DNA of 57,851 nucleotides. Source: a virus (taxonomy: Duplodnaviria > Caudoviricetes). The stretch spans positions 1 to 57,851 of the IMG/VR virus record IMGVR_UViG_3300044568_003733; one strand, written 5' to 3'. The notes below the pieces were generated by a model. It was not told the DNA's origin, ran no database searches, and saw only the letters and a program-made list of their open reading frames with translations. Shown here piece after piece: positions 1-57,851 of this stretch. The translations under genes and the position numbers were made by a program. How positions within the stretch are numbered: position 1 is the first letter of the stretch; each line of letters begins with the position of its first letter.

Positions 1-3000
1 CCATGTTATGGCATCCGTACCTCAACAGATGCCATAACATGGACCACCCGCACCTCAAACTTTGGAAATACAATTATACGCTCAGTAGCCTATGGTAACA
101 GCCTTTGGGTAGCAGTTGGCTATGCAGGACAACTCCGTACCTCAACAGATGGCACAACTTGGACCACCCAAACCTCCAACTTTGGAAATACACATATAAA
201 CTCAATAGCCTACGGCAACAACCTTTGGGTAGCAGGTGGCTATGTAGGACAACTTCGTACCGCTGCTTCCTTATATCCAAACCTATCAACAGTAGCATCT
301 TCAACAGGAACAAATACAAGAGTATCTACTGATAGAATATCATGGACTACTATTAGTATTTTAAATCCCGTTGCTTATATAGATACCGACGTAAAATCAA
401 GCGGCATAGCAACAGCAGAACGATATAAAGCAATATCAAATATAAATGGAACTCTTCTTTATTCTGATAGAGAAACAGATCAATATAATCAATATAGAAA
501 TTTATATCAAGAAGTTGGAATTGCTTGGACCACCCAAACCTCCAACTTTGGTAATACACGGATACAGTCAGTATCTTACGGAAACAACCTATGGGTAGCA
601 GGCGGTTTATATGGTGTCCTCCGCACCTCAACCGATGCCATAACCTGGACTGCCCGTACATCCAACTTTGATAGTAATCACTGGATCCGCTCAGTAGCCT
701 ACGGAAACAACTTATGGGTAGCAGGTGCCTATAACGGCCAACTCCGCACCTCAACAGACGGCACAACATGGACCACCCGTACTTCCAACTTTGGTAATAC
801 ACAGATACGCTCAATAGCCTACGGTAACAACCTATGGGTAGCAGGCGGCTATACAGGACAAATCCGCACATCAACAGATGCCATAACCTGGACTACCCAA
901 ACCTCTAACTTTTTTACTCCCAATGAACCAAGAAATATAAACTCAGTAGCCTACGGAAACAACCTATGGGTAGCAGGCGGTGTATATGGTGTCATCAGAA
1001 CCTCAACAGATACTATAACATGGACCACCCAAACTTCAAACTTTGGAAGTACAGATATATTCTCAGTAGCCTACGGCAACAGCCTTTGGGTAGCAGGTGG
1101 GGCTACAGCCCAACTACGCACTTCAACCGATGCCGTAACTTGGACCACCAGTACTGGTGCTTCAAGTATAAACTCAGTAGCCTACGGCAACAACTTATGG
1201 GTAGCAGGTGGTGGTTCAGGCACCTTACGCACATCAACGGATGCTATAACTTGGACTACCCGTACTTCTAACTTTGGTTCTTCACCTATAAACTCAATAT
1301 ACTACGGCAACAATCTATGGGTAGCAGGTTCATATGGAGGCCAGATCCGCACCTCAACCGATGCTATAACTTGGACCACCCGTACCTCTAACTTTGGCAA
1401 CTCAACTATACTGTCAGTAGCCTACGGCAACAACTTATGGGTAGCAGGTGGGGGTGCAGGCCAGATCCGCACCTCAACAGATGCAATAACGTGGACTACC
1501 CGTACCTCAAACTTTGGAAGTACAGGTATATTCTCAGTAAGACACGGCAACAACCTGTGGGTAGCAGGCGGGGATGGAGGCCAACTCCGCACCTCAACAG
1601 ATGCAATAACTTGGACCACCCGCACCTCAAACTTTGGAGGTACACTGATACGCTCAATAGTTTATGACAACAGTATTTGGGTAGCAGGCGCAGATTCAGG
1701 CCAACTCCGCACATCAACGGATGCAATAACTTGGACCACCCGTACATCTAACTTTTCTAGCGATCAACCAAGAGTTATACGCCGAATAGCCTACGGTAAT
1801 AGCCTTTGGGTAGCAGTTGGTCTTTCAGGTCTACTCAGAACCTCAACAGATGGCATAACCTGGACTACCCAAACTTCCAACTTTGGAACTAGTACTATAA
1901 ACGGAATAGCCTATGGCAACAACTTGTGGTTAGCAGGGGGATTAACAGGACAACTCCGCACATCAACGGATGCTATAACTTGGACCACCCGTACTTCTAA
2001 CTTTGGTGTTTCACCTATAATTTCAGTAGCCTATGGTAACAACCTTTGGGTAGCAGTCGGCTATACAGCCCAGATCCGCACTTCAACAGATGCCATAACC
2101 TGGACTACCCGTACCTCTAACTTTGGAAATACACATATACACTCAGTAGCCTACGGTAATAGCCTATGGATAGCAGTTGGCGATACTGGCCAACTCCGCA
2201 CCTCAACAAATACACCACTTTATAACAATATAAAATCAATATCTACATTTGGAACTACAACAATTGGATTAATAGCAGATAATAATTTTGTTACTAGTAA
2301 TGATTTAATTTCATATGCCACGCCAAATTTACAATGGACCACCCAAACATCTAACTTTGGAACTTCAGATATACAGTCAGTAGCCTATGGCAACAGCCTT
2401 TGGGTAGCAGCTGGACATACAGGCCAACTACGCACCTCAACAGATGCCATAACCTGGACCACCCAAACCTCTAACTTTGGCAGCACAACTATACGCTCAG
2501 TAGACTACGGCAACAGTCTCTGGGTAGCAGTTGGATCTTCAGGCCAAATCCGCACCTCAACAGATGTCACAACTTGGACCACCCAAACCTCAAACTTTGG
2601 AGATACAACTATATGGTCAGTAGCCTACGGCAACAGCCTCTGGGTAGCAGGTGGCTATAATGGTAATCTCCGCACCTCAACAGACGGCACAACCTGGACC
2701 ACACAAACCTCAAACTTTGGAACTACACAGATACGCTCAGTAGCCTACGGCAACAACCTTTGGATAGCAGTTGGATTTGCAGGACAATTGCGCACCTCAA
2801 CAGATGCAGTCACATGGACTACCCAAACCTCAAACTTTGGAACTGAAATTATATTCTCAGTAGCCTACGGCAACAACCTTTGGGTAGCAGGTGCAAATAA
2901 TGGTAATCTCCGCACCTCAACAGACGGCACAACCTGGACCACCCGCACCTCCAACTTTGGTAGTACAGGTATAGGAGAAGTAGACTACGGCAACAATCTC

Positions 3001-4284
3001 TGGATAGCAAGCGGGCCTGCAGGCCAACTCCGTACCTCAACAGATGCAATAACTTGGACCACCCGCACCTCAAACTTTGGCAGCACAGCTATACGCTCAA
3101 TATCCTACAGCAACAACCTTTGGGTGGCGGGTGGAGATGCAGGCCAAATCCGAATTTCCTACACCCCATCAATACCACCAACCATTACATCAATAAACAC
3201 AAATATATTAGCATCAGATCAAGGAGTAATCTATCCATTTAATACATCAAATTCTACATATACCCCAATTAGAACAGGAATTTTAGGCGGTGTAGAAAAA
3301 GTAAGTTATTCTGATAATACTTATTCAATATATGTAAATGGAAAAACACCATATACATGGATAACACCAGTAAGTAACTTTGGAAATACAAATGTAATGG
3401 CAGTAGGCTATGGAAACAATCTTTGGGTAGTAGTTGGGACTGCAGGAACACTTCGCACTTCAACCGATACTATAACCTGGAACACGCAAACCTCTAACTT
3501 TGGAAGCACACAGATATTGGCAGTAGCCTATGGCAACAGCCTTTGGGTAGCAGGTGGCAATACAGGAACACTCCGTTCCTCAACTGATGCCGTAACTTGG
3601 ACCACTCGTACTTCCAACTTTGGAAACACACTTATATTTTCGATAGCCTATGGCAACAGCCTTTGGGTAGCGGGCGGAGAGTCAGGCCAACTTCGCACCT
3701 CAACAGATACTGTAACCTGGACCACCCGTACTTCTTCTGGCACTATGAACCAAATTATCCGCACAGCATCCTACAATAACAACATTTGGACAGTAGGTGG
3801 GGGTGGAGGACAACTTAATACTTCAACAGACGGCACAACCTGGACTGCCCGTACCTCCAACTTTGGTAATACGGCTATATTCTCAATAGCCTACGGTAAT
3901 AGCCTTTGGGTAGCATCATCTGGTGCAGGAACAGTCCGTTCCTCAACTGATACTATAACCTGGACCACCCGTGATTCCAACTTTGGAGGTGTAGTCTACG
4001 GCAACAATCTTTGGATAGCCTCCACCAATTTAAATAACATACGCACCTCAACAGACGGCACAACCTGGACTACCAGTAACTCAAACTTTGGAAATACAAC
4101 TATACGCCGAATAGCCTACGGTAATAGCCTTTGGGTAGCAGTTGGCTATGCAGGCACAATTCGTACCTCAAGAGTAAATGAAAACCTTGGCATGTATGTA
4201 TCAACTGATGGTGCTACATGGACTACTCAAGCATTGACATTACCAATATCTAATTCTAATTTAACTGATATTGAACTTGCATAA
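1..4284 (+). CDS. Giant Asp-box/BNR-repeat beta-propeller protein, probably a virion adhesin or appendage; 5'-truncated, >1427 aa
   Basis: Frame 1 translates without a stop from base 1 to TAA 4282-4284. The track's start at 1924 is just the first in-frame TTG. About 30 repeats of WTTRTSNFGxTxIxSVAYGNNLWVAGGxxGQLRTSTDAIT carry an Asp-box-like S-T-D-G/A-x-T-W motif. Confidence 0.85.
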   Translation, partial: PCYGIRTSTDAITWTTRTSNFGNTIIRSVAYGNSLWVAVGYAGQLRTSTDGTTWTTQTSNFGNTHINSIAYGNNLWVAGGYVGQLRTAASLYPNLSTVASSTGTNTRVSTDRISWTTISILNPVAYIDTDVKSSGIATAERYKAISNINGTLLYSDRETDQYNQYRNLYQEVGIAWTTQTSNFGNTRIQSVSYGNNLWVAGGLYGVLRTSTDAITWTARTSNFDSNHWIRSVAYGNNLWVAGAYNGQLRTSTDGTTWTTRTSNFGNTQIRSIAYGNNLWVAGGYTGQIRTSTDAITWTTQTSNFFTPNEPRNINSVAYGNNLWVAGGVYGVIRTSTDTITWTTQTSNFGSTDIFSVAYGNSLWVAGGATAQLRTSTDAVTWTTSTGASSINSVAYGNNLWVAGGGSGTLRTSTDAITWTTRTSNFGSSPINSIYYGNNLWVAGSYGGQIRTSTDAITWTTRTSNFGNSTILSVAYGNNLWVAGGGAGQIRTSTDAITWTTRTSNFGSTGIFSVRHGNNLWVAGGDGGQLRTSTDAITWTTRTSNFGGTLIRSIVYDNSIWVAGADSGQLRTSTDAITWTTRTSNFSSDQPRVIRRIAYGNSLWVAVGLSGLLRTSTDGITWTTQTSNFGTSTINGIAYGNNLWLAGGLTGQLRTSTDAITWTTRTSNFGVSPIISVAYGNNLWVAVGYTAQIRTSTDAITWTTRTSNFGNTHIHSVAYGNSLWIAVGDTGQLRTSTNTPLYNNIKSISTFGTTTIGLIADNNFVTSNDLISYATPNLQWTTQTSNFGTSDIQSVAYGNSLWVAAGHTGQLRTSTDAITWTTQTSNFGSTTIRSVDYGNSLWVAVGSSGQIRTSTDVTTWTTQTSNFGDTTIWSVAYGNSLWVAGGYNGNLRTSTDGTTWTTQTSNFGTTQIRSVAYGNNLWIAVGFAGQLRTSTDAVTWTTQTSNFGTEIIFSVAYGNNLWVAGANNGNLRTSTDGTTWTTRTSNFGSTGIGEVDYGNNLWIASGPAGQLRTSTDAITWTTRTSNFGSTAIRSISYSNNLWVAGGDAGQIRISYTPSIPPTITSINTNILASDQGVIYPFNTSNSTYTPIRTGILGGVEKVSYSDNTYSIYVNGKTPYTWITPVSNFGNTNVMAVGYGNNLWVVVGTAGTLRTSTDTITWNTQTSNFGSTQILAVAYGNSLWVAGGNTGTLRSSTDAVTWTTRTSNFGNTLIFSIAYGNSLWVAGGESGQLRTSTDTVTWTTRTSSGTMNQIIRTASYNNNIWTVGGGGGQLNTSTDGTTWTARTSNFGNTAIFSIAYGNSLWVASSGAGTVRSSTDTITWTTRDSNFGGVVYGNNLWIASTNLNNIRTSTDGTTWTTSNSNFGNTTIRRIAYGNSLWVAVGYAGTIRTSRVNENLGMYVSTDGATWTTQALTLPISNSNLTDIELA
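526..4170 (+). repeat. Coding tandem repeats of about 120 bp in three blocks: 14 units (~526-2210), 7 units (~2335-3160), 7 units (~3358-4170). Two more full units plus a partial one lie at 1-260.
   Basis: Manual count of YGN(N/S)LW-type blades in the translation; strong DNA-level similarity between units. Confidence 0.9.
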
Positions 4285-4301
4285 TTTGACAAAAATTACT
4301 A

Positions 4302-4331
4302 TTGCCAAATCCCTAGTAGATATGATAGAAT
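4302..4331 (+). promoter_or_regulatory. Sigma70/SigA-type promoter, probably leaderless
   Basis: TTGCCA-18 nt-TAGAAT with TGn extension; ATG 8 nt downstream and no SD. Confidence 0.55.
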
Positions 4332-4339
4332 GAATCTAT

Positions 4340-5164
4340 ATGTTAAATAAAAAACAATTTTACTTTATGGCGGGACTACCAAGATCTGGTAGTACTCTAA
4401 TATCATCTATATTAAATCAAAATCCTGATATTTATTCATCAGCAAATTCACCTATGTGTGGAATGATATTTAATTTAGAACGTAGTATTTTGGCATCAGA
4501 ACAGTACTCTGCATACCCAAAACCTGCAGTAATGCCAAATACAATTATGGGGGTATTAGAAGGATACTACTCTGATACAAATAAACCTATAGTTATTGAT
4601 AAATCAAGAGAATGGTCAATGCCTGAACATTTCGGGGTATTGCAAAGAAATCTTGGATATGAACCAAAAATAATACTACCAGTAAGAGGAATAACAGATA
4701 TCCTTGCATCATTTATAAGTCTAGTTAAAAAGAATCCAAATAAAAATAATTTTATTGATTCTGAAATACAAACAAGACAGGAATTTAATTTTTACCGTCC
4801 AGCAGATGATATTAGGTGTGATAGCTTAATGAGGCCAAAAGGTATTATTGATAACTGCTTATACGGTATAGCATTTGCGATGCATCCAGATAATAGAAAG
4901 TATTTCCATTTTGTAGAATACGATGATTTAATAGAAAATCCAGAAGAAGAAATTAACAAAATTTATGATTTTTACGGTATTGAAAGATTTACCCATGACT
5001 ATTCAAATATAGCAAACAATATTAAAGAAGATGATAATGTCTATGGACTTATAGGACAACATGATGTAAGATCTTCTATATCCCGTCGGAATATAAATAA
5101 ACAAGAGTTATTGTCTGAATATGTAATAAATAAATATACTGGTCTAGAATTTTGGAGAAAATAA
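4340..5164 (+). CDS. PAPS-dependent sulfotransferase
   Basis: 5'-PSB loop GLPRSGST, then IDKS, VR..DILASF and VEYDDL..P motifs. Confidence 0.85.
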   Translation: MLNKKQFYFMAGLPRSGSTLISSILNQNPDIYSSANSPMCGMIFNLERSILASEQYSAYPKPAVMPNTIMGVLEGYYSDTNKPIVIDKSREWSMPEHFGVLQRNLGYEPKIILPVRGITDILASFISLVKKNPNKNNFIDSEIQTRQEFNFYRPADDIRCDSLMRPKGIIDNCLYGIAFAMHPDNRKYFHFVEYDDLIENPEEEINKIYDFYGIERFTHDYSNIANNIKEDDNVYGLIGQHDVRSSISRRNINKQELLSEYVINKYTGLEFWRK

Positions 5165-5835
5165 TGAAGCCACATGTTAATGTTTTAATCGCCACCCCTG
5201 GTAGAAATATGGAAGCAGAATATGTAAAAAGTTTAATACAAACTATTTCATATCTAAATCAAGTAGGTATTTCATATATGTTCTTAAATGAATATTCATC
5301 TATGGTTAGTACTGCTAGAGAAGCAACAACAATGGGAGATCAATACCTAGATCCTTTTAATAATAGTCCTGCTCGTGGACAAGTAACATATGATAAAATT
5401 TTTTGGATTGATTCTGATATTGGATGGGAAATAACAGACTTTATGAAAATATATGAGTCTGATAAAAATATTGTTTCTGGTTTATATTTTAATGAAAAAA
5501 TGGTACCAATGTTTTCTGTAGCAGTAGAAGATGCGGCAACAGAAATTGACAGAATTTTAAAAAGTAATAAGGAAGAAGAAGTTTTTGCTGCTGGATTTGG
5601 TTTTATAGCAATGAAGCAAGGCGTATTTGAAAATATGAAAAGACCATGGTTTGAGTCAGTATTTCAAAAAATGACTTCAGAAGATGAGGAAAAAGAAATA
5701 TTTATTCCATACGGAGAAGATTTTTCCTGGTGCAAAAAAGCACAGCAAGCAGGATTTAAGGTGTACTTAGATCCTACAGTAAGTTTGTCGCATTATAAAA
5801 AAGTAAAGGTAAGGTTAGATAATTATGGCAAATAA
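5152..5835 (+). CDS. GT-A fold glycosyltransferase-like protein (paralog 1)
   Basis: VLIATP, WIDSDI (DxD), IVSGLY, GFGF, RPWF, GEDFSWC. Confidence 0.75.
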   Translation: MEKIMKPHVNVLIATPGRNMEAEYVKSLIQTISYLNQVGISYMFLNEYSSMVSTAREATTMGDQYLDPFNNSPARGQVTYDKIFWIDSDIGWEITDFMKIYESDKNIVSGLYFNEKMVPMFSVAVEDAATEIDRILKSNKEEEVFAAGFGFIAMKQGVFENMKRPWFESVFQKMTSEDEEKEIFIPYGEDFSWCKKAQQAGFKVYLDPTVSLSHYKKVKVRLDNYGK

Positions 5836-6529
5836 GCCACATTTTAATGTAGTAATAGCTACTCCAGGAAACGGATTCACTCCTGGCTATATGAGAAGTA
5901 TTCTTAAAACAACGTATATATTAAATCAAGAAAACCTATCTTGGAACTTTTTAAATCAAGGTGGATCTTTAGTTGCAATGGCCCGTGAATCTACAATTGG
6001 TGGATGGGATACAAATAATATAAAGATGACAGAGCCATGTAGTGGTGAATGGACTTATGACAAAATTATTTGGATTGATTCAGATATTGAGTGGGAACCA
6101 TCAGATTTTTTTGCATTATATAATTCTGAAAAAGATATTATTTCTGGATGCTATTTAATGGAAGATCGACACGTTCCTATTTATAATCAGCCTAGAGGTG
6201 GAATGATGCCAGAACAAATGATTCTTGATAATAAGGAGCCATTTAAAGTTGCTGGGGCTGGATTTGGGTTCCTAGCCGTTAAACAAGGGGTATTTGAAAA
6301 AATGCCAAGACCTTGGTTTGGCCCAGTAGCAATACCCAATACAGATGAAAACAAAGACACAAATCCTGAGTTTATACTTATTGGTGAAGATCTTTCTTGG
6401 TGCACAAAAGCCATTAATTCTGGTTTTGAAATTTGGGCGGATCCCAAAATTAGAGTAACTCATCAAAAAACATTTAAACTTCATTGGATGGATGTTTTAC
6501 AAAAAAATTATCCACAGGAAAATAAATAA
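5825..6529 (+). CDS. GT-A fold glycosyltransferase-like protein (paralog 2)
   Basis: Same motif series as the upstream gene: IATPG, WIDSDI, GFGF, RPWF, GEDLSWC. Confidence 0.75.
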   Translation: MANKPHFNVVIATPGNGFTPGYMRSILKTTYILNQENLSWNFLNQGGSLVAMARESTIGGWDTNNIKMTEPCSGEWTYDKIIWIDSDIEWEPSDFFALYNSEKDIISGCYLMEDRHVPIYNQPRGGMMPEQMILDNKEPFKVAGAGFGFLAVKQGVFEKMPRPWFGPVAIPNTDENKDTNPEFILIGEDLSWCTKAINSGFEIWADPKIRVTHQKTFKLHWMDVLQKNYPQENK

Positions 6530-7251
6530 TGAAATTACAATTTGAAGCATTTGATAAAGAAACAGAACTTTTGTTTGAAAGTCCAAAGCCAGCAGTTCAG
6601 TCTCTTCCACAATGGTATAAAGATATGCCAACAAGAATGGATGAAGAAAAATTAGACGGTTTATCAAAAGATGGGGTTGCAGTTAGTAACTTAACATTAA
6701 AGGGATGCTCTCCTTTTCTTGACGCTTTAAGTACAGGATACATATTTGAATTACCATTTGATATGGAGTTTAGAAAAAATGATAAAGGAATGATTAATGT
6801 TCGTTGGGCAACAAATATTAATCTTATAGGACAACACGGACCAGATCAAGCACCAGGATTACCAGGACCATTTGGTGGATCCCCAAGTCTTCTTAAGTGG
6901 AGACCAGGATGGAGAGTTATTACTCCAAAAGGCTACAGTTGTTTGTTTACCCATCCTATGAATAGGCACGATCTTCCATTTAGAACATTTTCTGGTGTTG
7001 TGGATACCGATATGTATAAGCTTGGTGTTGAGTTTCCATTTCAGTTATTGGATTCTTCAATTGATAAAGATGTTTTTATTCTTGAGAAGGGAACCCCCAT
7101 TTGTCAGGTTATTCCATTTAAGAGAGAAGATTGGAAGAGCGATGTTGTAAAATTTGATGAAGAAGAAAATCGTAAAAATGGTTTTTTATTAAAATCAAAA
7201 ATAGTTCGTTCGTACAAACAACAATTTTGGCAGAAAAAAACTTATAATTAG
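6529..7251 (+). CDS. Conserved phage hypothetical protein, possibly dUTPase-like beta fold
   Basis: Translationally coupled ORF; LKGCSPFLDA, TPKGYSCLF.HP, GVVDTD, KGTP..QVIPFKR. Confidence 0.6.
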   Translation: MKLQFEAFDKETELLFESPKPAVQSLPQWYKDMPTRMDEEKLDGLSKDGVAVSNLTLKGCSPFLDALSTGYIFELPFDMEFRKNDKGMINVRWATNINLIGQHGPDQAPGLPGPFGGSPSLLKWRPGWRVITPKGYSCLFTHPMNRHDLPFRTFSGVVDTDMYKLGVEFPFQLLDSSIDKDVFILEKGTPICQVIPFKREDWKSDVVKFDEEENRKNGFLLKSKIVRSYKQQFWQKKTYN

Positions 7252-7259
7252 GAGATAGC

Positions 7260-8234
7260 ATGGATTGGTTACAGCAGGTTCCAAAAAACAATATTGGGGT
7301 GGTAGAAGAATCTTTGCCTCCAATGGGCGGTACAGAAATATTAAAATCTGGACTATATAAATATACTAATATAGCGCAGCATGAAGATGTTCACCTTTTG
7401 CTATCTAATCCATATTTTAAAAATATAAAATATACAAAAAAGAATTTGCTATGGCAACATTTGGCTCATAGCGATGAATCATTAAAATTAGGATACACAG
7501 ATCCCTCATTTATGAATGCTATAAATTCATTTGTATACATCTCTCACTGGCAACATGAAAAGTATCGTTGGATATTTAAAATCCCACTTGAAAATGCATA
7601 TGTAATCAAGAATGCAATAGAACCAATTGAATTTAAGCCAAAGACTAAAGATGGCAAGATAAAATTAATTTATACCTCTGCCCCTTTTCGTGGACTAGAT
7701 ATGCTTTTGCCAGCATTTGAAATGCTAAATAGAGAAGATGTAGAGCTTGATATTTATTCATCAGCAAAAATGTATGGAACTGGATATGAAGCTCATACAA
7801 ACGGGGTGTACGAAGAACACTTTGAAATAGCTCGCAATATGAAGAATGTTAACTATATGGGATATGCTACAAATGATGTAATTAAAAAGGCTTTACAAGA
7901 AGCCCATATTTTTGCATATCCAAGTACATTTGAAGAGACTTGTTGTTTGGCAATGGTTGAAGCTGGAGCTGCAGGATGCCGCATGGTTACAACTAACCTT
8001 GGTGCACTATATGAAACGGGATCAGAATATGCAAGACTTATGCCAATGCAAGCGGTACCAGAAACATTTATTCCAGCATATGCAAAAATACTAAATGAAG
8101 AAATTGACAATTATTGGTCTATAGAAACACAAAGTAAATTACAAAAGCAATCAGATTTTTATAATGAAAATTACTCTTGGGATTTAAGGTCTAAAGAGTG
8201 GAATAGATTGTTTGAAAAAATTAGCTCCACTTAG
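7260..8234 (+). CDS. GT-B (GT4/Glycos_transf_1-like) glycosyltransferase
   Basis: MGGTE, YTSAPFRGL, YPSTFEETCCLAMVEA (E-x7-E); AGGAG SD. Confidence 0.85.
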   Translation: MDWLQQVPKNNIGVVEESLPPMGGTEILKSGLYKYTNIAQHEDVHLLLSNPYFKNIKYTKKNLLWQHLAHSDESLKLGYTDPSFMNAINSFVYISHWQHEKYRWIFKIPLENAYVIKNAIEPIEFKPKTKDGKIKLIYTSAPFRGLDMLLPAFEMLNREDVELDIYSSAKMYGTGYEAHTNGVYEEHFEIARNMKNVNYMGYATNDVIKKALQEAHIFAYPSTFEETCCLAMVEAGAAGCRMVTTNLGALYETGSEYARLMPMQAVPETFIPAYAKILNEEIDNYWSIETQSKLQKQSDFYNENYSWDLRSKEWNRLFEKISST

Positions 8235-8877
8235 CATTATATTTTACTTGATCAGAAGCAACAATGCTATCAAAAGATTCGGTAGAGCTAGAATCAATTA
8301 AATAATCTCCCCATAGGTATTCTGAACGAGAATGTCCCAATACAGGTTCTGCCCTACGATAAAAATCATTATCACCAAACCATATTTGGAATTGCTCATC
8401 AGCACGTAGGCTAGAGGATGCTGAAACTAATAGCATAGCCCCATCAGAGATATTTATAACCTCTGATTCACCCTTAGAAAATTCATCGTATGCTTCTTTA
8501 ATCACGAATGGATCAAATTCAAAAACGCCATTTGTTAAAATAACAGCATCTGCTCCGTTTGCTACGGCATACTCAAAGCCAGTATTCCAATAACGATAAA
8601 TATTTATATCATTAAAATCTTCTAGATGGACTACGCCATCATGCTCTGTATAACCAGCAACTTTATTTACAAAAATAACTCTACTAGAAAAATTTGGTCC
8701 TGTTTGACCAGCATATGGATGAGAAACATTTTCTGTCTCTAACTCTTTTGTTTCTTGATTAAATATCTTTTTTTCGTAGGTTTCTGGGGCAATATATCCG
8801 CCAGACAATTTATTAATAAATTCAGTAAGATCTACAGTATTATTTAGCACTGGAACGACTATCCATGTATTTAACAT
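8221..8877 (-). CDS. Divergent GT2-like protein, the only confident minus-strand gene
   Basis: WIVVPV, NIYRYWNTG, IWFGDND; AAGGAG SD and a TGATATAAT promoter upstream on the minus strand. Confidence 0.6.
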   Translation of the reverse strand: MLNTWIVVPVLNNTVDLTEFINKLSGGYIAPETYEKKIFNQETKELETENVSHPYAGQTGPNFSSRVIFVNKVAGYTEHDGVVHLEDFNDINIYRYWNTGFEYAVANGADAVILTNGVFEFDPFVIKEAYDEFSKGESEVINISDGAMLLVSASSSLRADEQFQIWFGDNDFYRRAEPVLGHSRSEYLWGDYLIDSSSTESFDSIVASDQVKYNAKWS

Positions 8878-8910
8878 ATTTCTCCTTATATTATCTTATG
8901 GTATTCAAAT

Positions 8911-8919
8911 ATTATATCA
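8911..8919 (-). promoter_or_regulatory. Extended -10 promoter for 8877..8221
   Basis: Reverse complement reads TGATATAAT. Confidence 0.55.
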
Positions 8920-9014
8920 TAGAGGATTTACTAAATAAACTTCACTAGCTCCGACCTTTTTTATCTGTCGGCTGGACCTTTACAAAACCCCACCTAATAG
9001 TATATACTTGAGAT

Positions 9015-10025
9015 ATGAATCTTGTACAAAAAGCGGTTACAAATGGCGGTAAATTAGTCCCTCTAGTTATTTCTAAAGGATTAACAAGTGGAACGGGATT
9101 AATGAACCCCTCCGTATTTATAGATGATGACGGGGACATATTAGTTAATCTTCGTCATGTGAATTACACCCTATATCACTCTGAAAATAGTCAAATGTTT
9201 CCATCTATATGGGGACCCCTATCTTATTTGCATCCAGAAAAAGATCAAAATCTAAGAACAACTAATTATATATGTAGGCTGGATAAAGATCTTGTTATGA
9301 CAGATTATTCTGTTATTGATACAAGTCTTTTAGATGTCCCGCCACTCTGGGAATTTGTTGGTCTTGAAGATGCCAGACTTGTTCAATGGGACGGCATATA
9401 CTATTGTATTGGCGTAAGAAGAGATACAACAAAAAATGGCGTAGGTAGAATGGAATTATCTAAAATAGAACTAGACAAAACAAATTGGTCTGCAAAAGAA
9501 GTGTCACGTATTAGGATACCTGCACCTGGAAATGATAGTTCATATTGTGAAAAAAATTGGTATCCAATACTAGATAAACCCTATCACTTTGTTAAATGGA
9601 CTTCTCCAGCAGAAATTGTAAGAACTTATCCAGATCTTCCCGCCAGATGTGATCAAGTGTCTCTTACTGAGAATATAAAAGTTCCTGCTGATCAAAGAGG
9701 CGGAAGCCAACTAATTCGCTGGAATAGTCTATATCTATCTATAACCCATGAAGTAAACCTATTTAATAATTACCTTAGTCAAAAAGATGGTGTATACCGA
9801 CATAGACTATGTGTCTGGGATGACGATTTAAATTTAATTGGAATTTCTCCAGAACCATTTTCATTTTTAGATGCACGTATAGAATTTGCTGCAGGAGCAG
9901 CAGTATACAATAATGATTTGCTGATATCTTTTGGTCTGCAAGATAATTGTGCGTTTGTTATTAAAGTTCCTGAGATAGTAGTAGAAGACATGATAGGGGA
10001 GGCATTACTAAATGAAATCAATTGA
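9015..10025 (+). CDS. GH130/GH43-like five-bladed propeller glycosidase or phosphorylase
   Basis: MNPS, GLEDARL, EKNWYP, RGGS, IEFAAG, SFGLQD; TATACT lies 6 nt before the ATG. Confidence 0.65.
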   Translation: MNLVQKAVTNGGKLVPLVISKGLTSGTGLMNPSVFIDDDGDILVNLRHVNYTLYHSENSQMFPSIWGPLSYLHPEKDQNLRTTNYICRLDKDLVMTDYSVIDTSLLDVPPLWEFVGLEDARLVQWDGIYYCIGVRRDTTKNGVGRMELSKIELDKTNWSAKEVSRIRIPAPGNDSSYCEKNWYPILDKPYHFVKWTSPAEIVRTYPDLPARCDQVSLTENIKVPADQRGGSQLIRWNSLYLSITHEVNLFNNYLSQKDGVYRHRLCVWDDDLNLIGISPEPFSFLDARIEFAAGAAVYNNDLLISFGLQDNCAFVIKVPEIVVEDMIGEALLNEIN

Positions 10026-10584
10026 AAAATTAATTGAAGATGCATCTCATGATATGTTTAATCCAATATTAAATTTTGAGATTGCTAATAAATATGAGGA
10101 ATTAAATCAAACAGCATCTGCTGTATCTTTTTATTTAAGAGCGGCAGAATATGGATATAATACTAATCCAGAAATTGTTTATACATCATTATTAAAAATG
10201 GCACATTGTTTTAATGATCAGGCTGGAAGAGAAAATAGTGTAACTCATGCTTTGCTTCAAGCTATTCAATATATGCCTAATAGACCTGAAGGATATTTTT
10301 TGCTTTCCCGTTTTTATGAGAGAGATCAAAAGTGGCAACAATGCTACACTTTCGCCGAAATAGGGTTGTTATATTCAAAAACAATTAATCAATTGCCAGC
10401 ATCAGTAGATTATCCAGGAGAGTATGGCCTACTATTTGAAAAAGCTGTAAGTGCATGGTGGATCGGCAAAAAGGAAGAATCTTTAAATATATTTTTAGAA
10501 TTATTAAAACAAGACATGTTAGATATTTATCGTAATGCAATAATATATAATTTGAAAAGAATTGATCCAAATGCTGCTATTTGA
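10012..10584 (+). CDS. TPR-like helical repeat protein
   Basis: FEIANKY...AVSFYLRA and AIQYMPNRPEGYFLLSRFY patterns. Confidence 0.7.
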   Translation: MKSIEKLIEDASHDMFNPILNFEIANKYEELNQTASAVSFYLRAAEYGYNTNPEIVYTSLLKMAHCFNDQAGRENSVTHALLQAIQYMPNRPEGYFLLSRFYERDQKWQQCYTFAEIGLLYSKTINQLPASVDYPGEYGLLFEKAVSAWWIGKKEESLNIFLELLKQDMLDIYRNAIIYNLKRIDPNAAI

Positions 10585-11242
10585 TATTGGCGCAAATAGA
10601 GGAGATGCAGTAGTTGCAGGATTGAATAAAGGATTTGATAAGATTATTGCTTTAGAGCCCGCCCCCAAAATGTTTTATATGCTTTACAATAATTTTAAAA
10701 ACGACAAAAGAGTTATTCCACTTAAGTATGCTGTATCTGATTCTAATGACGAAAAAATTGAATTCTATGAATGTGTAGAAGATGGTCTTTCTACAATTGA
10801 AAAATCTTGGCTAACTGGAGAAGGTGCTATTTATAATGGCAAACAATTTAAAACTATTAAAGCTATTACTTGTACGATAGATTATCTTGTTGAAAAATAC
10901 GGCATTCCAGACTTAGTTAAAATAGATGTAGAGGGAGCAGAATCTCAAGTATTTGGAGGAATGACTTGCAAGCCAAAACAGTTATGTTTTGAATGGAGTC
11001 TATTTACCCTAGATCAGCATCTAGAGCAATTAAAGCGTCTTAGAGATGTTAATGGATACACAGAATTTGCGTTACAATATATTACAGATCATTTAGTAGA
11101 ACCTACAGTTTACCAATCAATGTCTATGATAGACTCTCTTCCTAAGTGGATTGAGGATACCAAAGATGAGTGGGAAAACGGCGGGTGGCTAGAATATGGG
11201 CTCAGACAAACTACAGACGTGGGAATGATTTGGGTAAAATGA
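10571..11242 (+). CDS. FkbM-family SAM-dependent methyltransferase
   Basis: FDIGANRG, ALEP, KIDVEGAE; start taken at the ATG of MLLFD. Confidence 0.85.
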   Translation: MLLFDIGANRGDAVVAGLNKGFDKIIALEPAPKMFYMLYNNFKNDKRVIPLKYAVSDSNDEKIEFYECVEDGLSTIEKSWLTGEGAIYNGKQFKTIKAITCTIDYLVEKYGIPDLVKIDVEGAESQVFGGMTCKPKQLCFEWSLFTLDQHLEQLKRLRDVNGYTEFALQYITDHLVEPTVYQSMSMIDSLPKWIEDTKDEWENGGWLEYGLRQTTDVGMIWVK

Positions 11243-11370
11243 TATATTTAAACACTAAGATTAATCTAAAGGATGGCTTAATATTTAGCCTTTTGCAAAA
11301 GGCTTATAGTACCGAGAATGATATAATATAAAAATGAGTAATACTACTGATAAAAAAGGAGATAATTAAA

Positions 11371-11754
11371 ATGGCACACTTTGCAGAAATCGACGAGAAC
11401 AATATTGTTACTCGTGTATTAGTAGTAGATAACGCAAATGAAGACAATGGGCAAGAATTTCTTGCAGAGACTTTAGGTCTAGGCGGAACTTGGATTAAAA
11501 CTTCATACAACACTTCAGGTGGCGTACACATAAATGGCGGAACACCATTAAGAAAAAATTATGCTGGAATTGGATATTCATATGATGCAGAAAGAGATGC
11601 GTTTATCCCGCCGAAACCTTATAATTCATGGTTATTAAATGACGAAACATGTCTTTGGAGCGCCCCAACACCAATGCCTGTAGAAGAAGGCAAAATTTTT
11701 AAATGGGTTGAAGAAGATTTAAACTGGCAAGAAGTAGAAATGGCACAGGAGTAA
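11371..11754 (+). CDS. Conserved phage protein of the MAHFAE type, usually accompanying glycine-rich fibre genes
   Basis: WIKTSYN, RKNYAGIGYSYD, FIPPKPY.SW; AAGGAG SD; TGATATAAT at 11319-11327. Confidence 0.7.
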   Translation: MAHFAEIDENNIVTRVLVVDNANEDNGQEFLAETLGLGGTWIKTSYNTSGGVHINGGTPLRKNYAGIGYSYDAERDAFIPPKPYNSWLLNDETCLWSAPTPMPVEEGKIFKWVEEDLNWQEVEMAQE

Positions 11755-11821
11755 TTTAAATTAATATAGGCGGATCTAGAGTAGTAATAATTAGATATCA
11801 AATATAGAAGTTAGGAATTAA

Positions 11822-12895
11822 ATGATATTTCATGTGGTAAGCCTACCTCACACTCAAACAACAGATGAGTATTCTAGTTGTGCCTTTACATCTAAAATAA
11901 TTGGTTTTTGTAAAATGATGAAGTCATTGGGACACACAATATATTTATATGCTGGTGAAGAAAATAAAGCTACATGTGATGAATTAATTACATGTATTAC
12001 TGAAGAGCAAAGAAAAGAAGCAGTAGGAGATAATCATTACACCACCGCCTCATTTGACACTAATTTACCACATTGGCAAATATTTAATAATAATGTAATT
12101 AATGAAATTAAAAAACGGGCAGGACAAAAGGACTTCCTCTGTTTTATAGGCGGAACATCTCATAAGCCAATTGCAGATGCTCTACCAGAATTTATGTCAG
12201 TAGAATTTGGTATAGGTTATGGAGCCACATTTGCTAAATATAGAGTTTGGGAATCATATGCTTGGATGCATTCAAATTATACTGGGTATAAAGATCCAAC
12301 AACAGTAGATGGATTATTTTACGATGAAGTAATTCCAGGATACTTTGATCCTACCGAATTTGCATTGCAAGAAGATAAAGAAGATTATTATTTATATCTG
12401 GGCAGACTAATAGATCGTAAAGGATATAATATAGCAGTAGAAGTTTGTAAGAAATTAAATAAAAGATTAATTATTGCTGGTCCTGGAACCCCGCCAGAAT
12501 ACGGTGAATATGTTGGAGTAATTGGTCCAGAAGAAAGAAAGAAATTAATAGGTGGGGCAATTGCATTATTTGCACCTACTCTTTATTTAGAACCATTTGG
12601 TAATATAGTTCCAGAAGCACATCTTTGCGGCACCCCAACAATAACTACAGACTGGGGAGCATTTACAGAAACAAATATTAATGGAGTAACAGGATATAGA
12701 TGTAGATCATTTCAAGAGTTTTGTGATGCTACAGAAAAGGTAAAATATTTAAATCCAGCACAAATATGGCGGAGGGCAGTGGACACTTACTCCCTTGAAG
12801 TAACCGCTCAAAAATATGATAAATACTTTAATAAATTACTTACTTTATGGGATGATGGCTGGTATAGTTATAAACCTGAAAGTGGTATAATTTAA
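11822..12895 (+). CDS. GT-B (GT4-like) glycosyltransferase
   Basis: [20 protein letters not shown] (E-x7-E), [13 protein letters not shown]. Confidence 0.85.
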
Positions 12896-12897
12896 AA

Positions 12898-14367
12898 ATG
12901 ACCACAGCTAAAGGCTTTCGCTATCCAGTATATTCAGACACTCCAGATGTCCCAAGAGATTTGGAATATTTAGCTGAAGATGTCGATACTTATTTAACAG
13001 CACATCCAGGACCAACTGGCCCATCAGGCCCATCAGGCCCATCAGGTCCATCAGGTCCATCAGGTCCATCAGGTGTTTCAGGCCCATCAGGTCCGTCAGG
13101 TCCGTCAGGTGCAACAGGTGCTACTGGTCCCACAGGACCAACTGGCGCAACTGGTCCGTCAGGTCCATCAGGAGCAACTGGAGCACAAGGAGCGGGAGTA
13201 ACAATACTTGGTAGCTATGCTACATTAGGCGCATTACAAACAGCACATCCTACAGGAGATCTTGGAGATGGATATGTTGTTGGTCCAGACTTATATGTTT
13301 GGGATGGAGATGAATGGTTAAATGTTGGTCCATTACAAGGTCCATCAGGTCCGTCAGGTCCATCAGGAGCATCAGGTCCATCAGGCCCAAGCGGCCCAAG
13401 TGGACCAAGCGGATCATCAGGGCCAACAGGGCCTGCACCAGCATTTTCAATAACATCAGATACTCCGCCATCTTCTCCAGTTACAGGACAAGCATGGTTT
13501 AATTCTACAAATGGAACACAATATACATATTATGATTCATATTGGGTAGAGGTTGGACAATCTTTAATTGGACCAACAGGTGCAACAGGACCTAGCGGAC
13601 CATCAGGACCATCAGGTGCTTCAGGTCCATCAGGACCAACTGGTGCAAATAGCACAGTATCAGGTCCATCAGGACCAAGTGGACCATCAGGCCCATCAGG
13701 CCCAAGTGGACCATCAGGCCCAAGTGGACCAAGTGGATCATCAGGATATACTCCAACTGGCTGGACAGCAATAATTACAAATCAAGCTGTAACATCTGGA
13801 ACTACGGTCACACTATCTGGACTTGGAACGTATAATAGACTTAAAATAATTTGGCATAGACAAGAAAGTAGTGGTGGCACACTTGCTTCTCCATCAGATA
13901 ATATAGATCATTTTTTAGTAGGATCTGTGAATGGTGGAGGATCAGGAAATAGTAAATTTGGATATAGCCAAGTAGAATTTATTGGATATTCATTAAGTTC
14001 ATTTTATGGAACTGGCGGAACTGGCGGAACTGGTTTGTCTGGATATGAATCAGCTGCGTATGGAGCAAATAATTCAGACCCTGGATTATTTATAGTTCCT
14101 TCAGGTCCTTCAGGAGGATCTATAGAAATTTTTGACAACTTATCTTCTACTGCAAAATCATACAATTTAATAGCAAATGGCCGACAAAGTATATCTAGCA
14201 CAGCATATCCAAAAATTAAATTTGTAACTGGAATGTGGGATAAGGCAGATCCTATTAGCTCAATTACTTTTGAATTACTTTATGGAAGCAATGGACAGTT
14301 TGGTAGAGTTATAGGCGGATCCGTTCAATTAGCTACATATTTTACAATACTAGGGAGTACACTATGA
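12898..14367 (+). CDS. Collagen-like fibre protein with three Gly-Pro-Ser-rich blocks
   Basis: G-X-Y runs at about 13009-13194, 13339-13437 and 13570-13746; LYVWDG and GQAWFNS..G..Y.YYD..WV junction motifs. Confidence 0.85.
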
Positions 14368-14606
14368 TAGATGTAACAGAAATAAATATTTCTACTGGAG
14401 AAGTTACTGAAAGAGAATATACTCAAGAAGAAATAGATAAAAGAATAGAACTTGAGTCTAATCCTCCACAAAAAATTATTGACATAAGATCTCAAGATCA
14501 ATTTTTAGAAAATGAAGAAATTATTGCATTAAAACAATCTGCTATAGATAAATTAAAGGCATTGGGTTTAACAGAAGAAGAAGCTAAAGCATTGGCAGGT
14601 ATATAA
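14364..14606 (+). CDS. Small fibre-associated protein, putative assembly chaperone
   Basis: [12 protein letters not shown]...[12 protein letters not shown]; ATGA overlap with the collagen gene. Confidence 0.55.
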
Positions 14607-14607
14607 C

Positions 14608-15156
14608 GTGCCAATAGATTTTCCAAATTCTCCAACTTTAAATGATGTTCACACAGTAGGAAGTAATTCCTGGAAATGGGATGCAACATCTTGGAATCTT
14701 GTAAGAAGTATTGGCCCATCTGGTCCTACTGGAGCAACAGGGCCTACAGGGCCAACTGGACCTAGCGGAGCAACTGGACCATCTGGAGCAACTGGTCCTA
14801 CTGGAGTAACAGGACCAAGCGGTGCGGCATCAGTATATGCTATAAATACTCAAACAGCATCTTATACTGCAGTATATTCAGATTCTTCAGCAATAGTAAG
14901 AATGAATGTTGGATCTTCAAATACATTTAGTATTCCTGTATCAACAAGCCCTACCGACTTTGAAATAGGATCATCAATAACAGTTTGGCAAATGGGTTCT
15001 GGTCAAACAACTATTCAAGCCTCAAATTCTGGAACTACAACAATACAATCAACAGGCGCATCTGCTGCCGCTCCAAAATTAAGAACTCAATATAGTTCAG
15101 CCGTAATAACTAAAGTAGCGGCAAATTTATGGTATGTGGCTGGAGATGTGGTTTGA
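14608..15156 (+). CDS. Short collagen-like virion protein
   Basis: IDFPNSPT N-terminus, G-X-Y block at ~14713-14823, C-terminal LRTQYSSA...W..AGD. Confidence 0.75.
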
Positions 15157-16044
15157 TTGCGTCATCTAATAGGAATATTTTCTTCTGAAATATCAAAGAG
15201 AACATTTGTAAGTGGCGGAACATTATCTTCTGATTCAACATATTATTATAGAACATTTACTGGTACAGATAATTTAATAATAACTGGACCAAGTATCTCT
15301 GTTGAATATTTAGTAATTGCAGGTGGAGGTAGTGGTGGTTGGGGTGGAGGCGGTGGAGGTGCAGGTGGAGTCAGATCTTCATCAGCAACATTAACTGCTG
15401 GCTTGTATCCTGCAACAGTTGGTGCAGGCGGAGCTTATTATATAACTGGAACAAACCCATCATCATTTAATTCATTTGAGTCTGCAGGCGGAGGAGTAGG
15501 GTCAACAAACAGTTTTGGAGCAGGAGCAAATAATGGAGGTTCAGGCGGCGGAGCAAGTGGTACTGGTGGGGCTTCCATAGCTGCAGGTTTTGGAAATACT
15601 CCAGCAACATCCCCTTCTCAAGGAAATAATGGAGGACCTGGTTCTGTCGGACACGGCGGTGGTGGTGGTGCAGGGGCATCTGGTGGAGCAGCTAGTGGAA
15701 ATTATGGTGGCTCTGGAGGAAATGGAACCAATTCTTATTCATCTTGGGCTTCAGCAACATCTACTGGAGTTAGTGGATATTATGCAGGAGGAGGTGGCGG
15801 TGGAAGCGTTGAAGTTGCTTATCAAGCTACTGGAGGTTTAGGCGGTGGTGGCTCAGGTGGATATATTTATAATCAAGATACTCAGCCATATAACGATTTA
15901 AATTTAGGAGCAACAAATTCTGGATCTGGTGGCGGTGGTGGAGGAAACGGAGTTGTTGGATCGGGATACAATCAGGCATATCCTGGAAACGGCGGTTCTG
16001 GTATAGTTATAGTTAGATACTTAAAATCAGCAGTAGGAGGATAA
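15157..16044 (+). CDS. Glycine-rich virion fibre protein
   Basis: VEYLVIAGGG...YYAGGGGG...GGSGIVIVRY. Confidence 0.75.
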   Translation: MRHLIGIFSSEISKRTFVSGGTLSSDSTYYYRTFTGTDNLIITGPSISVEYLVIAGGGSGGWGGGGGGAGGVRSSSATLTAGLYPATVGAGGAYYITGTNPSSFNSFESAGGGVGSTNSFGAGANNGGSGGGASGTGGASIAAGFGNTPATSPSQGNNGGPGSVGHGGGGGAGASGGAASGNYGGSGGNGTNSYSSWASATSTGVSGYYAGGGGGGSVEVAYQATGGLGGGGSGGYIYNQDTQPYNDLNLGATNSGSGGGGGGNGVVGSGYNQAYPGNGGSGIVIVRYLKSAVGG

Positions 16045-17906
16045 TGTCTTATCAATTAAAAATATTAAAAGACCACCCTATTGTATATTATCCAATATCT
16101 GAAACATATACTTCATTAATAGGCTCATATCAAGATGTATTAGACACATATGATACATATCAAGAATTTGAAGATGATTTTTCAACATACAGGGAAATAG
16201 TATCCAATACTATATTTGATAAATCTGGATGTGGAAATGATGGTATATATCAAGGAGATCTAACAGATACATTTTTACCATTAACATCTGGCGGAAGTCA
16301 TGCAGCAAAAATAACAAATACAAACTACATGCTAGTTCCTACTACTTTTGATTATTATGGTTCTACAGCATCAGGCGGGTTTGGAAATAAATATACATCA
16401 GATAATGATTTTACAATAGAAGCATGGATATACCCAAATATACCTACTACTAATTTAACTACTATTTTTGCCGACCCAGCAAATGATGTTGGAGTATTCT
16501 GGCAAAGAGGAAATATTATATTTAAGCTTGACTCAGAAATACTAAACTATACCGTTCCATATTTTAAAAAAGCCCTACATATTGTAGCCGTATATTCAGT
16601 TTTTCAAATGATAATTTATGTAGATGGTAAGGCGGTGGCTTCAAAAGATCTTACAGATTTTACTTTTACAAACACATCCCTATCTTTACAAATTGGTCCT
16701 ACAGCACATGCTACAGATTCATTTATTGTAGATGATCCAGCAGTATATAGGTATGCTTTATCTGCTACTCAAATTTTAAATCATTATAATGACAATGGGT
16801 TCTTGCCACCAATACAAATAGCATACCCAGATAATGGACAGATATTTGAATTTTATGATAATAGCATTAGTTCTCAATACAGATATTCTTATCCAGCCGA
16901 TAGATCTTGGGAATACTTTTTAACCGATGATTTATATTATAATAGAGATGACAATGCAATTGAAATAGCATACTCTGAAAGCGGAGTTTCAAAAACTGTA
17001 TACCTAACAGACTTAGTTACTATTCCGCTGGGAATTACAATGGATTCTTCTAAAATTGAATGGTATGGCGATAATGGAATTATGGTGGAAACCAGTATAG
17101 ATAACTCTACATGGGTTCAATGCATGAATGGTGAATCAATCCCTCAATATAAATTAAATAGTTTTAATTCCTCAGGCTTTGTTTATTTAAAGATAACCTT
17201 ATCCACCACAGACAATAGTAAATATCTTCCTAAGATTTCTAATTTAACTTTATCTTTTTATAATGATCAAGTAATGTATGCCCAAAATGGTGGAAGCTAT
17301 ATGTCGACATTTGCTGATTTGGCTGGTATATCAGATCCAGCAATAAGCCTTGGTCCTAATAAATATCCTATTTTATCTAGAGATTATAGGAATGGAATTA
17401 GGGTTCCAGCAAATTCTGGATTTTATATTAATTCCAATATACCCGTAAAGACTATAGAGTTTTTCTATACGCCAGACGCAATTACAAATAGCGGATTAAT
17501 TTCTTCTATTTCAAATAACGGCTATGCGGCATCGAACTTCTCTTGGTCCTCTGGGACAATTAGTAAAACCAACATAAATTCAATATATGTAAATGGAGTA
17601 AATAAGTCCTCAGCAACTAGCATATCTAATGTTTTTACATCTAAAGATCTTCACCATGTGGTCATAACTTATACAAATTCAATTTACGGCCCGCTTAAAT
17701 TTAATAATGCTTCAGGAGTAGGCGTAGGGTCCTTAATTCAAAATGTTGCCCTATACGAGGATCAATTTACGGGAACTCAAATATCAAATCATTATGATCT
17801 ATATCTAGGTAGGGCTTCTGTAATATGCCAAGATTCGACTATAAACTTGACAGAAAATTCAGCTCAGGCTTATAATAATGACTGGCTCGTGATACAAAAC
17901 GTATAA
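16044..17906 (+). CDS. LamG/ConA-like domain structural protein
   Basis: FTIEAWI, HIVAVY, IYVDG, DDPAVYRYALS...HY; a second degenerate copy near the C-terminus. Confidence 0.75.
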   Translation: MSYQLKILKDHPIVYYPISETYTSLIGSYQDVLDTYDTYQEFEDDFSTYREIVSNTIFDKSGCGNDGIYQGDLTDTFLPLTSGGSHAAKITNTNYMLVPTTFDYYGSTASGGFGNKYTSDNDFTIEAWIYPNIPTTNLTTIFADPANDVGVFWQRGNIIFKLDSEILNYTVPYFKKALHIVAVYSVFQMIIYVDGKAVASKDLTDFTFTNTSLSLQIGPTAHATDSFIVDDPAVYRYALSATQILNHYNDNGFLPPIQIAYPDNGQIFEFYDNSISSQYRYSYPADRSWEYFLTDDLYYNRDDNAIEIAYSESGVSKTVYLTDLVTIPLGITMDSSKIEWYGDNGIMVETSIDNSTWVQCMNGESIPQYKLNSFNSSGFVYLKITLSTTDNSKYLPKISNLTLSFYNDQVMYAQNGGSYMSTFADLAGISDPAISLGPNKYPILSRDYRNGIRVPANSGFYINSNIPVKTIEFFYTPDAITNSGLISSISNNGYAASNFSWSSGTISKTNINSIYVNGVNKSSATSISNVFTSKDLHHVVITYTNSIYGPLKFNNASGVGVGSLIQNVALYEDQFTGTQISNHYDLYLGRASVICQDSTINLTENSAQAYNNDWLVIQNV

Positions 17907-17969
17907 CTTTGTCAAACCTTTGGACAAAATCTGGACTTTAACCTAAAAGAATGGTAAAATTAATACCTA

Positions 17970-18305
17970 ATGGATATTAAAAGAGTTAAGCAATCTGTAG
18001 TAGAAGAAACTAACCTAGGAATTTATGTGTGGGAAATTGACGGCAAATGGGTTGGCGATGATGATGGTAATTATCTTTCTGTGACCTCCAAAAAAGGAAA
18101 TAGAGAAAAGATTGAAATGCTTAGAAAAGCCGTTGCCCACTATGGCGTAAATAGAGGAGAGCCAAAGTTTTTGGCGGGACGCAGAAAAATTGATGACGAA
18201 GAATTTGAGTATCAACAACAAAGGTTGAAATGGGGTCTAACTCCAGATCCACTAGACATTGGCGAATACAAGGATCAAGTTAGAGCAGCAAAGGGAGCTA
18301 GATAA
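17970..18305 (+). CDS. Hypothetical protein directly upstream of portal
   Basis: Clean ORF; TGGTAAAAT promoter at 17952-17960. Confidence 0.7.
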   Translation: MDIKRVKQSVVEETNLGIYVWEIDGKWVGDDDGNYLSVTSKKGNREKIEMLRKAVAHYGVNRGEPKFLAGRRKIDDEEFEYQQQRLKWGLTPDPLDIGEYKDQVRAAKGAR

Positions 18306-19886
18306 ATGGAATTTATGAACGACGAAGAGTCATCAGATCAAATTTTTATATCAAACGATTCTGATTGGATTAAGTTTAATAAGAAGCCAGTTGTAGAAAA
18401 TGATCCATTTAAAATTGAAGGCGCAGAATTAAAAAAGGTTAATGGACTAGGCTCATCATTTAAACGTAAAGTTTCAAGAGATTTACAAAAAAGATTTGTG
18501 GGTCAAGAAGGAGCGGAAACACAACAAAACTTATTAGCACAAGCAATAACTGGCTATGCTATGTTCGATCTTATTGAGCCACCATACAACTTAGAATATC
18601 TTTCCAGAATTTATGAAATCTCTCCATACAACTATGCAGCAATTAATGCAAAGGTGGCGAATATTGTTGGACTAGGATTCTCATTTGTAGAAACAAGAAA
18701 GGCCAACGAAGCCCTTGACAGCATTTCAGATGAAAGACAATTAGAGCGGGCACGTCGTAAATTAAATAAGCTTCGTCAAGACCTAGATTCTTGGCTAGAA
18801 GAAGTAAATGAAGAAGAAACATTTACAGAAACATTAATTAAAGCTTATGTAGATTTAGAAGCAACAGGAAATGGTTACATTGAAATAGGCAGAACAACTG
18901 CTGGCAACATTGGATACATTGGGCATATTCCTGCAAAGACAATGCGAGTACGCAGACTTCGTGATGGCTTTATTCAATTGCTTTATGGCAAGGCAGTATA
19001 CTTTAGAAACTTCGGAGATCAAGAAACTGAAAACCCAATTGCAGATGGATCAGATCGTCCAAATGAAATTATTCACCTAAAGAAATATACTCCAATGAAT
19101 AACTACTATGGAATTCCAGATATTATTGCAGCACAAAATGCTATGGCGGGAAATGAATTTGCTGGAAAGTATAATCTAGACTACTTTGAAAACAAGGCGG
19201 TCCCAAGATATATCATTACAGTTAAAGGTGCTAAACTAGCTCCAGAGTCAGAGCGTAAATTATTAGAATTTTTCCAGGTCGGATTAAAAGGTAAAAATCA
19301 TAGATCCCTATATGTTCCCCTTCCAGCCGATAGTGCAGACTCAAAGGTTGAATTTAAAATGGAGCCAATTGAGGCAAATTCTCAAGAGTCCTCATTTAAC
19401 GTTTATCGTAAATCAAATAGAGATGAAATTCTTTTGGCCCATAGAGTTCCAATTAGCAAAATCGGATTACCTGAAGGAGTCAATTTGGCTTCAGCCAGAG
19501 ACTCAGATAAAATGTTTAAAGAGCAGGTATGCCGTCCAGCACAGGATATTTTAGAAAAGAAATTAAATAAAATAATTGAAGAAAAGACAGATGTGCTATT
19601 AATTAAATTTAATGAATTAACCTTGACTGATGAAGATACTCAATCTAAGATAGATGAGAGATATTTAAGAATGCAGGTAATTACCCCTAATGAAGTTCGA
19701 ATTAGAAAAGGTATGGTTCCAATTGATGGTGGAGATTCAATTGTTCAATTAAAGCCACAACAGGCTGCCGAACAAACTGCACAAGCTATGAATTCTCGTC
19801 AAAGAACTCAGGAGCGGGATGCTAATTCTCCAGATATTTCTGGGGAGGCTAGAAATCCAAAAGGAGAGGGTAGAGTAACCGCTTAA
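18306..19886 (+). CDS. Portal protein
   Basis: EATGNGY.E, NEIIH.K, YYG.P, YFENKA.P, ITPNEVR; position before protease and capsid. Confidence 0.9.
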   Translation: MEFMNDEESSDQIFISNDSDWIKFNKKPVVENDPFKIEGAELKKVNGLGSSFKRKVSRDLQKRFVGQEGAETQQNLLAQAITGYAMFDLIEPPYNLEYLSRIYEISPYNYAAINAKVANIVGLGFSFVETRKANEALDSISDERQLERARRKLNKLRQDLDSWLEEVNEEETFTETLIKAYVDLEATGNGYIEIGRTTAGNIGYIGHIPAKTMRVRRLRDGFIQLLYGKAVYFRNFGDQETENPIADGSDRPNEIIHLKKYTPMNNYYGIPDIIAAQNAMAGNEFAGKYNLDYFENKAVPRYIITVKGAKLAPESERKLLEFFQVGLKGKNHRSLYVPLPADSADSKVEFKMEPIEANSQESSFNVYRKSNRDEILLAHRVPISKIGLPEGVNLASARDSDKMFKEQVCRPAQDILEKKLNKIIEEKTDVLLIKFNELTLTDEDTQSKIDERYLRMQVITPNEVRIRKGMVPIDGGDSIVQLKPQQAAEQTAQAMNSRQRTQERDANSPDISGEARNPKGEGRVTA

Positions 19887-19941
19887 TTATTAGGCAACTA
19901 GTTATTTGCCTTTTGACGTATACAAGTATAAAATTGAGCAT

Positions 19942-21276
19942 ATGAATATTGAAAAATCTAATTGGTCTTCCAATGGCGATAATATCATTTTATCTGTTCC
20001 ATTCACAAAAGTTAATCGTGAAAAGAGAACAGTTTCTGGTTTTGCCACACTAGACAATATCGATCAAACAGGAGATGTAGTAACCGCAGAAGCAAGCCTA
20101 AAAGCTTTTGAAAACTTTAGAGGAAATCTTCGTGAGATGCATCAACCAGTTGCAGTGGGCAAAGTAGTTTCTTTCAAGCCAGAAACATTTTATGATCCAG
20201 CAACAAAGGAATTTTTTAATGGAGTATATGTAGATGCATATATCTCAAAGGGCGCCCAGGATACATGGGAAAAAGTTTTAGACGGAACACTTCAAGGTTT
20301 CTCAATCGGCGGAAAGATCATTGAGTCAGATAATGAAGTAAACAAATCAACAGGTAAGACAGTCAGATTTATTAAAGACTATGATTTGATGGAGCTATCA
20401 ATTGTAGATTCTCCAGCAAATGAGTTGTGCAATATTCTTTCAATTCAGAAAGTTAATGGACAATTAGTATTTAAAGGAATGGCTGCAGAAGTTGTAACAG
20501 AAAATATTTTTTATTGTTCAGAAAGTGACTCTGTTTTTATCTCAACAGAGAAGACATATGAATCACCAGTAACTGGTAAACCAGCGGAACTAATCGGTTG
20601 GGTAGAAAGTTCAGATGTTAATAAAGGAAAAGAGATAGACAGAATTCTTGCTTCATTTAAGAAGTCAAGATTACCGTTGCCTGCAATACAAACAATTGCA
20701 AAACAGGCAAACGCAGAAGGAGGTAATGAAGTGTCAGAAAACACAGAAAACGTAGTTGTAGAAGATGCAGCAGCAGAAGTTGCAGCACCAGAAGCAGCCG
20801 TAGAAACTCCAGCAGTTGCAGAAGATGCAGCAGTTGAAGAGGCACCTGTAGAAGATACAGTTGCAGACGCTTCTGCCGAAACTCTGGAAAAGGCAGCCGA
20901 CGTATCAGAAGTTGAGGTTGATGAACCTGATTTTGCAAAGATGCTAGGTGACCTAAAAGGCTTTTTCGCAGAAACTTTAACAAAAGCTTCTGAAGCAAAT
21001 GCTGTTCAGGTTTCAACAATCAAAGAGACTGTTGAGACATTTAGCAAGAGCGTTGAAGGCCGAATTTCAGAATTGGCAGAGAAACACACAGCATTAAGTA
21101 ATGCTGTAACAGAAATACGCAACACCATCAATGGTGTAGAAAAGCGTGTCGATGCAGTAGAAAATGAGACTGCAATTAAGAAGTCCTCAGACCTTGGCGG
21201 GTCTCAGGAAGTAACAATTAAAAAATCTAAATGGAACGGTTCTTTCCTCGGTTCCGTACAGGAAATTTTCAATTAA
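19942..21276 (+). CDS. Prohead protease (HK97-like) fused to an acidic/coiled-coil scaffold
   Basis: D..GD, REMH, GFSIGG, ELSIVD.PAN; Ala/Glu-rich tail. Start moved to ATG 19942, which follows TTGCCT-17-TAAAAT. Confidence 0.85.
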   Translation: MNIEKSNWSSNGDNIILSVPFTKVNREKRTVSGFATLDNIDQTGDVVTAEASLKAFENFRGNLREMHQPVAVGKVVSFKPETFYDPATKEFFNGVYVDAYISKGAQDTWEKVLDGTLQGFSIGGKIIESDNEVNKSTGKTVRFIKDYDLMELSIVDSPANELCNILSIQKVNGQLVFKGMAAEVVTENIFYCSESDSVFISTEKTYESPVTGKPAELIGWVESSDVNKGKEIDRILASFKKSRLPLPAIQTIAKQANAEGGNEVSENTENVVVEDAAAEVAAPEAAVETPAVAEDAAVEEAPVEDTVADASAETLEKAADVSEVEVDEPDFAKMLGDLKGFFAETLTKASEANAVQVSTIKETVETFSKSVEGRISELAEKHTALSNAVTEIRNTINGVEKRVDAVENETAIKKSSDLGGSQEVTIKKSKWNGSFLGSVQEIFN

Positions 21277-21295
21277 AAAAAGGGTAGGTAAAACT

Positions 21296-22348
21296 ATGAG
21301 TAATGAACTATTAGAAAAATCAGTAGCCGCTAATACTTCCGTAACCGCTAATATGTCTGGGTCTGCAGTAGCAACCACAGGCGTACACATCGGTTCCGAA
21401 GGTGAGGGTGGATTACTGAATCCAGAGCAATCAGCTCGATTCTTAGATTATATGTTCGACGCAACCGTAATTGGTAAAGTTGCACGTACAGTAAGAATGA
21501 AGTCTGATACAACTGAAATTGATCGTATGTCCGTAGGCGAAAAGCTTATGAAACTTGCGACAGAAGCAGATGATACTTCAGCAAATAGCGCAGTATCTTT
21601 CTCAAAAATTTCTTTGACAACAAAGAAGTTACGCCTAGATTGGGAACTATCAACAGAGTCTCTAGAAGACAACATTGAGGGTCCAGATCTAGAAGACCAC
21701 ATTGCACGTATGATGGCAACACAAGCAGGAAATGATATTGAGGATGTAGTTCTTAACGGAAATACAGCTTTAACATCAGATGCTTTGTACAAGTCATTTG
21801 ACGGTGTAGTAAAGAAGGCAAAGACATACGGTCATGTTGTTGATGCTGGTGGAGCTGCTGTTTCTCGTGCTGTATTTAACAGCGCATTAAAGGCACTTCC
21901 ACGTAAGTACAAGCAACGCCGTTCAGATCTTCGCTTCCTAGCAGGATCAAACTTAATTCAGGACTTCCTATATGCTAACAGCATTGGAACAAACCAGACA
22001 ATTCCACAAGATATTGCTTCAAGCATTATCCGTGGGCAAGAGGTTCAACCACTAGGTGGACCTGCAGGATATGTGGCACCATTCGCATTCGGTATTCCGA
22101 TTGTTGAAGTTCCACTTCTTCCAGAGGCACAAGATGGTGACTATTCAGGAGAGACTGGTAATCACGGAGATATCCACTTGACATTCCCAAATAACGTAGT
22201 TATTGGTATCAAGCGTGATGTAACTGTTTACCGATTCTTCTGGCCACGTAAGGACTCTATTGAATACACAATGTATACTCGTGTAGGCGTTCAAATCGAA
22301 CAAGCTGATGCTTGGGTTGTAGTAAAGAACGTTAAGGTTGCTTCATAA
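21296..22348 (+). CDS. Major capsid protein (HK97 fold)
   Basis: GGLLNPEQ, LEDNIEG, GIPIVEVP; high-expression codon usage, terminator downstream, synteny. Confidence 0.9.
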   Translation: MSNELLEKSVAANTSVTANMSGSAVATTGVHIGSEGEGGLLNPEQSARFLDYMFDATVIGKVARTVRMKSDTTEIDRMSVGEKLMKLATEADDTSANSAVSFSKISLTTKKLRLDWELSTESLEDNIEGPDLEDHIARMMATQAGNDIEDVVLNGNTALTSDALYKSFDGVVKKAKTYGHVVDAGGAAVSRAVFNSALKALPRKYKQRRSDLRFLAGSNLIQDFLYANSIGTNQTIPQDIASSIIRGQEVQPLGGPAGYVAPFAFGIPIVEVPLLPEAQDGDYSGETGNHGDIHLTFPNNVVIGIKRDVTVYRFFWPRKDSIEYTMYTRVGVQIEQADAWVVVKNVKVAS

Positions 22349-22369
22349 GTAATCTTTAATAATTAAGTT

Positions 22370-22401
22370 GGGCCTGGCAATAGCCAGGCCCTTCTTATTT
22401 T
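22370..22401 (+). terminator. Intrinsic terminator after the capsid gene
   Basis: GGGCCTGGC-AATA-GCCAGGCCC followed by TTCTTATTTT. Confidence 0.85.
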
Positions 22402-22471
22402 ATATTTATATACCCTTCCCCTTTAATTCCTTTAATGCTATAATAAATATACTTGAACAAAGGAGATTATT

Positions 22472-22870
22472 GTGTCATTTGAGACATTAAAGATATCTGA
22501 ACTAAAAAAGGTAGCCGAAGATTTCGGTGTAGGTACAGAAGAATTAAAAAACAAGACTGACATTATTGCTGCACTTTCAGAAGAAGGCGTAACCTGGGCC
22601 GTGTATCAAAAAACAATTAAAGATATTGAAGACAATTTAGAGGAAGCTCCAGAGCAACCAGTTAAATTTGATCCAAAGAAAGAACTATCTGAGGATAGCG
22701 TTTTAGTCAAAATGACTAGACCAAACTTTAGATACGACATTACGGGATTTACTTTTACAAAAGAGCACCCATTTGTTGCAATGACTAAGGATCAAGCGCA
22801 GTCAATTTTTGATAAGGAGGAAGGTTTTAGATTAGCTAACCCAACAGAGGTACAAAGTTTTTATAGCTAA
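22472..22870 (+). CDS. Protein with Rho-N/HeH-like N-terminal domain
   Basis: LKISELKKVAEDFGV...KTDIIAAL; AAGGAG SD; TGCTATAAT at 22436-22444. Confidence 0.6.
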   Translation: MSFETLKISELKKVAEDFGVGTEELKNKTDIIAALSEEGVTWAVYQKTIKDIEDNLEEAPEQPVKFDPKKELSEDSVLVKMTRPNFRYDITGFTFTKEHPFVAMTKDQAQSIFDKEEGFRLANPTEVQSFYS

Positions 22871-22883
22871 TTAAAATCTTAAT

Positions 22884-23873
22884 ATGGCAGAGATTTATGT
22901 AAACAGTAACACCCCAATTAAAACAAAAATATATTGGGAAGGTGAACTCGTAGAGCCTAGTGGTAACGTAACTGCTGCCATATATGATATTACAGAAGAT
23001 CCTGCCATTAGTCCAGCAATTCTTCCAACAACTATTTTAACAACACTTACGGCAACAGCTGTAGAAACAGATATAGGAACATATCAGATAGTTCTGCCAT
23101 TTTCTTATTCTGTAAGAAATAGAAAATTTAAAGTTGTCTGGTCTTATACGGTCAGCTCAGTTGCTGGAACCCATACTACATATGTTGATGTTGTAACTCC
23201 ATATATAAATTTTGGAGACACAATAGATAGTTTAAATTTTGGTTCCGATCCAAGCGATCCAAATTATAAAACTTACAGAGAATTACAAATAGCAGAAAAA
23301 TATGCACGTAAACTTATTGAAGAATATACTAATCAAGAATTTTATTTATACAATGACACTGAGGTAGTTTATGGAATGAATTCGGACATTCTTCCGCTTC
23401 CATATAAAATAGATACAGTTTATCAACTGTACTCAAACGATATTTTATTAATAGACAATAATACAAATCCAGTTACAAACAACTGGACCTATACTCCAAT
23501 TATTTCAGAAACTGGATTCGGCATTAGAGTAGACAGAACTTATCTAATTGATAATACAGTGTATGTTGCTAACGGAATGGTACCTCCAACAATTAATGAT
23601 AATATAAATGGCGCTTTTGCAAAAAATGTTAGATATAAAATAGTTGGCAAGTATGGCTGGAATGAAGTCCCAGACAATGTCCAACAAGCCTGTGTAGAGT
23701 TAATGAAAGATTACTTCGCCAAGGATAACATTTGGAAAAACAAATACGTTAAAAACATTCAAACATTTGACTGGCAATTTGAATATGATTCAAACGCATA
23801 CCGTGGAACAGGAAATGCATATGCAGATCAACTGCTTAGTCCATATGTCATAAATGGAATGGTTGTTGTTTAA
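22884..23873 (+). CDS. Head-to-tail adaptor with extra N-terminal domain
   Basis: AEKYARKLIEEYT, YGW..VPDNVQQAC..L, D.LL.PY; synteny. Confidence 0.7.
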   Translation: MAEIYVNSNTPIKTKIYWEGELVEPSGNVTAAIYDITEDPAISPAILPTTILTTLTATAVETDIGTYQIVLPFSYSVRNRKFKVVWSYTVSSVAGTHTTYVDVVTPYINFGDTIDSLNFGSDPSDPNYKTYRELQIAEKYARKLIEEYTNQEFYLYNDTEVVYGMNSDILPLPYKIDTVYQLYSNDILLIDNNTNPVTNNWTYTPIISETGFGIRVDRTYLIDNTVYVANGMVPPTINDNINGAFAKNVRYKIVGKYGWNEVPDNVQQACVELMKDYFAKDNIWKNKYVKNIQTFDWQFEYDSNAYRGTGNAYADQLLSPYVINGMVVV

Positions 23874-24301
23874 TGCAAGACCTAATCCAGTCCGTTCTAC
23901 CAATGAAACTGGATGTGTATAGACAACTAGACACACAAGATCCAGATACTGGGGCTATTAAAAAAGAATGGTTATTTTACAAAAGCGTAGACTGTCATGC
24001 TAAAGGCGTTATAAGTAACTCGGCAACTACTAGAAGTAGCGATAAACAAATATTTAATAACAAATATGTTAACGATCAAATAATTCAAGTTAGAACCGAA
24101 GGCAGATTAACAACACGGGAAAAAGTTACAAATATCCGTGACATGAGTGGTAACTATATTTGGGTGGAATTAGACTTTCCAACAGAGACTCCCACCGTAT
24201 TTGAGGTTATGGGTACTACTCCATTAACCGACCCATTTGGCAGAGTTCTTGGATACAACTCATCTATGAAGAGATCGGAGAACCAACAAATTGGACTCTA
24301 G
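23873..24301 (+). CDS. Head closure/stopper protein (putative)
   Basis: Size, position after the adaptor, beta-rich sequence. Confidence 0.55.
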   Translation: MQDLIQSVLPMKLDVYRQLDTQDPDTGAIKKEWLFYKSVDCHAKGVISNSATTRSSDKQIFNNKYVNDQIIQVRTEGRLTTREKVTNIRDMSGNYIWVELDFPTETPTVFEVMGTTPLTDPFGRVLGYNSSMKRSENQQIGL

Positions 24302-25079
24302 TGCTATGCTACTAGCCGCAGCCTCAGGTCTTGAAAGACTTATGATTGGCAGCCGCAACGACGGCGTTTTAAAAGATAGTAATGTGGCTCAAATCTCGGC
24401 AGCCCTATATTATCAATCTAATGTTATTGCAAAATTAACAACAAGCAATCAATTTAAAAGTAAATTTAAAAAAACCATATATACTCAGATAAATAAAGAC
24501 TTTGGAGAATATATGGATGCTCAGGCCAGGTCAAAGCCTAGAAGTTTTCACCATGTTTATGAATGGAAAAAGTCTGGACTCCCTACTGCTAGATTATTTA
24601 AATTAAAAATGATAGATACAACAGGTATTTCTTTTAAAATAGATTTTGAATTTATCCCATCTAAATCCGCCGTCCCAAGCTCAAAAGGTAGACGTAGACA
24701 CGTATTTGCTAGCAAAGCATCTGTGATGGAGGCTGGAATGCCCCTAACAATTGCCCCAAGGGCCGCAGAGCGCCTAGTATTTGAAACTGATACTGGAACA
24801 GTGTTTATGCCTAAAGGGGCCTCAGTGACCGTTAAAAGGCCAGGAGGGCCTGGTGTAAAAAATCAATTTACCCTATATTATAGTAGATGGTTTAGTAGCA
24901 ATTTAGTAAACCTATCAATTAAGAGATCTGGATTCCAACAAATATTTAACTCAGCAATGTCTAAGTCCTTAAGATTACCATCCCCAATTAAAAGAGTTCA
25001 ATATTCATTTTCCCCAAATTCAATTCGGCAAATGGCTGATGCTGCAGTCGAAGCATCCTTTGGAGGGTCAATGGTATGA
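24291..25079 (+). CDS. Neck/tail-completion protein (putative)
   Basis: Basic protein between stopper and terminator positions; synteny only. Confidence 0.45.
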   Translation: MDSSAMLLAAASGLERLMIGSRNDGVLKDSNVAQISAALYYQSNVIAKLTTSNQFKSKFKKTIYTQINKDFGEYMDAQARSKPRSFHHVYEWKKSGLPTARLFKLKMIDTTGISFKIDFEFIPSKSAVPSSKGRRRHVFASKASVMEAGMPLTIAPRAAERLVFETDTGTVFMPKGASVTVKRPGGPGVKNQFTLYYSRWFSSNLVNLSIKRSGFQQIFNSAMSKSLRLPSPIKRVQYSFSPNSIRQMADAAVEASFGGSMV

Positions 25080-25588
25080 CAGTTAATTATAAATTAGATG
25101 CAGTCCTGGAATTAAGAAAGTTCCTTTGGAGCGAATTAGTCGATAGAGAAATTTTTACTGAAACAGAATATTATAGCGATAATATTGGGGACACTATTAT
25201 TCCAATTATTCCAGTACAACAGTCGGCAGAAATGAACCAGTTTTTGAGCGGAAAGAAACATATCGTTTATGACAAGATCGGTATGTCTTATGAAGACAAT
25301 TGGTTGATATGCTGTGAGCAAGTTCTATTTACTATATACTCAACAGATATTTCAGATATTAATGAGATTAGAAATTTCATGACCGACCAATTTAGAAGAA
25401 TGGACGATTCGGCCAAAGACGTAAATAGCTTTGATACCCTATCTGATAAATTTAAATTCCACAGTATTTTTATTGCTGATATATCCCCAACTGCCCCATC
25501 AGAGGAGATACAGGGATTTTTGTCGGCAGATGTAATATTAGAGGTTAAATATTCTCGTATTACAGATACCGTTGGCCGATTCTCATAA
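25076..25588 (+). CDS. Tail terminator protein (putative)
   Basis: Acidic 170-aa gene immediately before the tail tube gene. Confidence 0.5.
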   Translation: MTVNYKLDAVLELRKFLWSELVDREIFTETEYYSDNIGDTIIPIIPVQQSAEMNQFLSGKKHIVYDKIGMSYEDNWLICCEQVLFTIYSTDISDINEIRNFMTDQFRRMDDSAKDVNSFDTLSDKFKFHSIFIADISPTAPSEEIQGFLSADVILEVKYSRITDTVGRFS

Positions 25589-25698
25589 TTTGCCTTATGG
25601 CCCAAAATGGCCTATTATTGGATATGAGGAAAGAAAAGCCTAGCCAGCTTAGATTTTTTAAATATATATATATATTTAATATAGGAGGAAAATAAACT

Positions 25699-26406
25699 AT
25701 GGCACAATCCGTAGGTAATGCTAAAAACATTCTTGTCGGTGCATCTCCATTGTTCTTGTCAACTATTGACGTTAACGATTCAGATTACATCGAAAACGCA
25801 GAGCCAGGTGTAGCAATTACTGCAACTTCTGGCAACGTAGCTATCCCAGCTTTTGCAACAAACGTATCATATACAACATCATTAAACAATGTTGATCAGA
25901 CAGCAGGGAAGTTTGGATACCGCAACGTTGGTTTTACTAACAACGGTCTTCAAATTACATACAACCCAACATACGACAACGTAACTGTAGATCAGTTACT
26001 TGATACAGCTAAGCTGTTCAAGTCTGCTATGGAGGTTATGATCATGACAGAAATGTCAGAAGGTACACTCGAGAATATCGTAGCTGTATTCGGACAAAAT
26101 GCATCATCTCTAACAACATCAGGAACTGGAGACACTAAAAAAGACGTACTTGGTCTTGAGGCAGGTTCTTTAGGAGCAGCCCCAACAGAGCGTCAATTGA
26201 TTGCCGTTGGCCAAGCACCTACAGCTGATTCAACATCATCTGAGCGTGTATACTATGCACGTCGAGTATTGTCTGTACAACAGTCACAATTCTCGCTTGC
26301 TCGTACTACTCCAACCACATTCCCAGTGACTTTCCGTCTTCTACCAGATGCTAACTACTCTGGCTCAGAATACGGCAAGATTATTGACCGTGTATTAGTA
26401 GCATAA
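25699..26406 (+). CDS. Major tail (tube) protein
   Basis: VGFTNNGLQITY.P...VTVDQ, FPVTFRLLP; AGGAGG SD; terminator downstream. Confidence 0.85.
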   Translation: MAQSVGNAKNILVGASPLFLSTIDVNDSDYIENAEPGVAITATSGNVAIPAFATNVSYTTSLNNVDQTAGKFGYRNVGFTNNGLQITYNPTYDNVTVDQLLDTAKLFKSAMEVMIMTEMSEGTLENIVAVFGQNASSLTTSGTGDTKKDVLGLEAGSLGAAPTERQLIAVGQAPTADSTSSERVYYARRVLSVQQSQFSLARTTPTTFPVTFRLLPDANYSGSEYGKIIDRVLVA

Positions 26407-26421
26407 TAAATTTAATTTATT

Positions 26422-26457
26422 AATAGAGACCCCCAAGAAATTGGGGGTTTTCTATTT
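26422..26457 (+). terminator. Intrinsic terminator after the tail tube gene
   Basis: ACCCCCAA-GAAA-TTGGGGGT followed by TTTCTATTT. Confidence 0.85.
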
Positions 26458-26512
26458 GTATTAGTAATATGGTTTTGTTATAATAATTAAGACTATCCAA
26501 GGAGGATATAAA

Positions 26513-26845
26513 TTGGCTACAACCATATATAACGTAGAAGAAATCGAGCTTCAAAATGGAGCTAAGGTTAAGTTAAAACCATTGACAATCAAAGAACTAA
26601 GAAAGTTCATGGCTGCAATTCAAAAGACTTCAGAGTCAAAAACAGAAAACGAAACATTAACAATCCTTATTGATGCCTGTGCAGTGGCATTAGAAAAACA
26701 ATTACCAGATTTGGTAAAAGATCGAGATGCATTAGAAGATGCTCTGGACGTACCCACAATCAATCGCATACTTGAAGTATGTGGTGGGATTAAGATGGAC
26801 GACCCAAACCTTCTAGCGGCAGCGGTTCTGGCTGGTCAGAACTAG
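26513..26845 (+). CDS. Tail assembly chaperone (gpG equivalent)
   Basis: Between tail tube and tape measure genes; LKPLTIKELRKF; AAGGAGG SD with TTG start. Confidence 0.8.
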   Translation: MATTIYNVEEIELQNGAKVKLKPLTIKELRKFMAAIQKTSESKTENETLTILIDACAVALEKQLPDLVKDRDALEDALDVPTINRILEVCGGIKMDDPNLLAAAVLAGQN

Positions 26846-27168
26846 ATTTAGCCGCTCTATTAGGGGAAGTTTTTCTTTTAGGTAATTGGAAAAATTACGA
26901 AGAACTAGAAGAAAGTCTTTCAATGCCAGAGTTAATACAAACTTTTAAGTCGATGCAGAAAACTGAAGAAGAGAAAAGAAAATTCTTGGCTATGCTTCAG
27001 GGCGTTAACTTAGAAGAAGAAAAAACAGAAGGTCCAACCTTTGAAGATGTAAGAAGAAAGGCGCTAGGCATAAATGCTAGTGGAGACGACATATTGTCAC
27101 TACAAGGCCAGTTTGCCTCAGAGTCTGGATTTGGAATCGGAGCAGGATTAGGATACTCTAAGGAGTAG
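26803..27168 (+). CDS. -1 frameshift extension of the tail chaperone (gpGT equivalent)
   Basis: Slippery C CCA AAC at 26803-26809; the -1 frame is open from 26794 to 27168 and includes track ORF 26923-27168. Confidence 0.75.
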   Translation, partial: PKPSSGSGSGWSELDLAALLGEVFLLGNWKNYEELEESLSMPELIQTFKSMQKTEEEKRKFLAMLQGVNLEEEKTEGPTFEDVRRKALGINASGDDILSLQGQFASESGFGIGAGLGYSKE

Positions 27169-27178
27169 AATATAATAA

Positions 27179-30100
27179 ATGGCTGACGAAAATATAGTCA
27201 CGAATATAGTCGCTAAAGCCGACTTTTCAAATCTTATTGCAGATCTTAATAAGGTTTCATTTTCGTTAACTAAATTACAAGATCAACTAGTAGCTTCCAA
27301 TAAAATGTTGGCAGCTCAAGTTGGTGTAATGAATAGGTCATTTGCCGACACCCTAAGAAGCACTGGTCAGTTTTCCACCCACTTTGTCAGCCTTTCATCT
27401 GATGTAGAAAAATTTGGTTCTCAATTAGACAGAGGCCAGATGAGACTTGGAAAATTTTTTCAAGTTTATCGTCAACACGCAACCTCTACTGGCGGATTAG
27501 TAAGAGATTTAGCAAAACAACAGGTACAATTACAAAACGCAATTATGCAACCCTTGGGCAAAAACGCTCAAGGGTTAATGCAATATAATGTTCATATCCC
27601 AAGAGGTTTAGATTTAGTAAAAAATAAATCTTTAATAGCAAGACAAGAACTACAAATTATGAACAAGGTAGTTCAAGAAGGCGCTAACTCATTAATTAAC
27701 TGGGGTAAAAATACTCAATGGGCAGGACGTCAATTAACAGTAGGATTAACCGTACCACTAGCAGCATTTGGAAAGGCATCGGCAGATGCATTTAAACAAG
27801 CAGATGAACAATTAGTTCGTTTAACAAAAGTTTATGGCGGAGTAGCAGCAGTATCAGCACAGGAACTTGGAAAAGTAAGAGCTGATGTTTCAAAAACTGC
27901 AGAAGATCTAGCAAAGTCATACGGCTCGTCATTTAAAGACACAATTGCTTTAGCTGCAGATATTGCAGCAACTGGAAAACAAGGTAATGATTTATTGGGA
28001 TCTATACGAGAAACAACACGTTTAGCCGTCCTTGGTGAAGTTGATAGACAAGATGCAATGAAGGCTACTTTAGCAATTCAAACAGCATTTAAACAAAATA
28101 CAGAAGAATTAGCAGAATCAATTAACTTTTTAAACGCAGTTGAAAACCAAACATCGACCACCCTTAATGACTTGGTAGAAGCAATTCCAAAAGCTGGACC
28201 AATTATTAAAGGACTTGGTGGAAGCATACAAGACTTAGCATTATATTTAACAGCAATGCGAGAAGGCGGAATCAATGCCTCTGAAGGAGCTAACGCTTTA
28301 AAGTCAGGTCTTGCCTCTCTTATTAATCCAACTAAAGTTGCAAAAGATTTATTTAATGGGTTTGGAATATCCTTAACAGATATTGTTCAAAAAAATGCTG
28401 GAAATACAACTGCAACAATATTGGAATTACAAGCAGCATTAGAAACATTAAACCCGCTTCAAAAGCAACAGGCACTAGAACAATTATTTGGTAAATTCCA
28501 GTTTGCTCGTATGAATGCTTTGTTTGAGAATTTAGGAAAACAAGGAAGCCAGACTTTGCAAGTATTAGATTTAATGAAGGCTAGCTCCCAAGAATTAGAG
28601 GCATTGGCTACTCGAGAATTAGGACAAGTAACAGAATCAGCATCTGGTAAATATCGTAGAGCGGTAGAAGGATTAAAGGCAGATTTAGCTGGAATTGGAG
28701 AGCAGTTCTTAAAGATCAATACAAGTCTTATTAATTTTGTTGATGGAATAATTAAGTTTGTTCAAAAATTACCAGATCCAATTAAACAAGCATTAGGATT
28801 TATGGGAATGTTAACGGCGGCGGCTGGACCATTAATCATGTTAACTGGTGTACTCGGAAACTTCTTTGGCTATATTATTAAAGGTGCTTATCATTTTAAA
28901 GCATTATTTAAGGGTGGAGAAGGATGGAGGCTATTAACTCCAGAAATTTTAGCAGCACAAAAAGCTGGTAATTTAGTAGAACAAACATTTTATAGTGATG
29001 CTAAAGCAGCAGCGGTATTAAAACAAGCAATTGCTGGACTAACTGCAGAGTTTACAATATTACAACAAAAAGCATCATCTGCTGCAATGTCAGTTAATCC
29101 CGCCATATCAACAACTGCTGGTAATGTTATAGTTGCAGGCCCAAGAGTTGTAAATCCTAACCACCCACTTGTAGGTAAAATAGACACAAGAGCGGCTGCA
29201 CATCATAATCCAAGAGGATTGATGAATCAAGCACAAAGAGATGCCCAAACAATTCACTCTGTTACTCCTGGATCAATTGATGTAAATCAAAAAATAGGAA
29301 CTGTTCCTCAAATATTTATGGCAGGAGATATGCCAAAAATTGAAGGATTAACATCTTCAAGAGGTGCTTCTACGGGAATAGTGGCTGGAGAGGCAGCAAA
29401 GTGGCATGCGCTTATGGGATCCCTATCTATGTTAAGTAAAAGAGAAGTTGCTACATTAAAGAAAGAAATTGCAAGAACTGGAACCTTTAGCGAAGATATA
29501 AGTAACACTTTTAGTCAATTGTTAGTGCCAATGACAGATATAACTACAAATGCTGCTAATAGATCTGCTCAAATAGTTGCTCAATTACAATCTGGAAAAA
29601 TTACAATGGAAGCAGCTCGTGCAAAAATTATTGCATTAAATACAGAAATAGAAGCAATGATGGCTACAGCAACAACTCAAGTTGCAACATCGCTAGGTCG
29701 GACTGCAAATTTAACTCAAGTCCCCCTCACTTCACAAGCCATTGTAAGTAATACTGGAAAAGCAAATTTAAAAGAAATATTTAGACCTGGCAGAAAGGGC
29801 AAGACAATAGTTGATGCTATTGCTAGGGCCCTTGGAGTAAGAACATATGGCGCTGGATATTCAACAGAAACAACAATGCCAAAGAAATTTGCAACAGGCG
29901 GAATGGTTGTTCCTGGACCAAGATCAGATACAACAGATACTCAATTTATGAATTTAATAGAAGGAGATGTCGTATTAAATAGAAAGGCATCAGATGCCTT
30001 AATGGGATATAACAAAGGCGGCAGAGTAGTACCAGCAATGGTAACTCCTGGAGAAATTATAGTTAATAACCCAACACCATCAGAAGCTGAAGCACTATTA

Positions 30101-33100
30101 GCATATAATAATCAATTTGCAGCTGGAGGTATGGTAAGAAATTCAAAAAATAATTATGGTTTAGTAGGTCTTGGAAGAATTGGAAGGCCTCGTGGAATAA
30201 GTAGATCTTCAGGATATGATACTCCAAGAATAAGATCTAGGGACGTCAGATCTTCTGTAATAATTGGTAAAACAGAAATTCCTACAAGAGGAGCAAATAC
30301 AGCTGCAGGATTAGAAACTAGTATATTGAATTCTAATAATCCACAAATGGCAGCACAAGTTGCATCACAATATGCTTCTACTATTACAAGGGCAACACAT
30401 AATAGGGCTGGAACAATTCAGCAAAAAGATTTATCACCAGACTCTGAATTAGGAAAACTTTGGCAAAAAGCTAAACTTGGATCACTATATTCTTCAAGCG
30501 CAGTAACACACGCAACTCATGCAACAAGAGCAAGGATTGCTAGGGATGGAAGTAGATTTGTTAGTAGATATACTTATCAATATGATTCTTATGCAAATCA
30601 AAGATTAAAAACAGGGATACCAGTAAAAGATTTTATTTTATTAAATTCTAAACATAAAGGAAAATATAATGATCTTTTTGCAAGAACTGGGGTACCAAAA
30701 AAAGAATGGGCTAATTTAGAAAATAAAATAGACAAAGATTTGTTTTTAAAATATGGCAAAAACAACTCAATTATTAGTGATGATTTACCAGGTACCCTAA
30801 CACTAGAAGATAGTTTCTCACCAGTAGTTGATGGTGCTATACTAGATTATTTTGGAAAAGATCAAGTTTCTAGACAAAGGGCAAAAGGCATTATTAAAGA
30901 CCTTAAAGTCACCGACGTACTAAGAAGTAAAAAAACAACTGCTCAAGCTTTAAATTTAGGTGGAATGGTTGGAAAAGCTTTAGCTCCAAAATTTAAATCA
31001 CAATTAAATAAAAAATTAGGTATTACATGGGGACAAGGATTAGCTGGAGACGGGCTTACAAACAATCCCCCAACTTCAGGATATGGAAACCTTGCTCTTC
31101 AAATTGGAATGGGTAAAAAATTATTTGGTGGATCTGGTTTAACTCCTAGAGCACAAAACTTAATGTACGATGCTTTAGCAAGCGAACTTGAACAAACAAC
31201 TCCTGATACTTACCTAAAAGTTCAAGGTGTTAGAGGACCAAAATTAGCAAGAGCAATGGCCCCAGGCCAAACAAACGGAATGCTATTTGGTGCCGCTTCT
31301 ACCGTAGCAAGGCATCGTGGAATTAGTAAAAAAGATAGAGAAATACTTGCATTATGGTCTTCTGATCCATTTAAAAACAATTATCCAAAAGGATTGCTTA
31401 GTAAAATAACTGGAAAAATGTTTGGATATAATCGTGGCGGAATGGTTTCAATGCCACCACAAATTCCAATTCCAGCACAAAATGGACAAAAATATAACAG
31501 AGGTGGAATGGTTGGGCCAATTGGTCAAATGATTGGTGGAACTGCTGGGTGGATGGGCGGACAAGCATTAGGAACAGCAGTAGGTGGAGATATTGGTGGA
31601 ATGATTGGCGGAATAACTGGATCATTTGCAATTCCAGCATTACTATCAGGTTCTGGTAGAGCCGCAGACGATGCTACTCCAAAAGTTGGAAGATTTAAAT
31701 CTGCAATATCAGCAGTTATAGGACTTCCTGGTCCAGTAAAATTATTAGGCGGACTACTTGCAGTTGGAGCTGCAATGAAAACAATTAATGACAAAATTAA
31801 AGAACACAGAGAGACTGTAAATCTTGGATTTGGGCCAACAGAAGATGCAGCACAAAGACTAGGCATCAAATATAATTCTTTAACAGAACAATTAAAAACA
31901 TTTTCAGAGCAAACTAAATTAAGTAAGGCAAATATTGAAGAGTACTATGCCGCAACACAAAGCTCTGGTGTCCCTGGTTTAAATTTAACTATTAAGCAAT
32001 TAAAAGAATTAAAAGAAACAATTGCAAAAGATTTCCCAGACTACGTAAAGATGTTTGATGCTGCTAAACCAGATCAAGTTATTGCTAAAGCTCAACAACT
32101 AAAAGCCCAATTAATATCTGGGGGTATGGGAGCCGAAGAAGCCACTAAAAAGATTTATGCAATGATTACCGTATCTAACAAAGCCAATCAATCTATTCAA
32201 GCAATAGCAAACGAGGGATTTGTAGCAATAAAAGATAAGGCAACTGCTGCTAGCCAATCTGTAAAAACATTCAATGACTTATTAAAACAGGGTAATACAG
32301 ATCAACTCACAGCATCATTTGACACAGTAGTAAATGCTCTTCAGTCTGCAGAAAAAGCATTAATAGGAACTAAAAATGCTCAAAATAAATTAATTACTGA
32401 ATCTGAAGCATTTAATACTATATTAGAGTCTATTAAAGATAAACAACTTGGCGGAGTTCAATTAACTGAACAAGGCGTAGAAGCTCTTTCAAAACAAAAT
32501 GGAATCTTAGCATTAATACTAAATAACACTGATACTGTTGCAGGAGCATATTCAAAAATTAAACTATATCTAAGTGGTATAGATACTGATCTTAAATCAA
32601 TGAATTCTGAAATGGCTGAATTAGTTGCTAAAACAATACAATTGCAGACTCAACAATTAACTGGAGTTGGTGGAGCATATCAAAATATTTCAGATGAAAT
32701 TGCAAAATACACAAGTGCAGCTTCTTCATCTAAAATTATTGATTCACAAAAGAAAGTACAAGAAAATTTAGATAGCCAAATTAAAAAACATCAAAAAATT
32801 ATTGATCAAATTAAAGAAGAGGCAGACGCAAGAGTAAAAGCTCTAGATAGACAAAATCAATCAGAAAACTTTAATGTACAGATAAAGAAATTACAACTTC
32901 AATATCAAAATGCTTTAGCTTCTGGAGACATGTCTACTGCTGCACAAATTCAACTGGACATACAATCACTATCTGGTACTCGACAGAAAGATCTTGCAAT
33001 AAATGCAATTAGAGATAAAGAAGCAGCTGATGTAAAAGCACAAGAAAGTATTATAGAAAGTCTTAGATTAAAGGGCGAACAGTCTCAAAAAATAGTTGAT

Positions 33101-34042
33101 GCTGCTAATAAAAAGGCAGACGATGCAATGAAAAAGGCTTCAGAATTACAATCTTTATTATCAGAAATTGTTGCAGCTACAATAGATGCCAATAATGGAT
33201 TAACAGATTTAGAAAGAAAAAATGTAGCAAATTTAGATAAAAGAGCAAAAGCTTTAGGTATAGATGCCAAACTACTTCCATCTACATTTACATATGGCCA
33301 AGGAAATCCTGCAATGACTGATGTATTTGGAACTACTGGAATAGAGGGTATAGCTAAATTATCATTAGCAGATGTAATAAATGCAAATAAAGAGTTAAGA
33401 GTAAAAGACAAAGACTTATATGCTTTAATTCAAAACTCATCGCTTAATACAAGATCTGCTGTATCTCAAATAACAACAACTCCTAATCAAAGGGGTGGCA
33501 TGGTTTCTACAGTTTCAGCACAGTCTTTGGTAAGTCAAGGATATAAATTAACTCCAGGCACAGTAGTTTCTATAAATGGCACCCAGTATGTAATTTCTGG
33601 GTCTACAGATAGATCTGGACAAATTGAAGTTAAAAAGAAAGCAATGGGCGGATATATTAGAAATTATGAAATGGGATCGTTTGGTGGAGTTAGAGGCCCA
33701 GGAACTGCTACATCTGATTCAATTCCAGCCATGCTCTCAAATGGAGAATATGTATTAAGAGCCTCTGCAGTAAATGCAGTTGGCGTCCCACTACTTGATG
33801 AAATTAATAAAATGGCTATGGGCGGACTTGCTGCAAGATATGATGTTTCAAAGAAAATGGCAATGCCTTCAAATACAATGGGATATAATAGAGGTGGACC
33901 AATACAAAACTATAATGTTGGCGGACTAACAATGAATTTTGCAGATGGCGGAGAAGTAAATGGTAGAATGTTATACGAACAATTTAAGGGAGCTATGGCT
34001 CTTGACCGCCTAAAAACTGGCGGAGGGGGAAGGACAATTTAA
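27179..34042 (+). CDS. Tape measure protein, 2287 aa
   Basis: TP901-like core, long Ala/Gln-rich helices, hydrophobic Gly-rich segments, C-terminal GPGT.TSDSIPAMLSNGEYV motif; follows the chaperones. Confidence 0.93.
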   Translation: MADENIVTNIVAKADFSNLIADLNKVSFSLTKLQDQLVASNKMLAAQVGVMNRSFADTLRSTGQFSTHFVSLSSDVEKFGSQLDRGQMRLGKFFQVYRQHATSTGGLVRDLAKQQVQLQNAIMQPLGKNAQGLMQYNVHIPRGLDLVKNKSLIARQELQIMNKVVQEGANSLINWGKNTQWAGRQLTVGLTVPLAAFGKASADAFKQADEQLVRLTKVYGGVAAVSAQELGKVRADVSKTAEDLAKSYGSSFKDTIALAADIAATGKQGNDLLGSIRETTRLAVLGEVDRQDAMKATLAIQTAFKQNTEELAESINFLNAVENQTSTTLNDLVEAIPKAGPIIKGLGGSIQDLALYLTAMREGGINASEGANALKSGLASLINPTKVAKDLFNGFGISLTDIVQKNAGNTTATILELQAALETLNPLQKQQALEQLFGKFQFARMNALFENLGKQGSQTLQVLDLMKASSQELEALATRELGQVTESASGKYRRAVEGLKADLAGIGEQFLKINTSLINFVDGIIKFVQKLPDPIKQALGFMGMLTAAAGPLIMLTGVLGNFFGYIIKGAYHFKALFKGGEGWRLLTPEILAAQKAGNLVEQTFYSDAKAAAVLKQAIAGLTAEFTILQQKASSAAMSVNPAISTTAGNVIVAGPRVVNPNHPLVGKIDTRAAAHHNPRGLMNQAQRDAQTIHSVTPGSIDVNQKIGTVPQIFMAGDMPKIEGLTSSRGASTGIVAGEAAKWHALMGSLSMLSKREVATLKKEIARTGTFSEDISNTFSQLLVPMTDITTNAANRSAQIVAQLQSGKITMEAARAKIIALNTEIEAMMATATTQVATSLGRTANLTQVPLTSQAIVSNTGKANLKEIFRPGRKGKTIVDAIARALGVRTYGAGYSTETTMPKKFATGGMVVPGPRSDTTDTQFMNLIEGDVVLNRKASDALMGYNKGGRVVPAMVTPGEIIVNNPTPSEAEALLAYNNQFAAGGMVRNSKNNYGLVGLGRIGRPRGISRSSGYDTPRIRSRDVRSSVIIGKTEIPTRGANTAAGLETSILNSNNPQMAAQVASQYASTITRATHNRAGTIQQKDLSPDSELGKLWQKAKLGSLYSSSAVTHATHATRARIARDGSRFVSRYTYQYDSYANQRLKTGIPVKDFILLNSKHKGKYNDLFARTGVPKKEWANLENKIDKDLFLKYGKNNSIISDDLPGTLTLEDSFSPVVDGAILDYFGKDQVSRQRAKGIIKDLKVTDVLRSKKTTAQALNLGGMVGKALAPKFKSQLNKKLGITWGQGLAGDGLTNNPPTSGYGNLALQIGMGKKLFGGSGLTPRAQNLMYDALASELEQTTPDTYLKVQGVRGPKLARAMAPGQTNGMLFGAASTVARHRGISKKDREILALWSSDPFKNNYPKGLLSKITGKMFGYNRGGMVSMPPQIPIPAQNGQKYNRGGMVGPIGQMIGGTAGWMGGQALGTAVGGDIGGMIGGITGSFAIPALLSGSGRAADDATPKVGRFKSAISAVIGLPGPVKLLGGLLAVGAAMKTINDKIKEHRETVNLGFGPTEDAAQRLGIKYNSLTEQLKTFSEQTKLSKANIEEYYAATQSSGVPGLNLTIKQLKELKETIAKDFPDYVKMFDAAKPDQVIAKAQQLKAQLISGGMGAEEATKKIYAMITVSNKANQSIQAIANEGFVAIKDKATAASQSVKTFNDLLKQGNTDQLTASFDTVVNALQSAEKALIGTKNAQNKLITESEAFNTILESIKDKQLGGVQLTEQGVEALSKQNGILALILNNTDTVAGAYSKIKLYLSGIDTDLKSMNSEMAELVAKTIQLQTQQLTGVGGAYQNISDEIAKYTSAASSSKIIDSQKKVQENLDSQIKKHQKIIDQIKEEADARVKALDRQNQSENFNVQIKKLQLQYQNALASGDMSTAAQIQLDIQSLSGTRQKDLAINAIRDKEAADVKAQESIIESLRLKGEQSQKIVDAANKKADDAMKKASELQSLLSEIVAATIDANNGLTDLERKNVANLDKRAKALGIDAKLLPSTFTYGQGNPAMTDVFGTTGIEGIAKLSLADVINANKELRVKDKDLYALIQNSSLNTRSAVSQITTTPNQRGGMVSTVSAQSLVSQGYKLTPGTVVSINGTQYVISGSTDRSGQIEVKKKAMGGYIRNYEMGSFGGVRGPGTATSDSIPAMLSNGEYVLRASAVNAVGVPLLDEINKMAMGGLAARYDVSKKMAMPSNTMGYNRGGPIQNYNVGGLTMNFADGGEVNGRMLYEQFKGAMALDRLKTGGGGRTI

Positions 34043-34043
34043 T

Positions 34044-34712
34044 ATGGCAGCTATTTATTTACCAGTAGGCTCTTTAATATATTTAAATACTACAATTAAA
34101 CTGTCTGAACATAATCGTCAACCAGTATCTATACAGCATAATAGAATTGAAAAAACACAAAGAATGTCTAATGGAACCCTTCGTAAATTCTTTGTAGCTG
34201 ATAAAAAATCAATAAATGTGTCATGGAATATGCTTCCTTCATTTTCTACATTTACAGCAGATGGTGGATATGGCGCAGTAGATATTAAATCTTTTTATGA
34301 TGGCGTTGCGGCTAAAGCTTCTGGAGCCTTATCTGGAAGAAGTAATTTTGATGTTACATTAAGATATAGTGGTCCATCGAATATAACAAATGTTTCGGGT
34401 AACGGTACAACAATAACGTATACGGCTGCAAATAATTTTTCTACAGGAGATAAAGTTACTATTTATGGAGTAAATCCTTCTGCATATAATTTATCAAATG
34501 CCACTATAGCATCTGCATCTTCAAGCCAGTTTACAATTACAAACACTGCAACAGGTTCATTTGTTTCTGGTGGGCAAGCTTTTGAAACAGAAACATTTAA
34601 TATGATATTTACATCCTGCTCTTTTGAATTAGTTAAAAGAAATGTTAAGCAGGTTTCAGGCGACACAGCTCAGGAGTTTTGGAACGTATCTCTTTCTATG
34701 GATGAGGTATAA
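34044..34712 (+). CDS. Distal tail (Dit-like) protein with an inserted beta-rich module
   Basis: First gene after the tape measure; RM.NGTLR, W..LP, WNVSLSMDEV. Confidence 0.6.
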   Translation: MAAIYLPVGSLIYLNTTIKLSEHNRQPVSIQHNRIEKTQRMSNGTLRKFFVADKKSINVSWNMLPSFSTFTADGGYGAVDIKSFYDGVAAKASGALSGRSNFDVTLRYSGPSNITNVSGNGTTITYTAANNFSTGDKVTIYGVNPSAYNLSNATIASASSSQFTITNTATGSFVSGGQAFETETFNMIFTSCSFELVKRNVKQVSGDTAQEFWNVSLSMDEV

Positions 34713-36670
34713 TGATAACCGCATCAAATAGCTTAAAAACAGTTTTCTATAATAATACAAATATTAGAATAGATAGCGGATGTACAATAGAATATAACAT
34801 GAACACTATGTTAAATCTAGTTTCAGTTTCATATGACAGTAGCTTAGAAACACAATATCAAAGAGACCCAAGCGGAAGAATTAATATATATAAAAAACTA
34901 TTTCCAATAGATTCTATAGTTAAACCATTTAGGCCGAATGCCTCTGGAATTAAATATTTTGTGTTATTGCCTAACGATACTACCAAAGATAGCTTTTCAA
35001 ATTATAGAATTATTAGTTACCCTGGAAATCAGCCTAGGCTATATTATCCTGGAGTAACCACAGCATATAAATATTGGGTTACACCAAAAAATCAAAATGC
35101 TGATTTAACTGTAAACTATACTCCTAGTGGAACTAAGTATGCTTTAACAAATAAAATTGTAGCTACTTTTGAAAGATACCATGCCAACCCAACTAATTAT
35201 ACAATTACAATTACTAAGTCTGACAATTCAACAATTACAGTCGGTCCAACGTCTACTCCATCTGATGGAAAAGTAGTTTTATATTATAGTGGAACAGGAT
35301 GGAGTACAACAGCGTGGGCTGAACCTTTATCAATTCCTGATCCTCAATCAATTAAAAGTATTAGACTTCAAGCAACAAATCCTGGTGGTGGTAAAATTGT
35401 TGGCGTAATCGAAGTATCGGCTAGATGGGTAAAAGACTTATCCTCAGACGTAGTGTCTTTTGACATAAGCAAAGAGTCTTCTGCTTCACCAGATGACATA
35501 TTGCCAGTAGGCATATTGACATCAAACAGCTTATCAATAAACTTATCTAAGTATGACCAAACTGCTTTACAGTATATTCCATACAATACATCTTCAACAT
35601 CAATTGACTCAACCAAAACATATATGTTTAAAAACGCTGAATTAAAACCATATTTTAAAATATATCATGCAGGTGGCGCAATAACTAGTGGTTCAGATGT
35701 TTATGATAAAGTACAGCAAGGATCATTCTTTATTAATGACTGGTCAATATCTGACTATGGAGACGTATCGGTAACAGCATTAGATAGCGTAAAATACTTA
35801 ATGGAAACAATTGCACCAGATATCCTTTGCGAACAATATCCAGTAACTGCCATATTAAGAAGAGTTTTAGACTCCATTGGATTTAATAATTACAATTTTA
35901 ATTTAGCAACTACAGAAACATCAATACCATTTGTAAATTATTTTTGGACAGATGGAACTAAAACTGTATGGGAAATTATTCAAGAGTTGTGCAGAGATAT
36001 ACAAATGAATGCAGTTGTAGATGAAAATAATGTTTTACAATTTTATAGCAGAGACTATATGTATAACAGAACAACAAAAGATTGGAACTTTTTTTATGCC
36101 GCAGATTCAGAAGGCATACTTCCAAACATTATAGATTTTTCACAGAAAGAAATTCCATCTGCTAACCAAGTAAAGATACTTTGGCAGACTCCGATATCTA
36201 CGCAATATACTGGAGGATCCTCAGCTTTATGGCAATCTCAACCAACATTTTTAAGCGCTGGCGGATTAAAAACTGCAATTAGCTCTAGCGCCACAGAGCT
36301 TGAATTAGACCTATCTACAATTGATGAATATAGCAAACAGCAATCTATTTATAACTTTAATGGATACTTTTTAATAGACTCAGAAATAATAGAATTTGAA
36401 GCAATTCAATATCAGTATGTTCCAATAAATTCTAGCTCATTCGTACTTGTTTGGATATACTCTCCCGCTGATGTTAATAAATATAAAGCATTATCTAAGC
36501 CAGGATTTGAAAGTGAATTTAAACCAGAAACTGCACACTTTAAGCCAACTGGTAAATATAAAATTAAAACAAGAGGGGCACTTGGAACAACAGCAGCGTA
36601 TCATAGCTCTTCTCAGTCAACACTATCTGCTTTAAATGAATGGACTGCAAGAATGGTAACGGTAAAATAA
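34712..36670 (+). CDS. Minor tail / baseplate hub protein, N-terminal part
   Basis: Position after Dit; TVWE..QELC.......DE...LQF pattern. Confidence 0.6.
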   Translation: MITASNSLKTVFYNNTNIRIDSGCTIEYNMNTMLNLVSVSYDSSLETQYQRDPSGRINIYKKLFPIDSIVKPFRPNASGIKYFVLLPNDTTKDSFSNYRIISYPGNQPRLYYPGVTTAYKYWVTPKNQNADLTVNYTPSGTKYALTNKIVATFERYHANPTNYTITITKSDNSTITVGPTSTPSDGKVVLYYSGTGWSTTAWAEPLSIPDPQSIKSIRLQATNPGGGKIVGVIEVSARWVKDLSSDVVSFDISKESSASPDDILPVGILTSNSLSINLSKYDQTALQYIPYNTSSTSIDSTKTYMFKNAELKPYFKIYHAGGAITSGSDVYDKVQQGSFFINDWSISDYGDVSVTALDSVKYLMETIAPDILCEQYPVTAILRRVLDSIGFNNYNFNLATTETSIPFVNYFWTDGTKTVWEIIQELCRDIQMNAVVDENNVLQFYSRDYMYNRTTKDWNFFYAADSEGILPNIIDFSQKEIPSANQVKILWQTPISTQYTGGSSALWQSQPTFLSAGGLKTAISSSATELELDLSTIDEYSKQQSIYNFNGYFLIDSEIIEFEAIQYQYVPINSSSFVLVWIYSPADVNKYKALSKPGFESEFKPETAHFKPTGKYKIKTRGALGTTAAYHSSSQSTLSALNEWTARMVTVK

Positions 36671-38376
36671 TGACAAGAATACATGTTATAAATGGTGGTG
36701 GTGGAGGATCATCTACAGTTGAAATAATAAATCAGCCAGTTGTAGAACAGCTATCTGAAAGCTCTGTTAAAATAACTGTTACTTCTGTAAATATTGCTGG
36801 AACTCCAACATCATATAAATATTATTGGGAAAAATTTAATAACACCACTCTTGTATTTGATGCAGTTTCTTCTAAAACAGACGGAGCTTCAACTACCATT
36901 ACAGGACTAGTTCCATTAGGATATTATATGTTTAAGGTTGAAGCATATGACGGAGCAATAGTCAGTGCAACTAAGTATGCTTTTCATACAATGGCTGGAG
37001 CCTCTATAAATAGTCAAATGATTTCTTCAGTTGCCACCACATTAAAAGCACCATCAAAATCATATATGGAGCTTTCAGTTTCCGATGCTGAATTTAAATT
37101 AAATAAATATGCAATTGCACACAGAAGTTTTTCATCTATAGTTCCCCCATCTTACTCTACTGTTAATTTTACAGTTGGATCAAAAACTCAACCAGTAAGC
37201 GAAGCAAATTCTGTAGCGTACTATACATTTGGCGGCAGCATATTAATGAAAAATTCAATTGAAAATGCAAATGCAATAGGCGGTATTGGATTTTTTATAG
37301 ACTCATATGCAACAAAAGGATATTACATAATAATTGAAACTACAGCCTCTGCTGCATCTAAAAATAGAAAAGCAGTTAGAATTGTTAAATTTTATGGAAA
37401 TAATATTGTAAATTTAAGAGAAACTGGAACCAGAACAGAATCAACAATTGAAGGAATATATGGAGGAAGATCTTATAATATAGATGTTAAGGTAAAGGTT
37501 GAATTAAAAACTGTTACTATCGACGCTTATGTTAATGGATATAAAATTTCATATACTGACTCTACTGCAAACAACACAGCAGTCGGAAGCTTAGGATTAG
37601 TTGAAATGCTTAAAGCAACTAATCAGGTTGCTCTTTTATGTGGAAGAGGAACTGTAGCTTATGATTATGTTTATGGAAACACAATTGAAAAAACAAAATA
37701 TGACGATGCTCAATATGCATTAAATTTATATAGGGGACAATTTAATAATGATTTAATAAACACTGAGTTTGGTGATTTAATATATACAGATGTAAATGAT
37801 GAAATAGATTCAAAAGGAACTGCCGTAGACGAATTTGGAACTGTTGTAAGAGAAATAGCAAAAGCAAGCATTAAATTTGACACAAGACCTTCCTATCCAG
37901 TTCTGTGGTCAACGGGAGCAAATTCATCAGTAAGCATATTAGGACAAAAAGTTTCAAGTTTTGGAGCGGAAGCATATATTCTTAACAATTCTTCTAGCAC
38001 CGTCCCACTTGCCGATGACATAGGTAATTCATTTTATGTATACGGAAATACCTTGGGATCTTCTGGAACTTTAGAATATGTAAATAATCCAGAATCAGAA
38101 TATGCAACTGTAGAGCCAGTAATATTTGAATCTGCATGGCTACAAAATCTTTCAGATGTAAAGTCTTTAGCAGATTGGATAAAGACTAAAACTGTAAATA
38201 GAGGCAAAGTGGTAACCCTTCAAGTTTTTGGAAACCCTTTAATTTCAGTCGGAGACATAGTTTCAATAAAGTATGTCTATGAAGGTTTTGCTGGAACAGA
38301 AAGTTTAATTGTTACTAATGTAAATCAATCATATTCTGAAGGATTGGAGACTAATATCGTTTGTCGATCTTTATAG
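36670..38376 (+). CDS. Minor tail protein: FN3-like and lectin-like domains plus a hub-type C-terminus
   Basis: TAATG coupling at 36668-36672; TITGL.P...Y.F.VEA (FN3); terminal VFGNPLISVGD.V.I. Confidence 0.6.
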   Translation: MTRIHVINGGGGGSSTVEIINQPVVEQLSESSVKITVTSVNIAGTPTSYKYYWEKFNNTTLVFDAVSSKTDGASTTITGLVPLGYYMFKVEAYDGAIVSATKYAFHTMAGASINSQMISSVATTLKAPSKSYMELSVSDAEFKLNKYAIAHRSFSSIVPPSYSTVNFTVGSKTQPVSEANSVAYYTFGGSILMKNSIENANAIGGIGFFIDSYATKGYYIIIETTASAASKNRKAVRIVKFYGNNIVNLRETGTRTESTIEGIYGGRSYNIDVKVKVELKTVTIDAYVNGYKISYTDSTANNTAVGSLGLVEMLKATNQVALLCGRGTVAYDYVYGNTIEKTKYDDAQYALNLYRGQFNNDLINTEFGDLIYTDVNDEIDSKGTAVDEFGTVVREIAKASIKFDTRPSYPVLWSTGANSSVSILGQKVSSFGAEAYILNNSSSTVPLADDIGNSFYVYGNTLGSSGTLEYVNNPESEYATVEPVIFESAWLQNLSDVKSLADWIKTKTVNRGKVVTLQVFGNPLISVGDIVSIKYVYEGFAGTESLIVTNVNQSYSEGLETNIVCRSL

Positions 38377-38400
38377 AGACAAATGGTATAATAAATAATT

Positions 38401-38790
38401 ATGGTTAAAAGAATAGATAAAAAAGACATTACGGACGGCACCCCCTTGGTTCTTCCATCTGGGCACCCAGATACTGTATTTTTAAATCCAAATAACTATA
38501 TTTCAATTAAAGGAACTGTTGTAGATTACAACAAGTATCAGGTATCGAATCCGTACTCCTCACCTGGAGATCCAACACCAGATTCTGAAGCATCATTAGT
38601 TGGCTCAACTTTAACAAATCAACTAGATGTCCCACAACTTGCAGACATTGAAAGTGTTGCTTATGAACAATACTACGATTCAGTTAGCAAAATTGTAAAA
38701 TATAAAGCAATATTAAAAATAAGAAATTCTAGTAAAAATCCAAACAACGTAGCGGGGGTGGATGCAAGGATATACAATCCTAATGCATAA
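38401..38790 (+). CDS. Hypothetical tail-region protein
   Basis: ORF preceded by TGGTATAAT at 38384-38392. Confidence 0.6.
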   Translation: MVKRIDKKDITDGTPLVLPSGHPDTVFLNPNNYISIKGTVVDYNKYQVSNPYSSPGDPTPDSEASLVGSTLTNQLDVPQLADIESVAYEQYYDSVSKIVKYKAILKIRNSSKNPNNVAGVDARIYNPNA

Positions 38791-38791
38791 T

Positions 38792-39724
38792 ATGATAAAG
38801 GGTACTTATATATTTTATCAGGATGGGAAAGAAGTATTTCGATCCCCAAACGTCGTAACTAAATTTGGCAAAAGATTTATTACAAATTTTATTGCTGGAA
38901 ATATTGAAGATAACAATAAAGATATATCCGTTGGAATAGATACAACTGCTGCTACAGAAGAAGACACAAGGTTAGGTTTTGAATTTTATAGGCTGCCAGT
39001 TACATTAGGAAGCATAGATATACAAACTGATGAAAGCGGAACAACATATTCTGTAGTATATAAAACTACAATTCCACAAGATGTTGCTGGACAGATAAAC
39101 GAAATAGGACTATATCCATCAACTAGATCTTCAATTAATAATTTTGATGATAGATTTTTAGCGGACTTTGCAGATCCCCTGGACTGGGCTACTGGATCAG
39201 GAACAAATCCAGAAACGTCACCAACTGGCGCAAAAGTCGGAGACAATGTTTTAACTTTTACTTCTAACAGCACTTCAGCACAAGAGTATTTTAATAACAC
39301 AACATTAGATCTTTCTGGATACAGTGTAAATGATTCTATAAGATTAGCATATTATAAAAACAATGCTAACCTACAAAATATAATAATTAGACTTTATAGC
39401 TCAAATAGCAATTATTATAGTACAACAATTACTCCAGCTTCTGGCACTGGATATAAAATTACTTCAGATATTTTATTAAGTACATTATTTACTTCTCCAA
39501 CTGGAACTCCAGATAAAACAAATATTAATAAAATTGGAATTACTATTACCCCCACTTCTTCAAATACTACTTCGGTAGGAATGGACGGACTAAGAATTAA
39601 TGATGAAGACACATTTGACCCAGTATTTGGATTAATAAGTAGATCTGTATTGGCAACAACACTTTCAAAATCTGCAGGAAGAGCGGTAGACGTAGAATAT
39701 AAACTAGATCTGGATTTCACATAA
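38792..39724 (+). CDS. Minor tail / baseplate structural protein
   Basis: N.VT..GK..I, D..L.FE..R, INEIGLY, VEYKL; start taken at MIKG. Confidence 0.6.
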   Translation: MIKGTYIFYQDGKEVFRSPNVVTKFGKRFITNFIAGNIEDNNKDISVGIDTTAATEEDTRLGFEFYRLPVTLGSIDIQTDESGTTYSVVYKTTIPQDVAGQINEIGLYPSTRSSINNFDDRFLADFADPLDWATGSGTNPETSPTGAKVGDNVLTFTSNSTSAQEYFNNTTLDLSGYSVNDSIRLAYYKNNANLQNIIIRLYSSNSNYYSTTITPASGTGYKITSDILLSTLFTSPTGTPDKTNINKIGITITPTSSNTTSVGMDGLRINDEDTFDPVFGLISRSVLATTLSKSAGRAVDVEYKLDLDFT

Positions 39725-39725
39725 A

Positions 39726-41957
39726 ATGGCATTTGAGGATTTATTAAAAGATAGTTCTTTTCCTTTAGATAATAAAAATTATTTTAATTTAACTATAACT
39801 GATTTAAATATAAGTACATTATTTCCACTTCAATTTAGATGGAAATATGAAGATGGATCTTTTGGCCCATGGTCCGCAGTTAAATCAATTACAACCCCTG
39901 GCGAATCTTTTCCTAATGTTCCGTCTAATTTAACAGTTGTTGGTGGTGCTGGATTCTTAACAGTAACATGGGATGGAAACAATTCAACAGGTGGCGCATT
40001 AACTAATTTTGACCGAGTAGATATTTATATTAATGGATCTCCATTTAATTCCAGCAAACCTGCAGATTCGTTTTTTGCATCAGGAACAAAAACAATTACA
40101 GCTCCAGCGGGCACCTATATAGTATCATCATATGCAGTATCAAAAGCTGGTACATTATCAGCAATGAGTACAGCAGTTACAAGAACTGTTACTGCTGTTG
40201 GGGAAACTATTGCATCACCAACTCTTCCTAGCGGAATATCTGTTGCAACAGCCCCGTTTGCTGTATCAGTAACATGGCCAGGAACTTATTCAACTTCATC
40301 ATTTACAGGATTTAAATCAATTGATATATATGCAGTATCTTCGGACCTTGGATCAACAACTACTAGCGGAATATCTGGATCTAACTTAGTAGGAAGTTTA
40401 ACAGTACAAGACACTCCAAATAAAATTAATATAGGCCTAGACAATTTAAGACAGGCTTTGGGTCTTTCAACTAATGCTGATGTTTATACAACAAGCATAT
40501 TTTATTATTTTAATTCTTCAAATAAAAATGGAGACAAATTTGGTTCTCCAACCTACACTAGAATAAATTCTAGTTCAATTATTCCAACAAAAGCAAACTT
40601 TGTAGATATTGCAAGTGGAGTAATATCAATTGAAAATTTAGTTGCAGGTAACGGATCATTCTCATCATGGCTTAGAACTGGAACTGCTGGCGGAGCAAGA
40701 ATAGAATTAAGTGCTGTATCTGATTTTACCAATGGTGGCAATACCGTACAAAAAGGTTTAGTTGCGTATTCTAGTGGAAATACAGAATTATTTAATTTAG
40801 ATTTAGATGCATCAACATTAACCATAAATGGAAGTGGAACATTTACAGGTAACCTTTCTATAGGATCATCCAATGCCATATTTAAAGCAGAACCAGCAAC
40901 TGGAATATGGTTAGGAAATGCAACATATGCATCAGCACCGTTTAGTGTATCTGTAAATGGAGTTATAAAAGCAAATTCTGGAACTATAGGTGGCTGGACA
41001 CTTGGCGATACATACTTACAAGGAAGCAACTTTGAAATAAATAGCTCTAGTTCAACAATATTTGTAGGACCAACAAGTGGACAGCATATTAGAATGAGTG
41101 CATCTGGTGGAATAGCAACATATAATGGTGGAACCCAAACTGGAGGTTTTAATTTATCTACAAGTGGTAATTTAACTTTATCAGGAACTTTAACGGCGGC
41201 TAGCGGATCATCTATTGGTGGCTGGACAACAGGCTCTACAACAATTACTGGTGGATCAACAACATTAAATTCTAATGGAACAATTACATTATCTGGAACA
41301 TACCCTCTTACAATTACAAATACCTTAAGATATTCAAGTCCTAGTTTAACTTGGGGACCAACATCTTCCCCAACTTTTGAAATATATCAGTTTGCTGGTG
41401 GTGGAGGCTCAGTAATAGCAGCAAGTGAGTATTTGTTTATAAGTGCTGCAACTAGAATAGAAGCAAACCAGCTTTTAATTCAACCGTCAGGCTCAATTTC
41501 AACTCCTGGAAGTGCAACTTTTGGCTTCCCTGATGGATTCAAATTTGAGTTTTTATCGTCAAGCGGAAATGTGCGAGTTGCTCAAACTTATAATAATGAC
41601 ATGGGAGGAACCACTCGTGCAATGCGTGTTAGTACAGCTGGAATGTACGGCTATGTTTCATCAACTCGTAGACGCAAAGAGCAAATTGATAATTATTCAA
41701 TAAACTCACAAGCGCTTTTAAGTTTACCAGTTAGAAAATTTAAATACATAGATGATGAAACAGACATTCAACAATATGGTTTTATTGCTGAAGAGGCACA
41801 AGAACTAGGACTTGATGAATTAATTCAATACGACTCGACAGGAATTCCTGACTATTTTGCTTACGAAACATTGCCTATATTTTTACTACAGATTATTCAA
41901 GAACAAGATGCAAGCATAAAATCACTTGAGGCAAGACTTGACGCCCTTGAAGGATAA
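39726..41957 (+). CDS. Tail fibre/spike with FN3-like domains and C-terminal intramolecular chaperone (peptidase S74-like)
   Basis: GTIGGW repeats; SSTRRRKEQI, F.Y, GFIAEE; terminal coiled coil. Confidence 0.8.
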   Translation: MAFEDLLKDSSFPLDNKNYFNLTITDLNISTLFPLQFRWKYEDGSFGPWSAVKSITTPGESFPNVPSNLTVVGGAGFLTVTWDGNNSTGGALTNFDRVDIYINGSPFNSSKPADSFFASGTKTITAPAGTYIVSSYAVSKAGTLSAMSTAVTRTVTAVGETIASPTLPSGISVATAPFAVSVTWPGTYSTSSFTGFKSIDIYAVSSDLGSTTTSGISGSNLVGSLTVQDTPNKINIGLDNLRQALGLSTNADVYTTSIFYYFNSSNKNGDKFGSPTYTRINSSSIIPTKANFVDIASGVISIENLVAGNGSFSSWLRTGTAGGARIELSAVSDFTNGGNTVQKGLVAYSSGNTELFNLDLDASTLTINGSGTFTGNLSIGSSNAIFKAEPATGIWLGNATYASAPFSVSVNGVIKANSGTIGGWTLGDTYLQGSNFEINSSSSTIFVGPTSGQHIRMSASGGIATYNGGTQTGGFNLSTSGNLTLSGTLTAASGSSIGGWTTGSTTITGGSTTLNSNGTITLSGTYPLTITNTLRYSSPSLTWGPTSSPTFEIYQFAGGGGSVIAASEYLFISAATRIEANQLLIQPSGSISTPGSATFGFPDGFKFEFLSSSGNVRVAQTYNNDMGGTTRAMRVSTAGMYGYVSSTRRRKEQIDNYSINSQALLSLPVRKFKYIDDETDIQQYGFIAEEAQELGLDELIQYDSTGIPDYFAYETLPIFLLQIIQEQDASIKSLEARLDALEG

Positions 41958-41989
41958 TGGTATCCTTTAGACCTAACAGATAGGATTAT

Positions 41990-42142
41990 ATGGAAAAGGC
42001 CGAATTGGTTATAACCGCCCTACAGCAACGCATAGGAGAAATTGTATCAAATTATGAAACTCAAATTGCAATTCTACGGGCAGAAATTACTCAACTTATG
42101 GAAAAAAATGATAAGAAAGAAACAGCCACAGACAATAACTAG
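41990..42142 (+). CDS. 50-aa coiled-coil protein (not in the track)
   Basis: MEKAELVITALQQRIGEIVSNYETQIAILRAEITQL...; AGGA SD. Confidence 0.65.
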   Translation: MEKAELVITALQQRIGEIVSNYETQIAILRAEITQLMEKNDKKETATDNN

Positions 42143-42497
42143 TCCAGTAATTATACCCTCTGGCCTAGCGGTTAAAACAGACAAAGGTATATATTGGGTT
42201 AAAGATAATAAAAGATTTAAATTGATATCTGATCGTGCTGCAAAATCGTGGGCATTTACAACAGTGTTGGCTACTGAGCAAGCAATAGCTTCTATGAAAA
42301 TTGTAGGAAAACTAGGATTTAGAGACGGAACCTTGATAAAGAACATATCAGATGGTAAAATGTATTTAGTATCACAAAACAAACGTAGGCATATTGTAGA
42401 CCCAGATTCATTTTTAAAGTACGGCCTTGATCGATCAAGGGTAGTAGAAGTAAGCGAATCTGAAATTAATATGCATGATTTAGGAGATAATTTATAA
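42108..42497 (+). CDS. Hypothetical protein with two internal repeats
   Basis: GLAVKT..GIYWVKDNKRF and GTLIKN..GKMYLVSQNKRR; likely start at ATG 42108. Confidence 0.6.
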   Translation: MIRKKQPQTITSPVIIPSGLAVKTDKGIYWVKDNKRFKLISDRAAKSWAFTTVLATEQAIASMKIVGKLGFRDGTLIKNISDGKMYLVSQNKRRHIVDPDSFLKYGLDRSRVVEVSESEINMHDLGDNL

Positions 42498-42913
42498 TGG
42501 CATATTCATCAGTTGTATTTAATGAGGGCGAACCATTAGATCCAGTAAAACTTAATCAACTACAATTAAATTTATCAGATGTATATAAAACATCCAGTTC
42601 TCTATATAATGCTACTTTAAATGATCAGGGTTCCGCCTCAGTCCCAGTTGTGTATTCAGGACAAAGGACATGGAAAACTACTTTAAAGGCGGGAACAAGA
42701 TATCAATCATCAGGAGTCACATTACCACAGTCATTCGACTTTAGTTCTCCAATATATACAACAGCTTCGGTAGCACAACAATTACCAGCATCAACACAGA
42801 TATCCGTCTCTTGTTACATATCCAGTAACACCCTACTTGTCGATGTTATTTCAAATAAAGATCTACCAGGACTAATTGTTCATTTTACAGCAACTCAACA
42901 AAAATCAGTTTAG
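42497..42913 (+). CDS. Small virion/fibre-like protein
   Basis: F..GEPL...KLNQL N-terminus, beta-rich C-terminus; AGGAG SD. Confidence 0.5.
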   Translation: MAYSSVVFNEGEPLDPVKLNQLQLNLSDVYKTSSSLYNATLNDQGSASVPVVYSGQRTWKTTLKAGTRYQSSGVTLPQSFDFSSPIYTTASVAQQLPASTQISVSCYISSNTLLVDVISNKDLPGLIVHFTATQQKSV

Positions 42914-42916
42914 TGC

Positions 42917-42944
42917 TTGACAGAATATAGCAATATGCTACAAT
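42917..42944 (+). promoter_or_regulatory. Strong SigA-type promoter for the replication module
   Basis: TTGACA-16 nt-TACAAT with TGn extension. Confidence 0.7.
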
Positions 42945-42958
42945 TTTGTTGTAGCCCC

Positions 42959-42984
42959 AAAAGTCACGACTTCGTGACTTTTTT
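42959..42984 (+). terminator. Terminator-like hairpin, possibly bidirectional
   Basis: AAAAGTCACG-ACTT-CGTGACTTTT followed by TT. Confidence 0.65.
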
Positions 42985-43002
42985 AGTATAAGGGATTAAT
43001 GA

Positions 43003-43818
43003 ATGTCAAACGATTTAAAGTGGATGTTGTCGTCAGATCAACAGTTTCCATACCAAGATAATAAAATGATAGAGCTTTGGTTTAAGGTAATGAAATGGTT
43101 TAAGCCAGATGTTGTTGACTATCTCGGAGACACAGATGATCAGGCTTGTTATAGCAGATTTACTGAGGGAAAGCCCACAGAATTTTTAAAAGCATACAAA
43201 AACGATGACGTAACAAATGATTTAGAGTTAATGCTAAAGGACATGAAGTTTGAAGCAAGCGGGGCTCGTGAGTTTTACATAAGAACCAGAAAGATGCTTC
43301 CAAATGCACAACTGTTTTCGGCTTTAGGAAATCATGATATTAGAATATTTGATTATTTAGATAAAAAAATTCCAGAATATGCTAAGCATGTAACGCCAGA
43401 AGCTTTATGGAATTTAGATTCATTAGGATATGACTACATTTATTATAACGAATTGCCTAAGCGCCGCTTTGGAGACATCCACGTACACCATGGAATGTCA
43501 ATTGCAGCCACAGGATCTGCTAGAAAAGATATGGAAGACATGCAAGTTTCTTTAATTAGAGGGCATTCTCATAGAATTGCTTCGCATATGGTTACTTATG
43601 AACTTAGAAATAAAGGCAAAGGAGAAACTTTGCGTGGATATGAAATTGGACATATGTGTGATGAAAAGGGTCCAGGAATGAAATACACACAGCATCATGA
43701 TTGGCAAAAGGGTTTTGCTATTGCTCATATTGAAAACGGTAAATATCCACATATAAACATGATTCATGTTTCTCCAGACTATACCTGCGTTGTTGATGGA
43801 AAGATTTTCTCTCTATAA
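43003..43818 (+). CDS. Calcineurin-like metallophosphoesterase
   Basis: SDxQ, GDxxD, GNHD, HG, GHSH motifs. Confidence 0.85.
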   Translation: MSNDLKWMLSSDQQFPYQDNKMIELWFKVMKWFKPDVVDYLGDTDDQACYSRFTEGKPTEFLKAYKNDDVTNDLELMLKDMKFEASGAREFYIRTRKMLPNAQLFSALGNHDIRIFDYLDKKIPEYAKHVTPEALWNLDSLGYDYIYYNELPKRRFGDIHVHHGMSIAATGSARKDMEDMQVSLIRGHSHRIASHMVTYELRNKGKGETLRGYEIGHMCDEKGPGMKYTQHHDWQKGFAIAHIENGKYPHINMIHVSPDYTCVVDGKIFSL

Positions 43819-44003
43819 TGTGGTGTCAAAAATGTGGTGGTAGAGTGTTTATTGATAGGGTATTTTCACAAAAATTACACATGGAACTATTTTGTATAAT
43901 GTGTGGAAAAAGATGGATGATTGATAAAGAGACGAGTAGACTGGGTAAATGGTTAAAGGCAAAAGAAAAGGAACACGAAAAAAACTTCTCTATTTCTTCT
44001 TAA
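43818..44003 (+). CDS. Zinc-ribbon protein
   Basis: CQKC...CIMCG. Confidence 0.7.
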   Translation: MWCQKCGGRVFIDRVFSQKLHMELFCIMCGKRWMIDKETSRLGKWLKAKEKEHEKNFSISS

Positions 44004-44428
44004 ATAATAAGATACATAAGGTTATTAGGTTATCTAGAGCTAAAGATGAATTGGTGGCTTGGTGCTATCCAGATAAAAAAAGAGTTCTCTATTCATACTC
44101 TCAAGTTCAAAAATATAAAGAGAGCGCTTATTCTATTAAAGAAGCTGGGCTATTACTAAACAAACATAAAGTAACGATTGAAGAATATATACTTAATGGA
44201 AAAATAAAAGTTCCTCAAAGGGTGTATCCTATTAGTAATCCAGACAGCCCTTGGTTTAAATTTATGCTTAGCGAATCGGACATATTGGACATTCATCAAT
44301 ATATTCTAGACGTAGGGTATAGCAAAGATGTTCCGTCTAAAGCAGAGTTAACAGCTCTTTTCAAACACAACATTATATTGTATACTAAGACCGACTCTGG
44401 ATTTGTACCAGTATGGAAGGCGGAGTAA
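43949..44428 (+). CDS. HTH DNA-binding protein (MerR/excisionase-like)
   Basis: YSIKEAGLLLNKHKVTIEEYILNGKI. Confidence 0.65.
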   Translation: MVKGKRKGTRKKLLYFFLNNKIHKVIRLSRAKDELVAWCYPDKKRVLYSYSQVQKYKESAYSIKEAGLLLNKHKVTIEEYILNGKIKVPQRVYPISNPDSPWFKFMLSESDILDIHQYILDVGYSKDVPSKAELTALFKHNIILYTKTDSGFVPVWKAE

Positions 44429-44535
44429 TGTCAAATCGAATCGTTAAATGTTCGATATGTGATAAAGAGATAGAGGTTCGTTGGGCCATATTTGCCAGCG
44501 ACACTTTAAATAGACATATGAAGGAGCACAAGTAA
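44428..44535 (+). CDS. 35-aa C2H2 zinc-finger microprotein (not in the track)
   Basis: MSNRIVKCSICDKEIEVRWAIFASDTLNRHMKEHK; TAATG coupling at both ends. Confidence 0.65.
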   Translation: MSNRIVKCSICDKEIEVRWAIFASDTLNRHMKEHK

Positions 44536-44741
44536 TGGCGGAAACAAGGGTCAAGGTTGATTTATCTTTTACAAGAAACTTAGGAAATTATGAAAGCATT
44601 AGAATTGGTGTAGGCATTGAAGATGATGTTCGACATGGAGAAACGGCAGCCTCTGCTACCGAAAGAGTATACAAGTTTGTAGAAGATAAACTTATTGAAA
44701 AAACTCGTGAAGTAGAAAAAGAGTTAAATGGTAGAAAATAG
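44535..44741 (+). CDS. Conserved phage hypothetical protein
   Basis: TRNLGNYESIRI; AAGGAG SD. Confidence 0.7.
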   Translation: MAETRVKVDLSFTRNLGNYESIRIGVGIEDDVRHGETAASATERVYKFVEDKLIEKTREVEKELNGRK

Positions 44742-45078
44742 TTTAGAAACTTTACAAGCTGATAAAAATAAACAGCCATATATTATGCTTTGGAAATACG
44801 AAAAGTTGTACGAAGAAAAGTATGGCAAAAAACCAATGGTAAATAAATATAGAGATAAATTAGCAATGAAGGATGTAATTGATAGTGTTGGCTTTGAAAG
44901 AGGGATGGATCTTTTAGAATATTATTTTAAGACTTCAAAGTATGGCCACCCACTCATATTCTTTTTGTATCATTTTGATAGAATGGACCGTGCAGAAAAA
45001 GAATTAAGTAAAGATAAAAAAAATCGTAAATTATTAAGAGAAGCAACAAAAAAATTAGTTGAAGAAGGAGAAGAATGA
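44728..45078 (+). CDS. Hypothetical protein before the helicase
   Basis: Coupled ORF; function not recognisable. Confidence 0.6.
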   Translation: MVENSLETLQADKNKQPYIMLWKYEKLYEEKYGKKPMVNKYRDKLAMKDVIDSVGFERGMDLLEYYFKTSKYGHPLIFFLYHFDRMDRAEKELSKDKKNRKLLREATKKLVEEGEE

Positions 45079-46331
45079 ATACAGAAGCAACCTTAATATC
45101 TGCTGTATGTAAGAATAAAGACATCAGCACCCTTCTTGCAGATAACGTAGATGATTTATTTACCTCGCATAGAGATATATGGGAGGGGCTAAAGTCTTAT
45201 TACTATAAGTTTAAAGCAGTTCCAGAAGTAGGAATTTTACAGGAAAAGTTTAAAGATTTTGACCCAGATCCAAATGCAAAGGCTGAGACTGGGTATTATT
45301 TAGACAGATTAAAAAATGAATTTTTATCTAGTAAATTAAAATCAATTATTATTAGAAGTGGTTCTAGTTTAAAAGAAGATGCTGCATCAAGGGTATTGGC
45401 TCAAATGCAAAGCGAGCTTGCCACATTAAGCAGATATACAAACAATGTAAGAGACTTAGATATTACAGATGCTGAATCTGCAGCAAGACACTTTGAGGCC
45501 GTTAAGAATAGATCTGCAGCAATGGGTGGGGCCCCAGGAATTATTACAGGGTTTGATGCTATTGATAAAGCATATCCAACTGGCATGGCTCCAGGACATT
45601 TAATTGTTGCTATTGGTTGGCCAGGAAAAGGTAAGACTTGGTTTACATCATATCTGGCATGTAAAGCTTGGGAGCAAGGATTTAGACCTATGATAGTATC
45701 CCTTGAAATGTCTCCAGAAAATATGCGTGATCGTATATATACAATGCTTGGCTCTGGAGTATTTCGTGCCAGTGATTTATCTAAAGGAGATATTAATATT
45801 GATGACTTTAGATCATGGAGCAAGAAGAAGTTTGATCAAAAAAATAGTTTTATTTTAGTTTCTAATGAAGGTAACACCGAAGTTACCCCCGCAACAATTC
45901 AAGGAAAAATTGATCAGCATAAGCCAGACCTAGTAATTTTAGATTATCATCAGTTATTTAATGATAACAAGCGAAGCAATTCAGAAGTAGAAAGAAATAG
46001 AAATATATCTCGTGAATTTAAATTGCTTGCTGTTTCAAACAATATTCCGATTATCGATATTACCGCTGCTACAGCAGATGATATTTCAGATCAAGATAAT
46101 CCGCCAATGATGAGTCAGGTAGCTTGGTCAAAGGCAATTGAATACGATGCAGATATGGCTATGGCTATTCACAGATATCCAGGAACCAATATGATTGAAG
46201 TGGTTTCAAGGAAGAATCGTCACGGACATGAATTTGATTTCTATTTAGATTGGGATATCAATAGGGGTATCGTAAAAGAAATATACGAGAATTTGCCAGA
46301 GTTAAATAGTGACGCACAAAAGAATAAATAG
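45075..46331 (+). CDS. dnaB: DnaB-like replicative helicase
   Basis: GWPGKGKT, SLEM, VILDY, IEYDAD, KNRHG. Confidence 0.92.
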   Translation: MNTEATLISAVCKNKDISTLLADNVDDLFTSHRDIWEGLKSYYYKFKAVPEVGILQEKFKDFDPDPNAKAETGYYLDRLKNEFLSSKLKSIIIRSGSSLKEDAASRVLAQMQSELATLSRYTNNVRDLDITDAESAARHFEAVKNRSAAMGGAPGIITGFDAIDKAYPTGMAPGHLIVAIGWPGKGKTWFTSYLACKAWEQGFRPMIVSLEMSPENMRDRIYTMLGSGVFRASDLSKGDINIDDFRSWSKKKFDQKNSFILVSNEGNTEVTPATIQGKIDQHKPDLVILDYHQLFNDNKRSNSEVERNRNISREFKLLAVSNNIPIIDITAATADDISDQDNPPMMSQVAWSKAIEYDADMAMAIHRYPGTNMIEVVSRKNRHGHEFDFYLDWDINRGIVKEIYENLPELNSDAQKNK

Positions 46332-46608
46332 ATTTCAAATATCGGTAGAATTTAAAGATGATTCAGATATGATTAGAGTAAAGAATCAGTATGAAAATCT
46401 TTTAACTCATGACATGAGGTCAAAAGGATATGCCAGAATCCTTGACATAGACACTGCTTTTTCGGTAGAATTTACTGGTGAGACATGGAGGTTTTTAATG
46501 ACCTTACATGGAGTGTATGTGGGAAGGAGGAAGGCATGGCTATCAGAGGGCATAACTCAAGGAAAATTGATACAACGAAATATACCCCAGAACACATTAA
46601 GTCAATAG
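46309..46608 (+). CDS. Hypothetical protein between helicase and primase
   Basis: GTG-start ORF that fills the gap and overlaps both neighbours. Confidence 0.6.
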   Translation: MTHKRINRFQISVEFKDDSDMIRVKNQYENLLTHDMRSKGYARILDIDTAFSVEFTGETWRFLMTLHGVYVGRRKAWLSEGITQGKLIQRNIPQNTLSQ

Positions 46609-47531
46609 TTAAAAGCTTAGGCTTAGAAATAACTGGAGAAACCTCAAATGATTTTCTATGCTATTGTCCATTCCACTCAAATAGGCATACTGCAAGTTTT
46701 AGCGTAAGTAGAGAAATTGGTGCTTTTATATGTTTTAATCCAGCCTGCGGAGAATCTGGCACACTTAATGAATTAGTTAAAAAGATATTAAATAAAAACG
46801 AATATGAGGCTATTAGATTTATTTCTGCTAAAGAGACTGAGTCTTTAAATAATTTTGATGAGGTTATGGCAAGCATGTTTGAAGATAAACCAGAATTTGT
46901 AAAGTTTCCTCAAAATGTTTTAGACAATATGTACAATGAGCTGGGCTCAAATGAAATAGCAAGGGATTATTTTAAATCAAGAAATATAAATGAAGAGTCT
47001 ATGCATTATTTTAAATTAGGATATTCTTCAAAACAAAATATGGTCATAGTCCCAGTACATAGCCCAAATGGGATTCCAGTAGGGCTGGTGGGCAGATCTA
47101 TATCTGAAAAGGTATTTAAAAATAGCACCAATCTTCCAAGAAGTAAAACTATGTTTAATATTCATAGGGCAAAGAAAATTGGTGATCATGTAATAATTGT
47201 AGAGTCCAGCTTTGATGCAATACGTGTGCATCAATCGGGATTTCCAAATGTGGTAGCCACGCTTGGAGGACACATATCTCCAGACAACATTAATCTTCTT
47301 AATAGATACTTTAATAAGATTACTATTATGACAGATGCTGATGAAGCTGGAAGAGTATTAGGTAGAAACATATCTAATAAATTAAAAAACAAAGACATCT
47401 TGTGGGCTTCTTATGAATATGGTAAGATATATCCACACGGTGTAAAAGATGCAGGTGACATGACTGAGGATGAGATACGTTCTTGTATAAAGAATGCGGT
47501 CTCTGATATAGAATACAGATCCTGGAATTAA
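46537..47531 (+). CDS. dnaG: DNA primase (CHC2 zinc finger + TOPRIM)
   Basis: CPFH...CFNPAC, VES.FD, DADEAG, KDAGD; start moved to ATG 46537 after AGGAGG. Confidence 0.9.
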
Positions 47532-47582
47532 TGATATAATGACCGATACAGATGGATATATACCATCACCTAAGGAGAATAA

Positions 47583-48254
47583 ATGAGTATAGTAAAGGGT
47601 CTAAAAGACCTAAACAAAGCGTTGGATAAGCCAACATACAGTGGCGGAGATGAAAATAAAGGTCGCTGGTTTAAAGTTGAAGATGGTGAAAGCGTAAAGA
47701 TTCGCTTCCTTCAAGAGCTTGACCCAGACTCACCTAACTATGATGAAAAAAGAGGATGCGGATTTATCGCATTAGAACATATTAATCCAAAAGACTATAG
47801 AAAAAAGGCTTTGGATACAATGGAAACAGAGGGTCGTGACTGGGCACAAGAGCAACATCGCAAAGACCCAAAGACTGGCTGGAAAGCAAGGACACGTCTT
47901 TATATTAATGTATTAGTTGATGATGGCAAAGAAGAGCCATTCGTAGCAATTCTTTCTCAAGGAACTAGCGGAAAAACAATTACACCTACCCTAATTGAAT
48001 ATGCTGGTGAAATGGGAAGCATTACAAATCTAATGTGGCGTATTAAAAGAAATGGTAGTAAAACAGATACAAGTTATACAATCATTCCTTTAGCAAAAGA
48101 CGAAACCCCATTTGATTTTTCAAGTTTAGAACTATTTGACCTTGAAAAAACTGCGGTTCGTCATGTACCATATGCAGAGCAAGAAGCTTTTTATACGGGC
48201 AGCGGATCACAAGAAGAGTCTCAGTCTGCTACTTCTAGTAGCGTAGACTGGTAA
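47583..48254 (+). CDS. Phage ssDNA-binding protein (gp32/gp2.5-like)
   Basis: GES.KIRFL, YINVLV, IKR.G..TDTSY, acidic tail ending DW; own TGATATAAT promoter and AAGGAG SD. Confidence 0.7.
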   Translation: MSIVKGLKDLNKALDKPTYSGGDENKGRWFKVEDGESVKIRFLQELDPDSPNYDEKRGCGFIALEHINPKDYRKKALDTMETEGRDWAQEQHRKDPKTGWKARTRLYINVLVDDGKEEPFVAILSQGTSGKTITPTLIEYAGEMGSITNLMWRIKRNGSKTDTSYTIIPLAKDETPFDFSSLELFDLEKTAVRHVPYAEQEAFYTGSGSQEESQSATSSSVDW

Positions 48255-48261
48255 ATTGTTG

Positions 48262-48287
48262 GGTGGGGCAAAAGCCCCACCTGCTTT
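48262..48287 (+). terminator. Hairpin / weak terminator after the SSB gene
   Basis: GGTGGGGC-AAAA-GCCCCACC followed by TGCTTT. Confidence 0.6.
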
Positions 48288-48302
48288 AACGGCGGAGATA
48301 AA

Positions 48303-51300
48303 TTGAATTTTACACACCTTCACGTCCATTCTTATTATTCATTAATGGATGGATTAAACTCACCACTAGAATTGGCACAAGCCGCTAAAGATGCTGGGCA
48401 AACTGCGCTAGCTATTACCGATCATGGAACATTGTCATCACATCGTGAAATGCAAATTGCTTGTAAAGAAGTTGGAATAAAACCAATTCTGGGTGTAGAG
48501 GCATACATATCTCCAACAGATAGATTTGACCGATCATCTAAATCAGATAAATCAATTCAGGCATATAATCATATCATCTTATTGGCTAAAAATCGTGTGG
48601 GATTAAAAAATATAAATACTCTCCAAGAACTTGCTTGGAACGAGGGTTTTTATCATAAACCAAGAATTGATAGGGAGGTTCTAAAAGAATATGCAGAGGG
48701 TATTATTGTTCTTTCTGGATGCCTTAATGGACTTATTAGTAAGGCTATTGAAAAAGGAGAGTTTGAGGAAGCGAAAGCTGTACTTGAAGATTTTAAGAAA
48801 ACTTTTGGCAAAGATTTTTACATTGAGGTTCAATCTCATAATCCCAAAGAAATAAATGAAGGACTACTTAGCCTAGCAGATGAATTAGGAATTAAACCAG
48901 TAGCAACTGGAGATGCCCATTTTGCAAAGGGCGAGGACAAAATTTTAGAGGAAGCTATGCTTATATTGTCTACATCCCCCAAAGCAGACAAAGAAGCAGA
49001 CTTTGATATGTCCAGACAAATGCCAAATATGCTGGATAGATTTAATTATCTATATCCAGATAGGCGTATATCCTTTCAAGACTATAATTTATTTATCCAG
49101 TCTAGGGAAGAGATCCAAAATGACTTTAATAAGACTGGCATTATGAGAACAGATATTTATGAGAATACCATGGAGATAGCCGAAAAAATTGGAGAATACG
49201 ATTTTAACAGGGGTCTAGACCTTCTCCCAGTACCCAAGACCAATGCCGACGAAAAGCTGTCCCAAATGGCCTTTGAAGGCCTAGAAAGGCTACGCCTGAC
49301 CTCATCATGGATGGGAAATGACCTATATGAGCAAAGGCTAGTAGAAGAATTAGAGATAATTAAAGATAAAAGCTTTGCCTCCTATTTCTTGGTTGTAGCA
49401 GATATGGTAAATTGGGCAAAGGATAATAATATTATGGTGGGTCCAGGCCGTGGTTCTGCTGCAGGATCGTTGGTGTGCTACTCCCTTGGAATAACAGATG
49501 TAGATCCAATTGAATATAACCTTTTGTTTTTTAGATTTATTAACCCTGAGCGTAATGACTTTCCAGATATTGATACAGATTTTGAAGACCGTCGTCGTAA
49601 AGAAGTTAAAGAATATTTAAAAAAGAAATTTAAAAATGTGGCATCTATTTCAACATATACTTATTTTAAAGATAAGGGCGTTGTGCGAGATGCTTCTCGT
49701 GTATTTATGATTCCCCTTCAAGAAGTTAATCGTGCTTTAAAATCAGTAGACACATTTGAAGATTTTGTTGAGTCTCCAAATACAAAAGAATTTAGAATTA
49801 AATACCCAGAAGTGGTTTGGTTAGCAGAAAGACTTCGTGGAAAAATTAGAAGCGTTGGTGTGCATGCAGCTGGTGTAGTTGTTGCAAAAGATGATATTAG
49901 AAACTACGCCCCAATTGAATCTAGAGAAGATGCTCAGGATAAAGTTTCAGGAAGAATCCCAGTTGTTGCGTATGATATGGATACTGTTGCTGATATAGGA
50001 TTAATTAAACTAGATGCATTGGGACTAAAAACTCTTTCAGTTATTTCGGATACATTAAAATCAATAAAGGATAGATCTGGAAAAGATGTGCACCTATCAT
50101 CTTTAACTTTTGATGATCCAGCAGTATATAAAGTTTTAAGTGAGGGATATACAAAAGGTGTGTTTCAGGCAGAAGCAACTCCTTATACAAATCTTTTAAT
50201 TAAAATGGGTGTAGACAAATTTGAAGACTTAGTTGCCTCAAATGCTCTTGTAAGACCTGGAGCAATGAATACTGTTGGAGCTTCTTATATTAATAGAAAG
50301 CAAGGCAGAGAAGCCGTTGATTATACTCACGCAACAATGAGACCTTTTACCGAGAATACATATGGTGTTATCATATATCAAGAGCAGGTTATGCAGGCAT
50401 GTGTACACCTAGGTGGGATGTCTTGGTCAGAGGCTGATAAGGTCCGCAAGATTATTGGAAAGAAGAAAGATGCAAAAGAATTTGACCAATTCAAAGATAA
50501 GTTTATTGCTGGGGCTTCAGAACACATTTCTGAGAAAAAAGCCAAAACGTTATGGAATAATTTTGAGGCTCACGCTGGCTACTCTTTTAATCGTTCTCAC
50601 GCTGTTGCTTATTCCATGCTTAGTTATTATACGGCTTGGCTTAAAAATTATTACCCTCTTGAATTCATGTTTTCAATTCTTAAGAATGAAAATGATAAAG
50701 ATGCGAGAACCGAATACTTAATTGAAGCTAAAAGATTAGGATTAAAAGTATTACTGCCACACATTAATGAATCTAGTTTATACTTCTCATTACAAGGAGA
50801 TGCAATTAGATTTGGATTAGCAGAAGTAAAATTTATATCAGACAGTATTGCAAATAAAATTATAGAAAGAAGGCCATATGCCACTTATTCCGATTTCATA
50901 CAAAAAGCCTCTACGAAAGGTAGTGGTATTAACAGTAGGGCTGTATCTGCTCTTAATGCTATTGGCGGTGCTGCTTTCGATGACAATGAGAGAAGCGGTA
51001 AAGAAAAAGACAACTACTACGAGTTCTTAGGAATACCTACATTTAATTTAGATTTGCCACCAAGAATTAAAGCTCAAGCAAGACCCATAGAAGACTTCGA
51101 TGACTTGGGATCGTTTGTTATGTTTGGCATGGTTAAAAATATTAAACGTGGAACTGGATGGGCAAGAGTAGAACTGGTAGATGAAACTGGATCAATAGGT
51201 CTATTTCATCATGAACAAACTCAAATTGAAACTAACCAAATGTATTTCATCCTTGTAGGAGACAATAGAATTGCAAGATATATAAAGGTGTCAGATATAG

Positions 51301-51581
51301 ACCCTAGTGGTTCAGATTTGTTTGTAGATTATCTATATAGAAAAGAATATGATATGCCAGATGATGAATATATGGTTTTAAACCATACTCCATATAAAAC
51401 AAAAGCTGGAAAAATGATGGCTCACCTAGTATTTACTAATAAAAATAAAGAATTAACTAGAGCTATTGCATTTCCAACAATGTATAAAATGGCTCTAGCA
51501 AAATTAAGAGAAGGAATGAAATGTAAAATTACATTATCTAAATTAGATGATGGAACCCTTATGGTTAAGGAAATAAAATGA
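48303..51581 (+). CDS. dnaE: DNA polymerase III alpha subunit
   Basis: HLHVHS.YSL.DG (PHP), GRGSAAGS, PDIDTDF, KLDALGL, YSFNRSHAVAY. Confidence 0.97.
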   Translation: MNFTHLHVHSYYSLMDGLNSPLELAQAAKDAGQTALAITDHGTLSSHREMQIACKEVGIKPILGVEAYISPTDRFDRSSKSDKSIQAYNHIILLAKNRVGLKNINTLQELAWNEGFYHKPRIDREVLKEYAEGIIVLSGCLNGLISKAIEKGEFEEAKAVLEDFKKTFGKDFYIEVQSHNPKEINEGLLSLADELGIKPVATGDAHFAKGEDKILEEAMLILSTSPKADKEADFDMSRQMPNMLDRFNYLYPDRRISFQDYNLFIQSREEIQNDFNKTGIMRTDIYENTMEIAEKIGEYDFNRGLDLLPVPKTNADEKLSQMAFEGLERLRLTSSWMGNDLYEQRLVEELEIIKDKSFASYFLVVADMVNWAKDNNIMVGPGRGSAAGSLVCYSLGITDVDPIEYNLLFFRFINPERNDFPDIDTDFEDRRRKEVKEYLKKKFKNVASISTYTYFKDKGVVRDASRVFMIPLQEVNRALKSVDTFEDFVESPNTKEFRIKYPEVVWLAERLRGKIRSVGVHAAGVVVAKDDIRNYAPIESREDAQDKVSGRIPVVAYDMDTVADIGLIKLDALGLKTLSVISDTLKSIKDRSGKDVHLSSLTFDDPAVYKVLSEGYTKGVFQAEATPYTNLLIKMGVDKFEDLVASNALVRPGAMNTVGASYINRKQGREAVDYTHATMRPFTENTYGVIIYQEQVMQACVHLGGMSWSEADKVRKIIGKKKDAKEFDQFKDKFIAGASEHISEKKAKTLWNNFEAHAGYSFNRSHAVAYSMLSYYTAWLKNYYPLEFMFSILKNENDKDARTEYLIEAKRLGLKVLLPHINESSLYFSLQGDAIRFGLAEVKFISDSIANKIIERRPYATYSDFIQKASTKGSGINSRAVSALNAIGGAAFDDNERSGKEKDNYYEFLGIPTFNLDLPPRIKAQARPIEDFDDLGSFVMFGMVKNIKRGTGWARVELVDETGSIGLFHHEQTQIETNQMYFILVGDNRIARYIKVSDIDPSGSDLFVDYLYRKEYDMPDDEYMVLNHTPYKTKAGKMMAHLVFTNKNKELTRAIAFPTMYKMALAKLREGMKCKITLSKLDDGTLMVKEIK

Positions 51582-51781
51582 CAGATAACATAGAAGGTCT
51601 AGTGGCATCAATTAATATGAATCAGGTATTAGTTGCAATTTTAGAAGAACATAAAAAAATAACTGTTCCAACTTTAAGGTTTTTAGATGTTAATTCATCT
51701 AATAAAGAACTAGTTATTGATTATAATGAAGAGGGACCATCGTTTACATTTAGTTTAAGGGAGATAAATGAAGTCGTTTGA
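51578..51781 (+). CDS. Hypothetical protein
   Basis: Coupled ORF with AAGGA SD. Confidence 0.6.
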   Translation: MTDNIEGLVASINMNQVLVAILEEHKKITVPTLRFLDVNSSNKELVIDYNEEGPSFTFSLREINEVV

Positions 51782-52115
51782 TATAGTAACTGAGTATGGC
51801 TTAGACGCTTTATCTGCGGTCTTGCATGAGTCTGCAAAAGAAAAGGGATTCTGGGATGGCGAATATACAAATGACAAGGTCGGAAATAAATTAGCGTTAG
51901 TTCATTCAGAAATAACTGAAATTTTAGAGGCTATAAGAAAAAGCCATGGTTCAGAAAAAATTGTAGAGGAAATGGCAGATGTTATTATTAGGCTGCTAGA
52001 TGTTTATGCTGCGATGCGTAATGAGGGGCAAATCCTACACAGCCTTGACGAGGTTTTAGAGGCTAAAATTAATAAAAATAAAGAGCGTCCAAGACTTCAC
52101 GGCAACCTATTTTAA
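51768..52115 (+). CDS. MazG-like nucleotide pyrophosphohydrolase
   Basis: HSEITE..EA...EEMADV.IR..D, K...N..R. Confidence 0.8.
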   Translation: MKSFDIVTEYGLDALSAVLHESAKEKGFWDGEYTNDKVGNKLALVHSEITEILEAIRKSHGSEKIVEEMADVIIRLLDVYAAMRNEGQILHSLDEVLEAKINKNKERPRLHGNLF

Positions 52116-52148
52116 TGATATAATAAACAGAGAGAAGAAAGAATAATA

Positions 52149-53153
52149 ATGAAAATTGCACTAGATGATATACTAGCAAAGTTAGATCCAAAAACAAGAG
52201 CAAGAGTTCAATCAGCAGTAGATGTACATGTCGATAAGCAGCCAACACCCAGCATAGGACTGAACCTTGCCCTAAAGGGTGGCCTTGCTTATGGAAGACA
52301 GATTCTTGTTTGGGGAAATAAGTCTGCTGGTAAATCTTCTTTCTGTTTACAAATGATAGCGTTGGCTCAAAAAGAAGGAAAAGCATGTGCTTGGATAGAC
52401 GCAGAGCATTCTTACGAACCTTCCTGGGCGGAACAACTAGGAGTTGATTCTAGTAAATTAATTTATTCTACAGCAAAAACCGTTAATGACATGGTTGATG
52501 TTGCAACTAAGCTTATGGACGCAGGTGTTGATATGATTGTAGTAGATTCAATTTCAGCACTGCTTCCAGCTATTTATTTTGAAAAAGATGGAAATGAAAT
52601 GAAAGATTTGCAAGACACAAAGCAAATCGGCGCTGAAGCAAAGGATATGACCCACGCAGTCAAGATGTTAAACTATGCAAACAAAAACACACTACTTGTT
52701 CTCATCTCACAACAACGAAATCAATTTGGATCTATGCATGCTTCGCACATCCCCACTGGCGGAATGGCAGTCAAGTTCTTTTCTTCCACAGTCGTTAAAC
52801 TTTGGTCGTCTGAAGCTGAGGCTAATGCTATTAAGGCTGGAATTAAAGTTGGCGACAAGATTATCGAGCAAAGAGTCGGAAGACCAGTTAACTGGATTAT
52901 TGATTACAACAAAGTCGGCCCCCCTAATTTATCGGGACAATACGACTTTTATTACCAAGGGGACACTCTTGGCATAGATGCTGTTGGAGAGTCACTAGAT
53001 GTTGCAGAGATGTGTGGCATTGTAGAAAAAGGTGGCGCTTGGTATACAGTTAATGGAGAAAGATTTCAGGGGAGAGCAAAAGCAGTGCAGTATCTTCGTG
53101 AAAACCCTAAAGTAGTTGAAAAACTACAAGAGGATATTCGTGCCAAATCTTAA
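52149..53153 (+). CDS. recA: RecA/UvsX recombinase
   Basis: GNKSAGKS, IDAEH, VVDSI.AL, TGG.A.KFFS, GAWY. Confidence 0.95.
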   Translation: MKIALDDILAKLDPKTRARVQSAVDVHVDKQPTPSIGLNLALKGGLAYGRQILVWGNKSAGKSSFCLQMIALAQKEGKACAWIDAEHSYEPSWAEQLGVDSSKLIYSTAKTVNDMVDVATKLMDAGVDMIVVDSISALLPAIYFEKDGNEMKDLQDTKQIGAEAKDMTHAVKMLNYANKNTLLVLISQQRNQFGSMHASHIPTGGMAVKFFSSTVVKLWSSEAEANAIKAGIKVGDKIIEQRVGRPVNWIIDYNKVGPPNLSGQYDFYYQGDTLGIDAVGESLDVAEMCGIVEKGGAWYTVNGERFQGRAKAVQYLRENPKVVEKLQEDIRAKS

Positions 53154-53325
53154 TGAGTTCTTTAATAAAGAAGAAATTAAGCCAGTAGAACTTGAAAAGT
53201 TTGGTGGCAAAAAGCCTTGTGCTAAATGCGACAAAGACTCAGAAGAATATTTTTGGGATGCAATGTCATTAACAATGAGTTGGGAATGTCCAAGTGGTCA
53301 CAAAAATTCATTTAGGGTTAACTAA
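53140..53325 (+). CDS. Small zinc-ribbon protein
   Basis: CAKC...CPSGH; GTG start after GAGGA. Confidence 0.6.
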   Translation: MPNLNEFFNKEEIKPVELEKFGGKKPCAKCDKDSEEYFWDAMSLTMSWECPSGHKNSFRVN

Positions 53326-53633
53326 TGTCAGAAAGATCTGAAGTTAAAAGAGATGGAGCCAAAGCACAAAAAAATAGTGGGCGTGGCGATTATCAAAAAG
53401 GTGATGCTAAATGGAAACAGTTTCTTGTAGATTACAAGGAATCTAAATCTTCATTTAATTTAAACAAAGATGTATGGGCTAAAATCTGTACAGATACTTT
53501 TAAGGTAAGCAGGGATATGCATCCTGCTCTTAAAATAATTATCGGTGAAGATTCCAAGGTCCGTCTTGGAATCATTGAGTGGTCGATCTTAGAAGATTTG
53601 ATCGCATTTTGGGAGGAAAATAATAATGGCTAA
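53325..53633 (+). CDS. PD-(D/E)XK nuclease, Hjc-like resolvase
   Basis: E...NSGRG..KGD...VDYK. Confidence 0.6.
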   Translation: MSERSEVKRDGAKAQKNSGRGDYQKGDAKWKQFLVDYKESKSSFNLNKDVWAKICTDTFKVSRDMHPALKIIIGEDSKVRLGIIEWSILEDLIAFWEENNNG

Positions 53634-54036
53634 TCCAACAATTACAATAGTTGGCAGAGTGGGGCAAGATCCAGTTAAGATTAATGGAGTCGGAGTTAGA
53701 CTACGAGTTGTCTCTAATGATCGCATAAAAAATGATTCTACTGGTAACTGGGATGATAAGGATACATCTTGGTGGACAGTAAAGGCTTGGAAGAATTTAG
53801 CGGAACAAACTGCTGCTACTATAAAAAAAGGTCAAGAGATAGTTGTTGTAGGAAAGATTTATGAAGAGACATGGAAAGATAAAGAAGGAAACAATCGTAC
53901 ATCTTATAGTATAAACGCAGACACAATTGCAGTTACTACATGGTCTTTATCTAAAAAAGAATCATCTTCGGGATCTGATAATTCATGGTCGGCACCATCT
54001 AAATGGGATATTGTAGATTCTGAGGTTAAGTTTTAA
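53626..54036 (+). CDS. ssb: Bacterial-type single-stranded DNA-binding protein
   Basis: ITIVGR...P, W..V.AW..LAE, KG..I.V.G, W.DKEG; tail DSEVKF. Confidence 0.85.
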   Translation: MANPTITIVGRVGQDPVKINGVGVRLRVVSNDRIKNDSTGNWDDKDTSWWTVKAWKNLAEQTAATIKKGQEIVVVGKIYEETWKDKEGNNRTSYSINADTIAVTTWSLSKKESSSGSDNSWSAPSKWDIVDSEVKF

Positions 54037-54167
54037 TGGGATCAAATAATAAAATACCATTTAATAAAACAATTATAAAAGATGGAAGAATTGTAAGAAT
54101 TAGAAAAGACGGAACAGTAAAAGCCGATTTGGGCCCCTACAGCACAAAAAAAACAAAGGCTAAGTAA
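54036..54167 (+). CDS. 43-aa basic protein (not in the track)
   Basis: MGSNNKIPFNKTIIKDGRIVRIRKDGTVKADLG...; TAATG coupling at both ends. Confidence 0.6.
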   Translation: MGSNNKIPFNKTIIKDGRIVRIRKDGTVKADLGPYSTKKTKAK

Positions 54168-54331
54168 TGGAACAATATATTTGGTTTCTTTTTGGCTTAG
54201 GGCTAGGCTTGGCCCTAGACTGGGTACTAGTTAAATTTATGCTTAAAGATATAAAAAAAAGACTGTCTCGCTTAGAGGTAAAAAATAATTTACAAGCATT
54301 AGAGAAAAGGAATAGCAATGCCAGAGGATAA
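54167..54331 (+). CDS. 54-aa single-pass membrane protein (not in the track)
   Basis: IWFLFGLGLGLALDWVLV followed by a basic coiled coil. Confidence 0.55.
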   Translation: MEQYIWFLFGLGLGLALDWVLVKFMLKDIKKRLSRLEVKNNLQALEKRNSNARG

Positions 54332-54653
54332 GAATACCCTAGAGCTTATTAGTTCAATTACAGAATTTAATGACCTTCATGAATATATGAAGGATGAGAA
54401 TTTAGACAAAGCTCTTGCTGTGGTTGTTAAATTATTGATGAATCCAGAAGTTCCTTCTGCTAAAGCCCCTATCTTAATTATTGAACTTCAAGCAATGTCA
54501 ACAAAATTTGCAATGATGGCCTCAGTTTATTCAACAATTATGAAGGATAAAGCTGGATCGGTAAATAATAATAAAAAAAATATATACTATTCAGCAAAAG
54601 AATCTATAGATAAATTAGTAGATGCCCTTAAATATGTTGTTAGGTATAATTAA
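54318..54653 (+). CDS. Hypothetical helical protein
   Basis: ORF with AAGGA SD. Confidence 0.65.
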   Translation: MPEDKNTLELISSITEFNDLHEYMKDENLDKALAVVVKLLMNPEVPSAKAPILIIELQAMSTKFAMMASVYSTIMKDKAGSVNNNKKNIYYSAKESIDKLVDALKYVVRYN

Positions 54654-54655
54654 TA

Positions 54656-55441
54656 ATGGGTAGAGAAATAGTTAAAAATCTTAAATTTAAAAAGCATACT
54701 GGTAAGCACTTTGACCCAGAACTTTTTGCAAAACTAATAGACGAATCGTATCGTAATACTAAACGTGCAGATGGAGAAATGACAAAAAAGTCTTTTAGCC
54801 CAAGCTCCCTTGGCTATGGACATGGTACTTGCCCAAGATACTGGTATATGGCTTTTTCTGGTGCAATGTTTATTGATGATAATGATTCTGTTGCAGTTGC
54901 AAACATGGCTCAGGGAACTCAGGCTCATGAAAGACTACAGAATTTAATTAAAACAATGCCAGAATGGAAGGCAGAAGAAGAAGAAATAGTTAATGAGTAT
55001 CCTCCAATTCGTGGATTTATAGATTTGATAATGGAATATGACGGTGAAACAGTTATTGGGGAAATAAAAACTGCTAAGCAAGAAGTTTGGGATGCAAGGC
55101 AATCGGAAATGAAACCCACAACTAATCACTTATTACAATTGCTTACCTATATGAAACTTAAAAATGCTAAAGAGGGATTTTTTCTGTATGAAAATAAAAA
55201 TACCCAAGAATTAATAGTTATTCCAGTTTCTATGAATGAAAAAAATACTGCAATTATTGAAGAAGCTTTTTTATGGATGTGTGAGGTATGGGATAATTTT
55301 AAAGAAGGAGACCTTCCCATGAGGCCAGAAGGTGCAACAAAATCTAAAATGCCGTGCACCTATTGCCCAATTAAAAAAGAATGTTACTCAGGTCTTACTG
55401 GAACAGTTCAAATAGAATCTTATAAGGTGCCTAAAATATGA
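54656..55441 (+). CDS. Cas4/AddB-like PD-(D/E)XK exonuclease with Fe-S cluster cysteines
   Basis: CPR, GT..H, G.ID, EIKT, QL..Y, C..C.....C. Confidence 0.85.
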   Translation: MGREIVKNLKFKKHTGKHFDPELFAKLIDESYRNTKRADGEMTKKSFSPSSLGYGHGTCPRYWYMAFSGAMFIDDNDSVAVANMAQGTQAHERLQNLIKTMPEWKAEEEEIVNEYPPIRGFIDLIMEYDGETVIGEIKTAKQEVWDARQSEMKPTTNHLLQLLTYMKLKNAKEGFFLYENKNTQELIVIPVSMNEKNTAIIEEAFLWMCEVWDNFKEGDLPMRPEGATKSKMPCTYCPIKKECYSGLTGTVQIESYKVPKI

Positions 55442-55716
55442 AATGTGCAAACAATGAGTGTACTAAAAAGTTTGATGCCAAAACTCATAATCAAAAATAT
55501 TGTTCTGACGAGTGCTGCAGGGTTGCAACTAATCGTAGAATTATGGAAAAATATTATGAAAAAAAGGCAATTAGAAATGGGGCTCCCAGAATTTGTAAAA
55601 AATGTAAAACTCAGCTAAGCAGATATAATCAGGCAGATGTATGTGCTGGCTGTGAAAAAAGAATAAGCAAAGAAAGTAAACTTGCGATATGGAAAATAAT
55701 TAGTGAAATTAACTGA
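55438..55716 (+). CDS. Cys-rich zinc-finger protein
   Basis: C...C, YCS..C, C..C, C..C. Confidence 0.7.
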   Translation: MKCANNECTKKFDAKTHNQKYCSDECCRVATNRRIMEKYYEKKAIRNGAPRICKKCKTQLSRYNQADVCAGCEKRISKESKLAIWKIISEIN

Positions 55717-56269
55717 CCTAATTAAAACAAAAGCCAATAGGGTTTTAGGGATAGACGCCTCAACAAATTCAGTAGCATTCTGTTTAATGGAAAATAACAA
55801 GCCTATAAAGTGGGGTAAAATAAACCTGTCTGGTTCTGATATATATGAAAAAATATTAGATGCAAAAGTTAAAACTCATTGCATGCTAGATGAATTAAAA
55901 AGCGATTATATTGCGGTAGAAGGTGCTATACTTGTCAGATCGCCCGATGCTGTGATAAAATTATCATATGTTTATGGAGTGGTTATTGCCGAACTTATGT
56001 CTACTGGCGCTAGTGTTATTACTATATCTCCAAGTTCCTGGCAAGCATACATTGGAAATAAAAATCCCACTAAAGAAGAAAAGGCGGCAATAAGATTAAA
56101 AAATCCAGGATATGCGGATTCCTGGTATAAGAATCAATTAAGGAATATGAGAAAACAAAGAACTGTAGATTATTTTAATAATAAATACAAGTTATCTTTA
56201 ACAGATTTTGATGTAGCAGATGCATTCGGCATTGCTCATTATGCAAACAAAGTGCTTACAGAAAGGTAA
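55703..56269 (+). CDS. RuvC-like Holliday junction resolvase
   Basis: LGIDAS, VEG, DVADA.GIA. Confidence 0.8.
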   Translation: MKLTDLIKTKANRVLGIDASTNSVAFCLMENNKPIKWGKINLSGSDIYEKILDAKVKTHCMLDELKSDYIAVEGAILVRSPDAVIKLSYVYGVVIAELMSTGASVITISPSSWQAYIGNKNPTKEEKAAIRLKNPGYADSWYKNQLRNMRKQRTVDYFNNKYKLSLTDFDVADAFGIAHYANKVLTER

Positions 56270-56271
56270 AC

Positions 56272-57033
56272 ATGATTATTCAAATTATAGGGCTTCCAGG
56301 CTCTGGAAAAACAGAATTAGCAAAAACTCTAAAAGAGCGCATCAATGCTATTCATCTTAACGCAGATGAAGTTCGTGCAGGTGTTAGCTCTGATCTTGGC
56401 TTCAGCCTTGATGATAGATTAGAGCAAGCACGACGTTTAGGAGAGATGGCTCGTTTAATTGCAAAGCAAGGTGTGGCTCCAGTAATTGTAGACTTTGTTT
56501 GTCCAACAGATTTAACTCGTGCAGCATTTGGAAAGCCAGACATTCTTGTATTTATGGATACAATTTCAGAAGGTCGCTTTGAGGATACTAATAAGATGTT
56601 TGAACGACCAACTGATGCTGATGTATCTTTTATTAGTCACAACTTAAATTCTGAAGCAAAGGCATCCCACATCATTGATAAGTTTAGTCTTCATGACTGG
56701 TCTGCACCTACAACGCTTATGCTAGGTAGGTATCAGCCATGGCACGAAGGCCACCACGCCCTTTACAAAGAAGCGGGCAATAGAACTAATCAAGTTCTTC
56801 TTGGAGTTCGTAATACATACAATACAAGTGAAAAGGATCCTCTTAAATTTGATCAGGTAAAAGAGTATATTGCTAAAGATGAGTTTATGAATGGTGCATT
56901 AGTACTGAGATTACCTAACATCACAAACATTGTTTATGGTCGTGATGTTGGATACAAGATTGAACAAGTAGATTTGGGGGCAGAGATTCATGCTATTTCG
57001 GCTACTGAAAAGCGTAAAGAATTGGGTATTTAA
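56272..57033 (+). CDS. APS kinase (CysC-like) fused to an HxGH nucleotidyltransferase domain
   Basis: GLPGSGKT, NADEVR, LGFS..DR, DFVCP, FE.P; then GRYQPWHEGH and YGRDVGY. Confidence 0.8.
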   Translation: MIIQIIGLPGSGKTELAKTLKERINAIHLNADEVRAGVSSDLGFSLDDRLEQARRLGEMARLIAKQGVAPVIVDFVCPTDLTRAAFGKPDILVFMDTISEGRFEDTNKMFERPTDADVSFISHNLNSEAKASHIIDKFSLHDWSAPTTLMLGRYQPWHEGHHALYKEAGNRTNQVLLGVRNTYNTSEKDPLKFDQVKEYIAKDEFMNGALVLRLPNITNIVYGRDVGYKIEQVDLGAEIHAISATEKRKELGI

Positions 57034-57101
57034 TTTTGGCCAAGGTATTGCAGATGCAGAAGATAGATTTGTTAAAAGTATGTTTAAGGAAGATATAGAT
57101 A

Positions 57102-57305
57102 ATGAAAGTAACTAGAGCAAGATCATTTGCGAAAGCAGTAAGTTATCGCATATGGGGAACTCTTTCATCTGTTGTTGTTGCCTATGTTATAACAAAAAAC
57201 GCTGCTCTTTCTGTAACAATTGCGTTTTGGGAAACGGTTGTTAAAATATTTCTATACTACGCACATGAGCGTGGGTGGAACTATATTCAATGGGGAAGAA
57301 AATGA
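57102..57305 (+). CDS. DUF2061-like small membrane protein
   Basis: RS..KA.SYRI.GT...YYAHER.W..I.WG. Confidence 0.75.
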   Translation: MKVTRARSFAKAVSYRIWGTLSSVVVAYVITKNAALSVTIAFWETVVKIFLYYAHERGWNYIQWGRK

Positions 57306-57448
57306 AACTATATCAAAGCCAAACATGGATGTACAGAAGGTATGTTGTTCAAAATAAAACAGTAACAGAAATTGCCGAAGAGTGCAAAGTCTCTGCCATG
57401 ACCATACAGAGAGCATTAGAAAAGTTTGGATTAATTAAAAAGAGATGA
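57302..57448 (+). CDS. 48-aa HTH protein (not in the track)
   Basis: KTVTEIAEECKVSAMTIQRALEKFGL; ATGA overlaps at both ends. Confidence 0.7.
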   Translation: MKLYQSQTWMYRRYVVQNKTVTEIAEECKVSAMTIQRALEKFGLIKKR

Positions 57449-57851
57449 TAGATGAATTTAATAAGTTTTGTTTAAATAAAGAGTCTTACTCTCAAATAAG
57501 ACAAGATCTTTTTGTGTTATTTGCACTTGGCTCAGAGCCAGGATTCTTTGTAGAGTTTGGTGCCTGCGATGGAGTTTATTTGTCTAATACCTTCTTGTTG
57601 GAAACTTACTATGGATGGGACGGAATACTTGTTGAGCCACTGACATACTATAATAGAATCATAAAGAGCAAACGAACTGCGACAGTTGAAACTCTATGCG
57701 TTTCTGATAAATCAAATGATTCTGTAGAGTTTATTGAAGTCAGTGGAATGCCTTGCTTATCTGGTGTTTCAGAACATATCTATGATGGTGTTCATGAGGA
57801 TATGATTAAGTCTAAGGGAATTCCTTATAGCGTAAAGACAATCTCTCTGAA
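57445..57851 (+). CDS. FkbM-family methyltransferase, 3'-truncated (not in the track)
   Basis: YSQIRQD, GFFVEFGACDGVYLSNTFLLE, WDGILVEP. Confidence 0.8.
   Translation, partial: MIDEFNKFCLNKESYSQIRQDLFVLFALGSEPGFFVEFGACDGVYLSNTFLLETYYGWDGILVEPLTYYNRIIKSKRTATVETLCVSDKSNDSVEFIEVSGMPCLSGVSEHIYDGVHEDMIKSKGIPYSVKTISL

Follow-up and report, generated by a model that had tools for sequence, protein, structure and literature searches.

The window analysed here (57,851 nucleotides) comes from an uncultured siphovirus of lake water with head genes similar to those of actinobacterial phages. This stretch opens with a gene built of 40-residue repeats, and the question raised by this locus is what such a protein folds into and what it might do for the phage. 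The ORF at 1..4284 (+) is open from base 1 and codes for 1427 amino acids; since no stop codon precedes it, it is truncated at its 5' end by the end of the contig, and the protein is incomplete, its N-terminus missing. No named family was found for this protein in Pfam, NCBIfam or PHROGs. Its closest Pfam match, Kelch_6, scored 24.5 bits, under the cut-off of 25.3, and there was no match to the Pfam entries BNR, BNR_2 or PSII_BNR.

A profile HMM was built from the blades. It recovered 30 strong blades of 40 amino acids each (44-83 bits), arranged in runs of 2 (cut), 14, 7 and 7, and Tandem Repeats Finder reported a 120-nt period at 14-261, 524-3152 (21.8 copies) and 3376-3734. The complete blocks of 14, 7 and 7 noted in a preliminary description were thus recovered, to which the run of two, preceded by a blade fragment, has to be added as a fifth, partial propeller (aa 1-93) upstream of the 14-block. 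Its two blades score 81 bits (aa 14-53) and 75 bits (aa 54-90), and the seven of the last block 44-79 bits. The longer loops that had been described for blades 4 and 11 of the 14-block are also present (aa 297-340, 44 aa, and aa 578-620, 43 aa). The segments between the blocks are conserved elements and not plain spacers (Table 1); two of these linkers hold only weak blade remnants, below 4 bits with the same profile.

Table 1. Parts of the propeller protein encoded at the start of the window.
Part	Position (nt)	Strand	Residues (aa)	Description
Propeller a, partial	1..279	+	1-93	Blade fragment and two full blades; gene start beyond contig end
Linker X	262..525	+	88-175	First half a degenerate blade with Asp-box-like motif
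Propeller b	526..1371	+	176-457	Seven blades, long loop on blade 4
Propeller c	1372..2220	+	458-740	Seven blades, long loop on blade 4; abuts b without linker
Linker Y	2206..2334	+	736-778	Degenerate blade, length about one blade
Propeller d	2335..3174	+	779-1058	Seven blades
Linker Z	3157..3357	+	1053-1119	Four-strand beta element
Propeller e	3358..4185	+	1120-1395	Seven blades; blade 6 short (35 aa), blade 4 atypical
C-terminal tail T	4171..4284	+	1391-1427	One further Asp-box-like hairpin, then stop codon

Blade order and number derive from one metagenome assembly, and the 14-block, or the blade order generally, might be an artefact of assembling a repetitive region. The contig ends inside the array, the independent contigs are short and none from another run spans it, and minor alternative joints were seen (one run has 243->1110 and another 913->2422, with 30-34 nt on either side). 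However, the average blade pair differs at ~26% of nucleotides and the closest pair is 89% identical, so that short reads can resolve the blades. Contigs of four other runs match the array in pieces of ~200-770 bp. Three of these runs show no differences, and the fourth shows six, all in one contig. The reading frame is intact, the blade runs are exact multiples of seven, and separately assembled relatives have the same order of linkers. An artefact is therefore very unlikely. A joint that leads from 243 back to 13 and adds 9 letters, giving 240 nt or two blades, was present in contigs of all four runs, implying near-identical blades just upstream of base 1.

AlphaFold2 (AF2) models of the protein had mean pLDDT values of 80.0 and 84.4, the propeller parts lying mostly above 85. 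In these models each 40-residue repeat comprises strand D, a D-A loop, strands A, B and C, and an Asp-box-like C-D hairpin. Each block opens with a single D strand and finishes behind a C strand, enabling the ring to close like Velcro. The 14-block is predicted to be two abutting seven-bladed propellers and the next block a third. Propeller b (model 1 residues 81-361, aa 175-455) aligned with 7big_A (VIA-align Z 33.2, rmsd 2.1 A, 270 aligned), propeller c (model 1 residues 358-645, aa 452-739) with 4yvd (Z 31.9, rmsd 2.4 A, 274 aligned) and propeller d (model 2 residues 36-316, aa 776-1056) with 2z2n_A (Z 33.1, rmsd 2.1 A, 278 aligned); for the two rings of the 14-block, the alignments ranged over Z 31.9-33.2 and rmsd 2.1-2.4 A across 270-276 residues. 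The last block has a confident model in which seven A-B-C-D strand sets (pLDDT ~77-96) form seven blades. Among the alignments listed it is spanned solely by double-propeller chains (2ymu_B, range 45..651), so that its ring closure is without a single-domain alignment. The top Foldseek matches were likewise double seven-bladed propellers (2ymu_A, E 4e-19). Thus, of the seven-bladed propellers proposed earlier, three are upheld by modelling together with structure alignment and a fourth by its seven high-pLDDT strand sets.

The canonical Asp-box motif has eight residues, S-x-D-x-G-x-T-W. This form was rejected for the present blades, whose motif is one residue shorter: S-T-D-(A/G/T)-(I/T/V)-T-W, seven residues, a shortened Asp-box variant. 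By DSSP strand assignment on the models, strand C (Q-L-R-T-S) precedes and strand D (W-T-T-x) follows S-T-D-x-x-T-W in all regular blades, which is the placement that the rule for Asp-box (BNR) propellers prescribes (PMC2716378). Asp-boxes are described there as lying between strands 3 and 4 on a conserved bottom face, with function residing on a variable top face (Quistgaard & Thirup 2009, PMC2716378).

The distribution of variability within the blades follows this division. Column entropies across all 30 blades are 2.33, 3.65 and 2.77 bits at the x positions of FG-x-T-x-I-x-S and 3.26 and 2.68 bits at those of GG-x-x-G, while the scaffold residues W, S, N, F, Y, N and W range from 0 to 0.22 bits, in agreement with the nearly invariant framework and roughly five free positions per blade that had been reported. 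The five most variable columns (16, 32, 18, 33 and 10) all lie in top-half elements, namely the D-A loop, the start of strand A or the B-C turn by strand topology; the chance of all five falling in the top half, which holds 17/40 columns, is 0.009. Mapping on the structure thus sustains the idea of a constant scaffold with one variable face. Five variable residues per blade on top elements amount to ~35 variable residues per propeller, on one face around the central channel. Signatures made of these five residues are diverse, with 76 distinct ones among 98 canonical blades. At columns 16, 18, 32 and 33, pN is 0.61-0.72, or 1.4-1.6 times the global pS of 0.445, although these ratios above 1 come from saturated paralogue comparisons and are not a formal test of positive selection.

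Such faces could also belong to enzymes, i.e. glycoside hydrolases or lyases that degrade a host surface polymer, comparable to GH74 tandem propellers or phage endosialidases. GH74 xyloglucanases are among the Foldseek matches, the seven-bladed lyase 2z2n tops the structure alignments, and most Asp-box propellers are described as glycosidases (PMC2716378). Against this, the blades are regular and near-consensus, with no conspicuous conserved acidic residue peculiar to particular blades, conservation is lowest among the face residues, and the matches to 2z2n and WD40 proteins, at 5-16% identity, indicate a common fold only. We regard an enzymatic role as highly improbable.

The array was compared with four related lake-phage alleles (L002, L006, L007 and L009). 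Flanking genes are 94.3-97.9% identical between the window and these relatives, whereas the propeller gene is 59.2-67.3% identical; among these near-identical phages it is by far the fastest-changing gene. Substitution rates show the same contrast, with pS 0.13-0.30 and pN 0.013-0.026 in the flanks, pS 0.03-0.30 in the linkers, and pS 0.33-0.52 and pN 0.16-0.22 in position-matched propellers. No 1:1 orthology of blades was found between the window and the related alleles. Whole propellers also differ: the L002 and L007 alleles are 95% identical, and nearly all of their difference falls in one propeller, the third (16.7% of nucleotides, with 0.9% and 2.2% to either side). Blade counts vary as well. 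After linker X the window has 14 blades where L002 and the other relatives have 7, and the last block of L009 has five strong blades, which counts against a strict rule of seven; either seven is not absolute or the L009 assembly has collapsed. The arrays are thus not identical across related phages, as the preliminary description had expected. They have been turned over by whole-propeller exchange and blade replacement while the linkers stay orthologous.

The confinement of variation to about five codons per blade might instead suggest a programmed mechanism that rewrites the variable codons, such as a DGR, an invertible shufflon or cassette copying like that of lamprey VLRs. At columns 16, 32 and 33, three of the four codons that vary most, local pS is only 0.17-0.27, compared with 0.445 overall, so that the third base varies little, and some relatives carry Mtd_N, a domain known from a DGR target. 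However, no reverse transcriptase (RVT_1) was found in the window or in the records of three relatives, all of them incomplete (49-81% complete for the relatives). A-rich scaffold codons are kept (AAC 28/28, ATA 26/29), as is the third-position A of column 33. The window has neither adenine bias nor silent cassettes, nor a second blade-like locus, and no recombinase is among its PHROG matches. The difference between L002 and L007 consists of 46 synonymous and 59 non-synonymous codon changes, which points to a module swap and not to targeted mutation. A DGR variable protein was rejected on the lack of RVT_1 and the conserved A-rich codons, and programmed rewriting in general is scarcely credible. 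The suggestion of programmed, VLR-like or DGR-like reprogramming was thus not supported; what is observed is that phage lineages exchange mosaic segments in the ordinary way and turn over their blades.

The linkers behave differently from the rings that they join, being 73-93% identical between relatives where the propellers are 60-76% identical. This would fit a nested architecture in which linkers N, W, X, Y, Z and T together form a degenerate seven-bladed hub propeller, with the regular seven-bladed propellers plugged into its loops (a double plug-in after X) and a function that is still host binding. The first half of X, Y and T are blade-like in hhalign. Linker X, 83% identical to its L002 homologue, matched a two-blade profile with a probability of 59% (E 9e-5) over strands B-C-Asp-box-D; linker Y (79-81% identical to relatives, with a weak HMM remnant at aa 748-762) reached 76%, the match falling partly on the flanking canonical strand; and the tail (88-90% identical) reached 78% over the Asp-box. 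The six linkers of L002 sum to ~335 aa by coordinate count, roughly one propeller, and in every regular propeller the two termini adjoin within one blade, as an inserted domain requires. On the other side, the linkers are poorly predicted in both AF2 models, with pLDDT ~30-37 for X (model 1), ~31-42 for Y and 38-69 for T, and this is so even in model 2, which contains Y, Z and T together. Only Z reaches 55-75, with strands at E329-331, 336-341, 357-364 and 367-373 of model 2, and Z has no similarity to a blade (hhalign probability 0.1%); it is 73% (L002) to 93% (L009) identical between alleles, and had no relatives in one search and 8 weak matches in another. The window also lacks the N and W parts. 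A hub is accordingly a tentative and rather unlikely reading, and it is doubtful that the linkers are hub blades carrying exchangeable satellites that are swapped, duplicated (two in one socket here) or trimmed. We found no description of a domain-insertion propeller-of-propellers for host recognition, and if real, hub and satellites would constitute such an architecture.

An adhesin role is suggested by gene context and by the domain partners of relatives. The propeller gene lies among fibre genes and is hypervariable compared with the rest. The window carries collagen-like tail-fibre genes at 12898-15156, and in L002 the two genes directly upstream match tail-fibre and virion-structural PHROGs. 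Mtd_N is present in 13 of the 120 homologues listed and was confirmed in 7 of the 15 scanned; more distant homologues carry Mtd_N or collagen. By name, BFVD matches include tail fibre, baseplate wedge initiator, collagen-repeat and intramolecular-chaperone proteins, and in phage DSL-LC01 a single propeller gene lies between collagen-like genes. The syntenic full-length L002 homologue (1731 aa), however, has no Mtd_N, collar or collagen anchor and only ~50 aa before its first propeller, which counts against virion attachment.

Alternatively, the protein could belong to the virion yet lie off the tail, as a head fibre or a decoration, or it could be no part of the virion and be set free at lysis to bind glycans of the host or the environment. 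Its gene is upstream of the portal and capsid genes and not behind the tape-measure gene, the homologue's short N-terminus is moderately hydrophobic (Kyte-Doolittle 1.6, first 19 aa), and one of the upstream L002 proteins also matches a head-decoration PHROG. Nevertheless, the named neighbours are mostly annotated as tail fibre, and relatives fuse propellers to Mtd_N, collagen and tail-collar modules, making these off-tail alternatives quite improbable. On balance we favour a virion-surface, fibre-associated adhesin with at least five Asp-box-like seven-bladed propellers chained by conserved linkers, and the product, fast-evolving and module-swapping, is probably a host-binding virion protein. 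The variable faces of this adhesin would bind host-surface structures, most likely glycans, and a set of different propellers might confer avidity or more than one specificity. New faces would arise by recombination, both between the many similar 120-nt units and with other phages, which may serve an arms race with the host.

Parts of this design are known from other systems. Ycf48/HCF136 (PDB 2xbg, 5ojp, 5oj5; Pfam PSII_BNR, DUF6242) likewise has seven blades of ~40 aa with an Asp-box-like C-D hairpin; homologues of the window protein are labelled "photosystem II stability/assembly factor-like", and relatives match DUF6242. Ycf48 chains matched the propeller profile at E 0.04, which is not significant, and a few of the 120 homologues listed carry PF14870, PF02012 or PF13088 in precomputed annotation. 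Unlike Ycf48, the window protein is encoded in a fibre region of a phage, is unconnected with photosynthesis and has at least five propellers per chain. Members of the family frequently carry the wrong name, photosystem II assembly factor; the GenBank entry for phage DSL-LC01 is one example.

In GH74 xyloglucanases/OXG-RCBH and in 2ymu, a "highly repetitive propeller", 14 consecutive blades form two seven-bladed rings, as here; 2ymu_A aligns over 526 residues at 6-10% identity across two aligners. The GH74 enzymes are irregular and have a catalytic cleft, and 2ymu is a WD40 protein; to our knowledge, neither is a phage protein and neither exceeds two rings. Among phage RBPs, S. aureus phi11 Gp45 (five blades), PRD1 P2 and PhiKZ gp131C (seven blades, PDB 4GBF) place a propeller on the adsorption device, with one propeller per chain and a trimeric stem. 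No sequence relation was found between these three and the window protein, which differs in its at least five near-consensus chained propellers and in that its syntenic L002 homologue has no stem domain. The likeness to lamprey VLRs (LRR) and to Bordetella phage Mtd/DGR is conceptual: a fixed or repeat scaffold with few variable contacts per unit. Those systems have dedicated diversification machines (cassette copying in VLRs, a reverse transcriptase in Mtd/DGR), whereas here no machine was found and variation lies between phage lineages, not inside one genome. Propellers of phage adsorption devices have been proposed to bind host sugar (PMC4901313).

The family is large, with 2804 proteins at E <= 0.001 among 8000 candidates scored, and is almost wholly unstudied. 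Engineered binders could take natural templates from its near-consensus propellers, in which the variable face is defined. If the protein does bind the host, it would represent a route to changed phage specificity unlike that of the well-known trimeric fibre tips: rigid rings strung in a monomer-like chain, each with 35 free residues on one face, in which swapped or reshuffled 120-nt units would create new faces.

The propeller gene at one end of the window was resolved into a blade fragment followed by runs of 2, 14, 7 and 7 strong 40-residue blades, on which splitting at the invariant tryptophan and a blade profile HMM agree; Tandem Repeats Finder gives a repeat period of 120 nt. The blade alignment contains the longer loops that the preliminary description had placed in blades 4 and 11 of the 14-blade block, and also its nearly invariant framework with about five free positions per blade: five columns have an entropy of 2.3-3.65 bits, and the scaffold residues are nearly invariant. 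Structure was predicted in two pieces, residues 95-790 and 741-1427, from alignments of 33 and 34 sequences, with a mean pLDDT of 80.0 and 84.4, respectively. In structure alignment of the model the 14-blade block separates into two seven-bladed rings, the first (model residues 81-361) matching 7big_A (Z 33.2, rmsd 2.1 Å, 270 residues aligned) and the second (model residues 358-645) matching 4yvd (Z 31.9, rmsd 2.4 Å, 274 aligned). A third ring (residues 776-1056) matches 2z2n_A (Z 33.1), and the last block, with seven strand sets at high pLDDT, is spanned by double-propeller chains only among the matches listed. The top Foldseek matches are tandem seven-bladed propellers. The structure matches are at 5-16% identity and are evidence for fold only; by the models and their alignment, the preliminary description was right in its structural part, a seven-bladed multi-propeller protein.

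According to DSSP on the models, each repeat runs through strand D (W-T-T-x), a D-A loop (T-S-N-F-G-x-T-x), strand A (I-x-S-V-A-Y-G), strand B (L-W-V-A-G-G), a tight B-C turn (x-x-G), strand C (Q-L-R-T-S) and an Asp-box-like hairpin. A four-strand meander has its D-A and B-C connections on the same face and its A-B and C-D connections on the opposite one. All five of the top-entropy columns of the blade alignment (16, 32, 18, 33 and 10) are on the D-A/B-C side (chance 0.009), and the next most variable, 42 and 43, are Asp-box positions with a narrow residue alphabet. This placement agrees with the rule described for Asp-box propellers, whose bottom is conserved and bears the Asp-boxes and whose top is variable and functional (PMC2716378). 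The suggested constant scaffold with a variable face is thus upheld by strand topology, on which, rather than on measured distances, the variable residues would form a single patch. N, T, S, Y, R and Q are frequent among the residues pooled from these columns. At columns 16, 18, 32 and 33 pN is 0.61-0.72, above the overall pS, which is only suggestive, since the sequences compared are saturated paralogues.

Pairwise nucleotide identity between blades averages 71% (range 53-89%), with a global pS of 0.445 and pN of 0.231, so the blades are no young copies. A duplication of whole propellers preserving blade positions was looked for and not seen: same-position blades are 65.6% identical versus 64.9% for other pairs, a difference reached in 155 of 1000 permutations. 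The sole hint of such an event is the matching long loop that blade 4 carries in both propeller b and propeller c, the two halves of the 14-blade block. Contigs from four other sequencing runs are too short to check blade order independently and show two minor skipping joints with sides of only 30-34 nt. A back-joint in contigs of all four runs implies a near-identical two-blade unit immediately upstream of the window start, which is probably why the contig ends there. The raised depth at two segments of the gene (see table) would fit further blades of nearly the same sequence, located in another part of the gene or in related phages that occur with this one.

Features of the window and of related lake-phage loci (L002 to L009, IMG/VR) with a syntenic propeller-gene homologue
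Feature	Location	Remarks
Propeller gene	window 1-4284 (+)	open at 5' end; 1427 aa
Raised-depth segments	window 148-294 and 2647-2940	summed contig depth two to four times neighbouring bins, several runs
Glycan-modification island	window 4340-12895	directly downstream of propeller gene
Fibre-like genes ahead of portal	window 12898-17906	two collagen-like tail-fibre proteins, Gly_rich_2 protein, 620-aa Laminin_G_3 protein
Capsid protein	window 21296-22348	57% identity to high-G+C Streptomyces phages of roughly 130 kb
Tape-measure protein	window 27179-34042	2287 aa
N-terminus of L002 homologue	L002:7817-7970	about 20-aa moderately hydrophobic stretch (Kyte-Doolittle 1.6), then degenerate blade
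Last block of L009 homologue	L009:1677-2360	five strong blades, not seven
L002 to L005		identical to one another
L006		cut at 5' end; linkers same as L002 to L005
L007, L008		identical to each other
L009		distinct allele

The eight loci with a syntenic homologue carry a few distinct alleles; a search for more in metagenome contigs matched 59 stretches and yielded no relatives. The full-length form is 1731 residues long if counted from the first start codon listed, or about 1720 if counted from the first ATG, and consists of five seven-blade blocks separated by segments N, W, X, Y, Z and T, the last being the C-terminal tail. In L002 its reading frame overlaps the 3' end of an upstream 750-aa fibre-like gene. 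Aligned to this form, the window reads [cut]-X-[14]-Y-[7]-Z-[7]-T, with one additional seven-blade unit after X relative to the full-length relatives. Arrays therefore differ across related phages, as had been anticipated: identity between the window and these phages is 59.2-67.3% at the propeller gene, compared with 94.3-97.9% at the five genes downstream. The flanks have a synonymous divergence of 0.13-0.30, the linkers one of 0.03-0.30 and position-matched propellers one of 0.33-0.52, the last being near that among paralogous blades, and no consistent best partner for the blades of the window was found in the relatives. L002 and L007 are 95% identical overall, with 59 of 87 amino-acid differences inside propeller 3, where the nucleotide difference is 16.7% (46 synonymous changes), compared with 0.9% and 2.2% on either side. 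In the last block of L009 the first two, adjacent blades are 96.7% identical in nucleotides, and the block is either a genuine variant with five or six blades or the product of assembly collapse. Taken together, the comparisons show that the linkers keep their position and that propellers and blades are exchanged, duplicated or lost.

The linkers are better conserved than the propellers: their identity to L002 is 83% (X), 81% (Y), 73% (Z) and 90% (T), and that of the propellers 60-76%. Profile comparison shows blade resemblance in Y, in T and in the first half of X; Z has no such resemblance, and its relatives number none by word-based search and eight weak, multi-stretch matches by exhaustive profile search. 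The linkers might together form a seven-bladed hub into which the regular propellers plug, an arrangement we regard as rather unlikely. Linker pLDDT is low (in two-piece models with shallow alignments at the linkers and the N-terminal linkers outside the window), so that no confident hub is supported by the models.

The record is linear, 57,851 bp, a whole IMG/VR virus entry of 48% estimated completeness. PHROG matches give a siphovirus gene order of portal, protease, capsid protein, tape-measure and minor tail proteins, then replication genes, and the length of the tape-measure protein implies a very long tail. No terminase large subunit was recognised within the window, and no Rfam families or tRNA genes were found in it. 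The Laminin_G_3 domain of the 620-aa fibre-like protein is a ConA-like lectin domain. Genome G+C is about 35%, in contrast to the high-G+C Streptomyces phages with the related capsid protein, and we speculate that the phage may infect a freshwater actinobacterium of low G+C. The closest phage-database match to the propeller protein (39% identity) is in an Actinomycetia phage genome from lake water, for which an actinobacterial host is predicted in the account given in PMC10611076. Public runs listed as containing part of bases 1-4400 are all metagenomes (24 of 24), 23 of them labelled lake water, and at least half of the sampled words are present in 7.

The glycan-modification island encodes a sulfotransferase (Pfam Sulfotransfer_3/_1), two group-1 glycosyltransferases, an FkbM-type methyltransferase and three function-unknown proteins of 227-240 aa (phrog_1574 twice, phrog_7084), for which an Atlas lead points to GT2-like clusters with the family in only 14-20% of cluster members. 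Its first five genes are 94-98% identical to those of related phages. Possible roles of the island are the modification of glycans on the host surface and the glycosylation of virion proteins; Thr and Ser are very abundant in the propeller protein. G+C of the propeller gene is 45-46% versus 32-41% in the rest, with negative GC skew, which probably reflects its Thr/Ser/Gly/Ala/Trp-rich repeat; the deviant G+C would also fit a foreign origin.

The propeller family is abundant. In a word-indexed protein search 8000 candidates were scored, of which 2804 reached E <= 0.001; many of these are multi-propeller giants. Among the 120 homologues listed, seven is the clear mode of runs of at least six blades (45 of 7, 19 of 6, 3 of 8 and 2 of 9), as counted by a window-derived blade HMM that missed many divergent blades. 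Mtd_N is present in 13 of the 120 by a precomputed column, and was confirmed in 7 of 15 scanned. Some of the structure matches in BFVD bear the names tail fibre, baseplate wedge initiator, BNR repeat protein and collagen-repeat protein. For the propeller protein itself NCBIfam returned nothing meaningful and PHROGs small function-unknown families only; among solved structures searched by sequence, designed WD40-like proteins ranked first (Ika8, 6.8e-7), with Ycf48 at 0.04. The literature searched yielded general work on Asp-boxes and phage receptor binding, and no study of these phage propellers.

A diversity-generating retroelement (DGR) or other hypermutation was rejected as the source of the variation: RVT_1 had no match in the window (48% complete) or in the records of three relatives (49-81% complete), A-rich scaffold codons are conserved among blades, and the difference between L002 and L007 is rich in synonymous changes. 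A whole-record search for silent cassettes or a second blade-like locus returned the propeller gene alone, and no recombinase is among the PHROG matches of the incomplete window record. Because the records searched are incomplete, a diversification element could lie elsewhere in the genome; in what they contain, the proposed reprogrammability, likened to that of LRR-type variable receptors, was not borne out as a programmed mechanism. The propeller protein is probably an adhesin, a role that we infer, and the idea of reprogramming comes down to mosaic evolution as is common in the host-recognition genes of phages, here in an unusual format of chained propellers.

What the first reader, a model, noticed from the sequence alone, without database searches (positions are those of the whole stretch)
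29888..33952. Tape measure protein divided by about ten repeated xxxGG motifs flanking cargo-like domains
Seen: FATGGMV (29888), YNKGGRV (30008), FAAGGMV (30116), LNLGGMV (30950), YNRGGMV (31427, 31493), AMGGYI (33641), MAMGGL (33812), YNRGGPI (33884), YNVGGL (33911), FADGGEV (33938). Between them are two basic segments that do not look like tape-measure helix (~30140-30950, about 270 aa; ~30970-31420, about 150 aa). There is also an internal copy of the usual C-terminal GP..TD....L..GE.V motif. Known: tape measure proteins are often proteolysed and ejected, and some carry enzyme domains. Inference: a polyprotein in which GG motifs are cleavage or swap points releasing interchangeable effectors into the host at injection.
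Basis: partly seen in the sequence, partly recalled or inferred. Interest (0 to 1): 0.7.

Follow-up and report, generated by a model that had tools for sequence, protein, structure and literature searches.

The report
Tape measure protein with swappable cassettes
A lake-phage tail tape measure protein carries two compact domains of unknown fold between short glycine-glycine linkers, related phages have exchanged these domains many times at the linkers, and the same linker marks the one mapped cutting site of a tape measure protein (phage T5).

Summary
ORF 27179-34042 (+, 2287 aa) is a siphophage tape measure protein (TMP). The strict motif [FYLM][AN]xGGx[VI] occurs 8 times against 0.07 expected in shuffles.

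Two basic segments (aa 1023-1248 and 1266-1418) are predicted to be compact alpha/beta domains. The motif-bearing flanks are predicted disordered. I found no Pfam, PHROG, NCBIfam, PDB or BFVD relative for either domain.

The 'swap point' reading holds. Among 120 homologues nearly all share the scaffold, about 38 share segment A and about 67 share segment B. Alignment breaks cluster at the motifs. On a scaffold tree of 143 TMPs the cassette type needs at least 73 changes.

In relatives, OmpA, CHAP and LysM domains sit between the same motifs.

The 'usual C-terminal motif' is a module shared with the JBD30, Douge and lambda TMPs. Its internal copy is real (hhalign 98.6%).

Cleavage is untested here but has a precedent. 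The mapped T5 pb2 cut (R1127|AEGGMM) lies at the start of a motif that aligns with a family member (E 3e-5). Most internal motifs have an aromatic residue where T5 has Arg.

Whether the cassettes act as effectors is unknown. I class this as a new variant of a known kind.

The parts
27179..34042 (+). Tape measure protein gene (2287 aa, 244 kDa)
   Evidence: Single ORF. PF10145 scores 107.8 bits against a cut-off of 33.2. TIGR01760 scores 91.6 bits against 28.8. Twelve PHROG families match, 11 of them TMP families, and their best stretches all lie within aa 1-861. The gene lies after the portal, protease, capsid and tail tube genes and two small ORFs, and before minor tail proteins.
27893..28492 (+). 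PhageMin_Tail (TP901-type TMP core) domain, aa 239-438
   Evidence: Pfam PF10145, E 8.8e-31
28787..28888 (+). First hydrophobic stretch, aa 537-570
   Evidence: Kyte-Doolittle 19-residue windows reach 1.77
29888..30136 (+). Internal 'hook-like' module with three GG motifs (FATGGMV, YNKGGRV, FAAGGMV), aa 904-986
   Evidence: Motifs. The family profile of this module against the C-terminal module gives hhalign 98.6%, E 1e-15.
30137..30244 (+). Basic linker predicted disordered, aa 987-1022 (pI 11.8). The SKNNYG stretch at its start is still shared with relatives.
   Evidence: pLDDT about 30; pI; identity with P0009 ends after SKNNYG
30245..30922 (+). Cassette A: compact alpha/beta domain, aa 1023-1248, pI 9.7. 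Invariant residues in 16 aligned sequences include T-H-x-T (aa 1113-1116), N1140, K1162, Y1163, E1181 and D1185.
   Evidence: AF2 10-residue block means mostly 76-94, with a dip to 49-58 around aa 1105-1124. Invariant columns. No fold match: Foldseek PDB and BFVD have nothing at E<=0.001; best VIA Z is 5.0. Only 4 hits among 1.84 billion representative proteins.
30950..30970 (+). Linker motif LNLGGMV between cassettes A and B, aa 1258-1264
   Evidence: Predicted disordered. Right-hand break ends of homologue alignments cluster at aa 1254-1259, 21 of 86.
30971..31426 (+). Cassette B: compact alpha/beta domain, aa 1265-1416, pI 10.2, with a conserved GMGKxLFGxxGLxxxxQNLxY stretch
   Evidence: AF2 core block means mostly 82-93, apart from a low-confidence loop (53-55) at about aa 1285-1304. 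Invariant columns. Present in 65 of 151 distinct middle regions. No fold match; best VIA Z is 5.2.
31427..31513 (+). Two linker motifs, YNRGGMV...YNRGGMV, aa 1417-1445
   Evidence: Identity with P0019 (98% over the following 870 aa) begins here.
31514..31783 (+). Glycine-zipper-like hydrophobic region, aa 1446-1535
   Evidence: 15 Gly in aa 1451-1500. Hydrophobic windows start at 1471 and at 1508-1515. Shared by 119-120 of 120 homologues.
31796..33478 (+). Long segment poor in Gly and Pro and rich in charged residues, aa 1540-2100; presumed helical ruler
   Evidence: Composition only. Conserved in 116-120 of 120 homologues up to aa 2000 and about 98-108 of 120 beyond. Helicity was not predicted here.
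33485..33958 (+). C-terminal hook module with six GG motifs, aa 2103-2260 (KAMGGYI, then GPGTATSDSIPAMLSNGEYV, then MAMGGL, YNRGGPI, YNVGGL, FADGGEV)
   Evidence: It matches the TMP chains 8zdo_S (Douge gp16) and 8rk3_A (JBD30 gp46), TMPs in 671 isolated-phage records and 22 PHROG families.
33959..34039 (+). C-terminal tail, aa 2261-2287; presumed helix seated in the baseplate hub
   Evidence: Inferred from T5, JBD30, Douge and lambda, where the last 32-42 residues form a trimer in the hub (passages read). Not modelled here.

Best explanation
This is a genuine siphophage tape measure protein built as a conserved scaffold with exchangeable inserts. The scaffold consists of a TP901-type core, two hydrophobic membrane-insertion stretches, a long ruler segment, and a C-terminal hook module with a hub-binding tail. 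Two compact basic domains of unknown fold, cassettes A and B, lie between an internal copy of the hook module and the second hydrophobic stretch. Each cassette is bracketed by disordered linkers carrying the motif [FYLM][AN]xGGx[VI].

Shown here: the linkers are the places where related phages have repeatedly exchanged cassettes. The same linkers bracket recognisable cell-wall domains (OmpA, CHAP, LysM) in relatives. The motif is conserved as protein, not as DNA.

Inferred: the motif is the opening part of the widespread TMP hook module. T5 pb2 is cut at the start of a homologous motif, and the released piece stays in the tail and is expelled into the cell envelope. I therefore think at least the C-terminal motif (KKK|AMGG, aa 2156/2157) is a maturation cleavage site. 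That cut would give a 13.7 kDa fragment comparable to lambda gpHC. The internal motifs may act in the same way, so that cassettes A and B would travel in the tail lumen and be released into the host envelope or cytoplasm ahead of the DNA. If the internal motifs are not cut, they at least serve as flexible joints that let folded inserts sit in a thread-like protein.

My estimates for each step: modular exchange at the motifs 0.9; cleavage at the C-terminal motif 0.5; cleavage at internal motifs 0.3; cassettes acting on the host 0.4.
For: TMP identity.

Motif enrichment: 8 observed against 0.066 expected.

Mosaic coverage: 118-119 of 120 homologues cover aa 600-900 and 119-120 cover aa 1451-1575. 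Only 37-40 cover aa 1026-1225, and 63-68 cover aa 1251-1400.

Break ends: 71% lie within 15 aa of a motif, against 30% for random positions (maximum 41% in 2000 draws).

Cassette diversity: about 40 clusters of inter-motif pieces among 151 distinct middle regions. A-type cassettes occur with and without B.

Tree: at least 73 changes of cassette type among 143 TMPs with 22 types, and at least 27 changes of B presence.

Sharp boundaries in near-identical pairs.

Globular cores with disordered motif-bearing flanks.

Known domains bracketed by motifs in 4 of 4 relatives examined: OmpA in P0021 and P0120, CHAP plus LysM in P0117, LysM in L061.

Hook module shared with the JBD30 and Douge TMPs, with lambda gpH (hhalign 75.5%, E 2.4e-5) and with 22 PHROG families, often far from the C-terminus of the profile.

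T5: the cut after R1127 was mapped by mass spectrometry, and pb2C is retained in the tail and expelled (passages). The site reads NSFVPR|AEGGMMYPG and lies in 1 of only 2 loose-motif instances in the 1219-aa protein. T5 aa 1127-1160 aligns with P0013 aa 2260-2293 at 41% identity, E 3e-5.

[quoted passage not shown] The exact site and the catalyst are unknown (passages). FATGGFT lies at aa 733.
Against: No protein-level data exist for this phage, so cleavage rests on analogy with one mapped site.

T5 has Arg before the cut. In this protein only some motifs are preceded by Lys (K903, K1438, K2156, K2211). The motif's own first residue is usually F, Y, L or M, so one protease specificity would not fit all sites.

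T5 pb2C aligns only with the variant module found in P0008 and P0013. It does not align with the SDSIPA-type hook profile of this protein (hhalign probability below 1%).

Motifs often occur as 9-residue tandems, which suggests a structural repeat as much as a cutting site.

The cassettes have no detectable enzymatic or toxin signature.

Three copies of a 25 kDa folded domain would be a tight fit in a tail lumen a few nanometres wide. This point is my own reasoning, not a computation.

The scaffold tree is a FastTree tree of a recombining gene, so the count of 73 changes is rough.

The homologue set was collected with a query that included the variable region.
Confidence: 0.5

Rival explanations
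1. The GG motifs are only flexible or structural joints and are never cut internally. Cassettes A and B stay part of the ejected TMP between its two membrane-inserting stretches. There they bind host envelope components needed for DNA entry, or they are the surface recognised by superinfection-exclusion or defence proteins. Their turnover then reflects host switching and an arms race, not delivery of free effectors.
For: The cassettes lie between hydrophobic stretches at aa 537-570 and 1471-1533. They turn over very fast on a conserved scaffold. They have no enzyme signature. Some cassette clusters are distantly related to one another (hhalign 95-99.7% for several pairs), as expected for one function that is diversifying. 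Most motifs lack the basic residue seen at the T5 cut. The paper by Cumby et al. [quoted passage not shown] TMP-targeted exclusion proteins are recalled, not read.
Against: At least eight cassette groups could not be linked by profile comparison. Relatives place clear cell-wall enzymes and binders between the same motifs, which looks like cargo. The motif is homologous to the T5 cut site.
Confidence: 0.33
2. The cassettes serve the virion only, for example as lumen plugs, chaperone-binding sites or holders of the DNA end. Their variation is neutral drift plus recombination. The motif is just the conserved edge of the scaffold.
For: The cassettes are basic (pI about 10) and could bind DNA. TMP N-terminal parts contact the DNA end in several phages (passages).
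Against: Neutral filler is unlikely to keep confidently folding domains with invariant polar residues. Motifs also separate A from B and bracket cell-wall domains far from the scaffold edges. B is present or absent with the same scaffold (at least 27 changes), which argues against an essential assembly role.
Confidence: 0.12
3. The long ORF is an artefact: a mis-assembled or frameshift-fused pair of genes.
For: The internal copy of a 'C-terminal' module at aa 904-986 could suggest two fused TMP-like genes.
Against: More than 100 homologues of about 2000-2650 aa from independent contigs keep the same continuous architecture. No stop or frame change occurs in the ORF. The solved Douge TMP also has two copies of the module inside one chain.
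Confidence: 0.01

Closest known systems
Phage T5 tape measure protein pb2 (pb2* + pb2C)
   Same: It is a TMP with a hydrophobic stretch followed by a GG motif and a hook-like module. It is cut during tail maturation after R1127. The C-terminal piece stays in the tail tip and is expelled into the periplasm (passages). The cut site, R|AEGGMM, aligns with K|AVGGRV in family member P0013.
   Different: T5 has one site and one small C-terminal piece of 92 aa. Here there are about 12 motifs, two hook modules and two large internal domains. T5 aligns with a variant module, not with the SDSIPA-type module of this protein. Cleavage is unproven here.
Phage lambda gpH (gpH* + gpHC)
   Same: gpH aa 732-785 (FATGGFT...PAGIVHRGEFVF...YATGGYV) matches the family's motif-hook-motif module (hhalign 75.5%, E 2.4e-5). 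[quoted passage not shown]
   Different: The lambda site and catalyst are unknown. Lambda has no internal cassettes. The pairwise similarity is weak (E 0.046).
TMPs of Pseudomonas phage JBD30 (gp46, PDB 8rk3) and mycobacteriophage Douge (gp16, PDB 8zdo)
   Same: Both share the GPGTxxSDS(I/M)..(S)N.EF module (E 4e-7 and 1.3e-11). The JBD30 authors predict that it forms a 'hook' (passages). Douge has two copies inside one chain (aa 956-1013 and 1416-1458), as this protein does.
   Different: In those structures only the last 33-42 residues are resolved, so the module's real structure and any processing are unknown. No swappable cassettes have been described for them in the passages I read.
TMPs with embedded cell-wall hydrolase motifs (mycobacteriophage TM4, TP901-1 and others; recalled, plus the remark that several TMPs harbour a peptidoglycan hydrolase)
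   Same: Functional domains are carried inside a TMP and delivered at infection. Relatives of this protein carry CHAP plus LysM, or OmpA-like domains.
   Different: The window's own cassettes have no lytic signature and lie mid-protein. The conserved bracketing motif and the scale of exchange are not, to my knowledge, part of those descriptions.
Sle1-type TMP-related effectors of actinobacterial contractile injection systems (PMC13277306, abstract read)
   Same: A TMP-derived platform whose 'functional domains' differ between species and can be exchanged experimentally.
   Different: Those are cargo of contractile injection systems, not the tape measure of an infectious siphophage. No sequence relationship was tested.
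Polyvalent proteins of phages and conjugative elements (Iyer et al. 2017; recalled, not read)
   Same: The idea of one giant virion-delivered protein that strings together many independent effector domains, possibly processed by proteolysis.
   Different: Those are typically MuF or head-associated and are built from catalogued domain families. None of those families was found here by Pfam.

Membership tests
Tail tape measure protein, TP901 type (PF10145 / TIGR01760) | Core domain match above the curated cut-off | tested here: met
   PF10145 scores 107.8 bits (cut-off 33.2) at aa 239-438. TIGR01760 scores 91.6 bits (cut-off 28.8).
Tail tape measure protein, TP901 type (PF10145 / TIGR01760) | Gene position between the tail tube and chaperone genes and the distal or minor tail genes | tested here: met
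   Portal 18306, protease 19906, capsid 21296, Ig-domain tube-like protein 25699, two small ORFs 26513 and 26923, then the TMP, then minor tail proteins from 34712. The chaperone frameshift was not examined.
Tail tape measure protein, TP901 type (PF10145 / TIGR01760) | Hydrophobic membrane-insertion stretches and a C-terminal module shared with TMPs seen in solved tails | tested here: met
   Hydrophobic windows at aa 537-570, 1471-1490 and 1508-1533. The C-terminal module matches 8zdo_S and 8rk3_A.
Proteolytically matured TMPs (T5 pb2, lambda gpH) | Sequence homologous to the mapped cleavage site | tested here: met
   T5 R1127|AEGGMM aligns with K|AVGGRV of family member P0013 (E 3e-5). The window protein has KKK|AMGGYI at the equivalent start of its C-terminal module. 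The SDSIPA-type profile itself does not align with T5.
Proteolytically matured TMPs (T5 pb2, lambda gpH) | Cleaved forms present in virions | not testable with these tools
   This is an uncultured phage known only from a metagenomic record. No proteomic data are available.
TMPs with embedded peptidoglycan hydrolase or binding domains | A recognisable lytic or wall-binding domain in the protein | tested here: not met
   No such Pfam hit in P0001 at E<=1. Relatives do have them: OmpA in P0021 and P0120, CHAP plus LysM in P0117, LysM in L061.
Polyvalent proteins (recalled definition) | Catalogued polyvalent-protein-associated, MuF or peptidase domains | tested here: not met
   Only PF10145 was found in P0001 and in 24 representative homologues, apart from OmpA, CHAP and LysM. 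An HExxH string seen by eye in P0120 has no Pfam support.
Inteins or other self-splicing inserts | Hint-type domain and splice-junction residues | tested here: not met
   No Pfam hit in the cassettes. The predicted folds are mixed alpha/beta with long helices. The cassette edges lack the Cys/Ser/Thr ... His-Asn junction residues (sequence; junction rule recalled).
Sle1-type TMP-related injection-system effectors | Association with a contractile injection system gene cluster | tested here: not met
   The neighbours are portal, capsid protease, capsid, DNA polymerase, helicase and primase of a phage. No PHROG match to a sheath protein appeared among the 43 ORFs scanned.

The most novel reading that the evidence does not exclude
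The short motif (K/R or aromatic)-(A/N)-x-G-G-x-(V/I) is the general maturation signal of siphophage tape measure proteins. On this reading it is the unknown lambda gpH site, predicted at or next to F733-ATGG, which would give a fragment of about 120 aa. This lake-phage family would use the signal repeatedly, turning the tape measure into a polyprotein that loads the tail lumen with freely exchangeable proteins of unknown fold. There are at least about 20 kinds, all unannotated, and they would be injected ahead of the DNA.
Probability: 0.22. Interest if true: 0.85.

Novelty: new variant of a known kind. Interest (0 to 1): 0.66.

Why it matters
TMPs are usually treated as rulers and channel formers, sometimes with one lytic motif. 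This family shows a TMP used as a platform with defined junctions, at which dozens of unannotated folded domains have been exchanged.

It also links a simple sequence motif to the only mapped TMP cleavage site. That makes an old open question directly testable in model phages: where lambda gpH is cut, and what the signal is. The passages I read in the 2025 Ur-lambda paper state that the site and the catalyst are unknown.

If the cassettes are delivered proteins, they are a large untapped set of early-acting phage factors. In addition, the linkers would be natural insertion points for engineering cargo into phage tails.

Tried and rejected
Function of the cassettes:
- Pfam and NCBIfam gave nothing. 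PHROGs gave only marginal hits.
- PDB by sequence gave nothing meaningful.
- Foldseek against PDB and BFVD found nothing at E<=0.001.
- VIA-align wide gave a best Z of 5.0 for A and 5.2 for B, below the tool's stated noise level of 7-8.
- The ESM Atlas gave no usable hit for A and only 0.83-score unnamed viral clusters for B. Searches failed on a length limit and were resent as DNA references.

Cassette A elsewhere: HMMER over 1.84 billion representatives gave 4 hits, three of them long TMPs and one a 280-aa protein, P0123, of unknown context. A search for shorter proteins gave only one 408-aa hit, on a 2.3-kb contig.

One deeply diverged cassette family? By eye, many cassette types share a His...aromatic...N..L..G pattern. 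hhalign linked only some clusters and left at least eight groups apart. I do not claim a common origin.

DNA-level recombination signal at the motifs: the codon bias at GG (GGC/GGT then GGA) is what avoidance of GGAGG would give. Other motif codons follow gene-wide usage. This gives no support for conservation at the DNA level.

Close cultured relatives: none. Megablast found no match. tblastn matched only aa 4-703 at 30-35% identity, to Streptomyces phage TMPs.

Intein, assembly artefact and polyvalent-protein membership were each rejected, as set out under Membership tests and Rival explanations.

Literature: three full-text searches for TMP mosaicism, cargo or motif and one for polyvalent proteins found no description of this motif-bracketed cassette system. 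The library is incomplete, so this is not proof of absence.

I did not use complex prediction, sequencing-run tools or genome-contig scans.

Full report
**What is there**

The window is a 57.9-kb viral record, estimated to be about half complete.

ORF 27179-34042 (+) encodes 2287 aa. It lies in a standard siphophage late operon. The order is portal, capsid protease, capsid, connector proteins, an Ig-domain tube-like protein and two small ORFs, then this gene, then minor tail proteins.

The protein has the TP901-type tape-measure core: PF10145 at 107.8 bits and TIGR01760 at 91.6 bits. PHROG TMP families match only aa 1-861.

No cultured phage is close. Megablast finds nothing. tblastn matches only aa 4-703, at 30-35% identity, to Streptomyces phage TMPs; 0 of 357 records cover 80% of the query.

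**The observation**

The strict pattern [FYLM][AN]xGGx[VI] occurs 8 times. Shuffles give a mean of 0.066 and a maximum of 2 in 5000.

The two inter-motif segments are basic, with pI about 10. AlphaFold2 predicts each as a compact mixed alpha/beta domain:
- A core, aa 1023-1248: block pLDDT mostly 76-94, with a short dip near aa 1105-1124.
- B core, aa 1266-1418: mostly 82-93, apart from one low loop.
- The motif-bearing flanks are below 50 in both models.

The alignments behind these models are shallow (16 and 36 rows).

The internal copy of the 'usual C-terminal motif' is weak within this protein alone (E 0.11). It is clear between family profiles: hhalign 98.6%, E 1e-15.

**Are the segments swapped?**

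A region-directed search returned 123 proteins at E<=0.001 among 7997 scored candidates, of which 120 were listed. Nearly all are TMPs of about 2000-2650 aa.

*Coverage.* BLASTP coverage of the query by the 120 proteins is almost complete for aa 1-900 (108-119 of 120, and 118-119 over aa 600-900) and for aa 1451-2000 (116-120). It falls to 37-40 of 120 over aa 1026-1225 and to 63-68 over aa 1251-1400.

*Break points.* In 86 homologues with two colinear alignment pieces, 71% of the 172 break ends lie within 15 aa of a motif. Random positions give 30%, with a maximum of 41% in 2000 draws. Examples:
- P0019 is 85% identical up to aa 988 and 98% identical from aa 1418, with an unrelated 256-aa segment in between.
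- P0009 is 90% identical up to ...FAxGGxVxxSKNNYG and matches again from YNLGGVV.

*Cassette types.* Splitting 151 distinct middle regions at the motifs and clustering the pieces gave about 40 clusters. The query's cassette A cluster has 12 members and its cassette B cluster has 65. A-type cassettes occur with and without B, for example types 1, 6, 12, 5, 8 and 3, each in several combinations.

*Tree.* I built a FastTree tree of the N-terminal scaffold from 143 of the 151 distinct middle regions. The other eight lack a full N-terminus or are shorter than 1500 aa. On this tree the 22 cassette types need at least 73 changes. The minimum possible is 21, and label shuffles give 96-110. Presence of B needs at least 27 changes.

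*Caveats.* The sequences are related to one another. The query region biased the collection. The scaffold itself recombines, so the numbers are rough. The direction of the result is not in doubt.

**Are the cassette types one fast-evolving family?**

Profile comparisons link some clusters: the query's type with one other, and three further groups. At least eight groups stay apart. The alignments are shallow, so a shared fold is not excluded.

**What are the cassettes?**

I could not assign a function.
- Pfam finds nothing in the middle regions of P0001 or of 24 representative homologues.
- NCBIfam and PHROGs find nothing meaningful.
- PDB sequence searches find nothing.
- Foldseek finds nothing at E<=0.001 in PDB or BFVD.
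- The Foldseek-independent search gives a best Z of 5.0 (rmsd 3.9 A, 87 residues) for A and 5.2 (rmsd 4.0 A, 80 residues) for B, below the tool's noise level.
- The ESM Atlas gives no lead.

Cassette A is rare. It has 4 hits among 1.84 billion representative proteins. Three are TMPs and one is a 280-aa protein of unknown context. A search for shorter proteins gave only one fragment.

Both cassettes keep invariant polar residues. A has T-H-x-T, N, K-Y and E..ID. B has G-M-G-K..L-F-G...Q-N..Y and D. This argues for a specific activity or binding site.

**The motif brackets known domains in relatives**

In longer family members the C-terminal region is a chain of modules, each separated by [FY]AxGGxV:
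- OmpA-like domains in P0021 and P0120;
- CHAP plus LysM in P0117;
- LysM in L061.

That is 4 of 4 relatives examined. The motif is therefore a general module boundary in this family, and some modules are plainly directed at the cell wall.

Codon usage at the motif shows only the bias expected from avoiding GGAGG. Conservation is thus at the protein level.

**What the 'usual C-terminal motif' is**

The C-terminal 141 aa match TMPs in 671 isolated-phage records, 22 PHROG families and two solved-structure chains:
- JBD30 gp46, at aa 1019-1074;
- mycobacteriophage Douge gp16, which has two copies, at aa 956-1013 and 1416-1458.

In those structures only the last 33-42 residues are resolved, as a trimer in the hub. 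The JBD30 authors predict that aa 1022-1066 form a 'hook', and they speculate about cleavage (passages read).

In many PHROG profiles the module lies hundreds of residues before the end. A hook followed by further sequence is therefore common.

**Cleavage precedent**

For T5, the passages I read say three things. pb2 is cut during tail morphogenesis. Mass spectrometry places the cut after R1127. The 92-residue pb2C stays in the tail tip and is expelled towards the periplasm.

I translated pb2 from the T5 record. The site reads NSFVPR|AEGGMMYPG. It lies at the first residue of one of only two loose-motif instances in 1219 aa. My rough estimate of the chance of such a coincidence is about 1%.

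T5 aa 1127-1160 aligns with aa 2260-2293 of family member P0013, KAVGGRVVPGREYRVGERGEEIF, at 41% identity and E 3e-5.

For lambda, the passages I read say four things. [quoted passage not shown] The exact site and the catalyst are unknown. [quoted passage not shown]

Lambda gpH aa 732-785 matches the family's motif-hook-motif profile (hhalign 75.5%, E 2.4e-5). The pairwise similarity is only E 0.046. A T5-like cut next to FATGG at aa 733 would leave about 120 aa.

**Evidence against uniform cleavage**

- T5 has Arg before the cut. Here only four motifs are preceded by Lys (K903, K1438, K2156, K2211), and the motif's first residue is usually aromatic.
- T5 aligns with a variant module, not with the SDSIPA-type profile of this protein.
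- Motifs often form 9-residue tandems.
- There are no protein data for this phage.

**Most likely mechanism**

The following are shown:
- a conserved scaffold;
- two hydrophobic stretches flanking hook 1 plus the cassettes;
- folded cassettes on disordered, motif-bearing linkers;
- frequent exchange at those linkers.

The rest is inferred. The C-terminal motif (K2156|A2157) would be a maturation site giving a 13.7 kDa piece. The internal motifs would be either further processing sites or joints. The cassettes would be carried in the lumen and leave with the TMP before the DNA.

The main rival keeps the protein intact and sees the cassettes as host-contact or exclusion-target modules.

**Comparison and novelty**

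Several things are already known:
- TMPs that are cleaved (T5, lambda);
- TMPs with lytic motifs;
- TMP-derived injection-system effectors with exchangeable functional domains (Sle1; abstract only);
- polyvalent proteins (recalled, not read).

What I did not find in four full-text searches is a TMP family with a conserved bracketing motif, dozens of exchangeable unannotated domains and a duplicated hook module, or the link between that motif and the T5 cut. I class it as a new variant of a known kind and score its interest at 0.66.

Noticed in passing
L082:14122-14850 (T5 pb2 C-terminus) against P0013 aa 2260-2293: The T5 stretch annotated as a peptidase motif (YQMGEHGTEVV; the record note cites IPR000834) aligns with YRVGERGEEIF in a family member. 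The His is replaced by Arg there. The stretch may therefore be the conserved hook-type module and not a metal-binding site.
   Followed up: partly
P0120 C-terminal region: A 3498-aa relative carries an HExxH string (LLHELGHRDHE) in one of its motif-bracketed C-terminal modules. Pfam gives no hit there. It could be a built-in metalloprotease.
   Followed up: no
P0117 middle region: One extra cassette shows, by eye, an R ... S-x-S ... E-x-E pattern reminiscent of ADP-ribosyltransferases (recalled signature). Pfam finds nothing there at E<=0.01.
   Followed up: partly
PDB 8zdo chain S (Douge gp16): The solved mycobacteriophage Douge TMP has two copies of the GPGTxxSDS...SNGEF module, both well inside the 1699-aa chain. 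Duplicated internal hook modules are therefore not peculiar to this family.
   Followed up: partly
window 12898-15156: Two collagen-like tail-fibre-type genes (many PHROG tail fibre hits) lie upstream of the portal gene, away from the tail module.
   Followed up: no
window 4340-12895: A block of genes matching glycosyltransferase and methyltransferase PHROGs, plus paralogous unknowns (phrog_1574 twice), precedes the structural genes.
   Followed up: no
GG motifs in 53 related TMP genes: The first Gly codon is GGC or GGT in 81% of instances, and GGA in only 19% (background 53%). The second is GGA in 80%. This fits avoidance of the Shine-Dalgarno-like GGAGG inside the gene.
   Followed up: yes
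P0123: A 280-aa protein without GG motifs carries a cassette-A-like core (THGTHLT...YIVDY...). It may be a free-standing version of the cassette. Its genomic context could not be seen.
   Followed up: no
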